Shown: positions 1 through 64,000 of the stretch, piece after piece | Numbering within the stretch: position 1 is the stretch's first letter | Layout: every line of letters starts with the position of its first letter | Source: Botryllus schlosseri | Taxonomy: Eukaryota | DNA length: 64,000 nt | Direction: 5' to 3' | Assembly (NCBI GenBank): GCA_051294905.1 | Contig: CM119371.1 | Span: forward strand, 2,482,001 to 2,546,000 | Program-made: the position numbers and the translations under genes | The notes under the pieces: model-generated | Database searches by the model: none | What the model was told of the DNA's origin: nothing | The model's input: the letters and a program-made list of their open reading frames with translations, nothing else

Positions 1-47
1 TATTGAGCACAATTTGCCAATTTTTGCCGCCCAGCAATTAAATTAGG

Positions 48-206
48 TCAATCGTCATATGATTGACTCTGGATTACGGTAGTTTTTTTTTGAGACAGCA
101 GCGGATATCTATAGTAATCCAATCCAGTATTTAGAGAATCTACGCTTCGAGGTACGGTATTACCTTCAGCCATCGCTTTCGGTTCGTGATATTGATTAAA
201 ATACTC
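48..206 (-). CDS. possible terminal exon of the NLR gene (EYFNQYHEPKAMAEGNTVP...QSYDD*)
   Basis: Acceptor cctgtatcag|GAG is phase 0, matching the phase-0 donor of exon 488-801. The frame is open to TGA at 48-50. An alternative donor GAAG|gtaata lies at 164/163. No domain similarity recognised. Confidence 0.3.
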   Translation of the reverse strand, partial: EYFNQYHEPKAMAEGNTVPRSVDSLNTGLDYYRYPLLSQKKTTVIQSQSYDD

Positions 207-487
207 CTGATACAGGCTATTCATATATCATGTATGTTCAATGAGCAGGTTGCTACTATATCGTTCCCATCGAATATGATTTTGAAAATTGCTATCTTTC
301 CCGCAATAGGCCTAAGCGGCGTGAAATTATGACACCGAATGGATTGCTACGAACAGTGCATCGCCGCGAAAAGATGTGAATATTGCATCATATCGGAAGA
401 GGATAGACTTCACAATGACATGAATTCCAGATTAAAACATAATATAGTTTTCGTACGAAAGGAATCATTTGAAAAAGTACGACTCAC

Positions 488-801
488 TTGTATTCGATTT
501 TCCAGACACCTTGTAATGATGCCCAACAGCTCGTCGTCGATACTGCAGCTGCTTAAATTCAGAGAACGAAGGCTTTGATTCCTTGCTGCAAGCGATCCAA
601 CGATATGATCTTCATCGCGATTCAATGAGATGTTAGATGCGTTGATGACGGAAAGATCTTTCATAAGATTGTCGTCACCCGATTCGTAGATTGCTGTATA
701 GAGTTCCATGCGAACGAATCTGTCTTCGTATCCAGTCTTATCATGAAGTTGTGAACGGATCGATTGATATAAAGCTTGTTGCTTCCTTTTTTGATCCGGG
801 A
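488..801 (-). CDS. NLR gene exon: end of helical domain plus first LRR(s) (…MELYTAIYES…LRSLNLSSCSIDDELLGII…)
   Basis: Lies inside ORF 410..874. Acceptor tgtattgcttgacag| is phase 1 and in frame with the NACHT exon. Donor CAA|gtgagt at 488/487. LxxLxLxxCxI ribonuclease-inhibitor-type LRR motif. Confidence 0.75.
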
Positions 802-1447
802 CTGTCAAGCAATACACAATGTCATTGTCGTTGTACCGGTATTCGTAATGTTTGCCTAATCGTTTACGTAACAATTGAATAATTCACGCGATTGTGATGA
901 GACAGGGTTCAAATGGAGTCATTGAACTTTAATGACTAGTTCACAATAACAAGATCATTTCATGCGCATTAATATCGCATGTTCGACTAAGATCGGCTCC
1001 AGAATTCATACCTAAGTGTTAAAGGTTTATTTAGGCTCACCCTCCGCAAGCTGTATCTTTCAAAAAGCTTAGAAGTGGGCCGTGCTACAAGTCGACGGAT
1101 GCGAAACCAAAAATGCAAAAAATCGGCATGGTGCAAATGACACTTTTAGTCGACAGACACCAGAAATACCCGAACAAAAAAACAATGTCACATAGTGATC
1201 ATCGATGGGCCCTGGTAGCGTTCACGTTCAATAATCTGCGAACTTATGCAGATATTAGATGTATAGGTTTTATTTAGCCGACTGAATGTAAAGAGTTATT
1301 TACCAGCCGTGTATGAATTTAAGATCTTTCGACTATTTCACCTCTTCGATTGTGACAATACCATCAAAGTCGTGATAAACCATAAGCGACCCATAATAAT
1401 CAATCTGTGCTGCGGCAGAATAGCCGCGGAAAACCATGATTACTCAC

Positions 1448-2887
1448 CGCTGTGAAGATAGTTATTGGATTTTATGTAAACGATGCCTGTAACGAATCTT
1501 CGAACCACGGACCATCGTTTCTCATGTAGATGTTGGTCAGCAAAGCGAGAGAACATTTCGAGCTCCATTTCCGAGATAAAACTAGCCGCCAGAAATTCCT
1601 GCATGCTTTGATGACAGAAGAAGAATGTGAAGTCGCCTTCCATCAAGTGACGGCTGAGGATGTTGTTGCCAGGCACTTTCGTCATCAAATCCTGCACTTC
1701 GTCAGCGGAAACTTTAAACCGATCCAAATCTGCTTTGTAGAATACGACTCGCCCCTCTTTCATGCCTTCAAACGCCATTGCCTTCAATTTGTGGATAATC
1801 GAGAGGATTTGCTTTCTGTTTCGCATATTTTCCACACTCCGTAAGACTAACAGGATCCTGCTGTATAATTCTGTCACGGTAGACGGAGGAGGTCTATCTG
1901 GATCAATTCCCATCACCACAGCAATCAAAATCAGGAAAACCGGGACCGATACAAGTTGCAACAATCGCGGTGACATGATTTTAATCTTCTCCCAGAGATG
2001 CTTCCCGTTCTCACAGAGCAGACACGTGAACAGTTTATAAGCATCTTCTAACGTGAGACCATTGAGTGTTATTATTTTTTCAGGGCGTGCTTGCGCCGGT
2101 AATTCGGAGACTTTGAATTCACGTGACGAGACGATGATCCTGACATGACGAAGGATCTTGCGGGATAAGATATTGTACATGATGGTCGCAGAGCTCGCTT
2201 TCTTATACGGTGTAATCTTTCGGAGGCTGCACTCCTCGAAGTCCCACTGCATCTGATCAAGCCCGTCAAAAATGATAATTGCATCACTTTGATTCTCGAC
2301 CAGCCATTCAAAAGCTTTTTCCTCTTCAGATTCATTTTTGAAGAGACCGTCGAATAGGAACTTGGATGTTTTGATACCGCTCTCTTCATCCATGTTCTTT
2401 AATTCAATATAATGTATTATTTTACGTTTCGGTTCACCGTTGTCACTCACAGATGAAATTCCGAGCGCTTTTTGAGCAATTCTACGCATGAGGGTGGTTT
2501 TACCCGATCCTGCAGACGCGACCATAGCAGTGTAACCAACATTATAATTTGAAGGTAATTTCTCATACTTTGACACCGATTCCATTATCTTTTCCATTGT
2601 TATCAATTTACCGTCGTTGTCGGATTGACGATAAAACCCGACTTCCTCTATCAACTGACTTTGAAAATCTTTTCTTCTAGATCCATGAACAGTTTCGTCA
2701 GTTGCAGATTTTTTGTCGCGAAAACGGCCTTTGTAGTAGTCATCAACATTGACCTTCTTCATTTGCGGGAAAACCTCGAAGTCAGGTTCGTGAAGAAATT
2801 CATTCTTGAAGTCTTCACGAATTCCACCTGCCGTTTCTTGATGAGTATGGTCGTTTATAACTTTTATCAATTTCTTGTATTTAACGC
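1448..2887 (-). CDS. NLR gene, large NACHT exon (NTPase, HD1, winged helix, start of HD2)
   Basis: ORF 1440..2870 has Walker A ASAGSGKTT, Walker B IIIFDGLDQ, sensor-1 IIVSSR, VPVFL motif and WHD motif FFFCHQSMQEFLAA. Acceptor ctcttttctgcag| at 2888/2887, donor AGCG|gtgagt at 1448/1447. Confidence 0.93.
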
Positions 2888-3759
2888 CTGCAGAAAAGAG
2901 AGCTTATATTAGGAAATATATCAAAACTGCTACGTCATATTGGCTGTAAGAAATTATTGCAAATGGTACCGGTACCTTCTTACACTAGGACAGGGGTTCT
3001 CAACTTCCATCGTATAACGGGCCGCATTTTAACAGCGAAAGACGCTGCGGGCCGTAGAACATCATTTCCATGTATTAGTGGGATACTACCAAATTTAGGC
3101 TACTATAGCCTACTTCTTTCCTTCCATGGATGCAGCCCTACTAGTATTTCCACTCTGATAGAGAGCCCCCAGATAATTAATTCGCTCTCTAATGTCTGTG
3201 GAGTCAGTGGATTCGTCCGATGCCTGGCCAAAGTAGTCTACGCGTCAACGTATTTCAGAACATGCGATGAAACATCGACTGAAATTGCTGCTACTCTTCT
3301 GGTCACGGTTGAAACAGACAACTGTAACTTCAAAATTTGTCAGGTGATGTTGTCCTTGCTGTTAAGTATCGGAAGCAGCGAATATTCGTTTTATTGAAAT
3401 CACGCCTTCTATGGCCAATCTCGTGGGTTTAACGATATTACAAGCAATTTTAAACCATGCGTCTGTAACATAATCGACAATTTTAACATTGCCTCGAAAT
3501 ATAGATTGGTGGGCTTGATACCTAATAGCTAGCAATGTTTTTTCTAACACCAGGCGATGCGTACAACTTCAGAAGAAAGTGTCGTGGTATAATCTTGAGC
3601 TTGTACGCTTCGCCACGAAAACTGTTATTCGACAAATATGTCACATCGGTTTTCCATTCATATCTGAGAAAGCAAATTGATTGTTCCGAACGGAGTTACA
3701 AACTCAGTTCCCGCCGTTTAATTAGGCGAATTGGAGGGACCGTTATACGATCGGCAACG

Positions 3760-4570
3760 CAGGACCATAACAGCAGTTTTTCAGACCCACCCCCCTCCCC
3801 GAAAAAAAATCATTGGTATTGGGGCCCAATAGGGTGATATGCCCGACTTTTCGCGTAAGAAGTCCATCTGACTTTAATTTTTGGGCTGCTACTTATCAGC
3901 GAGTTATGTGTACCGTTTGGCAAGTCAGCTTTAGTCGTCTAGACTCGCGAAAGACGAAATTTTTATATAATTCATGACTAAATCGGTCAATATGATCAGG
4001 AATTGGATATATATGTTGTTATTAATTTTTTAATTCCTCTCTGCTCATTTAACCAGATTTATTGGTAGAGCTGAGTGAGTTGTCTTGGAAAATGTAGGGG
4101 CCGTTAATAATGATGAAACAACTTCGGGCGGACCCGTTGGTATAATGATTTCATCGCATGATGTTATTTAGTGACCTCCTGTCTGCTATGTCTAAAGATA
4201 CTGGCGAATAATTTTTCCCTGCGAGATGACATATGTCTTGTGGGATTCAAATTTCTTGGACAGGAACGTTCAGCGCCATTTATTTAGCGGCTATGGACAA
4301 TTGGAAAATATATAGAAGTTTTCGGTCAGCATAGGGGCGGTCTTTTTCAGCCAAAGATTTCTTTCTGGCGATTTCCTGGCACACTTCTTGGGGTCGCATG
4401 TGACATGGCCTAAAACCACATATATCTTGGTACGTTGTGGCACGGTAATGGCCGAGGCCGAAATGTCAATTTCTCTAAATAATGCTAATCTGTTCTTGGG
4501 GAGGTAACCAATACTCAGGATATTTGGCAACAATAAATCGCGTGCAACGCGGAACACTTATGAAAATGTT
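3760..4570 (+). mobile_element. truncated copy of the hAT-type non-autonomous family at 54392-55622, in an NLR intron
   Basis: Starts CAGGACCATAACAGCA (cf. CAGGGCCGTAACAGCA). Internal blocks are similar to 52900-53900 and 54550-55550. Confidence 0.6.
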
Positions 4571-4766
4571 GGATATCTATGAATTTCCCAAATTTCGAAC
4601 TCCGTTAGTTTTGGAGTACCACAGAAGCCAGAACACTAATGAAATCTTCAAGACTTTCAGGCCTGGCAAAACTTCTTCACATATTTTGAACATCATTGTA
4701 AAGGTGCCTTCAGCAGATCCTTCCCCAAATTTACAAACCGTATTGAATAAAGAGCATTATACTCAC

Positions 4767-4913
4767 TTTGAATCCCGAAAGGTGTTTCTTCTTCAGCGCC
4801 AGTAATGTTGTAGACGATTTTTTTTACATTTATTTGATCTCCGGCCATGACGTTAACAGAGCTTTTCGTGAACTTCAGATTGACATTTTCTCCTTCGGCC
4901 AAAGTTGCGGATC
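4767..4913 (-). CDS. NLR gene coding exon 2 (GSATLAEGENVNLKFTKSSVNVMAGDQINVKKIVYNITGAEEETPFGIQ)
   Basis: Acceptor tgtgtttcttag|, donor CAAA|gtgagt. 147 bp, phase 1-1, joins in frame to both flanking exons. Confidence 0.7.
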
Positions 4914-5547
4914 CTAAGAAACACATTTTTATTGTATAGGCCTACAGCTTGTCAGGTTCAATATATAGCCTTATAACAAAATGATATGGATTCTATTATT
5001 TTCTTCGATGTCCTTCAGATTATTATTTGCGCAACAAGCAAAATGTAAGGTATTTAAATAACTTCACAACTGTTCCAGATGGAGAATATTACCATGTATT
5101 ATAAGAGATCTGAACTCAAATACTAGGCTACTAACCGCTTATTACGGAGAATCGTTATCTTTACCGTCTTCTGGCACTGTACGGATAAGGTGGTACTAAT
5201 TAGCTAGCATATATGACGATACTGAAAATATTTCTTAGCATTCTATGTTGAATCCTTCGAATTTCATAATCGATAACTTTCTCATCAACAGTCATAACCT
5301 CCCATGCCATCAAACTGTCCGCTGTGATAGCCAACATTCTTGTGCCCTTTTGTTGTGAAATGACTATAAAAGGGGCAGGATATTTTTATTGTTATAAATG
5401 AGGGCGTGTCTATTAAAGCATGAAAACCACTGCTTCACGGCATTGTCTTTAAACGATTGTAGATTGCAGCCAAAGTCTGAGAGGCCTGACACGCGATTAT
5501 TCAGGCCGGCGAATAGTGATGATATCTTGCGCACATGGCCTGTTGTG

Positions 5548-5963
5548 TAGGATTACCATACGTCCTCTTTTAAGAGGATTTGTCCTCTTTTTTGACTTTT
5601 TTGAAAGTGTCCTCGGAGGACGCCCTTTTGTCCTCTTTTTGGGATTTTGTCCTCTTTTTTGAAAATTTAGGCAGATGTAGAGCAAATTACGAGTGATATG
5701 CCGCAAATTAGCACAGAAGTGACTCTCCGGCGGGTATTGCGGAGTGAAAAACGCTGATTTTAGCTCTGAGCAGAAGTGATGACCTTTTTTTTTTTTTAGT
5801 CATCTACCTGGCAATGTGGAGTAAAAAACGTTAATTTGAGCTCTGAGCAGAAGTGATGAGTGGGAAAAATTAACCGGTTTTTCAGAATTTTACTCCGGTT
5901 TTGCAAGTTGCAAATTTCTGAAAAAGTGTCCTCTTTTTGGATTTCCAAACTATGGTAAGCCTA
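5548..5963. mobile_element. hAT (Blackjack-like) MITE
   Basis: TIR TAGG(A/C)TTACCATA…TATGGTAAGCCTA, 8-bp TSD CTGTTGTG/CTGTTGTA, GTCCTCTTTT subterminal repeats. Sister copy at 8388-8734. Confidence 0.85.
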
Positions 5964-7619
5964 CTGTTGTAGGCCTACATACGATTGCTCAGGTCGGTTG
6001 TTGACGCGAACAATTATTGAGTATTGCGAGCGGCTGCAACTATCCTCTACCCAATTATGTGCATGTAGCCTACAAATGACAAACCAATCCAGCAGGATAT
6101 GGCATGTGGCTCTGTGCAGCACGGACGAATCTTGCTAATTGGCAGCGCTTAACACTGGTAATACGAATTATGCGAATCGCGATTGAAAACAAACACGAAG
6201 AAGGATGTGATTTGAAGGTAAGATTTTGCACAGTATAAATAAAAAAATTATGGTAATTCAGTATACATGGACGGGCTACTCGTGAGCCACTTCAATTTTA
6301 TTCTAGCGACTTTGATTCTAAAGCATAATATATATGGCATATGACATGAACTTATACGGAAATATATTACGTTTTCATAATTTTGTACCTTTCTATGCGC
6401 TCAGAACATATGCTTGACAGACTGACCATCAGCTATTCAACTAACAGCTATACGCATTCGCCAGTTACTCTTATCAGAGGCATCTCCGGATCGGTGCAAT
6501 GTGCATCATTCAAAATCTAGTGTTAGTGCATGGATGGTTCGATCATCACAATGATGACAGTTACATCGTAATATAATCAAGATTATTGACGTTATTGAAA
6601 CACGTTTCAGCACAAATTAGACTTGTTCCAAGTGCAAGAAACGAATTTTTTTTTCAGATGGCTTCGTGTCCCCCTAATATGCTTCAACGCCGTCTAATGG
6701 AGGTGTGCCCCCAGGTTGAAAAACACTGTTTTTGACCTTAAAATACATTTACCAGTACCTTTTATTTTATGAGAACTTTGCAATGTCTTAATTAGCAGAA
6801 TAAGATTAGCCTATGCAACTAAAACAATATATTATAGATATACATTGGTTCCAAAACAGTGTGACGCCACAGAATCTCAGGTGTGCCGTAAGTCTTTCAG
6901 GGATTTTGAAGAAAAACACTGTATAATATTGAAGATTGGGCAATGGGCATGCAGATCAGCAGAGCGGTCAAAATTTTACAGCATACTGATAAATAAAGAA
7001 CAGACGCCCAAGTGCATTGTCCATACAATCAATCCTGGCATTGCCGACGAATATGGTAATGTCTAAATCATCATTGGGCGACTACGTCCGGATAAAAAGT
7101 TATTTTTATTCCCTTCAAATCAACTCATAATAACGAAATCGTGCCACAAATGTTTGCACAATGCCTAGAATTCAATTTACACAACAATACTTTACATGAA
7201 TATCTGTTAACATATAGGCCTACAGGCTAGTAATCAACTCAATTATAAGCCATGAATCAAGCCTCCGTTTTCAGAAGAAGAACATCTCATCGATGTACTG
7301 ATTGCCTTTATTTTTGAAACTCCATAACTTCACGAAAAATTTGTGATGTCCCTTTCAAATCCTATTCCATGATAACTCAACAATATGAAGGCATGTTACT
7401 GAATGATTAAACATAGTTTCAGGGCAAGATACCGTAATTTTCCATGTATAATCCGCAAAATTTTAACGATTTTTTTCCTTCCTTTTCTTCCTTTCCTTAA
7501 AAGGTCATTCATTGATTGCTGAACGCGCGCGCGGCAATCCTCGCCACTTCATCGCCAGGCCATGTGCGCAAAATGTAATCGCTTGCGTAATCAGTCGCAC
7601 CTCCAATAGGCATGGTGTG

Positions 7620-8072
7620 CAGTAGGGCTCTTTAAAAATGACATTTTTTTCAAATCGAACTGGCTACTTGATAAAATTGTTAGGTTACCTAATTTAGGCG
7701 CAATAAAATAGTATTTACGGTGACCGATTCTTTGTTTATTTATTATAGTTGTGCTCACCGTAAATACTATTTTATTCAAATCACAATTTTTCGACGGCAA
7801 TAACTCTGCTTCCACTGGTTGGAATTGAACCAAATTTGGGGAGCATCGTTTCTATTGACAGCCTAACACTTTCATGGGGTGAACAGAAAAGTTTCAAATT
7901 TTTTATTGTTTATTTTTATATAATAAATAGAAACTTTCTTCTCCTGTAGCAAAGCGGTTACTGGCTGGAATTGAACCAAATTTTGTGTGTAGGCCTAAAT
8001 TAGGTAACCTAACAATTTTATCAAGTAGCCACTTCGATTTGAGAAAAAAGTCATTTTTGAAGAGCCCTACTG
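7620..8072. mobile_element. MITE with ~80-bp TIRs, nested
   Basis: 7620-7699 is the near-perfect reverse complement of ~7993-8072 (CAGTAGGGCTCTT…AAGAGCCCTACTG). No clear TSD. Confidence 0.75.
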
Positions 8073-8387
8073 TGCACGAAATAACCGTTGGCCTTAGCAA
8101 TTGCATCTGACCTCGTACGCAAGATGTCGCGTCGCCAGCCTCGCAGGCTTTGGCTGCTATCTACTATAGTATAGAGGCAATCGCATCGGTAATAGGCCTC
8201 TTGCGCAATACGTCGTGTCGCTGGCCCGAACTATCGCGTCGCCAGCCTCGCAGGCTTTGGCTGCTCGGTACTATGGTTTAGAGACAATGCCGTTAATTGC
8301 ATAATGATTAGCGATAGTTATGTCATCATTGTTCGACAGTGACATCGCAGTGATATCGCGTACTAAAACACAGCTATTCATGTACTG

Positions 8388-8734
8388 TAGGCTTACCATA
8401 CGTCCTCTTTTAAGAGGATTTGTCCTCTTTTTTGACTTTTTTGAAAGTGTCCTCGGAAGACGCCCTTTTGTCCTCTTTTTTGAAAATTTAGGTCAGATTT
8501 AGAGCAAATTGCGAGTGATATGCCGGAAATTAGCACAGAAGTGAAGCTCCGGCGGGTATTTCGGAGTGAAAAACGGTGATGTTAGCTCTGAGCGAAAAAA
8601 AGACCTTTCTTTTAGTCAACCGAACACAACGTGGGAAAAATTCACCGATTTTTGAGAATTCTACTCCGGTTTTGCAAGTAGCAATTTTCTGAAAAAGTGT
8701 CCTCTTTTTACATTTCCAAAATATGGTAAGCCTA
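8388..8734. mobile_element. hAT (Blackjack-like) MITE, nested
   Basis: TIR TAGGCTTACCATA, perfect 8-bp TSD ATGTACTG (8380-8387, 8735-8742). Confidence 0.9.
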
Positions 8735-9025
8735 ATGTACTGTGAATGCAGGGTGCGTACTATACATGGGTACAGGCTTTTTCCCAGAATTTGCATGCCA
8801 TTTTAAGGGTGCGTATTATACATGGGGGCGTACTATACTTGGAAAATGACGGTATATCTGCATAAACAAGCATAGCCAACGCATACATGTGAACCGATTT
8901 TAAGCAACCGGAAATGGGTCACAATAAGCGTAAACACTTTGGTAAAGGTAACCAATGTATATATATATCCAATTCATTTTAATAATATCGATCACACGAA
9001 TAGCAGTAATTAAGGATAACCTTAC

Positions 9026-9098
9026 CGGTAGCTACGGCTGACGACGATGAAGGCCCATCAGTGATACCAGAATCTTCACATCGACGCCTTTTCGCCAT
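9026..9098 (-). CDS. NLR gene putative first coding exon (MAKRRRCEDSGITDGPSSSSAVAT)
   Basis: ATG in context ATCATGG at 9098, preceded by an acceptor (tttactgatag|, implying an upstream UTR exon). Donor ACCG|gtaagg is phase 1 and compatible with exon 4767-4913. Confidence 0.6.
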
Positions 9099-9580
9099 GA
9101 TAAGCCAACTATCAGTAAATATTAAATTGCTCCTGTATGAGAAAATACCTAAAATCCAAGAACAGTAGTTACGCTTTTCCAAGAACTTCATAAGCATAAA
9201 ATGTGGAGACTCAAGTCAGCAACTGCAAACAGACACAAATTTACCAGTCCCATTATCCATGTGAAATTCAATCACCGTTAAGGAACAAATCACATCAAGT
9301 ATCCAAGAAGCAAACAATTTTTTATATGTTCATGTCATTTACCAGGAGTCCAACTCCAACCTAGCGATCAGTAACCGTAACAACTAAGCTTCTAGTTCAG
9401 GATTAATATTCCCGTAAAATTTAATAATCCCGCCCTAAAACCCACGGAAGAACTTATAAAATACTGGAACTGAACTTCAAAACCTATTATTCTCAGTGAA
9501 CAGTTCTAGATCTGAAACTGTTTCAATTTGAACGGGCATATGATCCATGACTGGCAACCTGTCATTCCTCCTATGACTCT

Positions 9581-10462
9581 ATTGATGCTAAAATGTCTTG
9601 GAAACAGCATGTTGAATGCACAATATCAAAACTAGCTCGGTGTGTGGGAATAATGACCCGTCTGCAATCTTTGGTTTCCAGATCAATACTACGAACCATA
9701 TATTTTTCTCTTTTCCACTCTCACCTGCAATATGGAATCGTAGTATGGGGAAGTGCATGCAAAACATTTCTGTGCAGAATTCGAACCCTGCAAAACCGTG
9801 CGATACGGCTGATCTCATCTGTACCTTTACGTACCAATTTATCGCCTTACTACCGTAAGCATCGAATTTTGCGAGTTGATGAGCTATATCGCTTCGAAGT
9901 ATCAAAAGTTGTTCACAAATATTTTTCCAATAGTCTGCCTCCTGTGTTTGATGACTTTTTCATACCTGCTAAAAATGTCCATTCCCATTACACGAGATCC
10001 TCGTCAAAGGGAAATATCTACTTACCCCCACCCAATAGCAACCTAACTAAGAGATCTATCGACTACTCGGGACCTATCATTTGGAATGCATTACCACCAC
10101 ATATCCGTGAATTGCCTTATGATAGATTCAAAAAAGCCCTACTTGATCACCTCTTATCGTTACACTAACACTGTTGCCCTGCCTCGCCCAGACATTGCTT
10201 CATTGATCATTTGCTACCATCGTTTAATTTTTCTTCTATTTTATTTTTTTAACTACTGTAACTTTTTTTACAGCCAGACTGTTTAGAGTCAAGTGTACCT
10301 GTTTGATGCTGGTGTGATCAGACTAGATGACCCTCACGGTCTTATCGATCATTCCTATCTAATACCGAATACTGTGCATGCATATTTTCTGTACCATACC
10401 ACCACTGCCGTGTGTTATGTATTTTGGTTTGATGAAAAAATAAAGACTCTCTCTCTCTCTCT
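9581..10462 (+). mobile_element. 5'-truncated non-LTR retrotransposon (CR1 group: L2/Crack/Daphne-like), ORF2 C-terminus plus 3' UTR
   Basis: ORF 9593..10168 has the post-RT motifs IDxKMSWKQHV, IYFSLFHSHLQYGIVVWG, LQNRAIR, HSHYTRS and GPIIWNALP. Ends in AATAAA plus a (CT)n tail. Confidence 0.9.
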
Positions 10463-10957
10463 AAATAGCACTCCTGAATGTCAAGCCATACAGTTGAAAT
10501 AAATGCTGGAATAATTCGACCAATCCAAGTGTAACTGCCTTGCCAGTCTGTCTCAACGTTGATCAATTCAGAAGGTTCTCGTTCAAACCAATCAGACTAA
10601 TTCAGATAATTTATACCACTAAGAAGCTGGTGTTCAATGAATATTTCACAACGTAGTTCAACACCTTGCACTGTAAAATGCGCCGCTTGATTAGCGAATT
10701 AGGCAAGACTATGCAATGGTGAGCGACAATAACACGGGTGAGTCAAGTAGACGATCAGAAAGGAGACAGTAAGCATTCAACATTCAACACAACGGGGATT
10801 CTCTCTGTTAACATTGAGTAGTTTACATCACGGTAATTGTTTATTGATTAAAACAGTGTTTTGGGCTACATTGCTGCATTTCTTGATTATCTTTTACCAC
10901 GCCTTATTGGAAGAAGGTTACTATTCATATTTGCAGGCATATGCAGTAGGGCTGTTC

Positions 10958-11155
10958 AGTGTGCCTATGAGGTTAATTTTTCTGCGTCGAGGACTGAATG
11001 AATTCCAGCGAAGGTATTGGCATGTGAATGTCGGTTTCCTGAAAACAGACGTTTCATATTTGTTGATATTGGTGTACCTCATAGGCACACTCGTGCATAG
11101 AGCGTTGGTGGTATGTTCGGGTAACAAACTGAGTTTAGAACTTGCGACATTGTCA
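10958..11155. mobile_element. Penelope-like retroelement RT C-terminal fragment with internal inversion
   Basis: Minus strand encodes TSVFRKPTFTCQYLRWNSFSPRRRKINLIGTL. Plus strand continues LIGTLVHRALVVCSGNKLSLEL. These are contiguous PLE thumb motifs. Confidence 0.8.
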
Positions 11156-11823
11156 AAATACCCATTTCAGTTGGTATGAGTCAAGATACTACATTCATAT
11201 TTCCCCCCGAGATCTTTTAAACATACAATTTTTAGCATCAATGTCATCATAACACTCCGGCACTAATTTGAGTCGCATAACCGTTATGCATAGCCTGTGC
11301 GGTTCCAATATCCTTTGCTGGATGAGCCACTGTCAGGCAATTCACAATATTTAGAACAACTGCATCAAAAATGTAGAAATTGCGAGAAAAAACGATTCCG
11401 CCGAATCCAAACCACCATTATCAGATGTTGAAAGCTCCAATCTTTTTCAAAGGATTTCTTCGATTATTCAGTTCAGTTCCTATGCCAAATGAGTTAGTAG
11501 TGTATGAATTTGTCCTAATCGTCAATTAAGCTATCAACAATATACCAATGCATCTTGAAAAATATACAATATGATAAACAACGCTCATAATATCAACAGC
11601 TTTCAGCTCTTCCCAGGTTAACGATCGGCAGCTAGGCTGCTGGCCATCTGAATGTTTTGATACTCACGCTTCATCGTTCAGACATATGGCTCTTCTATTT
11701 ATTGTATAAAATCAGCATTGCAGAGTGCTTATAGACAATTTTGAGCGAGTTTGAATGAACGAAAGCGTATGGGGGGTGACTTTCTCAGAAAATGGGATAT
11801 TTCAAATCGTATTTTAACATACT

Positions 11824-12158
11824 TAGCGTGATGGTTAAGCGTCCTGCTTCTTGATCGGTAGGTCGTGGGTTCGATTCCCGGCCGGGGTCAGACCAAAGAC
11901 CTGATTAGTAACACTGGTATCCATGGCTTCCCTGCTTGGCGCTCATGCATTACTGGGATAGCATGGAGGGGTGGTGCATGACTTAGAAAGCTGTAAAGAC
12001 TATATCTGCACTTCCTTGTCCAGCGGCATATGCACATCATGTACTCATGGTATGCATATGCGCAGATCGCGTGTATGTGTATCATGAGTCGGTGTATATG
12101 CCGCAAAAAACATCAAGGACAAAAATAAACTACGTCCTTTCCTTCCTTTCCTTCCTTT
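11824..12158 (+). mobile_element. tRNA-derived SINE (central domain resembles Meta-type SINE core)
   Basis: A box TAGCGTGATGG, B box GGTTCGATTCC, then CAGACCAAAGAC…CTTCCCTGCTTGGCGCTCA. AATAAA followed by a (TTCCT)n-like tail. Confidence 0.85.
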
Positions 12159-12449
12159 CGAAATCAGACAAGAGCAATACATTTTTGAAAAGAACTCTCT
12201 CTCTCTCTCTCTCTCTCATAATTTAAGATTCTGCAGTAAAAAAAATTTGGAAAATTTTGTGATTCCAGCTGCACCTTAGGGCCTTAAACTTATACGCCTC
12301 GTTACAACAACTGTTCTTAGACAAATATGACACATCGGCCTTCCATAACAATAATGTACCGCAGTAGTAATTGCGTTCCTAATGAAAGATGTCGCGGGCC
12401 GCAAAATAACTGTCTACGGGAGTAGTGTATAGGATCGGTCGTGACCTGG

Positions 12450-13200
12450 CAGGGGTTCTTATGGGCGGGGTGGCATGGTGCCGAGAAACCGGGGGTGGCA
12501 TGGTGACCCTTATGTCTTATGGCGGGGGTGGCATGGTGCCATTGTGTCTTATGGCTGCGGTGGCATGGTTACCTTTTCGGGTATAGGCTGCGGCGGCATG
12601 GTGCCGTGAAACTCGTGGTGGCATGGTGACCCTTATAACTATAGGCTGCGGTCGCATGGTGCCACTGTGTCTTATGGGTGCGGCGACATGGTTACCTTTT
12701 CGGGTATAGGCTGCGGCGGCATGGTGCCGTGAAACTCGTGGTGGCATGGTGACCCTTATAACTATAGGCTGCGGTCGCATGGTGCCACTGTGTCTTATGG
12801 GTGCGGCGACATGGTTACCTTTTCGGGTATAGGCGGCGGCGGCATGCTAACGTGAAAACTCGTGGTGGCATGCTAATGTTTTTAGGTATACGTGCGGCGA
12901 CATGCTAACGACGATGATGTGTCTGTCATGTATTCTTACGCGATATGTGGTGACTCGCCATGTGTTCTTATGGGTGCGGTCGCATGCGGCTATTGGTTCT
13001 TATGGGTGCGGTGGCAAGCGGCTCTTATTTCCTATGGGCGGGGTCGCAAGCGGCTGGGAAACTCGTGGTGGCATGCGGCTTTTATGTCTTATGGCGGGGG
13101 CGGCAAGCGGCTATTGTGTCTTGTGGTCGAACGGTAACCCTTTTCAGTATAGACTGCGGTCGCAAGCGGCTTCGTTGTTGGCATGTCGTACTTCGTGTTG
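12450..13200 (+). repeat. GC-rich subterminal minisatellite (GGTGGCATGGTG-type subunits; 123-bp higher-order period)
   Basis: TTACCTTTTCGGGTATAGGC recurs at 12569, 12692 and 12815. The mirrored but diverged array is at ~22500-23410. Confidence 0.9.
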
Positions 13201-16200
13201 AATATGTATCAAGTAAATAGTCATGTAAATGAACCTTTGTTAATGTGTATATCGTCGTGTATTCTTACAAGATCTCTACTGATTCACCATGTGTTCTTAT
13301 GGGTGCAATCGTGACTCGCCTTTTTTGCTATAGGCGGTGGCGGTGATTCGCCTGTCGTGTATTCTTACGGGATCTGTGGTGATTCGCCATGTGTTCTTAT
13401 GGGTGCGCTCGCACGTCGTACTTTCAAGTATAGGTATCTCTCGCATGTCGTATTGGAAACTCGTGTTGGCTCGCTCACGCGGTGAAATTTTAGTAATCAG
13501 TTTGTCGCAGAACTTGATTTCACTCGTAAGATTTAATAAGTAACGAATAACAGACCGCCAGTGTCGGTAACTTGAATAGCGACAAATTGTCACTTATTTC
13601 CGCTCTAACCCTAATCCTTTGTGAAGTGAACGATTATTCAAAAGGGTGTGATATCATTTTAAAATCCAACGACCACTCACCGGATATTGCCTCAGACATA
13701 GCAATCCCTCATACCCGCTCACAAGGTAATATTTCGGTAATTAGTTTGTCCCAGAACCGTCGCAGACGGTGATTCGAAAACCACCAATTTGTCACTTGCC
13801 CGCGATCGCTATATGTTTCACGCCTCCCGAATAGTGGCTGACTTTAGTTGCGTGATAAGATCCATGAAAATATTCAATCAATGTGTCAATTTGTCAACTT
13901 GAAATGAAACTTACTACACAACTCAAGTTGATTCGTATCTGAATGTGTTAATTCGGTACAATTCTAATTAATTTGAGAAATCTTTTGATTCGACCGTAAC
14001 CTGAATATTACTGACGCCGACTTTCAGCCGCATCGAATTATTCGCACATTCCACGCCGCTGTTTTCGCACTTATAGAATCAATACCAACTATAACTCTAC
14101 AAGAATCAAGAATCACAAGTATGTGCATTATACAGTTATTGTCTTTATCAACACGAAATCAAACTCTTAACAAAAACACACATCTTATCACTCGTCAACT
14201 CTATCATGAAAATCATCGAGTCCTTATCATCAAAAATGCTATAGTGCGGCGTCGGAATCCATTCGCGGGGTGTACTAAAGTTAAATCCAGATAATCCAAA
14301 ATTCAATATTTGGACTTTGCCATAGTGTGAATTGAAATAGGATTGACAAACATGACTACCAACTTTGATCCAGCCACATTTCAAGATTATACTTTGAAAC
14401 AAGTAATGTAACATTACAACTCTATTCACGACCCCGCTTTCCGTTTGTCAAAGAGATATTTTAACATCTTACCATACTCAAAAGAATTATTCACAACATT
14501 AACAATTGTTAAAAATCTAGTTTCACTTACTTGATTATATCACTACAACTCACAAATTTGAATTAATTCATCCTGGTTGCATTCGTATGATCGGTCTTTT
14601 TTATTCGATTGTAAAGGTTGTTACTATTCTGAAGACAAAGTATTTACTAATCGGTGCATATACGATTTGACTTGGACATATTATATTTTGAGTATACGAG
14701 ATTTGAATGTCTGAACAATAACTGAGAATTAATTTATCGCAATTAAATCCGTATATTACAGCGTAAAAGATATTGGGGTGTCAGCAACTCTGTACGGTCG
14801 TAGTTACAACCACATTAACTAATCTACCCAGGCAACTCGTCATGATCATTCCTGAAATCAACACAAACACGACTACTGACTTGAGTTAACCGCGAAACAG
14901 CATCAAGTTTTAAATCCGCTTGCAGCTGACGGATTATTCGAATGCATCGATGGAGAATATTATTGAACTCGTCGGTATTGTCACTTCAACAAATTACACC
15001 GACTGCGAAAGTTAATATCGAATGGTAAGACTTGATCACATATTTGTTGAACACAGACATGACAAAGAACATGATCGGGATTTTATAAACTAGTCATATT
15101 ACTTTTGGCATCTATCAATATCAGAATACAAGACATCAAACTTTTTGTTAAATGTAACATAACACTTTTGGAATCGGATTCGTTATAGTCGTACAAATTG
15201 TATTAAACCCAACATCAAAACAAAAGGACTTTTTTAGTTCATTGAAATCAAATCATTCGTCTTCGACTTGTGCTTTTTTAGATTGCCCGCGACAATTCGT
15301 TTCGAGTGAGTTGTAACCAAAGTCAAGATATCTTTGTGTCCACAGATATGGAAGATGAATATAGCTAACACAATCACGAATCGACGTTTCAGAGTATTTC
15401 ACGGATGTAATAAACTTGTTAGTGTCACCTATCTAAAAGTACGCATGCGTTCGATTTCCATACCGACTGTTCCGATGTTTAGGATTCACTTACAATAACC
15501 ACGGGTGAGGATTTAACATCAACGTCGTTACTGGTGGTATTCACAACAGAGAATCGAAACATTACACAGTGTGAAAATATATCTTTGATATCAAAGCATT
15601 ATCCCAAGTATACGATTAATAGTCAACTCCGTTCACACTTTCTATAGAACGTGCTAAATGTAAAATATCACGAGGTTGCACTCTAAGACTTTGATCATTA
15701 CAAAAGTAAATTGGAATATGTTTGCTGGATGCATTCAATTCAGCTAGAAATGTCTAGTGCACAACAATCGTAATATCAAGGAAGTACTTGCTATCACTAA
15801 ACGTGTTTTGTATCGTTGTTCATTTGTAGTATTGATTGAAATTGTTTTTGAACACGCAAATAATAATTCCCGACATGAAACCAAGTCGCTGAAAGTCGTT
15901 ACCATAACAAAGAAACAATTTGTACGATGTTTGGCAAATGTACCCTATAGTTAGGTGTACTAGAATTATTTGTGTAACACATACACCGACAATGCAATCG
16001 AAATTTTTTCCGTTGTCATTCGCTAAAGTAAATGTCATCACAATACTCTGTCACTAAAAGACGTTACTCGGACGTGCTTGAATTCTAGGCATAGTTCTGA
16101 TTTACCCAACACAAGACCCAAGGACAACCCTAGTTTCAGTCGAACACAGATATCCAAAATATCGCACACTTCGCTATTCCTAAAGCGCAAACACCCGATA

Positions 16201-17354
16201 CAAAATATTACTTGTTGTGTTGTTGCGGCATCATCTTCACAATATCACCCTCGATACAAATGATGTTTATGTGTAACATGCTATTGATTTGAATCACACC
16301 CACCTGACGGAAGAGGATTTACTCAATCTTTACAAAATGGATATTGACCAACATCACATCGCCGGATTGTATCTGTTTTGCTGGATACGAGTTATGTTAG
16401 TTTAACAGTAAACAAATTTCACCCTCTTGTATTATGAACTCAATGCGTTAGCAGTCATTCAATATTTTGTTTGTGTCAACTAGTTACTTGGTATGTTACT
16501 CCACAACTCTTACAAAAGTACGACGGATATTAACATCACACTAAGTAATTAACTTTACTCCGCTTTCACAACAAAACAGCTAGTAGATATTATCATTCAA
16601 AATATTCCTAACCCTTTACACATCAGTAACAAATCATACAACGAATATGTTTTGTGGGTCGAGTTGTTGTTCAGTGTCAAGTCTACCTGTTGAAACGTAC
16701 ATTAAAACAACACAGTCACAATCAAATTAAAACCGCGAATCTATTTTCATTTCCTCGCAAACTGTCACATACAGAAAAATAAATTTAATTTCCCAAAACA
16801 TACTTGTAACCAATCGCTTTCATTAAACACACAACACTATAATAGTATTTACTTTCTACAACATAGACATTCCGGTGTAGTCAAGAAATCAAAATCATCG
16901 ACTTCTGTTTACGGTGTTAGTGTGTGCATGTCATACATGTGGGCCCGTATTAAAATGGACACGACACGACTGACTGTAAGGAGATAGAAGTCTATCGCAT
17001 AGATTTACATGTGGTCTTCGCTACGGTTTCAAAAAACGAATCATCTCTTTTGCATTGATCTAGACCGAGCAAGTTAGTTAATGGCCATGATTGTGTTTGT
17101 CATATGCGAATGATAGGGTTACTGTCAAATCTACATACAACAATCTTCTGACGATCATAATAGCAATTTTATTTTCCGCCCCTTCATAATTGTAAAACTC
17201 GGTAACTACGTTTAACAAGACCAATCACACTACCAGCGTTGAACACAAGATACCTACCCAAGTAAAATTATCATTTTCACCTAGAGGTCCACCATCACCT
17301 AACTAAAATACCATTGTCCTTTGGAGATTTATCGTTTACCCAGTGTAACAATCC

Positions 17355-17850
17355 CCTTTTCACTTGGAAATCTATTTTTGCCCTGGATAACAAACCTCTT
17401 TTCACTTGGAAATCTATTTTTGTCCTGGATAACAATCCTTTTTCACTTGGAAATATATTTTTTCTCTTGGTAACAAAACTTTTTCACTTGGAAATCTATT
17501 TTTTCTCTTGGTAACAATCCTTTTTCACTTGGAAATATATTTTTTCTCTTGGTAACAAAACTTTTTCACTTGGAAATCTATTTTTTCTCTTGGTAACAAA
17601 CCTTTTCCACTTGGAAATCTATTTTTTCTCTTGGTAACAAACCTTTTTCACTTGGAAATATATTTTTTCTCTTGGTAACAAACCTTTTTCACTTGGAAAT
17701 ATATTTTTTCCCTGAGCAACAAACCATTCTCACTTGGCGGGTCGTCGTTTACCTTAGTAAAAATATCATTTTCCTTTGGAGATCCGGCGTTTACCTAGTG
17801 TAACAATACATTTTCTCTTGGTCATCTAGCTTTTCCTAGAGTAACAAAAC
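17355..17850 (+). repeat. ~41-bp tandem array (about 10 copies, then degenerating) at the palindrome centre
   Basis: CACTTGGAAAT recurs at ~17361, 17403, 17444, 17486, 17527, 17567, 17608, 17649 and 17690, with a degenerate copy at 17731. Confidence 0.95.
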
Positions 17851-20800
17851 CATTTTCATTTTGAAATCTGACAAACACACCTGACAATTTGGTATTTGTT
17901 GTATTGACGATAGTTTGAAATAGATTACAACGAACAGTGACGGAAATAGATTTCCAAGTGAAAAGAGGTTTGTTATCCAGGGCAAAAATAGATTTCCAAG
18001 TGAAAAGGGGATTGTTACACTGGGTAAACGATAAATCTCCAAAGGACAATGGTATTTTAGTTAGGTGATGGTGGACCTCTAGGTGAAAATGATAATTTTA
18101 CTTGGGTAGGTATCTTGTGTTCAACGCTGGTAGTGTGATTGGTCTTGTTAAACGTAGTTACCGAGTTTTACAATTATGAAGGGGCGGAAAATAAAATTGC
18201 TATTATGATCGTCAGAAGATTGTTGTATGTAGATTTGACAGTAACCCTATCATTCGCATATGACAAACACAATCATGGCCATTAACTAACTTGCTCGGTC
18301 TAGATCAATGCAAAAGAGATGATTCGTTTTTTGAAACCGTAGCGAAGACCACATGTAAATCTATGCGATAGACTTCTATCTCCTTACAGTCAGTCGTGTC
18401 GTGTCCATTTTAATACGGGCCCACATGTATGACATGCACACACTAACACCGTAAACAGAAGTCGATGATTTTGATTTCTTGACTACACCGGAATGTCTAT
18501 GTTGTAGAAAGTAAATACTATTATAGTGTTGTGTGTTTAATGAAAGCGATTGGTTACAAGTATGTTTTGGGAAATTAAATTTATTTTTCTGTATGTGACA
18601 GTTTGCGAGGAAATGAAAATAGATTCGCGGTTTTAATTTGATTGTGACTGTGTTGTTTTAATGTACGTTTCAACAGGTAGACTTGACACTGAACAACAAC
18701 TCGACCCACAAAACATATTCGTTGTATGATTTGTTACTGATGTGTAAAGGGTTAGGAATATTTTGAATGATAATATCTACTAGCTGTTTTGTTGTGAAAG
18801 CGGAGTAAAGTTAATTACTTAGTGTGATGTTAATATCCGTCGTACTTTTGTAAGAGTTGTGGAGTAACATACCAAGTAACTAGTTGACACAAACAAAATA
18901 TTGAATGACTGCTAACGCATTGAGTTCATAATACAAGAGGGTGAAATTTGTTTACTGTTAAACTAACATAACTCGTATCCAGCAAAACAGATACAATCCG
19001 GCGATGTGATGTTGGTCAATATCCATTTTGTAAAGATTGAGTAAATCCTCTTCCGTCAGGTGGGTGTGATTCAAATCAATAGCATGTTACACATAAACAT
19101 CATTTGTATCGAGGGTGATATTGTGAAGATGATGCCGCAACAACACAACAAGTAATATTTTGTATCGGGTGTTTGCGCTTTAGGAATAGCGAAGTGTGCG
19201 ATATTTTGGATATCTGTGTTCGACTGAAACTAGGGTTGTCCTTGGGTCTTGTGTTGGGTAAATCAGAACTATGCCTAGAATTCAAGCACGTCCGAGTAAC
19301 GTCTTTTAGTGACAGAGTATTGTGATGACATTTACTTTAGCGAATGACAACGGAAAAAATTTCGATTGCATTGTCGGTGTATGTGTTACACAAATAATTC
19401 TAGTACACCTAACTATAGGGTACATTTGCCAAACATCGTACAAATTGTTTCTTTGTTATGGTAACGACTTTCAGCGACTTGGTTTCATGTCGGGAATTAT
19501 TATTTGCGTGTTCAAAAACAATTTCAATCAATACTACAAATGAACAACGATACAAAACACGTTTAGTGATAGCAAGTACTTCCTTGATATTACGATTGTT
19601 GTGCACTAGACATTTCTAGCTGAATTGAATGCATCCAGCAAACATATTCCAATTTACTTTTGTAATGATCAAAGTCTTAGAGTGCAACCTCGTGATATTT
19701 TACATTTAGCACGTTCTATAGAAAGTGTGAACGGAGTTGACTATTAATCGTATACTTGGGATAATGCTTTGATATCAAAGATATATTTTCACACTGTGTA
19801 ATGTTTCGATTCTCTGTTGTGAATACCACCAGTAACGACGTTGATGTTAAATCCTCACCCGTGGTTATTGTAAGTGAATCCTAAACATCGGAACAGTCGG
19901 TATGGAAATCGAACGCATGCGTACTTTTAGATAGGTGACACTAACAAGTTTATTACATCCGTGAAATACTCTGAAACGTCGATTCGTGATTGTGTTAGCT
20001 ATATTCATCTTCCATATCTGTGGACACAAAGATATCTTGACTTTGGTTACAACTCACTCGAAACGAATTGTCGCGGGCAATCTAAAAAAGCACAAGTCGA
20101 AGACGAATGATTTGATTTCAATGAACTAAAAAAGTCCTTTTGTTTTGATGTTGGGTTTAATACAATTTGTACGACTATAACGAATCCGATTCCAAAAGTG
20201 TTATGTTACATTTAACAAAAAGTTTGATGTCTTGTATTCTGATATTGATAGATGCGAAAAGTAATATGACTAGTTTATAAAATCCCGATCATGTTCTTTG
20301 TCATGTCTGTGTTCAACAAATATGTGATCAAGTCTTACCATTCGATATTAACTTTCGCAGTCGGTGTAATTTGTTGAAGTAACAATACCGACGAGTTCAA
20401 TAATATTCTCCATCGATGTATTCGAATAATCTGTCAGCTATAAGTGGATTAAAAACTTGATGTCGTTTTTGTGGTTAACTCAAGTCAGTGGTCGAGTTTG
20501 TGTTGATTTCAGGAATGATCATGACGTGTGGGCAGGGTAAATTAGTTTATGTGGTTGTAACTATGACCGTAAAGAGTTGCTGACATTCCAATAAGACGAG
20601 TTGGTGGTATATGCCTAAAACCGAACTTGATATGTTTGTTGGTTGTAGTGATTACTTGCGTAGTCTTGTCTACTTTTCGTAAGGATACTTTTTGTTTTGG
20701 TTGGGTAAGTTACAAACGGATTGACTTGACAAGGTTTTTTGTATTTTACTCTTTTGTGTATGGGAAGATGTTAAAATGTTGAGACGTAATACTATTTCCG

Positions 20801-22499
20801 TTCACTCGATTACAACATCAACAAAAAATAACCTGATAGTTTGTTCAAGGTTTCGACAAATAGATTGAAATATTCCGATTTACGATTTAACTCATCGCGT
20901 CACAAGTCGATCGCGGTATGCACAAGTGGTTGTCAAGTTAGAAATATTTACAACAGGTGCTATTTCATTGATTGATTCTATTGTGTGTAGTAACACATTA
21001 AAATATCGCGATAGTATTTACTGAAACTCTATTTGATAAACGGAAAACTCAGTCGTGAATAGAGTTGTAAGTTTCAAGGGTTGTTTCAAAGTATGATCTT
21101 GAAATGTGACTGGATCAAAGTTGGTAGTCATGTTTGTCAAAGTCCAAATATTTCATTTTGGATTATCTGGATTTATCTTTAGTACATCCCGCGAATGGAT
21201 TCCGATGCGGTACTATAACATTTTTGATAATAATGACTCAAGGATTTTCAATCAACAATACTGGAATTTTTTGGTAATGCTAGAGTTGACGAGTGATAAG
21301 ATGTGTGTTTTTGTTAAGAGTTTGATTCCAAGTCAATAAAGACAATAACTGTGTAATGCACATACTTGTGATTCTTGATTCTTGTAGAGTTATAGTTGGT
21401 ATTGATTCTATAAGTGTGAAAACAGTGGCGCGGAATGTGCGAATAATTCGATGTGGCTGAAAGTCGGCGTCAGTAATATTCGGGTTACGTTCGATTCAGC
21501 AAAAACGCGTTAAGGGATTTGTCAAAGGATTAGAGTTGTACCGATTTAAAACATTCAGATACGAATCGACTTGATTTGTGTAGTGAGTTACATTTCAAGT
21601 TGACAAACTAACACATTGATTGAATATTTTCATGGATCTTATCACGCAACTAAAGTCAGCCACTATTCGCGAGGTGTGAAACATATAGCGATCGCGGTCA
21701 AGTGACAAATTGTTGGTTTTCGAATCACCGCCTGCGACGGTTCTGGGACAAACTAATTACCGAAATATTACCTTGTGAGCGGGCATGAGGGATTGCTAGC
21801 ATTATCCGGTGAGTGGTCGTCGGATTTTAAAATTATATCACACCCTTTTGAATAAGCGTTCACTTCACAGAGGATTAGGGTTAGAGCGGAAATAAGTGAC
21901 AATTTGTCGCTATTCAAGTTACCGACACTGGCGGTCTGTTATTCGTTACTTGTTAAATCTTACGAGTGAAATCAAGTTCCGTGCCAAACTATCAAAATAT
22001 TACCTTGTGAGCGATTGGTATGTATGTAACATCAAGTCACGAATGATGGCTATGTCTGGGACATTATCTTGTGAGTGATCGTAGCATTTTACAAATATTT
22101 CACACCTTTTTTGAAGTGTTAGTTTGTGTGCACGGTTATTGTTGGTGTTGAAGTCGCCGTCTACGTCGGCTCTGTGACAAAATAATTACCAAAATATAAA
22201 TCTGCGAGTGATGCTTACGAATATTTCACCGCGTGAGCGATCGATATGTCTGTAACACCAAGTCGCGAAAGATGGTTATGTCCGAGATATTATCTTGTCA
22301 GCGATCGCGGGGTTTTGCAAACTATTTCACACATTTTTGAAGTGTTAGTTTGTGAACGCGGTTATTGTTGATGTTCGAAACGCCGTCTACGCCGGCTCTG
22401 CGGTAAACTAATTACCAAAATATTACCTTGGAAGTGATTCCTTGTCAGCGATTGCGGGGTTTTGCAAACTATTTCACACCTTTTTTGCTGAAAGTACGA

Positions 22500-23410
22500 C
22501 ATACCGCCCGCAGTCTATACCGAAAGTACGAATCACGACCGCATCCATAAGACGCAATAGCCGCATGCGACCCCCGCCGTAAGAAATAAGAGCCGCATGC
22601 CAACACGAGTTTCCAATACGACATGCGAGAGATGCCTATACCCGAAAGTACGAATCACGACAGCGTCCATAAGAATCCATTACGAATCACGGGAAAGTAC
22701 GAATCACGACCACGAGTTTTCATTACGATTCAGGAATAGTGTAATAATCGATAGTAGCGGCTGGACGAGAAATAATTCAGCACGCAGGTCGTTCGAAATA
22801 TAGGTCGCACTGCTTAATCCTCACAACAAGTCACGTTTCCGTCCGCGCGGTTATTGTTGGTGACTCGTACATATTCAACACCGCGCGAGAGATGCCTGAA
22901 AGTACGAATCACGACCGCACCCATAAGAACACATGGCGAGTCATCACAGATCCCGTAAGAATACACGACAGGCGAATCACCGCCACAGCCTATAGCAAAA
23001 AAGGCGAGTCACGACCGCGAGTTTTCACGATATACACATTAACAAAGATTCATTCACATGACTATTCACTTGATACATATTCAACACCGGTCGAGAGATG
23101 CCTATACTCGAAAGTACGACATACCACCCCGAGTTTCCATGCGATGTGCGAGAGATGTCTATATCTAAAAGTGCGACATGCCACCACGAGTTTTCCATGC
23201 GATGTGCGAGAGATGTCTATATCTAAAAGTGCGATATGCCACCACGAGTTTTCCATGCGATGTGTGAGAGATGCCTATACCGGAAAGTGCGACATGCCAC
23301 CCCACCCATAAGAACCAATGGCGATGTGCGACCGAGAGGGGGGTCTAAAAGCGCGATATGCCACCCCGGGTTTTCCAGGCGATATGCCACCCCGCCCATA
23401 AGAGCCCCAT
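22500..23410 (-). repeat. right subterminal minisatellite of the foldback
   Basis: Repeated ATGCCACCACGAGTTTTCCATGCGATGTGCGAGAGATG and CACCCCGCCCATAAGA units; inverse relatives of 12450-13470. Confidence 0.8.
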
Positions 23411-23809
23411 GCAAAAATTAGCCGCTCACGACCGATCTACTATACTACTCGCGTCTGCGAGTCTCTGTTGCTTAACCAGTTGCGAACTTGCTGGCACGAT
23501 ATCTTCACTTGCACTTGCTCGACGCGATCTCCATTGCGATTTCTCGCCAGCAAGAATTTTTTATTGTGGCTATCCGACAGTCCATGTTAACATTGTGTTT
23601 GCTATCGCAGCGGATTTAAATGTTGAGTACACAATTGCGCAATATTCATTGCTAGGCTACATGATTGAAGCATTGCCATATAAAAGAAAGTGAGCCTAAA
23701 ATTCTCCTTAAAAAATGATTGTACTCGCAGATAAACATATTGATACCCACTGTCTGTATACCACTTATTCCAGATTTTGTTAGTTGCCGATTCACAGAGC
23801 AGCTTGGCT

Positions 23810-24055
23810 ATGATTCATATATATGTATCAAACCATGAGTGCATGATGTGCATATGATGCTGCTGGACATTAAAGGTAAAGTAATCGAGTTTGAATACTT
23901 GGTAAATTTTGCACCGATTCACTGTGCCATCCCTGAATGTTGAATGTCAAGCGCCAACCTACGCATATCAGTTCTACTAATCAGTTCTCATGTCTGACAC
24001 GGTCGGGGATTGAGACACGATATAGCGGCCAAGCACCTGGTCGCGCTATCATTAT
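23810..24055 (-). mobile_element. old decayed copy of the 11824 SINE family (also ~31250-31480, ~39470-39715, ~45350-45580)
   Basis: Reverse complement contains CCCGACCGTGTCAGAC…CTGATTAGTA and GTCCAGCAGCATCATATGCACATCATGCACTCATGG, matching 11875-11910 and 12018-12050. Confidence 0.6.
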
Positions 24056-27000
24056 GTTATCCTGTCTATTAGGAGTTTACGCACCTTTAATTACCTCGAG
24101 CCGATGCATTAAGGCAGTTCTTTTCAACAATGAGTCGGAAATTCCATCGTTACATATGTTAATATCCAGCTATTATAGTAATGTTTTTTTCCAATTAACT
24201 CTCACGAAAGTCAGCCTAACATATTCCAGTTTATTCAATACACCGTATTCAATCGGTCAACGTTCCTGTTTACTACCACCAAAAGTCGGAACGTGCCACT
24301 GGATGTTTGTTTAATTCTGATTGCCTCAGTCCTAAATTACCCCATAAACTGATATCGCTGGATTGCCGTAAATGCGACATCTAAAGCTTTTTATTGCCGA
24401 TTGCCGTGTGCCGTACACATTATGAGCAAGACGGTGCTCAACTAAAGTAAACATTGTTAGCGATAGCGTTTGGACGAATCAGATATCAAATACCAAACTG
24501 CATGTCATTGAATTAGATTGATATATATAGCTAATAGCGATGGTGTGAACGTGAAGTTCACGTTCGCGATTTGTGTGTGAACCTCTGAAATTTAGAGGTT
24601 CTCGTTCACAAACGAACCTTGGTAGGTTCTGCACTGTGAAACTTCTGAATATATTACACTTTTTAGCATCATTATAACATCTTTGGTTGAAATTATTTGC
24701 ATTTCAAATTACGGCCAATTTATGCATGACTATGGCACTGGCAGCATAACAAGAATCTACACTACACTAGCATGCACTTGCCAATCTCCAAAATTTCATC
24801 ATCTTTGTTACAAAAGTTTGCTTGAAATATTCAACTTTTCGCTTGTGAATATTTTATTACCTCTGTGCTGTGAGCTTGGTCAGCAATCCCATGACACATA
24901 GAGCGAAATCCGCAACATGTAGGTAGTCAGCGGATGATGCTCATTCAACCAATCAATGAAATTGACAGAACGAAAACATCATTGTCCGACGTAAAAAATT
25001 CTAGCAGGCGTACGGGACCCATCTTGATTTGATATGTATTGTATCATGAAAAAAAACAAATCCTAGTCACTAGGGTGTGTGCTACTTAGAAATTTGTTAA
25101 TGAAGGAATATAGGTAGCGGAGTTGGAGCAATTGTAATTTGTAATTGAGGTGAATTTATTTTTTTACATTTTTTTCATATAATTTGATTGTAATTGTAAT
25201 TGAAGCATTTCTATTTTGAGTAATTGTAATTGTAATTGTCATTTAACGAAAATTTTGCCCAGTTACAATTTCAATTACATTGACAACTACACTAGCATGC
25301 ACTTGCCAATCTCAAAAATTTCATCATCTTTGTTACAAAAGTTTGCTTAAAATATTCAACTTTTCGCTTGTGAATATTTTATTACCTCTGTGCTGTGAGC
25401 TTGGTCAGCAATCCCATGACACATAGAGCGAAATCCGCTACATGTAGGTAGTCAGCGGATAATGCTCATTCAACCAATCAATGAAATTGACAGAAAGAAA
25501 ACATCATTGTCTGTAATTGTAATTATCCTTTAATGAAAATTTTGCCAAGTTACAATTTCAATTACATTGACAATTCAAAATGTTGACCAATATTTACCTG
25601 TCACTGTATTACCAATTGCAGCTACGACTATATGAGCACTTGGTCGCTAGCTATTAGCCTACCCACATTAACATCGTGATGTAAAATTTTTCGTGTATTA
25701 CAAATAGCCGACGGTGGATCATGGAATGGGTAAATTATGTACGTAAGCGGGAAAGTATCGGAGACGGTATTGCCATGGATTACATTAGGTTCAGGGGCAT
25801 CTATGCCAGTGTTTCTTAAACTTTTCCCGACCGCCTACCACTAATTAGTTTAACTTCACGGCGTAGGCCTACCATCTGAATGCCAAATGACCTCTCAGTC
25901 AAATGTACCAGTAATATTAGTAATTGCCGTTCATAATAGATCATAACACCAGTGAATAGTTAGGAAAGCGGATTTAACATTCTAGATACAACTGTTTCCT
26001 CCAGACCAGATTGTCCAGGAGGCGTATAGCAATATTCATAACTCACAGGCTAATATGTCAATTGTCCAGGCTCAGTTGGACCATCTCTTCCATTTAATGG
26101 CATGATAATGCATTGATATGGGGTGATTACTTCATGAATGTAATCGATTGCGACTAAGATTACTTCTGAATCACGGGATTACGATAACGTTTACGATTAC
26201 AGCAAAATCAGGAAGTAGTCGAATACGATTACATTGGAAAAGTAATCATGATCACATTCATTTTGCTTCTCAGAACTAATCTTACAAGATATATTGGAAG
26301 ACAATATAAGAATTGCGAAAAGGCCTAATGAGATAATTAATTTATTCAAATATGAGACTTCATTTGCTTGCTACTTCATAATGTGCCATTGCCCAATTAT
26401 ATAGGGCAAGACTTATCGCATCCAGCGAATTGATTTCTTGCCAGGTCAGTAACTTCCGCACCCCAAACTCCCCTATAGGGTGGGGATTGCGTTAGAAGAG
26501 AGCTCAGTATTTCGCAAATCAATGTAAATTATGGAGTATTTTGAAGAGATTTAATTACCTTGAAAAAAACCTTTTTCAAACTTCGTGATTTAATGTCTGA
26601 AGATAGCATGATTTTGAAATAGATTCCTCTCACCCCCTCAAGAAAAATATATGCGACTCCGTGAAGTTTGCTAACAAAGAAACACCTTGACTGAAACTTT
26701 GGGTATGTGTCCATTGTCAATAGCCGCGATGGGTGGGTGTGACGAATAGTGCGGTCCTTCCAATCTGAGTTCCACAATACAAATGACATCCGGGGCACCA
26801 CAGAGAAAGGAACACATCAAAATTTGTGTGCACGTCCCGCGAATTATTTTTTTAGTCTACTACGTTTGGGTTAATAAAATATCTTTTGATCATATAACAG
26901 ACGGGAGGTCACATCCTATATACGAAAAAGTTAACTCGAGTCTGACTACAGTCAAGTCATGACTCGAGTCATCTCAACACTGGTTTTGACTCGAGTCAAA

Positions 27001-27837
27001 TCGAATCATTTTCAATTCACCTTCCTAGACAAGTCCGAGTCCAAGTCATCGAGCCGAGGGTCGAGTCCACAATTATACACTCAGCATTTTAAATCTCTCT
27101 TATTGTGAAATTACAATTATATGTGCACGGTAGCCTACGTAATAGCATGTGTATTCCGTCTTATGTTCCGAATACGACATCCGTACGCAAAGCCATATAA
27201 CTAGAATTTTGTCATTCGAACTTATCTAACTGCGTAATAATATAAATAATATATTTGATTATATGATACGAACATTCATCGAACTTCATCTGTAAATCAA
27301 TCTGATTCGTTCAGTTGATGATGAGTTAAGCGATTATTGAACAAATGATGCGGCTACAACTTTTGAATCGTAAAATGAGCTCCGTACACATAATAAATGT
27401 TTAGCGTCGACTGATATATGGTTTTTTTGTTTCAGTTGACTGTGCAAGGTACGTTGGGGTGCATTGGTCTTAACGTTGCACATTGTACGCACTGTCAACG
27501 CATCGATTATCTTCATTTAATATTCCTTGGTTGCTGAATGCTATTCCGAGTCGGGGAACTTACCCCGCAAGCTCGCAGTCCCTTACAAATTTCAAAGTTG
27601 ACTTACCAGAGTAATTCTGGTTTGCATTACGTACCATAAACTTATCTTGCTTCCAGGAGAATACGGACAAAAAGAAACGTTCAACCAACATCTGTGTGCC
27701 AGAACGATGATAAGGCATTGATCTTTGTGATGATGTTGTATTAGCACGACAGGTAATGCGGAATGCAATATAAAATTAGTTGCTGGCAATCCTGTGCATG
27801 ATATTGCAAATGAGAAGCACATTGCACGTCTGCGAAC

Positions 27838-28071
27838 GGTGATGCGTCCGGCTTGTTGATCGGCAGGTCGTGGGTTCGATCCCCGACCATGTCAGGCCAA
27901 AGACTCGAAAACTGGTATCCGTGGCTATCGTGCTAGGCGCTCAATAAATACGGATAGCATGGAGGAGAAAAACAGGGCTGTAGACTAGATGACCTAGCTA
28001 TAAAGGAGGTTGCATCTCCGTCGTCAAAGCTTCTTGCTGGTGCGGGCAAAAATAATACCATATCTCTCTCT
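27838..28071 (+). mobile_element. tRNA-derived SINE, second 3'-tail type (copy at 43502-43735)
   Basis: B box GGTTCGATCCC, same core as the 11824 SINE, different tail containing AGACTAGATGACC and ending (CT)n. Confidence 0.8.
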
Positions 28072-28392
28072 TTGACACGTCACAAATAAATTGCCACGAT
28101 AAGATTGATTAGATGAATTAATACCAGGGGTCCCCAAACTAGGGTCGCGACTCCAAGGCTATCGGCGGCTCATTTCTGAATATTTTAGTTCATTTTTTTA
28201 AAGGGAAGAAAAAGCGACCTACGTGATATGCGATCCAGGAAAACAAGGTATCATATCTGTCGAAGCGTCATTTTAAAGGGTCATCTAATATAACACAAGG
28301 TTTGTGTATTGTTATTAGAATTAAGATTGAATTGCCGGGATCATGAAAACCAATACGACGGGAGTGCCATGTGATGAAAGTATAATGCATAC

Positions 28393-29952
28393 CAGAGTTG
28401 GATCAATTGTAATTTGTAATTGTAATTGAATGTAATTAATTACATTTTTCAATGTAATTGTAATGTAATTGTAATTGAAGCATTTTTATTTTGTGTAATT
28501 GTAATTGTAATTGTAATTTGACAAAAAATTTGCTCAATTACAATTTCAATTACATTAAATTGCTATTGAGACCTGACAAGCACAACATAAAATAATTGAC
28601 GTATAATGCATTCTCTTTAAATGTCGACAAGGAATTTGGTGGATCCATTCGCGGAAGCCCTTGACTGCGCCCTTGCGGGTGAAGTTTTTTTTTTTACCGC
28701 TATGCTGGCCTCGGTTGCCATTGTATACAATTTTTAGATTACTAACCAACGGATGGATTCGCAACACGTGACTCACGATTGAATACGCCGAGAAGCGAAC
28801 TGCTGAGCCGGCTAAAAGCAGCAGAATTGATAGTCCCACAGCTGGCGATCCAAGCGTCGAAATTTAATATGTATGGTCCTAATCGAAAGCTAGCGTCGCA
28901 CTGATTCCGCAATAAAAGTATATTTCCAGGCAATGGTACCATCCCAAAATAGTCGTGAAAGTCTGGGAATCGGCATTGTTCTGAACAATCGCTGGGCGTA
29001 ATTGGTAATTGTTGTGGTCATGCTGCTGCAGCGCTCTCACTTTTCAGAGCAGTCGACCTTAAACGGCTATTTTGGAGCAGTTACATTGCCCTGACGAGAT
29101 TTTATATTGTATTTTCGGAATTAGTACATCAATAGCTTACGATAAAGACCAGATGCATCAAATTCGGACGCATGGATCGCCAGCTTTAGGACTACAAAGT
29201 TTGCTGCTTTTAGCCGGCTCTGCAGTACGTTGTCGGTACATTCATCCGTGACTCACATCTTGCGCATCTATCCGTGGGTTGGCAATCTACAATACGATTT
29301 CAGATCACGATGCTGCATCGTTACGTCGTCTGGCTAACTAACCAGACCACTGGATATTATATAACGTCTTATCTGACAAAGCACGGTTTTGTTTTTACTC
29401 CTCATCCTAATTCCTACGTCCCTCGATAAAAATAATATTATTTCTTTAATTATATACTATATACGCAAATCCAACACGTGCATATATTATAATACTTTTT
29501 CAACGACATACTGCACTCTATCCTCAATCCTAACCCATAGGAAATTAGGTAAATAACATTTTACATTTCCAATTACGTGAGCCATAATTACCGAGCATAC
29601 AAAACACGTTTATATTACGTCACAATGACATCTTACATAGCATACTATGTACGCACATAAACGCATTTATTACTACACAATCTGAACTAGACTTGAATTG
29701 TTGTTAAATACGACGCTACGGTTGTCAAGGAGCACGGTTGAATTTATGATTATTCAATTACATGTTCAACAGCAGCAATTGTAATTGTAATTGTAATGTA
29801 ATAGAAGCATGCAAGGAGTAATTGTAATTGTAATTGTAATTTGATATTTTTAGCATGGAGTAATTGTAATTGTAATGTAATTGAAACATGCATGAAAGTA
29901 ATTGTAATTGTAATTGTAATTGAACTGAAATAATGTAATTGATCCAACTCTG
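28393..29952. mobile_element. young hAT-type non-autonomous element with (ATTGTA)n subterminal arrays
   Basis: TIR CAGAGTTGGATCAATT, perfect 8-bp TSD ATGCATAC. Empty site in the duplicate at ~44049-44056; the offset change of 1568 equals 1560+8. Confidence 0.95.
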
Positions 29953-32810
29953 ATGCATACACAGGACATGTGCGAACGGCGCAGTCGGCTAGGTAAGTTG
30001 TATATTGGTATCTGTATTTCGCGTGACGTGAATAATCACATAAAATACTTGATGACTTCGATTGGATATAGATAGAAAACGTTCCGATAGTCATAAATAC
30101 GTTGCTATAGTATTGATTAAATTTCCTAAACTCAAGGATGGAGGTGAACGAGTTCATAACTGCAAGCTTGGTATTGCTGCGCACATACTCGCCAGCTCTA
30201 AAACATGAGTCGCGAGTAGGTTTGGTCGAAGGTGCTGACCATTTTCAGTAATCGGCACGCCAAATTGAGAGGTTTGGTCGCAGAACATTCTGAGATCGAA
30301 ATTTTGGGTCGCGACCAAAATAACTGATCATACGTGAAATTGTGAAGGCTATACACACTGAACAGTGTGAGCACTCCGTCAACTTCACGTACTCGCCATT
30401 CGCACGGTCCTTATTTGTTTTTCTCCTTTGTAATCTTATAGTTTCCCTCACACATCTTTTGTTGAAGTGTTACTGACCGACAGTTGCATGATATAAATGT
30501 TCTAACGTTACGCATTGACTACAGCTGACTTGAAGACTACACATCTTGATGTGGTCATATCGCTGTGTTTGTCTTTTTTACATATTTGTGTGAACAATCA
30601 TCGTACGAATAAAGAATCTGTCCGTCAAAAACATGCGGTGATTACTTCATCAACGTATTTGATTGCGATTACGATTACACCAAAATCTCCTTTACGATTA
30701 TATTGTTAAAGAGACAGTGCAATCTCAATATGATGCAGTCTCGTATTGAAGGTAAAATCGGTAAAAAATTCTTGGCCGCAACCATTTTCTTCAGAAAGCT
30801 TCCGTATTGAAGCTGCAGCTAAACGAAAATTCCAACGACCTTAATTACTCGCCAGTTGAATTAGTATTGTCTGTAATTGTGGCGCGGCTGCGAGTCTCTG
30901 TTGATTAACCAGTTGCGAACTTGCTGGCACGATATCTTCACTTGCACTTGCTCGACGCGATCTCCATTGCGATTTCTCGCCAGCAATTATATTTTATTAT
31001 CGCTATCCGACAGTCCACGCTAACATGGCGTTGGCTATCGCGGCAGATTCAAATGCTGAGTAAACAATTGCGCAATATTGATTGCTAGGCTACCCGATTG
31101 AAGCATTGCCATATAAAAGAAAGTGAGCATAAAATTCTCTCCCAAAGAATGATTGTACTCGCAGACAAACATATTGATACCTACTGTCTGTATACCACTT
31201 ATTCCAGATATTGTGAGTTGCCGATTCACAGAACAGCTTGGCTATGATTCATATCTGTATCAAACCATGACTGCATGATGTGCATATGATGCCTATGGAC
31301 ATTAAAGGTAAAGTAATAGAGTTTAAATACTTGCTAAATTTTTCACCGATTCACTGTGCCATCCCTGAATGTTGAATGTCAAGCGCCAACCTACGCATAT
31401 CAGTTTTACTAATCTCATGTCTTACACGGTCGGTGTTTGAGACACGACATAGCGGTCAAGCACCTGGACGCGCCATCATTATGCTATCTTGTCTATTAGG
31501 AGTTTCCGCACCTTTAAATACCTTGAGCCGATGCATTAAGGCAGTTCTTTTTACGAATGAGCCAGAAATTCCATCGTTACATATGTTGATATCCATCGAT
31601 TATAGTAATTTATATATCAATTACCCCTGACAAATGTCAGCCTATAACATATTCGAGTTTATTTCAAAACACCGTATTCAATCGGTAAACGTTCCGGTTT
31701 ACTACCACCAAAAGTCAGAACGTGGCACTGGATGTTTGCTTAATTCTGATTGCCTTGGTCATAAATTACCCCATAAACTGATATCGCAGGATTGCCGTAA
31801 ATGCGACATCTAAAGCTTTCTATTGTCGATTGCCGTGTACCGTACACATTATGAGCAAGACGATGCTCAACTAAAGTAAACATTGTTTGTGATAGCGGTT
31901 GGACGAAGCAGATATCAAATAACAAACTGCATACCATTGAATTAGATTGATATATATAGCTACTAGGGATGGTTCGGGTTCGCATTCAAGTTCGCGATCT
32001 GTGTGTGAACCTCCGAAATTTTAGAGGTTCGCGCTCCCAAACGAACCTTGAAAGGTTCTGCACTGTCAACCGCTTTTGAATATATTACAATTCTTAACAT
32101 CATTATAACATCTTTGGTTAAAATTCTTTGCATTTCAATTTCGGTCCACTCTATGCATGGCTATGGCAGCATAACAAAAATTCACACTAAACTAGCATTC
32201 ACCTTGCCAATCTCAAAAATTACATTTGATTTGTTACAAAAGTTTGCTTGAAATATTCATCTTTTCGCTTGTGAATGTTTATTACCTCTCTGCTGTGAGC
32301 TTGGTCAGCATAAACATGACACATAGAGCGAAATCCGCTACATGTTGGTAGTCAGCGAAGGATGCTTATTCAACCAATCAATGAAATTGACAGCAAGAAA
32401 ACATCATTGTCTGACGTAAAAATTCTAGCAGGCGTACGGGGCCCATCTTGATTTGATATGTTCATTGCATCATAAAAAAAAATATGTGCGACTGGGGTGT
32501 TGGCTACTTGGTAATTTGTTAATGAGGTAATATCGGTAGCAGAGTCGGATCAATTGTAATTTGTAACTAAGCTGAATGTAATAAATTACATTTTTTCATG
32601 TAATTGTAAATGTAATTAAATTGAAGCATTTTTATTTTGTGTAATTGTAATTGTAATTTATTGAAAATTTTGCCCAATTACAATCTCAATTACATTGATA
32701 ATCACAACATAAAATAATTAGCCTATTTTCATCGATGTTCAGCCATGCTAAACTGTTTGCCATACTTCAGTAGTAACAGAAAACGCAGCGAATTACAATA
32801 TAGGCTAAAC

Positions 32811-33137
32811 CAGTGGTTCTCAAACTTGGGACCGTCCCCCCCTCCCTCCTTGTTAGGCGTGAAAGCATTGGATAGGGGGGCCGAAGCTCCGGTAAATTGA
32901 AAAATTTTATCGCACTTCGCGCGATTTACCTCTATTTCATAGTTATTGCTCTGTGTATAGTACGAATTTCATATTGGAGAAATCTCTCATCAACAGTGAT
33001 AACCTTCCATACCATCAAACCATCTATATATGTAAGGATTTCCAACATTCTGGTTTCATTGTGTGCTATTATGACGATAAGGGAGGCACGAAATATATCA
33101 CTGTCATAAAAAAAGCTAAAAAGTTTGAAAACCAGTA
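32811..33137. mobile_element. hAT (Charlie-like) MITE (copy at 47478-47804; inverted relative at ~50873-51907)
   Basis: CAGTGGTTCTCAAACTT…AAGTTTGAAAACCAGTA with 8-bp TSD GGCTAAAC. Confidence 0.85.
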
Positions 33138-36100
33138 GGCTAAACTAAATCTTAATATTTCAGAAATGGATGAACAGCAAATAAACTCTAGTGAAACCTG
33201 TGATGAACCATTTCATACACAACGGTCATAGTTTTTTGGTTTACGTCTCTGGCCAGTACTGAGTCTTGTTGCACATTTGCAAAAAGAAATTTCAGTTTTC
33301 AACCAAGGCTTCATCACACTCGATCACGCATTTGTAGAGATGTTATGCCAATCTTGACCAAATTTACTAGTGCCCGAAACTTTCCGCATCCTAATTTGCA
33401 TCAAATACAATCTGACAGTTTTTGAGCAAGTGAAAATGTAAAAGCGAACCAAAATTGATTTAATTCGTAGTTATCAGGAGCTTCTTTCCTTTTGCATTTC
33501 TTTTAATTTTACACACTATATCATTATCATACCATAGCTGACGACTTACCAATAACATTTCATTTGCCTTACTCAGCTCTGTGTATTGGTTTGACTACAT
33601 TTCACTGCTCAACTCAAGGTACGCTCCGCAAAATTAGTTTTTAGCGCAATCAGCCGTATCGCAATATGATAGGCAATAGGTTCATCAGTCTCCTTTTATA
33701 TAGCTAGCTGACCGTTATTTATTTGCAATCTAGCAAACATTCCGTTCTCTAAAAAACTATAGGAGACCAATCGACGTTCTGCCCACATGAAGTGCGATAT
33801 GATACATACCGTAGGCATCATCACCGAACTATACAACATTTTCCGATTATCTTCATTTATTATTTCTTGAAATCTAATCAATGAAACGGCAGTTCGAAAT
33901 GTTGACCAATATTTACCTGTAACTGTGTTACCAATTGCAGCTACGACTATATGAGCACTTGGTCGCTAGCTACCCACATAGACACCGTAATGTAAAATTT
34001 ATCGTGTATTACAAATAGCCGACGGTGGATCATGGAATGGGTAAATATGTACGTAAGCGGGTAAGCATCGGAGACGGTATTGCCATGGATTACATTAGGT
34101 TCAGAGGCATATATGCCGGTGTTTCTTAAACTTTTTCCGACCGCGTACCACTAATTAGTTTAACTTCACGGCGTAGGCCTACCATCTGGATGCCAAATGA
34201 CCTCTTAGTCAAATGTACCAGTAATATTAGTAATTGGCGTTCATAATAGATCATAACACTAGCGAATAGTTAACAAAGCGGATTTCATTTGCTAGATACA
34301 ACTGTTTCCTCCAGACCAGATTGTCCAGGAGGCGTATATCAATAACTCACAGGCTAATATGTCAATTGTCCAGGCTCAGTTGGACGATCTCTTCCATTTA
34401 AGGGCATGATAATGCATAGATATGGGGTGATTACTTCATGAATGTAATCGATTGCAATTACGATTACTTCTGAATCACGCGATTACGATAACGTTCACGA
34501 TTACAGCAAAATCAGGAAGTATAGTCGAATACGATTGCACAGGAAAAGTAATCACGATTACATTTAATTTGCTTCTCAGAACTATTCTTAGAAGATATAT
34601 TGGAAGACAATATAAGAATTGCGATGAAAAGGCCTAATGAGATAATTAATTTATTCAAATATGAGACTTCATTTGCTCGCTACTGCATAATGTGCCATTG
34701 CCCATGACTATTTAGGGCAAGGTTCATCGCAACCAGCGAATTGAATTCTTGCCAGGTCAGTAACTTCCGTACCCCAAACTCCCCATTGGGGCGGGGATTG
34801 CGTAAGAAGAGAACTCAGTATTTCGCAAATCAATGTAAATTATGGAGTATTTTGAAGAGATTTAATTACTTTGAAAAACACTTTTTTCAAGCTTCGTGAT
34901 TTAGTGTCTGAAGATACCATGATTTTGAAATAGATACTTCTTACCTCCGCAAGAAAAATATATGCGACTCCACGAAGTTTGCTACCAAAGAAACACATTG
35001 ACTGAAACTTTGGATATATGTCCATTGTCAATAGCCGCGATGGGTGGGTATGACGAATAGTGTTGTCCTTCCAATATGAGTTCCACAATACAAATGATAT
35101 CCGTGGCACCACAGAGAAAGGACCACATGAAAATCTGTGTGCGCATCTCGCGAAATATTTTTTTCAGTCTACTACGTTTGGGTGAATAAAATATCTTTTG
35201 ATCATATAACAGACGGGAGGTCACAAACTATATACGAAAAAGTTTACTCGAGTCTGACTCCAGTCAAGTCATGGCTCGAGTCATCTCAACTCTGGTTTTG
35301 ACTCGAGTCAAATCGAGTCATTTTCAATTCACCACCGAGTCAAGTCCGAGTCCAAGTCATCGAGCCGAGGGTCGAGTCCACAATTATACACACAGCATTT
35401 TAAATCTCTCATAATGTGAAATTAAAATTATATGAGCACGGTAGCTTGCGTAATGGCATGTGTATTCCGTCTTATGTTCCGAATACGACATCCATACGCA
35501 ATGCCATATAACTAGAATTTTGTCATTCGAACTTATCTAACTGCGTAATAATATAAATAATATATCTGATTATATGATACGAACATTCATCGAACTTCAT
35601 CTGTAAATCAATCTGATTCGTTCAGTTGGTGATGAGTTAAGCGATTATTGAACAAATGATGCGGCTGCAACTTTTTAATCGTAAAATGAGCTCGGTACAC
35701 ATAATAAATGTTTGGCGTCGACTGATATATGGTTTGTTTGTTTCAGTTGACTGTGCAAGGTACCTTGGGGTACATTGGTCGTAATATTGTACATTGTACG
35801 CACTGTCAACGCATCGATTATCTTCATTTAATATTCCCTGGTTGCGGAATGCTATTCCGGAATCTCTTTACTTACCCCACAAGCTCGCAGTCCCTTACAA
35901 ATTTCAAAGTTGACTTACTAGAGTAATTCTGGTTTGCATTACGCACCAAACACTTATCTTGCTTCCACGAGAATACGGACAGAAAGAAACTTTCAAGTTT
36001 CAACCAACATCTGTGTGCCAAATCGATGATGAGGCATTGATCTTTGTGATGATGTTGTATTAGCACGACAGGCAATGTGGAATGCAATATAAAATTAGTT

Positions 36101-36154
36101 GCTGGCAATCATGCGCATCATATTGCAAATGAGAAGCATGTTGCACGTCTGCGA

Positions 36155-36416
36155 GCGAGATAGTGTAATGGTGATGCGTCCGGCTTCTTGATCGGTAGGT
36201 CGTGGGTTCGGTCCCCGACCATGTCCGGCCAAAGACTCGGAAACTGGTATCCGCGGCTATCTTGCTAGTCGCTCAGCAAATACGGATAGCACGGAGGAGA
36301 AAAAACGGGGCTGTAGACTAGATGACCTTAGGCCTACTATAAAAAGGGGGTCGCATCTCCGTCGTCAAAGCTTCTTGGTGGTACGGGCGAAAATGAATAC
36401 CATATCCCTATCTCTC
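36155..36416 (+). mobile_element. tRNA-derived SINE (unit-B paralogue of 27838-28071, head intact)
   Basis: A box TAGTGTAATGG, B box GGTTCGGTCCC, AGACTAGATGACC tail. Confidence 0.8.
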
Positions 36417-37016
36417 TGAAACTTCACCAATAAATTGCCACGATTAGATTAATTAGATGAATTAATACCAGGGGTTCCCAAACTAGGGTCGCGACTCCAA
36501 TGAGGTCGCTTTTCCATTCTTTGGTGTCGGGTAGACAAAAATTAAATACCGATGGCTACTGCAGAGGGCTCATTTCTTAATATTTTAGTTCATTTTTTTT
36601 AAATGGAAGAAAAACGACCTACGAGATATGCGGTCAGGGAAAACAAGGTATCATATAAGTCGATGCGTCATTTTAAAGGGTCATCAAATACAGCACAAGG
36701 TTAGTGTATTGTTATTAGAATTAAGATTAAATTGTCGGGGTCATGAAATCCAATACGACGAGATTGCCATGTGGTGAAAGTATGATACATACACAGGACA
36801 TGTGCGAACGGCGCAGTCGGCTAGGTAAGTCGTAAATCGTTATATGTATTTCACGTGACGCGAATTATCGCATAAAATACTTGATTACTTCGATTTGATA
36901 TCGATAGAAAACGTCCCGATAGTCCTTAATACGTTGCTATAGTATTGATTGCGTTTCTTGAACTCAAGGATGGAGGTGAACGAGTTCATAACTGCAAGCT
37001 TGGTATTGCTATGCGC

Positions 37017-37968
37017 CAGTGTTGGGATCAAGTCACTACCTTCGAGTCACGAGTCATTTCGAGTCTTTGCACATTTTGACCCGAGTCAAGTCAAGTGAAT
37101 CGATTTTCGAAGGTGACTCGAGTCAAGTCAAGTCACTCCATTTTTGGTGGTGACTCGGGTCAAGTCGAGTTAAGTCACAATTCAAGTCAAGTTGCCTTTT
37201 CGAAGTCTTAGGCATGAATACGTCATTGGATTTTACGAGCTGTCTGAAATACAGATTGATTGGTCATTGGTCCCGAACCGATGATCAAATATAAAGTTAA
37301 ATGTACTCGCAAGAAGGAGCTTTGTATAGCTCACATATACGTAGAACTGTTGAACTACGTAATTTTTGCATAGCCTCCGTTTAAAATTACCAGCCAAAAT
37401 AGACAATAGAAAAACGAATTGATAACATGCAATACATTACCCATTTACAAATTTATACCATACAATTCGAACGTGCGCCAGTGGTTGATGACTATATAAA
37501 CTATATTCGAATTCAATTTCAATAAAACAAGAGGTTTGGTTAAGGGAAGAACAGAAAACAGAAATAGACATTTTGCTACTAAATTACTTTACTACTAGTT
37601 TACGACAACGTAAGCTGTAAGCTTCGATCACTTTGTTTGCGGTCAATTTATTTGCGAGAAAACAGTGAAGGCTCAGTTAAAAGCTCGATCATAAAATCAT
37701 TAGCCGCTCTCACGGGTTACCAAGTGTTTCGCAAACAATGCGAAGATATGCAAGATACAGTGATTTTTATCGACGCCCATTACTTAATGACTTGAAATTG
37801 ACTCGTGAATATTGCTCCGAGTCACGAGTCAATTCACATCTCTGATACGTCGAGTCAAGTCAAGTCAAGTCATTTTTGCAAAGTTTACTCGAGTCAAGTC
37901 AAGTTATACGAAAAAGGTGACTCGAGTCTGACTCGAGTCAAGTCATGACTCGAGTCATCCCAACACTG
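37017..37968. mobile_element. hAT-type MITE with GACTCGAGTC subterminal motifs
   Basis: TIR CAGTGTTGGGAT…ATCCCAACACTG, perfect TSD CTATGCGC. Absent from unit A. Inverted sister at 61192-62066. Confidence 0.92.
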
Positions 37969-38021
37969 CTATGCGCACATACTAGCCAGCTCTAAAACAT
38001 AAGTCGCCAGTAGGGTTTGGT

Positions 38022-38600
38022 CAGGGTTGTAATGACTCGAGTCATGACTCGGCTCGAGTCAGACTCGAGTCACGATTTTCGGATGACTCGACTCGAGTCA
38101 TTTTCTCAAAATTCGGAAATGACTCGACTCGACTCGACTCAATTTGTATATTGACTCGACTTGGACTCGAGTCATTGCGCATGACTCGAAGCAAGTCATT
38201 GACCCGAGATTCAGACGGCGAAGACCGACATTTCATTGTAATTTCGAAGCCAACACACTATTGGGATTTCGTTTGTTGGTACTGGTGCTTGAAAATGCGA
38301 CCAGAAACTGCTAAAAGTGAGGAACATTGATATATTATAAATGCGAACCATTCAATATCACCAAACAGAGTTAAAAAAGTGGGTTTAGGAAGACTTTAAC
38401 TGGAAACTGAGTAGTCAACACCATGACTTGGGCTCGGACTCGAGTCATAATACCATGACTCGGACTCGATCCTCTGTTCGCTGACTAGGACTCGGACTTG
38501 ACTCGGTGGGAATTGAAAATGACTCGACTTGACTCGAGTCAAAAATATAAAGGTGAGATTGACTTGTGACTCGGAACCTTGTGACTTGGTTACAACCCTG
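38022..38600. mobile_element. hAT-type MITE with GACTCG motifs
   Basis: TIR CAGGGTTGTAA…TTACAACCCTG, perfect TSD GGTTTGGT. Absent from unit A. Confidence 0.92.
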
Positions 38601-39111
38601 GGTTTGGTCGAAGGCCATTTTCAGTATTCAGCACGCTAAATTGAGAGGTTTGGTCGCGGAACATTTTTAAATCGAAATTTTGGGTCGCGACCATAAAAAA
38701 CTTTTGGAAACAAAATAACTGATCAGTGATCATACGTGAACTTGTGTAGGATGGGTATATACACACTGAGCAGTGTGGACACTCCGTCAACTTCACGTAC
38801 TGGTCATTCGCACGGTCCTTATTTGCTTTTCTTCTTTGTAAGCTTATAGTTTCCCTCACACATGCGGTGATTACTTCATCAACGTATTTATTTCCTATAA
38901 CGATTACACCAAAGTCTCCTTTATGATTATATTGTTAAAGGGACAGTGCACTCTCAATATGATGCAGTCTCGAATTGAAGATAAATTCGGTAAAAAATTC
39001 TTGGCCGCAACTATTCTCCTCAGAAAGCTTCCGTAATGAAGCTGCAGCTAAACAAAAATTCCAACTACCCGCATTACTTGCCAGTTGAATTAGTATTGTC
39101 TATAATTGTGG

Positions 39112-42100
39112 CGCGTCTGCGAGTCTCTGTTGCTTAACCAGTTGCGAACTTGCTGGCACGATATCTTCACTTGCACTTGCTCGACGCGATCTCCATTGCG
39201 ATTTCTCGCCAGCAAGAATTTTTTATTGTGGCTATCCGACAGTCCATGTTAACATTGTGTTTGCTATCGCAGCGGATTTAAATGTTGAGTACACAATTGC
39301 GCAATATTCATTGCTAGGCTACATGATTGAAGCATTGCCATATAAAAGAAAGTGAGCCTAAAATTCTCCTTAAAAAATGATTGTACTCGCAGATAAACAT
39401 ATTGATACCCACTGTCTGTATACCACTTATTCCAGATTTTGTTAGTTGCCGATTCACAGAGCAGCTTGGCTATGATTCATATATATGTATCAAACCATGA
39501 GTGCATGATGTGCATATGATGCTGCTGGACATTAAAGGTAAAGTAATCGAGTTTGAATACTTGGTAAATTTTGCACCGATTCACTGTGCCATCCCTGAAT
39601 GTTGAATGTCAAGCGCCAACCTACGCATATCAGTTCTACTAATCAGTTCTCATGTCTGACACGGTCGGGGATTGAGACACGATATAGCGGCCAAGCACCT
39701 GGTCGCGCTATCATTATGTTATCCTGTCTATTAGGAGTTTACGCACCTTTAATTACCTCGAGCCGATGCATTAAGGCAGTTCTTTTCAACAATGAGTCGG
39801 AAATTCCATCGTTACATATGTTAATATCCAGCTATTATAGTAATGTTTTTTTTTCAATTAACTCTCACGAAAGTCAGCCTAACATATTCCAGTTTATTCA
39901 ATACACCGTATTCAATCGGTCAACGTTCCTGTTTACTACCACCAAAAGTCGGAACGTGCCACTGGATGTTTGTTTAATTCTGATTGCCTCAGTCCTAAAT
40001 TACCCCATAAACTGATATCGCTGGATTGCCGTAAATGCGACATCTAAAGCTTTTTATTGCCGATTGCCGTGTGCCGTACACATTATGAGCAAGACGGTGC
40101 TCAACTAAAGTAAACATTGTTAGCGATAGCGTTTGGACGAATCAGATATCAAATACCAAACTGCATGTCATTGAATTAGATTGATATATATAGCTAATAG
40201 CGATGGTGTGAACGTGAAGTTCACGTTCGCGATTTGTGTGTGAACCTCTGAAATTTAGAGGTTCTCGTTCACAAACGAACCTTGGTAGGTTCTGCACTGT
40301 GAAACTTCTGAATATATTACACTTTTTAGCATCATTATAACATCTTTGGTTGAAATTATTTGCATTTCAAATTACGGCCAATTTATGCATGACTATGGCA
40401 CTGGCAGCATAACAAGAATCTACACTACACTAGCATGCACTTGCCAATCTCCAAAATTTCATCATCTTTGTTACAAAAGTTTGCTTGAAATATTCAACTT
40501 TTTGCTTGTGAATATTTTATTACCTCTGTGCTGTGAGCTTGGTCAGCAATCCCATGACACATAGAGCGAAATCCGCAACATGTAGGTAGTCAGCGGATGA
40601 TGCTCATTCAACCAATCAATGAAATTGACAGAACGAAAACATCATTGTCCGACGTAAAAAATTCTAGCAGGCGTACGGGACCCATCTTGATTTGATATGT
40701 ATTGTATCATGAAAAAAAACAAATCCTAGTCACTAGGGTGTGTGCTACTTAGAAATTTGTTAATGAAGGAATATAGGTAGCGGAGTTGGAGCAATTGTAA
40801 TTTGTAATTGAGGTGAATTTATTTTTTTACATTTTTTTTCATATAATTTGATTGTAATTGTAATTGAAGCATTTCTATTTTGAGTAATTGTAATTGTAAT
40901 TGTCATTTAACGAAAATTTTGCCCAGTTACAATTTCAATTACATTGACAACTACACTAGCATGCACTTGCCAATCTCAAAAATTTCATCATCTTTGTTAC
41001 AAAAGTTTGCTTGAAATATTCAACTTTTCGCTTGTGAATATTTTATTACCTCTGTGCTGTGAGCTTGGTCAGCAATCCCATGACACATAGAGCGAAATCC
41101 GCTACATGTAGGTAGTCAGCGGATAATGCTCATTCAACCAATCAATGAAATTGACAGAAAGAAAACATCATTGTCTGTAATTGTAATTATCCTTTAATGA
41201 AAATTTTGCCAAGTTACAATTTCAATTACATTGACAATTCAAAATGTTGACCAATATTTACCTGTCACTGTATTACCAATTGCAGCTACGACTATATGAG
41301 CACTTGGTCGCTAGCTATTAGCCTACCCACATTAACATCGTGATGTAAAATTTTTCGTGTATTACAAATAGCCGACGGTGGATCATGGAATGGGTAAATT
41401 ATGTACGTAAGCGGGAAAGTATCGGAGACGGTATTGCCATGGATTACATTAGGTTCAGGGGCATCTATGCCAGTGTTTCTTAAACTTTTCCCGACCGCCT
41501 ACCACTAATTAGTTTAACTTCACGGCGTAGGCCTACCATCTGAATGCCAAATGACCTCTCAGTCAAATGTACCAGTAATATTAGTAATTGCCGTTCATAA
41601 TAGATCATAACACCAGTGAATAGTTAGGAAAGCGGATTTAACATTCTAGATACAACTGTTTCCTCCAGACCAGATTGTCCAGGAGGCGTATAGCAATATT
41701 CATAACTCACAGGCTAATATGTCAATTGTCCAGGCTCAGTTGGACCATCTCTTCCATTTAATGGCATGATAATGCATTGATATGGGGTGATTACTTCATG
41801 AATGTAATCGATTGCGACTAAGATTACTTCTGAATCACGGGATTACGATAACGTTTACGATTACAGCAAAATCAGGAAGTAGTCGAATACGATTACATTG
41901 GAAAAGTAATCATGATCACATTCATTTTGCTTCTCAGAACTAATCTTACAAGATATATTGGAAGACAATATAAGAATTGCGAAAAGGCCTAATGAGATAA
42001 TTAATTTATTCAAATATGAGACTTCATTTGCTTGCTACTTCATAATGTGCCATTGCCCAATTATATAGGGCAAGACTTATCGCATCCAGCGAATTGATTT

Positions 42101-45100
42101 CTTGCCAGGTCAGTAACTTCCGCACCCCAAACTCCCCTATAGGGTGGGGATTGCGTTAGAAGAGAGCTCAGTATTTCGCAAATCAATGTAAATTATGGAG
42201 TATTTTGAAGAGATTTAATTACCTTGAAAAAAACCTTTTTCAAACTTCGTGATTTAATGTCTGAAGATAGCATGATTTTGAAATAGATTCCTCTCACCCC
42301 CTCAAGAAAAATATATGCGACTCCGTGAAGTTTGCTAACAAAGAAACACCTTGACTGAAACTTTGGGTATGTGTCCATTGTCAATAGCCGCGATGGGTGG
42401 GTGTGACGAATAGTGCGGTCCTTCCAATCTGAGTTCCACAATACAAATGACATCCGGGGCACCACAGAGAAAGGAACACATCAAAATTTGTGTGCACGTC
42501 CCGCGAATTATTTTTTTAGTCTACTACGTTTGGGTTAATAAAATATCTTTTGATCATATAACAGACGGGAGGTCACATCCTATATACGAAAAAGTTAACT
42601 CGAGTCTGACTACAGTCAAGTCATGACTCGAGTCATCTCAACACTGGTTTTGACTCGAGTCAAATCGAATCATTTTCAATTCACCTTCCTAGACAAGTCC
42701 GAGTCCAAGTCATCGAGCCGAGGGTCGAGTCCACAATTATACACTCAGCATTTTAAATCTCTCTTATTGTGAAATTACAATTATATGTGCACGGTAGCCT
42801 ACGTAATAGCATGTGTATTCCGTCTTATGTTCCGAATACGACATCCGTACGCAAAGCCATATAACTAGAATTTTGTCATTCGAACTTATCTAACTGCGTA
42901 ATAATATAAATAATATATTTGATTATATGATACGAACATTCATCGAACTTCATCTGTAAATCAATCTGATTCGTTCAGTTGATGATGAGTTAAGCGATTA
43001 TTGAACAAATGATGCGGCTACAACTTTTGAATCGTAAAATGAGCTCCGTACACATAATAAATGTTTAGCGTCGACTGATATATGGTTTTTTTGTTTCAGT
43101 TGACTGTGCAAGGTACGTTGGGGTGCATTGGTCTTAACGTTGCACATTGTACGCACTGTCAACGCATCGATTATCTTCATTTAATATTCCTTGGTTGCTG
43201 AATGCTATTCCGAGTCGGGGAACTTACCCCGCAAGCTCGCAGTCCCTTACAAATTTCAAAGTTGACTTACCAGAGTAATTCTGGTTTGCATTACGTACCA
43301 TAAACTTATCTTGCTTCCAGGAGAATACGGACAAAAAGAAACGTTCAACCAACATCTGTGTGCCAGAACGATGATAAGGCATTGATCTTTGTGATGATGT
43401 TGTATTAGCACGACAGGTAATGCGGAATGCAATATAAAATTAGTTGCTGGCAATCCTGTGCATGATATTGCAAATGAGAAGCACATTGCACGTCTGCGAA
43501 CGGTGATGCGTCCGGCTTGTTGATCGGCAGGTCGTGGGTTCGATCCCCGACCATGTCAGGCCAAAGACTCGAAAACTGGTATCCGTGGCTATCGTGCTAG
43601 GCGCTCAATAAATACGGATAGCATGGAGGAGAAAAACAGGGCTGTAGACTAGATGACCTAGCTATAAAGGAGGTTGCATCTCCGTCGTCAAAGCTTCTTG
43701 CTGGTGCGGGCAAAAATAATACCATATCTCTCTCTTTGACACGTCACAAATAAATTGCCACGATAAGATTGATTAGATGAATTAATACCAGGGGTCCCCA
43801 AACTAGGGTCGCGACTCCAAGGCTATCGGCGGCTCATTTCTGAATATTTTAGTTCATTTTTTTAAAGGGAAGAAAAAGCGACCTACGTGATATGCGATCC
43901 AGGAAAACAAGGTATCATATCTGTCGAAGCGTCATTTTAAAGGGTCATCTAATATAACACAAGGTTTGTGTATTGTTATTAGAATTAAGATTGAATTGCC
44001 GGGATCATGAAAACCAATACGACGGGAGTGCCATGTGATGAAAGTATAATGCATACACAGGACATGTGCGAACGGCGCAGTCGGCTAGGTAAGTTGTATA
44101 TTGGTATCTGTATTTCGCGTGACGTGAATAATCACATAAAATACTTGATGACTTCGATTGGATATAGATAGAAAACGTTCCGATAGTCATAAATACGTTG
44201 CTATAGTATTGATTAAATTTCCTAAACTCAAGGATGGAGGTGAACGAGTTCATAACTGCAAGCTTGGTATTGCTGCGCACATACTCGCCAGCTCTAAAAC
44301 ATGAGTCGCGAGTAGGTTTGGTCGAAGGTGCTGACCATTTTCAGTAATCGGCACGCCAAATTGAGAGGTTTGGTCGCAGAACATTCTGAGATCGAAATTT
44401 TGGGTCGCGACCAAAATAACTGATCATACGTGAAATTGTGAAGGCTATACACACTGAACAGTGTGAGCACTCCGTCAACTTCACGTACTCGCCATTCGCA
44501 CGGTCCTTATTTGTTTTTCTCCTTTGTAATCTTATAGTTTCCCTCACACATCTTTTGTTGAAGTGTTACTGACCGACAGTTGCATGATATAAATGTTCTA
44601 ACGTTACGCATTGACTACAGCTGACTTGAAGACTACACATCTTGATGTGGTCATATCGCTGTGTTTGTCTTTTTTACATATTTGTGTGAACAATCATCGT
44701 ACGAATAAAGAATCTGTCCGTCAAAAACATGCGGTGATTACTTCATCAACGTATTTGATTGCGATTACGATTACACCAAAATCTCCTTTACGATTATATT
44801 GTTAAAGAGACAGTGCAATCTCAATATGATGCAGTCTCGTATTGAAGGTAAAATCGGTAAAAAATTCTTGGCCGCAACCATTTTCTTCAGAAAGCTTCCG
44901 TATTGAAGCTGCAGCTAAACGAAAATTCCAACGACCATAATTACTCGCCAGTTGAATTAGTATTGTCTGTAATTGTGGCGCGGCTGCGAGTCTCTGTTGA
45001 TTAACCAGTTGCGAACTTGCTGGCACGATATCTTCACTTGCACTTGCTCGACGCGATCTCCATTGCGATTTCTCGCCAGCAATTATATTTTATTATCGCT

Positions 45101-48100
45101 ATCCGACAGTCCACGCTAACATGGCGTTGGCTATCGCGGCAGATTCAAATGCTGAGTAAACAATTGCGCAATATTGATTGCTAGGCTACCCGATTGAAGC
45201 ATTGCCATATAAAAGAAAGTGAGCATAAAATTCTCTCCCAAAGAATGATTGTACTCGCAGACAAACATATTGATACCTACTGTCTGTATACCACTTATTC
45301 CAGATATTGTGAGTTGCCGATTCACAGAACAGCTTGGCTATGATTCATATCTGTATCAAACCATGACTGCATGATGTGCATATGATGCCTATGGACATTA
45401 AAGGTAAAGTAATAGAGTTTAAATACTTGCTAAATTTTTCACCGATTCACTGTGCCATCCCTGAATGTTGAATGTCAAGCGCCAACCTACGCATATCAGT
45501 TTTACTAATCTCATGTCTTACACGGTCGGTGTTTGAGACACGACATAGCGGTCAAGCACCTGGACGCGCCATCATTATGCTATCTTGTCTATTAGGAGTT
45601 TCCGCACCTTTAAATACCTTGAGCCGATGCATTAAGGCAGTTCTTTTTACGAATGAGCCAGAAATTCCATCGTTACATATGTTGATATCCATCGATTATA
45701 GTAATTTATATATCAATTACCCCTGACAAATGTCAGCCTATAACATATTCGAGTTTATTTCAAAACACCGTATTCAATCGGTAAACGTTCCGGTTTACTA
45801 CCACCAAAAGTCAGAACGTGGCACTGGATGTTTGCTTAATTCTGATTGCCTTGGTCATAAATTACCCCATAAACTGATATCGCAGGATTGCCGTAAATGC
45901 GACATCTAAAGCTTTCTATTGTCGATTGCCGTGTACCGTACACATTATGAGCAAGACGATGCTCAACTGAAGTAAACATTGTTTGTGATAGCGGTTGGAC
46001 GAAGCAGATATCAAATAACAAACTGCATACCATTGAATTAGATTGATATAGGGGAGATGTGGTACCGATGGATCACTGGGACCGAAAATACTTGAAAAAT
46101 TCTCCATGATAATTCCATGATTACACTCCGTGATTTTGTCTACAAGTACATGCTGACAGAATCTTTCCTCACATGCAAAAATATTCGACCTGCATGAGTT
46201 ATGGGGTCTGTGACGAATGATTTACGTTTTAGGGGGTGTAAAGTAAATATGGATCGACATTTGCATATTTCTATATCACCTTTTTTACTAACCAACCAGC
46301 CATAATTTTTGATGTGAGGTATAGGGCTTATATCAGGGTATATAATGGCACATATTTTTTGAATCAATACCATCCTCGAGTGGACTGTTTTCAAGTCAAT
46401 TACAATATTTATGGGGTGGGGGACCTATGGTACCATAGCCGAATCAAGTAAAATAGTTGGACCGACTAATCACTTAACAACAGAAACTCGCCTAGATATA
46501 TATTGGCTGTAAATCATAGTTACCTGCGGTGTTTTGTCGCTATTACGAGGTATTTGAAAGTCAAAATGTCGATTTTCGGGTAATATGTATGTGGCATTAA
46601 TTTTGTAAGTTTAGGCGTAAATCAAAACATGATTTTATGCCAACATTTGAGTTGATATAATCTATTTTATTCTTGAAGGTCGCGAAGAAACATTCTTCAT
46701 TGGCTTGCTGTAGCTTAGCTTATAGTACACAACAAAACAAGTTAACAAATTTGCGTTTTTGAGCGTATGTCTCATAGGTCCCATGGTCGTGTGTCTTTGG
46801 ACCCACCGGGTAGGGACCGATGACACGTTCGAGCAACAAATTTTAAACGTTTATAAATATTTTTTGAAAAGGCGGATATTCATGTAAATGTCCGCGATAG
46901 GTAGAGCTTGTATCGAAGTGTTGAGCCAGCAAAAAATCTGCTATTCTCGGCTGAAGATTTAAGGGCCAGAGATCATTTTGTAATTTTTGATCCATCGGTA
47001 CCACATCTCCCCTATATAGCTACTAGGGATGGTTCGGGTTCGCATTCAAGTTCGCGATCTGTGTGTGAACCTCCGAAATTTTAGAGGTTCGCGCTCCCAA
47101 ACGAACCTTGAAAGGTTCTGCACTGTCAACCGCTTTTGAATATATTACAATTCTTAACATCATTATAACATCTTTGGTTAAAATTCTTTGCATTTCAATT
47201 TCGGTCCACTCTATGCATGGCTATGGCAGCATAACAAAAATTCACACTAAACTAGCATTTTTTCATGTAATTGTAAATGTAATTAAATTGAAGCATTTTT
47301 ATTTTGTGTAATTGTAATTGTAATTTATTGAAAATTTTGCCCAATTACAATCTCAATTACATTGATAATCACAACATAAAATAATTAGCCTATTTTCATC
47401 GATGTTCAGCCATGCTAAACTGTTTGCCATACTTCAGTAGTAACAGAAAACGCAGCGAATTACAATATAGGCTAAACCAGTGGTTCTCAAACTTGGGACC
47501 GTCCCCCCCTCCCTCCTTGTTAGGCGTGAAAGCATTGGATAGGGGGGCCGAAGCTCCGGTAAATTGAAAAATTTTATCGCACTTGGCGCGATTTACCTCT
47601 ATTTCATAGTTATTGCTCTGTGTATAGTACGAATTTCATATTGGAGAAATCTCTCATCAACAGTGATAACCTTCCATACCATCAAACCATCTATATATGT
47701 AAGGATTTCCAACATTCTGGTTTCATTGTGTGCTATTATGACGATAAGGGAGGCACGAAATATATCACTGTCATAAAAAAAGCTAAAAAGTTTGAAAACC
47801 AGTAGGCTAAACTAAATCTTAATATTTCAGAAATGGATGAACAGCAAATAAACTCTAGTGAAACCTGTGATGAACCATTTCATACACAACGGTCATAGTT
47901 TTTTGGTTTACGTCTCTGGCCAGTACTGAGTCTTGTTGCACAATTGCAAAAAGAAATTTCAGTTTTCAACCAAGGCTTCATCACACTCGATCACGCATTT
48001 GTAGAGATGTTATGCCAATCTTGACCAAATTTACTAGTGCCCGAAACTTTCCGCATCCTAATTTGCATCAAATACAATCTGACAGTTTTTGAGCAAGTGA

Positions 48101-48276
48101 AAATGTAAATGCGAACCAAAATTGATTTAATTCGTAGTTATCAGGAGCTTCTTTCCTTTTGCATTTCTTTTAATTTTACACACTATATCATTATCATACC
48201 ATAGCTGACGACTTACCAATAACATTTCATTTGCCTTACTCAGCTCTGTGTATTGGTTTGACTACATTTCACTGCT
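39112..48276 (+). repeat. segmental duplication block, copy 2 (units A2 plus B2)
   Basis: Near-identical to 23450-33609. Homology stops after …TTCACTGCT (33609 / 48276). Confidence 0.95.
46051..47012. mobile_element. young TA-targeting MITE (Tc1/mariner-pogo-like by TSD)
   Basis: Perfect 25-bp TIR GGGGAGATGTGGTACCGATGGATCA. Inserted in a (TA)4 run that is empty at ~31951-31958; net gain of 964 equals 962+TA. Confidence 0.95.
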
Positions 48277-49079
48277 GGTCTCATAATTGTAATTGTAATT
48301 GAACCTAATTAATGTAATTCAAGGGTGTCAAACTCAAATTGCGTCGCGGGCCGAGTTCAAGCCTTCAAATCGCCCACGGGCCGGATCACACCTTTATTTG
48401 TGAACAATTGTATTGGCAAAAATACGATATTTGTCCGGTTGAACACAGTTAAGAGCGGATAAAACAGAAGCACTAACGACGATATAAGTAGGAATATTTC
48501 TGTCCTCTCTTTGCTGTAGTCGCAATTTGCCGTTAGCCTCGGGTATGCGCCGTGAGGAATACAAGATATTTAACTGTCAACGCAGGCGTACGAATTTGGG
48601 TTATTAAAATTAAATCGCAAGTCGGGATTTTCGTCTCAAGTCCGGGGACCTATATTGGATAGGAAGCGACACGACAATACGACCGTAGATATCTGAATTT
48701 TATATTTGTGTAAATTGCACATAACGGTTCCGCATTGGCTTTTTCACTTTTGTGAATAACCGTCAACCGTAAGCTTATATTCCCTTGCAAGTCCTTGTCG
48801 AAATTGTCGGCAAAGCAACGTAAAATATTGATTTTATTTGATTATTATATCATTTAATTGCTTCGGTTGATACATTTGATGACGTTTAAAAAGTGTGGTC
48901 TGAGTCATCGCTAGGTATGGTGTACATTAATATTTATCACTTCACTGAAATTTAGGGTTGGAATTGGCAATATGACGTCACGTTACGTCATGAGGTCCAC
49001 GTTCGCGTTTACACAGAACCTTTCAAAGAGGTTCGCGTTCACACGAGCCCGAATCTTTTAGAGGTTCACACCATAACTG
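47024..49079. mobile_element. old hAT-type element with GGTTCGC/GTTCAC subterminal motifs, containing nested insertions
   Basis: Left end TAGGGATGGT…, right end …GTTCACACCATAACTG; flanks ATAGCTAC/ATAGTTAC (7/8). Confidence 0.5.
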
Positions 49080-50152
49080 ATAGTTACTAGTAAACAGAAG
49101 TAACTGTCAAGGCCTTAGCTGGACTTGAATTACCAGTTTATGCTGCGTGACGCCATGATAAATACTTTGGAACAATTAGGACTCTTCGTGTACTGCTATA
49201 GACACCTATATATTCTTCTAATGTAAGGGGAATCAAAATAGCTATCGCATTCATTAGTAGAATTATAGAGTTATGTTCAATCAGAATACACCAAAAAAAA
49301 ATTGTGGAATGGCTTCGTGTGAAGTCAATTGATAATCATCGCACCACACCCTACCAACCAAACCATCCCATCCATCGATAGATTCGTAATACGACGTGTG
49401 GGCTAATCGTTGCAATCCTCAAAAACGGGAGACTAAGCCAAAATATCAACAATACTGTCGCCAACAAATACATGTCATAGCACAGTCAATTGCAAGTCTC
49501 CGGTGGCAGGTAATTCGAGGAGTGCTGACGCTTGTTTGAAAAATACAGTCTGTCAGTAAAGAAGGTCTGGTCATAGCATTGATCGCAATGCTTGAATCGT
49601 TTATGATCGACTGAGACACTCGAATTCTTCTTACCAGCGTTGCTTTGATGCGAACTTTTCAGCTTCGCGTCCTAATCAGCATGCATTCAACTTGCTTCGC
49701 TTTGACAATGTCTGTTGTGGTAGTAGGCTATGTAGCAATCGCACGCCGTTCTTTCAGTATTTGTTTGCGCAGTATTCTAATTTTATCAGATACTGTTGAT
49801 TAGGGTTATCGCATTTCAGGGGTCGGCATTTCAAATCGGGTCGCGGATCCCTTTTCAAATTTCATCCGGTCTGTAGGCCGTAAGGATATGATTTGGAGAC
49901 AAAATAGGCCATATACACACAGTCTAGCAGTCACGTCTTTAAAGCTTACGTCAGTACACTGCTGCGATCCCTAAGATGGATTACGGACATAGTTACAACT
50001 AAGGAAGTAGTATTCCAATAAATACATACAAATACAGCAAATATATCTTGATCTTCAGCGCCTTTCAGCGACTGCGGAATCCACCTCGGGGTTCGCACTA
50101 GCTGAAAGACTTCCGCTCGTAACATATTTGATATTGATGGGAAGGCTTAAGT

Positions 50153-52027
50153 CAGGGGTGGGCAAACTTTTGAGCTCGCCGGTCGCATTCAACATCACAA
50201 TCCATTCGCGGGCCGCATTCAACATCTGAATCCATTCGCGGGCCGCACTACATCAAAATGGGATTATAAACCAAAACGCAATATCGGTATTTGATTATAT
50301 TGTGAGGACATGGATATAGGCCTACTATAAGTGCTTATTTACAACAAGCCAAACATTGCTTAGATGATATCGTACACGCGTCAGAAACAGTGGCGAGATT
50401 TTATAGCCTGGTCGACCTCCACATCCAATTTGTCGAAACTATATAGATATGAAAGTCGGTTGTCCCAGTTCTTAGAAAATCCTTGAAATCAAAATCTGTG
50501 AGCAGCGATCTGTTTACTAAATCCACTTTTGGTTCAATTCCAGGACACACAATGCTAACAGCATCAAACCATCAGTTATCTTAAAACACGTTTCTAGTCC
50601 ATGTGTAGATACAATACTCTAATTCTAGGCATACAGAGAACGAATCAACCGAAGACACGGAAGAATAATTTTTTTTTATAAACACATCTCTGAAATGATT
50701 AAAAGAGCAGTTGCAAATCTGAAATCACACTCTTGATCCAAATTTTGTCAATCTTATTTTGGATTTATGTGTTGTTTAGCAGCTGAAACATTTTAAACTG
50801 CGTGCGCCTTGAGATCGGGCTGACGCGCAAGAAATTAAACAAAGAACCATAGAAAGTATTTATCCTAAAACGCTGATTGTCAAACCTTTTATAACATGTA
50901 CGTCCCCTCCTTATGATGGTGAGAGATTTCTCGTCCCCTTATCGTCTTATCACAAAACGCAACCAGGATGCTGGCAAACCTAACGGACAGTTTGATGTCA
51001 TGGAAGGCTACGACCGTGAATTATAGATTTGCAAAGACGAGATTCAGACTAAATACAAAGCATAGGGCCTACACTATGAATTGGAAGTAGGTCGCGTGAA
51101 GCGAGAAAAAAATTTCAATTGAGTTCAGCTTCACAATCTCTTCAGATGCTTTCACGCCCCCAATGGGGCCGCACCCCCTAGTTCAGGGCTGGCCCACCTT
51201 TTCGGCCAAAGAGCAACATTCGATTGACGAACCTTTGCGCGGGGCACTATCCGCGCGATGCGCGAAAATTTTTTTAAGTTCATAGGTCAGTAATATTTTC
51301 ATTTGACTATATTGCGGGCCTACTGTATATCGCTGGGCTAAGTTTGCGAGGACTGGGCCATTCGGCGCATGGACATATCGTTATCGAAAGTTGTAGGCAA
51401 CATGCGTCAATCATTTAGTGCCTGTTTCACGGTGGACGGTCTTACTGCGAGCGCAAACGCAAGGTCGCATATGTTGAACGACACTTTGTCTCGTCATCGC
51501 CAATATAGTTAGACTCAATCTAATACATTAGGTGTTCTTCCATTTTCACAAAAGGGCAACAATATTAAAAACAAGAAATCGAGTGACAACATATTGCGCT
51601 AAGCTTGTAGAAAATTTTTACCTTTGATAAATCTATCGCAAATTATTCTGCTTTATTGTAGTGTACGAAGATGTAACAATATGTGAATGACTGATGGATC
51701 TGTCAATGCGTCGGAACTGATATTTTAGTCATCACATCTAAAGTATTGTGGACAGACTAATCAAATTTTTGGTTGGCCTTGCAAGCTTAAAATCTGTGCA
51801 ATCCATTATTGATGATATTAGAAATTTCGGAAATTACCTCGCAGGCCACTCAAAACCTTCTCGCGGGCCACGGGTTGGCCGGCCCTGCCCTAGTTTGAGA
51901 ACCACTGCCTTAGGATTATCATGGTAAAATATACAAAGAAATAGTTTAATCAAGTCCCTGCAGTAATTTTTAGTATTTTGAATACGTTTCTTTAAACTCT
52001 CGCGGGCCCCATGTTTGCCTACCCCTG
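50153..52027. mobile_element. hAT (Charlie-like) element with two nested layers
   Basis: CAGGGGTGGGCAAAC…GTTTGCCTACCCCTG with CGCGGGCC subterminal motifs. Contains ~50873-51907, which contains 51184-51887. Confidence 0.7.
51184..51887. mobile_element. hAT-type MITE, innermost nested
   Basis: CAGGGCTGGCCCACC…GGTTGGCCGGCCCTG, perfect TSD CCCTAGTT. Confidence 0.88.
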
Positions 52028-52390
52028 GTCTAAGCCGTTTTTCAAGTGTTTCTGCGTTGGGGTGTCAAACCAGGTATGACTGCTGTAATATGTTGTTTCA
52101 ATATTTCTGATTGCTATTCTTTAGAGATCAGACGATAGCTGAAAGCGATTCTGAGAGTCACGTCATGACTCAATTGTACCATTCAATGGTTTGAACACGG
52201 CTATCAAAGACCGTTTATTCTAGAAGTGGGCATAGTAGTCATTGTTGGTACTGAAGAAGTAAAAGTAATGTCGTAGAAGTTCAGCTTAATGTGAGTTTTA
52301 ATTCTAGTATTCTAGTATTAATTTGGTTGAAAAGCAACACCTACCTGGAGTACTTTGTTACAGACATACTATGCGATGGTAGGCATATAC

Positions 52391-54093
52391 CAGGGGCGGG
52401 CAACTTCTCCAGTCGGCGGGCCGAATACAGGAATATTAGGTACTTGGCGGGCCGGATTGCTGAATCGATACCTTATCCCCATATACAAGGAATAAATCGT
52501 ATATAATGAATGTATTGAAACGACAGCAATGTCACTTCAAAGCCATTTATCCCCGATAATGACGAAGACAATGCTGATTTGAGAACAGCATTGTCATACA
52601 AGCGCCTCCATATCTGCTTCTGTCTGATCAATTAACACACGGTGCAATCCTTGATTAAGATTTCAAGGCGTTCTACAAGCCCGGTACCCAAAATTTACCA
52701 AGATATCAATTCATTAGATTTGATTACAGCGCAAATGCCGATAATGCCAGTCTTCTCGTTTCGACGAACTTACGCGTAGGCTCCACTCTCGTACGCACAC
52801 ACGTTCGCACACACGTATATAATAACATAATCTACAGTTAGGAGCGTAACACCACTTCGTCAGCCCGTTGATAGTGGGCCCACTAAACGATAAATGAGCG
52901 AAGCTCGCAAAAAAACTATAATTCATGATTGAATCGGTCAATATGATCGGGGATTGCATATATATTGCTATCATTGCTCTGTTAACGTAATCAGATTTAC
53001 CGGTGATAGAGCTGAGTGAGGTGTATTGGAAAATAATGATTAAACATCGTCGGGCGAACCGTTGGTTTAATGAATTCGTTACATGATGCTATTTCGTGGC
53101 CGCCTAACTGTTATGTCAAAAGATATTGAAATCGCCCAAACTTACAAAACTAAATGACGCACACGATTTCAAATTGATATTTCTTTACTAGCTAATAATG
53201 TTTCCCTGGTGTATGGCATTTGTCTTGTGGGGTTCAGAGCGCCGGGGCAGGAACATTCGGCGTCAGCCATTTAGGCCCCAATGGACATTTAAACCTATAT
53301 ATCTAATAAATAATAGCAGACTCCAGCACTTTTAGATGAAACAAAGACCTACCACGCTCAATGACAGTGAACATATTGTCATCATAGTGCTGTGCACAGG
53401 CGAGGTTTTCACTCAAATGCTGACCAATTGACGAAGCATATGATTGGTCAATTGGTCAGCATTTGAGTGAAAACCTCGCCGGTACACAGCACTATGATGA
53501 CAATATGTTCACTGTCATTGCGCGTGGTAGGTCTTTGTTTCATCTAAAAATATATCTAATAGTAGGCCTATATATATATCGAAGTTTTCGGTCAGCACAA
53601 AGGCAGTCCTTTTCGGCCAAGGTGTTCTCGCTGCTGATCGTTCTGGCACACTTCTCGGAGTCGCATGTTACAGCATGGCCTATAACTTCATGTCTTGATG
53701 CGTCGTGGCGAGGTAATGGCCGACGCCAAAGTGTCAATTTCTATAAATCATGCGTATTTTTGTTGGGGGAAGGGTACCCAATAATGAAGGTAATTGTCAT
53801 TAAATCGCGCACAGCGCCATTTTTTTTGAAAAAGTTGCGTAAATTTAGGAAGAAATACTTCATAATCCATTTAAATTCGCGAAATAATTTTGACCCCCTT
53901 CGGGGGTTTGGGTGCGGCAGTTTCGGTCTTGCATACAGTCACTAACATTTTACGTTTAAGCAAGAAGTGGGGAATCTCGGCAGACTGGGACCGCGGGTCA
54001 CATTATCATGTATGGCGGGAAACTGTCCGGGGGCCGGACAAAATCCCGTCGCGGGCCGGATCCGGCCCGCGGGCCGTATGCTGCCCGCCCCTG
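52391..54093. mobile_element. hAT (Charlie-like) element with nested insertions
   Basis: TIR CAGGGGCGGGCA…TGCCCGCCCCTG, perfect TSD GCATATAC. Confidence 0.9.
53309..53549. mobile_element. hairpin insertion derived from a Penelope-like GIY-YIG endonuclease C-terminus
   Basis: 103-bp arms (53330-53432 / 53447-53549, 3 mismatches) encode SIGQHLSENLACAQHYDDNMFTVIERGRSLFHLKVLESAII. 12-bp flanking direct repeat ATATATCTAATA. Confidence 0.8.
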
Positions 54094-54391
54094 GCATATA
54101 CTATACACCTAAGCATTACTTTCTAGTCCAATGGTTTTCAAGCGTGGCCCATTCATTAGCAAATTTTTCAAGCCTATCCAACTGTTGTTTACTTTTAAGC
54201 CGTTATGCGCATCCTATCTTAGCCTGAAAGAAACAAGTATGCTCCGAGGCTGCTGTGATTTCGATTGAAGCTGTTTTAGTGACAATGATCTTATCTGCTA
54301 CCGACTAAAATACACCGCGTCAACTTGGAAACTGTGTTTATTCATCCAGGCGGGAACAGGAGGCAGTGTAAGAATATAAGTATAAGACGAC

Positions 54392-55622
54392 CAGGGCCGT
54401 AACAGCACTTCGCCAGCCCCCCCAAAACGTTGGTCTTGGGCCCCCCACAGGGTGATAAAGACCCCCCTTTGCCTATCCGCTTAATGCCACAATTTGACAT
54501 ATCTTTGGGTGTCCGTTTCCTGAGTATCAGCTTTTCCCGCCTAGACGTGCGAAGCGCGAAAAATTTCAGTAACTCATGATTGAATCGGTCAATATGGTCG
54601 GTAATTACATATATATTGCTATAAATTTTGATCCTCTCTCTGCTCCCGTAATCAGATTTACCGGTAGAGCTGACCGAGGTGTGTTTGAAAACGTAGAACC
54701 ACCCAATAATAATTAAACATCTTCGGGGGTATACCCGTTGGCAGGAACGAAACAGCACTTCGTCAACACACACTAAAACTTGCGTTTGGGGTTCTCATAG
54801 GGTGAAAAACCGACCCCCTCATCACAGTGTTCGCTTTTGCCACGAAATTAGCTGAACTGTTTAGCGAGCCAGCGCAATGTGCGAAAATTTTCGATAATTT
54901 TTGATACAATCGGTCACTAATATCGGGAATTGCATATTTGTTGCTATCAATTTCTTGTCCTCTCTGCTCATGTTATCAAATTTACCGGAAACTGTAGGGC
55001 ACGTAAACAATAATTAAACATCTTCGGGCGGGCGGACCCGTTGGTATGACTTCGTTACATGAATTTATTTCGTTACCACCTGTCTGCTATATCAAAATTA
55101 TAGAATCGCTATAACGTATTGAACTGAAAGACGCACACAATTTGTCTTCTGAGGTTCATATTGCCAAGACAAGAACATATGGCGTCAGTCATTTAGGCGC
55201 CTATGGACAATTAAACCTATTATTTTGTAGGCCTATATATAACGAAGTTTTCGGTCTGCGTAAGGGCAGTCCTTTTCGGCCAAGCTTTTCGCGCTGCCGA
55301 TCGTTCTGGCACACTTCTTCGAGTCGCATGTAATATGTTCTAAATCTTTATATATCTTGGTGCGTAGTGGCGTGGTAATGGCCAACGCTGATATGTACAT
55401 TTCTATAAATCTTGTGTGTTTTTTCTTGGGGGAATAGTACCAAATAATTAAGAAAGTTGGCAACTTTAAATCGCGCGCAGCGCGGAAAATTTTTGAAAAA
55501 GTTGCATAAATTTTCAAAAATTACTCTATACAATTTATGTTAATTCACGAAATAATTTGGGGCCCCCTTCGAGCTCAGGCCCCCCCAATTGGGGGGATTG
55601 GGGTGTGGCAGTTACGGTCCTG
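54392..55622. mobile_element. hAT-type non-autonomous element
   Basis: CAGGGCCGTAAC…GTTACGGTCCTG, perfect TSD AAGACGAC. Relatives at 3760-4570 and ~52900-53930. Confidence 0.88.
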
Positions 55623-55699
55623 AAGACGACTAAAATACGGAAACATCGTAATCAAGTGATTACACAGTCAGTTATTAACCAGACGCGACTAGCAATATA

Positions 55700-56177
55700 T
55701 GGTAGCTTCGTAAACAGCCATGACAGGTTTACAGTTTTTGTGACTAGACTTGACCCGCGTCAATTTATAAAATATGGTGTACAACTCGACTCGATTTGCG
55801 GCAATTTGTGTATTGACTCGTTTTGTACTCGAGTCAATGAGCCTGACTCGACCAAGTCACAAAACTCGAGACTCGGATGGCAAAGACGGGCATTTCATTG
55901 TGCCTTCGAAGAATAGTAAGCTACCACCACATAATACTTGAATTTCAGCCAAACAAAGTTGTAAAAACGCGAGTTAAGCAGGGTTGAGCTGAATAATGAA
56001 CTGTGAACACAATGACTTGGACTCAGATCAAATATCAACTCTGTGACTCGACTTAAGCTTTCGTACCCTGACTATGGCTCGGTGCTGAATTGAAAATGTC
56101 TCGACTCGTATCGAGTCAAAATTATGAAAGTAGAATTACCTTGTGACTCAGGACCTTGTGACTTGGTAAGCACCATG
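55700..56177. mobile_element. diverged copy of the 38022-38600 MITE family
   Basis: Collinear GACTCG motifs, ending GACCTTGTGACTTGGTAAGCACCATG. Confidence 0.6.
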
Positions 56178-56408
56178 GGACACAGCTCACGACCCGACTG
56201 CAATAATTATTGAAGCGGCCTTGAACGAAAGGTATTGCTGATTTCGAAAATAAAAATTATAATCTGGTCTGGGCACTGTAACGCGCCCCCTAATTACCCT
56301 GACATTAATAAAAATCGTCATAGTTTAGCAGCGACAAAATGATCACAAAAATCAATCAATGTGGCATTTCAATTGTTCGCTACAAAACTCGAATACAAGG
56401 GTTGTTAC

Positions 56409-57683
56409 TAGGGTTGGATTATCCGGATAACGGTTAACCGCAGGTATTTTCACTATCTGATATCCGGATATTTTTCTGCCGGTTAACCGGATAAAAAAGA
56501 ATCGTTGCTAATGCATTTTACACGTTTTAGTAAGCTTCCATAAGTCGTATTAGGAGTTGGCGCGGCCGATTAACGAGAAGCGTGTTGCCAATTAGCGAGA
56601 TGCGTCTGTACACATTGCACAATGTAATGTGACGCGATCTCCTGCTGAGAAGATCGTTAAATTAGGTCATTGATTGCCGCGCGCTCGGCTATCGTCTCTG
56701 GCCTGATTTATCGCGTCTTCAACAAGCCGATAGTTCCACTGGATTGAAGAATCGCATCTGCAATAGGCCATGTGCAGTGTACACACTATTCCATCGCTGG
56801 CCTGCACAATCGCATCTTCATTGGCTTGGTGCTCACGATATTATCGTTGACCTACACAGTCGCATCTGCAATAGGCCTACGAACGATATAATCGCTGGCC
56901 TAACCATCTCGGACCCAGCATGCATTGGCTCCTATCTCTCGATGGCTTGTTGACGATATGCCGTTAAGTGTATTCTAATTAGTGATTCTGAGAGTGACAC
57001 CGCGAAACTGAATGACATCGAATGTTCGCAAAAATGTGCGTGCGTGCAAGCGTAATTGATTTTCGCTGATGATTAATTCGAAAAAAAAATCGAAACCCTC
57101 TGATTTTATTTCAATCCCCATACATTTTCGGCTGGCTGCGTGCCTGATCACGTGAATTAGAGCGAGGTATCATGTCGGCATCAATTCCAGTATCAGCTAG
57201 TCGTCCTTCTAGTACTCCAAACCTAAACATAAGGATGGTCAAAAGGATGCAAAGCCGTTGAAGTTTCCGGCGTACGACCTGCCAACCTTTTTGACTCTCT
57301 ACGTAGCGCTGCTTTCTATTCAGCCCACTTCTGTGGAAGCTGAAAAAGCATTCAATGAACGTGGACTCTTTGTTACAAAATTCCGGTCCCGGCTACAGGA
57401 TCCCACAATTGATGCATCTGTGCTTTATAAAGAGGGCATTGCAGAAGCAGTGAACATTAAATTTGCGTGTTTTTTCTCGTATTCGCTCATACTGCGCGCG
57501 TAGGTAGGTACTCTACAATAACACTGTGTAATGATTTTGCGATCCGTTTTACATGCAGACCTAATGCAATCGATTGTCTCACTTAGCAGTTATTATCCGG
57601 TTAACCGGTTTGATAAATTCCAAAATATCCGGATATATCCGTTATCCGGATAGTGAAAATTATTGATATCCGAACTAACCCTG
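56409..57683 (+). mobile_element. internally deleted hAT transposon with transposase C-terminal dimerisation-domain remnant (~57280-57420)
   Basis: Ends TAGGGTTGG…CTAACCCTG, perfect TSD GTTGTTAC, ATCCGGATA subterminal motifs. Encodes ALLSIQPTSVEAEKAFNERGLFVTKFRSRLQDPTIDA (hATC-like). Confidence 0.9.
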
Positions 57684-58009
57684 GTTGTTACCAAGTCACA
57701 AGGTTCCGAGTCCCAAGTTAATCCCCGCATCCTCGTATGAAGTTCGCGTGCGGAGGGTCGAGTCCTTGCCCAAGTCATTGCGTTCACAGTTCATGTCATG
57801 TTCAAACCAAATTTTTACAGCTATGCTCGAGTGATATCAAATGCCTCACATTCATTATATGCTGATTTTCATCATTTCTTGACATTTCTTAAATTGATGT
57901 ACGAGTACTGATAGACGAAATACAAATAATAATGCTACTTTACTATTTTGAAAAGTTGCAATGAAATGCACTATTGGCTGCTAGAGTTTTGAGTCATGTG
58001 AATTGAGCA

Positions 58010-58527
58010 TGACTCGAGTTTACTGGAAAAGGCGTGAGCGTATTTCGAAACGAGATCGCCAAACAATCTGTGTCTGTCAGTTGCGTCTTCATTTGATTTC
58101 CTGGCCTCTCCCACGAACACTGTCTATTCTCGCTTGCCGTTGGCACTCAATCGTTTTTCGTAACTTTCTGCTGCTCGGATTCTCTGTTGAGTTCTCTGCT
58201 ACGTCGCACTTGTACCACAATCTTGCTCTTTTTGATTTCGTATCATTCATCCACGCTGGCTGTCGTACTGACTTTAATTGAAACGGAAGTATAGTCGCAT
58301 CTGAGGAATATGTCGATCGAATGTTTTTCCCATTCTGGAACCCAGAGTTTTGTAGCGTTCTCTGTCTTTTCCTGTGAGCAGCTGAATATTCCGATGACTT
58401 TCTTTCAAAACTTGGCGGTTTGCGTTTGATTTAGTATCGTTTCATTCGACGAGTCAATTTACTGTACTTGGGCTTCCGTTTTGTGAGAAATTACGCTTCA
58501 CGCTGTCCTTTGAATTCCAAAACTTCC
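58010..58527 (-). pseudogene. possible degenerate last exon of an RBM28-like gene
   Basis: Acceptor tcctaccttttag|, K/R-rich frames broken by stops, ending …RLFGDLVSKYAHAFSSK (weakly like the RBM28 C-terminal helix). Confidence 0.25.
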
Positions 58528-58700
58528 CTAAAAGGTAGGAATCGGTTGATTTGAGCGAGAAAAATAGCCCTCGTATCACAGTAGCTTGATATATTTTCTA
58601 AAATATTGGGCTAGTCACAATAATCAAAGGACTCGCATCTGAAATCGATATTACCTGTACAATTTGAGTCAACTAGAGAATTTATTCGTCTCCTTACCAA

Positions 58701-59193
58701 TAGGGCTGTGCAAAATCGAGTACGTGAATGATTCGATACTGAATCACACATTAGGCTTCGAGCCCGGTGGAGTATTCGAGTATCACTCATTATGACAAAA
58801 TAACAGTATTTGAGATGTCAAAGTTCATATACACACCTTTTATGCTACTACAAATAATACAATGTCTGTACTTTGATATTTCATCCACAATACCTATCTC
58901 ATTGCACTTTGTGACAATGCTGTGGGTTGATTATGACTTCAGAAATATGTTAATCCCAATATCATTTGTAGCTTTGTACTACATGTTCCGTAGGCTGCGG
59001 TACGGCCAGTCAAGGTTTCCATGCTCCCACAGTAGAAAATACGGGTCGAAACTATAATTCTCATTATTCAATTACATTTCATTGGCATAGAGCGTATAAT
59101 ATCAGCACTCCGAAAATTTCACAACTCGACTCGAATCATTAGATATATTCATCGAAGCAGATTCGAGTATTCATATCATAGTGTCCAGCCCTA
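58701..59193. mobile_element. hAT-type MITE remnant
   Basis: TAGGGCTG…CAGCCCTA ends with TCGAGTA/TTCGA motifs; TSD not convincing. Confidence 0.5.
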
Positions 59194-59499
59194 CTAACCA
59201 CTATGTGTTGATTTATTAACTAAATTTATTGTTTCGAACGTATTTTCACTGTGGAAGCCTTGGAACTGTATTCGTCATATGACATCATACGAAAGCTTTT
59301 GTATATAACTACGTTAGCGGAAAGGAAATATCTGTAAACCCGCAGCATTTGCAATGAAATTGGCATGGTCGACCAAAATACCATATTATTTTTAACATGA
59401 CGTAGAGCTGGCATTATATTATTTGTGGTTGCACGAAAGGTAGCCTACATATTTGCACTTTTCACATATCCCATACCCCTATGATGTCATAAATAGTGT

Positions 59500-59955
59500 T
59501 ACTTGACTCGACGCCTAATATTCGATTCATGGTCAAATCACTCAGCCACTTGATTTCCACAACCCAATCAATGAATACTACAAGAAGATTGTCAATGGTC
59601 ATCAACTCTCACAGAACATCTTGTTGGCAGTATCTCGAAATCTATTCGGGTGGCCAACCAGTTCTAAATCCCATTAAGAGCATATTCTTTCACATACTAT
59701 TTCAGGCTTCACTGAGTATAATATGATTGGCTGGTATGCAGACTTGTACAAGCTACCAATCAAGTTAGTTGACGGTCAACTGACAACTGACTAGTTGCCA
59801 ACATCTAGAAAACTTGGGTCATCGTTTGACGTGAATCGTGATCCCGGCGTTTTATTGTGTGATGTTATGGCAGCCATTTCTACCTCAGAGTCATCACTGC
59901 AGAGACTGGCGTGACCAGGTGTTAGGAGTTTACAGCCTCTCCATTTCAACTAGGA
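59500..59955 (+). repeat. diverged direct repeat of ~63100-63582
   Basis: Shared blocks AAATCTATTCGGGTGGCCAAC, CTGGTATGCAGACTTGT and GAGTCATCACT. Confidence 0.85.
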
Positions 59956-60469
59956 CAAACTAATTCGTAAGGACAGACAGTTCCAAACAGAAGTGAAGAT
60001 AAGTAGTGCAATTCTAACGTTATGTGGGAAAATACCTAGTTTGCATATGGTAGGTCAAATTTGTTCAAAATTAGGATTTTTTAGGTCAAAAAATGTTAAA
60101 GCTTTGATTTTTTAGGTCACAATCTTTGGTTTTTTAGGTAAAAGAATCACCCTAGTCAAAACCATCCATGTCATCAAACTTTCCGTTGGGACTGCCAGCA
60201 TTCTGATTGTATTTGTGACATGACGATAATGTGGGGCGCGAAATTTTTCACTATCAAAAAGGGGGGCGTGTCAAAGAAAATTTGAGAACCGCTGTTTTAA
60301 ATCTAATTGAAGTTGCGGGTTTTGGAAAGAGAGTGCAGATTTTGGAAATCCAGTGGTTTGTTGAAGTCTGGGTACGGCACCTGAATAGTGGTTTAAAAGT
60401 ACGGTAAGCACCTGAATAGTGGTTTAAAAGTACGGTAAGCATGAACGAGTCTACCAACGTTTTCCTTAC

Positions 60470-60571
60470 CATTCAGCGAGTCGATACAATTTGCCACCTT
60501 GTCGGAAGTGAGGTCTTGAATTGGACGAGACCACATCCGTCGGACATGCCAATGGTGGAATTGATGGCGAT
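60470..60571 (-). pseudogene. frameshifted RRM exon (RNP1 region), RBM28-like
   Basis: tattcag|IAINSTIGMSDGCGLVQFKTS-[frameshift at ACCTC/ACTTC duplication]-DKVANCIDSLN|gtaagg; resembles RBM28 RRM3 (…HSKGCAFAQF…). Confidence 0.55.
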
Positions 60572-61191
60572 CTGAATAGAAGATGTCAAAAATGTGACAG
60601 CAACTTATTGAAATATATGAATATGTGCAGAAAAATAATGTGCCTGCATCTGAGATCTGATGACCATACGTACAACACACTTGATATCAAAAAGGAAGAA
60701 ATAAGTTTCTCATTAAATTCAAGGTTTTGATATTTGCCTTCGACTTCCACACAATTGCCACAAACAAATTCTAAATTCATTTTAATGTTTGGATGACGGA
60801 CATAGAGCAATGGTCGGCAACCTCTGGTTCATGATCCCAAGTGGGGTTGCCTTAACTTTTCCTGGCCTCGCCATGACTCAACATATCTATCACTGTTTCA
60901 ATTCAACATTGAAAATCTACCAACAGTTTTATGTTCTTCTTCTATGTTAAGTTTAGTTACAGTAAGTAGGCGTGCAGTACTGGCGTTCAATGGACGATGT
61001 TCAGCCAGATTGCTTTGTGTCTGAAGCTAGCTTAAAATTGCTTTCACCTTATCATATTTGTCAGTTGGTCAAACTGATACTGAGATGCCAACCATTAAAT
61101 ATTGAGGCAAAGCTATCCATAGCGGCAAGTTTCCACCTCTGATATGAAAGCGTGTTTGTGAAAGCACAGCCTGTCGTAGTGGTCTGGCGGA

Positions 61192-62066
61192 CAGTGTTGA
61201 AATGACTCGGGTTATGTCTTGAGTCGAGTCAGATTCGAGTCACCTTTTTTCGTATGACTCGATTTGACACTTTGCAAAAATGACTTGACTTGACTCGGCG
61301 TTTCACAAATGTGGATTAACTAGTGACTGGAAGCATAATTTACGAGTCAATTTCAAGTCATCAAGAAATCGGTGTTGCTAAAAATCGCTGTATACGTTAC
61401 AATTGTTCGGATTGTTCTCGATACGCTGTTGTGACTGGTGAGAGCGACAAATCATTCATTCAATCACTTTGCGTTTTACTGAACGTCCATTATTCTACAA
61501 CAAATATATCGACCGCTTACAGTGTGCGTTGTCGCAGTAGTAAAGCAATATAATAAAAACAAGGTCAGTGATTGGTCAAAGATTGGTCAATGGTCATTGG
61601 TGCAAAATCCCTTATTTGATCCAGCATTCAGAATTGAATTCAAATATACTTTACAAGTTATTATTACTAGTCAAGCATTGGCGTAAGCCTAATTCATATC
61701 TCATGGATAAGTAGTTAGGTAATGCTTCATATCAATTCGTTTCCGCTATCTAAGGTTTTGTGTTCACCATTTTGGCGGATAAATTAATGACTGCGGTTAT
61801 ACAACAGTTACTTCGTTTGACAGTACTATGAATTTGGGTGCTATACAACGCATTTTGCCATGTATATTCATCTCTATATTCATCCCTCAGTTTATAATAA
61901 ATGACGACTCAATCTTAATTTCGAACAGCTGGTAAAATGCAATGTGATGCCATGTACTTCGAAAAGACAACTTGACTTGAATTGTGACTTGACTTGACTC
62001 GAGCCAAAATGCGCAATGAATCAAGATGACTTGTGACTCGAAGGTAGTGACTTGATCCAAACACTG
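61192..62066. mobile_element. hAT-type MITE, inverted sister of 37017-37968
   Basis: CAGTGTTGAAATGACTCG…GTGACTTGATCCAAACACTG; TSD CTGGCGGA/CTGGCTGA. Confidence 0.85.
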
Positions 62067-62533
62067 CTGGCTGAAGAGAGAGACATGGGCTATTTTGCAT
62101 CATTTACCCATATCTCAGCAGGTACATGATACTACAATAAAGTTGTGCTACACACAGATGGATAGCTTCGCGCAGCATAGAGGCAACTAGCATGGAACAC
62201 GGCGGTATTTAAAAATAATTTATTTACAGCTCCATTATGGTAGTTTTCTGAAAAAAATGGCTACAACCAAACTTTTTTCCACAATTTTATGTTTGTGCAA
62301 AGCGCAGCGACAATTGAAAACAATCATTTTGCAATATTTTTGTACCACAACATTTCTCAATAACCGTTAACCATTTTCCCCTATCGAAAAACAAAATGAT
62401 TTTGCACAAAAATGCTGGTTTTATTTTCGTTTTAATTGGGGTCACCCCTTATAAAGTTGCCGACCGGTGGTCCAGAGTAGGCCAGCCCCACAATACTGAC
62501 AAATGTTTTGGCTGAATATTTGACCGCCCATAC

Positions 62534-62678
62534 CTGGTCGTACAAGTCCGTCCCTGCCGAGATACAAATTCCTTTTGCCATCCTTCTCCGCCTTTTGCTT
62601 CTTCTGTTCATTTATCATCCTTTCACGTCTGTTCACAGCTTGATCAACTCGAATCTCATTCCCGTCCAGGTTGTTGCC
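62534..62678 (-). CDS. RBM28: RBM28/Nop4-like exon (end of RRM3 plus linker); gene or pseudogene
   Basis: GNNLDGNEIRVDQAV…GKRNLYLGRDGLVRPG matches the conserved RBM28 LDGR…VD.AV…RNLYLAREGLIR.G motif. ttgcag| acceptor and CCAG|gtatgg donor. Confidence 0.75.
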
Positions 62679-64000
62679 CTGCAATGGTAGTCAGATAGTC
62701 GCAAATATGTTTACAGAGAGAATTGTACAATAGGGGTACTTTTTTTCAAATTTCATCGGCGTTATTGTCAAATCGTCAGGTTACATTAAAAACCTTGCAC
62801 AACAAATTTAACTCCATTCCAACCAGTAGATGCCGTGGTCAGTCAAATTGGTCATTTTTAATAATAGTATTTACGGTGACCAATTTCGTCATAACGACAT
62901 GACCCAAAATCATATTCCATGTATTCCTGAAGAGGCAGGAATGTCTTTTCCACTTGTTTTGATCTTGACAAGGGCCTGTGGCGGAGTTTGGATGAAGACA
63001 TCGCCAGTAAACGAAAAAAGATATGACATGGATTAGCTGAAATTAGTTCACGTCACTGAAATAGACACCGTAAAAATCAATTCACGGTCGAGTCACTCAG
63101 GTAGTTGATTTTGACAACCCTACTCATGAGTAGTAAAAGGAGATTGTCAGTGGTCATTAACTCTGACAAAACATTATTCAATAATGAGTGGCAGCATCTC
63201 TAAATCTATTCGGGTGGCCAACAAGTTACAAACCCCTTAGGAGTGTATATTTTCACATAATTTGTCAGGTGCCGCCGAGTATAATATTACTTACTGGTAT
63301 GCAGACTTGTGTAAGCTACCAATCTGGATAGTTTAAGGTCAATTAAAAACTGTTTTTTTTATTAGTTCAAGTTGTGGATTTTGAAAAGTGAGTAGTTTTA
63401 GTTACAGTAGCGCATTAAAAAACTAGCTGCCAATAACTGGAAAACTCACGTCATCGTTTTGCGTGAATCGTGATACCGTCTTTGTGTTGTGTGATGTTCT
63501 TGCAGCCATTTCTAGCTCTGAGTCATCACTAAAGAGACTGTCGTAGGGGTGTTAGGGGTTTAAAGCCTTCCCATTTTAACTAGAACCCATTACTTTTATA
63601 AGGGACGATTCTGTATCCAATATTTCCTATCTCGTTAGCGATTCAGTAATTTGTATTATCAGTGCTGCCAATTATCAACATTCGACAGTGCATAGCGGTA
63701 TGCGATCTAGTTAGTTAGTTGCAGAGCTTTAATGGTCGTGGTTCCAGTTACGCATCTCGAACACCCAGTAGTTTGTAGGAGTCTGTTGGTATATATTATT
63801 CTAGGAAGTGGGTAGAGTTTTATCATTGGCCGAATGATTATGATCAAGTGTTGTAAAGGAAAAATGATACCATAAAATGAAACAGAAAACGAGAAAAGGT
63901 AATGTCAAAGTCACAAAATGTCTGCTTTGCTTGCAGTTTTACCTGTTTTTCAATGAAATTCAACTATGATCGGTACAAAGATGCCAGGATTGTCATCAAA

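Follow-up and report, generated by a model that had tools for sequence, protein, structure and literature searches.

A candidate recombinant of two palindromic, high-copy elements with Maverick/Polinton-type ends in Botryllus schlosseri

How might an 11-kb element arise whose two halves mirror each other and whose tips resemble those of a Maverick/Polinton, yet which carries none of the core Polinton genes? Such an element lies at 12421-23449 of the window, the 64,000-nucleotide stretch of the B. schlosseri genome analysed here (assembly GCA_051294905.1, contig CM119371.1, positions 2,482,001 to 2,546,000). A sequence-only reading had proposed a non-autonomous foldback with two origins. We put a probability of about 0.6 on a modified version: the element belongs to a high-copy, non-autonomous and putatively near-wholly palindromic family with Maverick/Polinton-type ends, and the copy at 12421-23449 is a recombinant of two members of that family. 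The Maverick-type ends, the lack of core genes, the high copy number and a copied inner arm agree with the earlier proposal; its view of one intact element is not supported.

Ends, arms and gene content

The terminal motif occurs at exactly two sites in the window, even when up to three mismatches are allowed, against a chance expectation of 0.03; none of 100 shuffled sequences contained at least two sites. Both sites are base-perfect, lie on opposite strands and face inward, and they bear (AGT)2//(ACT)2, which like (AG)3 is an end motif of Mavericks/Polintons. The search thus recovers the AGTAGT-N6 ends read earlier at both tips. The GC-rich minisatellites said to lie inward of them are present after each terminus, although the right subterminal repeats are arranged differently from the left ones, which include a 123-bp period repeated 3.3 times at 12472-12872. 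The arms, estimated earlier at about 5.0 and 5.5 kb around a 524-bp spacer, measure 4,999 and 5,506 bp (Table 1). The left fold point, at 17419, falls within a 41-bp AT-rich tandem array.

Table 1. Features of the element and its flanks, in window positions.
Feature	Position	Strand	Basis
Host flank A: remnant of a GCGGGCCG-type MITE end, truncated at the left terminus	12386-12420	+	motif and 14-nt spacing
Left terminus: (AGT)2 and conserved 12-mer	12421-12444	+	motif search
Left GC-rich subterminal minisatellites: 32-, 58-, 100- and 123-bp periods	12445-13470	+	
Left outer arm: 85% (91-95% ungapped) against 21028-22014	13471-14456	+	
Left-arm-specific segment: no BLASTN match in right arm	14457-14770	+	
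Switch zone: 24 differences across 14771-14982 and only one beyond them, at 15107	14771-15107	+	
Left inner arm: 2,312 bp, identical in inverted orientation to 17944-20255	15108-17419	+	
41-bp AT-rich tandem array: 9.5 well-kept, ~13.5 total copies	17307-17868	+	
524-bp spacer (loop): mainly 41-bp repeats and a short unique tail	17420-17943		
Right inner arm: exact mirror of left inner arm, including family-rare letters	17944-20255	-	
Putative crossover interval, with copy A on its inward and copy B on its outward side; 20202-20255 at the narrowest	20202-20380		inference
Right-arm-specific segment: family-level depth in X1, X4 and X11	20594-21027	-	
Right outer arm, copy B type	21028-22014	-	
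Right subterminal repeats: 226-bp duplication at 22007-22423, 58 bp x3.6 at 23092-23301, 32-bp units	22015-23425	-	
Right terminus: (ACT)2 end and conserved 12-mer	23426-23449	-	motif search
Host flank B: 99.9% copy (5 differences) of 39112-44056	23450-28392	+	

The claim that nearly the whole element is an inverted repeat holds in that the arms are homologous, but the palindrome has two tiers and is exact in the inner arms only. Specifically, the two inner arms together make up 42% of the element, and extending their identity back to 14983 admits a single mismatch in 2,437 bp. At 1% divergence, the absence of any mismatch in 2,312 bp would have a probability of ~1e-10. Outward of 14982/20381 the identity drops sharply: the switch zone opens with its cluster of 24 differences, the two arm-specific segments (14457-14770 and 20594-21027) give no BLASTN alignment with each other, and the terminal minisatellite zones share ~73-85% identity and are broken by indels hundreds of bp long. 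Overall, the outer arms are ~73-95% alike, with large indels and arm-specific segments. Terminal inverted repeats are therefore present, but they are 5 kb long and diverged near the tips. Self-complementarity of this partial kind, with homologous yet diverged outer arms, is expected of a recombinant and not of a fresh snap-back molecule.

Searches with Pfam and PHROGs found no pPolB, integrase, ATPase, protease or capsid gene in the element, as had been claimed for pPolB, integrase and capsid ORFs. Neither collection matched any of 12 translations (six frames each of 13400-17943 and 20200-22601, with stops read as X), and ORF numbers in the arms equal chance, the longest stop-free frame in the arm cores being 101 aa. 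The window ORFs inside the element gave two sub-cutoff DUF matches only in Pfam, and a phmmer search of 1.84 billion proteins with a single frame (of six) from 14000-17299 returned no match. Separately, stop triplets are slightly under-represented on the left arm's inward strand (z -2.15, one of eight tests), and there are some protein-like stretches. These hint at decayed small genes, which are not established by ORF counts or by 3-periodicity (0.6-2.7 in the arms versus 3.4-4.8 in the NACHT exon).

Family abundance, arm copying and flanks

Four of 24 public runs supply the evidence on abundance and variation: the contigs of X1, X4 and X11, and the RNA run X23. The median contig depth over 17740-23173, a figure that adds up contigs and does not count copies, is 1.9e5 in X1 (possibly the source sample) and 1.7e5 in X11. 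Relative to two flank bins, the element is 171-1,175 times deeper in X1 and 82-493 times deeper in X11; in X4 the depth is 25-260 on the element versus 0-0.3 on the flank. Depth on the spacer tail matches that on the arms. With many variant contigs, and with this contrast between element and flank in all three contig runs, the element is a member of a high-copy repeat family, presumably a dispersed one. Among the matches listed, which are pieces of ~100-300 bp, no contig bridges 17943/17944 or 23449/23450 or joins the switch zone with both diagnostic arms, and the centre junction is absent from the joints and loose ends listed.

X4 is labelled as another organism, and its contigs cover the element and not the flank. 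We do not read this as horizontal transfer or as a free form of the element, as a trace of host DNA would give such depth ratios. The terminal motif also occurs in viral contigs (2 matches) and metagenome contigs (19), none with BLASTN similarity to the element; these 21 loci, at 57-73% GC, are set aside as chance. In the RNA run X23 (~6% of the run), 124 reads match the element at a mean depth of 0-6 per bin; 85 of them are 90-95% identical, 118 are partly aligned, and 93% run on into unlike sequence.

At all 17 inner-arm positions taken from 40 contig rows, the left arm has the same letter as the right, and at the 6 of these that were checked, 96-99.9% of the X1 depth carries another letter. 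Rare letters are thus mirrored in both inner arms, and therefore one arm was copied from the other; the two are not independent. X4 pieces (8 of 604) differ from the window at 17 of 982 inner-arm letters but at 2 of 494 letters of the outer right arm (Fisher p 0.047), which marks the outer right arm as a normal family haplotype rather than a decayed one. Its pieces in other runs are 99.4-99.7% identical (X4, 315 bp and 179 bp; X11, 140 bp; one difference in each). Divergence between the arms, together with these read pieces, suggests that the two ends come from different subfamilies.

The point of exchange can be placed within ~180 bp. An X4 piece over 20125-20342 differs from the window only at 20201 and matches the right arm at 20256, a site where the arms differ, which is the pattern that a crossover between arms would give. 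Mutation alone could also produce the three haplotypes at 20201/20256.

No target-site duplication (TSD) of any length from 4 to 9 bp surrounds the element, and at 6 bp only 2 of 6 letters match. Flank A ends in part of a MITE, which we take to be hAT-like, with the same motif and 14-nt spacing as a complete MITE end near 54030-54090, and the expected continuation of this MITE is not found on the right side of the element. Conversely, the sequence upstream of the cut in the duplicate unit of flank B (38860-39111) is absent to the left of the element. The two ends therefore sit in unrelated host repeats, each without its other half. The right flank itself differs from its duplicate at 5 of 4,945 letters, and Pfam matches to NACHT and LRR domains lie outside the element (21 window ORFs searched). 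Because the outer arms are of different haplotypes and the flanks are mismatched, this is a hybrid copy and not, as had been supposed, one intact foldback with two matching origins.

A recombination model and its rivals

With its end motif, missing core genes, high copy number and copied inner arm, the element fits a putative non-autonomous, snap-back-like Polinton derivative; it had been called a 'copy-back' element, but in the terms used in PMC13506859 its shape is 'snap-back'. Formation could have begun at one end of a Polinton-type replicon, where a growing strand that folded over onto the 41-bp array would have copied that end back, to leave a molecule with two end-origins and no core genes. 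A helper Polinton's polymerase and integrase would then amplify and insert such molecules, and hairpin re-copying or arm-to-arm conversion would keep the two arms of a copy identical. The sequence itself shows a left arm and spacer from copy A, which also accounts for the inner 2.3 kb of the opposite arm; the outer part of that right arm, with the flank beyond it, belongs to a different haplotype, B. The two copies would have exchanged by ectopic homologous recombination, with a crossover near 20202-20380, linking flank A with flank B and either removing or inverting the intervening host DNA.

We infer that the copy at 12421-23449 marks the breakpoint of a deletion or inversion, in a tandemly duplicated region that contains an NLR gene, which suggests that palindromes of this family can delete or flip host DNA between copies. 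The reciprocal product of an inversion is not found within the window, where only the two termini occur. As a damaged hybrid, this copy is a poorer example of its family than intact copies with TSDs.

The strongest rival, although an unlikely one, is an assembly or library chimera, in which the assembler, a fold-back read or a chimeric read joined two loci or collapsed the inner arms. A very high-copy repeat, exact identity adjoining an abrupt switch, mismatched flanks, and a centre and right junction bridged by none of the records listed are all compatible with such an artefact, and the Galileo authors raise the same caveat for their own chimeric copies (PMC3573991). However, the window is free of any N, an 11-kb element is within the span of long reads, if these were used, and both termini are perfect to the base. 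Moreover, the identical stretch between diagnostic sites, perhaps 55-180 bp, is too short for an overlap join.

About equally unlikely is a single old element whose arms diverged in place, with the inner 2.3-2.4 kb lately homogenised by arm-to-arm conversion or fold-back repair and the flank separately deleted to one terminus. Identity does climb towards the centre, and extension of terminal inverted repeats (TIRs) by repair from the opposite TIR has been proposed for Galileo (PMC3573991). The near-identity of the outer right arm to the X4 and X11 pieces argues against decay in place, as do the family-level depth of the right-arm-specific segment and the few differences between the right flank and its duplicate. 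This explanation also needs two separate events.

Two further readings are improbable. The intact, inward-facing termini would suit one foldback that was made and inserted as it stands, with two working origins, but a copied-back molecule should match out to its tips, whereas here the outer arms have diverged and include segments that do not align, and the flanks are unrelated and lack a TSD. To a similar degree, we doubt a Foldback/Galileo-like DNA transposon with an ordinary transposase and a coincidental (AGT)2 end. Long TIRs with tandem repeats and gene-less two-TIR and chimeric copies are Galileo traits (PMC3573991), and no Polinton gene or homologue was found in the element; nevertheless, exact (AGT)2//(ACT)2 is the commonest Maverick end (PMC8097293), and the longest Galileo TIR, at 1,260 bp (PMC3573991), is a quarter the length of the 5-kb arms. 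Finally, the suggestion that the palindrome is kept as a long-dsRNA source silencing an autonomous element is very improbable, for although a read-through transcript would give a perfect 2.3-kb stem and X23 reads occur in both orientations, this single bulk RNA run holds only a trace signal, mostly from other copies.

Consequences and comparison with known systems

The recombinant reading leads to a broader and more tentative proposal, to which we give rather less than even odds. An animal genome may carry high-copy, integrated snap-back Polinton satellites: palindromes with two protein-priming origins, their symmetry renewed at each replication, that act as recombination hotspots deleting or inverting host DNA, here by an NLR gene in a fresh duplication. 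The hotspot role would arise because every copy offers homology in both orientations. To our knowledge, Polinton replication has been inferred from gene content and not observed. If the proposal is true, the satellites are both a fossil record of a Polinton replication intermediate and an engine of structural variation. Arms that share private mutations would make hairpin or template-switch intermediates, and dependence on a helper, open to test. The present copy would add that such palindromes recombine with one another, and from its unmatched flanks one would expect a deletion or inversion, which can be looked for in a second haplotype. If such behaviour is general, these elements would generate structural variation in immune-gene clusters.

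A literature search, mostly of titles and abstracts and with little coverage of subscription papers and repeat-database reports, found no paper on whole-length palindromic Polinton derivatives. Palindromic replicons of phi29 and hairpin forms of the pGKL1 plasmid reportedly exist, though searches for them turned up no such paper. In 1992, Vierula and Bertrand reportedly described a hairpin deletion derivative of the kalilo linear plasmid, which can be likened to the element, although the kalilo form is a free molecule and the element is integrated. Short parasitic replicons, one of them traced to recombination at a repeat, are also described in PMC11494085, the available part of which does not mention inverted forms.

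According to PMC8097293, vertebrate Mavericks/Polintons share with the element (AGT)2//(ACT)2 termini, inverted ends and a size near its own (12.7-24.6 kb). The element departs from them in lacking pPolB, integrase, ATPase, protease and capsid genes, and the 12421-23449 copy in lacking a 6-bp TSD; its 5-kb arms also exceed the Maverick TIRs of 46-1,447 bp (PMC8097293) and the ~2-kb TIRs of butterfly polintons (10.1101/2025.02.07.637071).

Galileo/Foldback of Drosophila mojavensis likewise has gene-less copies made of two long repetitive TIRs, and chimeric copies with divergent TIRs and mismatched flanks (PMC3573991). There, 12 of 170 copies with divergent TIRs and non-matching flanks were put down to ectopic recombination and likened to inversion breakpoints (PMC3573991). 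Galileo, however, is a P-superfamily element with a 7-bp TSD and TIRs of up to 1.26 kb, whereas the present element has Maverick-type ends and an exact 2.3-kb inner mirror. In Caenorhabditis elegans, Polinton TIRs have been proposed to drive inversions; the eri-6/7 locus resembles ours in holding several Polinton copies or TIRs whose recombination is proposed to have inverted host DNA (10.1101/2024.01.15.575659). That case involves 744-bp TIRs of ordinary Polintons and was shown across many strains, whereas ours involves a whole-length palindrome, with the rearrangement deduced from one haplotype.

Snap-back defective viral genomes offer a further parallel: they are nearly fully self-complementary and non-coding, have two ends of one type and depend on a helper replicase (PMC13506859). 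The element, too, would be expected to need such a helper. Whereas snap-back defective genomes are free RNA or DNA in replication, the element is integrated chromosomal DNA at high copy.

Architecture and coding content of the palindrome

Both ends of the element carry the AGTAGT-type motif described by the sequence-only reading, and a search of the window finds it at these two sites only (chance expectation 0.03); as that reading had also said, GC-rich minisatellites directly follow each terminus. Its further claim that nearly the whole element is an inverted repeat stands for the arm lengths and the spacer, but the mirror is exact over only 42% of the element, both arms taken together. Specifically, the palindrome consists of two tiers, an exact inner mirror and diverged outer arms. 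Extending the mirror back to 14983 adds one further mismatch, and divergence outward of it is sudden; the terminal repeats of the two arms are about 73-85% identical with very large indels. The left fold point falls within a motif present five times in the 41-bp array of the spacer. In the spacer tail, one copy of a doubled 10-bp motif lies just before the fold point and the other across it; template switching may have left this pair behind.

Twelve six-frame translations (stops as X; 13400-17943 and 20200-22601) yield no match in Pfam or PHROGs, and ORF numbers in the arm cores are those of simulated sequence, which bears out the earlier statement that no pPolB, integrase or capsid ORF is present. 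Nor do these translated stretches reveal a small spacer gene, or IAP or SSB genes in the arms. Similarly, the one frame of six searched for 14000-17299 has 0 relatives among 1.84 billion proteins. At the sensitivity of the Pfam/PHROGs, ORF-count and protein searches, the element is gene-less. The inward strand has a weak stop deficit (z -2.15, one of eight tests) that may reflect decayed small genes.

Coordinates of the element's parts and of neighbouring features
Feature	Position	Counterpart	Detail
Terminal motif	12421-12444 (+)	23426-23449 (-)	
Arms	12421-17419	17944-23449	4,999 and 5,506 bp
Spacer	17420-17943		524 bp, mainly 41-bp array
Exact inner mirror	15108-17419	17944-20255	2,312 bp
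Stretch outward of mirror	14771-14982		24 differences
Segments unaligned to opposite arm	14457-14770; 20594-21027		
Outer left arm	13471-14456	other arm	85% identity with gaps, 91-95% ungapped
Doubled 10-bp motif	17914-17952		26 bp apart
Right flank	23450-28392	39112-44056	99.9% identical
Nested tandem duplications	23450-48276		over older 88-91% layer
Young duplicates	29940-31954	44036-46050	99.7%
Young duplicates	32582-33609	47248-48276	99.5%
Insertion with inverted ends	28393-29939		1.55 kb; AATTGT-type microsatellites each side; in one of two young duplicates only
NACHT frame	1440-2903 (-)		487 aa; NACHT (E 9.9e-19), NOD2 winged helix
Frame after NACHT frame	410-883 (-)		weak LRR_6 match
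Further frame	9551-10168 (+)		205 aa; no Pfam match
Element with inverted ends	7620-8072		80-bp ends, 95%
Palindrome inside MITE	53330-53549		220 bp, near-perfect (95%)

Copy level, rare letters and the switch in the right arm

Parts of 14000-23999 occur in 20 of the 24 sequencing runs listed, from 8 studies, and four runs were compared over 17740-24000 (contigs of X1, X4 and X11, and RNA of X23). Set against two flank bins, summed contig depth over the element was 171-1,175x in X1, which may be the source sample, and 82-493x in X11, a measure that is not a copy count; in X4 depth was 25-260 over the element and 0-0.3 over the flank. These data show that the element is a repeat present at high copy level. 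Depth does not drop over the spacer tail or over the right-arm-specific segment, so both occur beyond this locus. Run X4 is filed under a different organism label and holds near-identical element pieces with almost no flank; the simplest source for these is a trace of host DNA.

At many inner-arm positions the letter in the window is rare, and at six checked 96-99.9% of X1 depth reads another letter. The left arm has the same letter as the right at 17 of 17 such positions (from the 40 rows listed), an agreement that follows from exact arm identity. Because rare letters stand in both inner arms, conservation across the family does not suffice to explain why the arms are identical; copying from one inner arm to the other took place once the lineage had gained these letters.

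One piece from X4 (20125-20342) has a single difference to the window, at 20201, and matches the right arm at 20256, a site where the arms differ. Among the 8 X4 pieces listed out of 604, excluding the one that crosses the switch, differences number 17 in 982 letters of the inner arm and 2 in 494 of the outer right arm (p 0.047). Read most simply, these pieces make the right arm A-type (as are the left arm and spacer) inward of about 20201, and of a common B-type (as is the right flank) outward of 20256-20380. One crossover would account for the exact inner mirror, the sudden divergence and the unmatched flanks.

Flanks and neighbouring features

No target-site duplication (TSD) of any length from 4 to 9 bp borders the element, whose right end is exactly where a young duplicate starts. 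The right-flank unit recurs at 30883, 39112 and 44979, in all three cases without the element and with common upstream sequence that is absent left of it. The left flank stops midway through the terminal motif of a MITE, presumably hAT-like (complete near 54030-54090), and no continuation was found right of the element. Because the TSD, the upstream sequence and the MITE continuation are all missing, the two ends lie in two different insertion sites.

Elsewhere in the window, the NACHT and LRR_6 frames belong, as exons, to an NLR-type gene some 9.5 kb to the left of the element; the window has no second NACHT exon. The 205-aa frame resembles the C-terminus of a LINE reverse-transcriptase ORF. 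The 1.55-kb insertion is likely a recent small element with terminal inverted repeats (TIRs), and the features at 7620-8072 and 53330-53549 are short foldback repeats.

Origin and comparison with known systems

Taking the end motifs, the palindrome's two tiers, the rare letters shared by its arms, the high copy level and the unmatched flanks as the observed basis, we give a probability of about 0.6 to the following history. One end would have folded back onto the 41-bp array, the protein-primed polymerase and the integrase of a helper Polinton would have amplified and inserted the product, hairpin copying or conversion would have renewed its symmetry, and ectopic recombination between two copies would have deleted or inverted the intervening DNA.

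Misassembly is unlikely, although none of the records listed bridges the centre (17943/17944) or the right junction (23449/23450); for the centre they count neither for nor against. In-place arm divergence with conversion is also improbable. We regard a single intact foldback as very unlikely, given the unmatched flanks. Equally remote is a foldback transposon unrelated to Polintons, considering the Maverick-type ends. A silencing role is the least credible: in about 6% of run X23, 124 RNA reads matched, 118 of them only in part and 85 with 90-95% identity. They have both orientations and a depth of 0-6, a trace from related copies that lends no support to the dedicated long-dsRNA source proposed earlier. 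The element is real and more complex than first described, probably a recombinant member of an abundant family of palindromes with Maverick-type ends.

This putative Polinton-derived family appears undescribed in form, yet has mechanistic precedents; the literature searched (mostly titles and abstracts, most subscription papers being outside its scope) held no description of integrated whole-length palindromic Polinton derivatives. Snap-back defective genomes (PMC13506859) and, reportedly, a hairpin derivative of kalilo are precedents for the palindromic shape. Vertebrate Mavericks end in (AGT)2, are flanked by 6-bp TSDs, carry eight core genes and have TIRs of 46-1,447 bp (PMC8097293), and butterfly polintons have TIRs up to about 2 kb (10.1101/2025.02.07.637071). 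The element shares the end motif but lacks the genes and TSD, and therefore is not classed as a Polinton; it would work like a Polinton derivative. Its hybrid state has two precedents: chimeric Galileo copies (12 of 170) with divergent TIRs and non-matching flanks (PMC3573991), and C. elegans inversions proposed to be driven by Polinton TIRs (10.1101/2024.01.15.575659).
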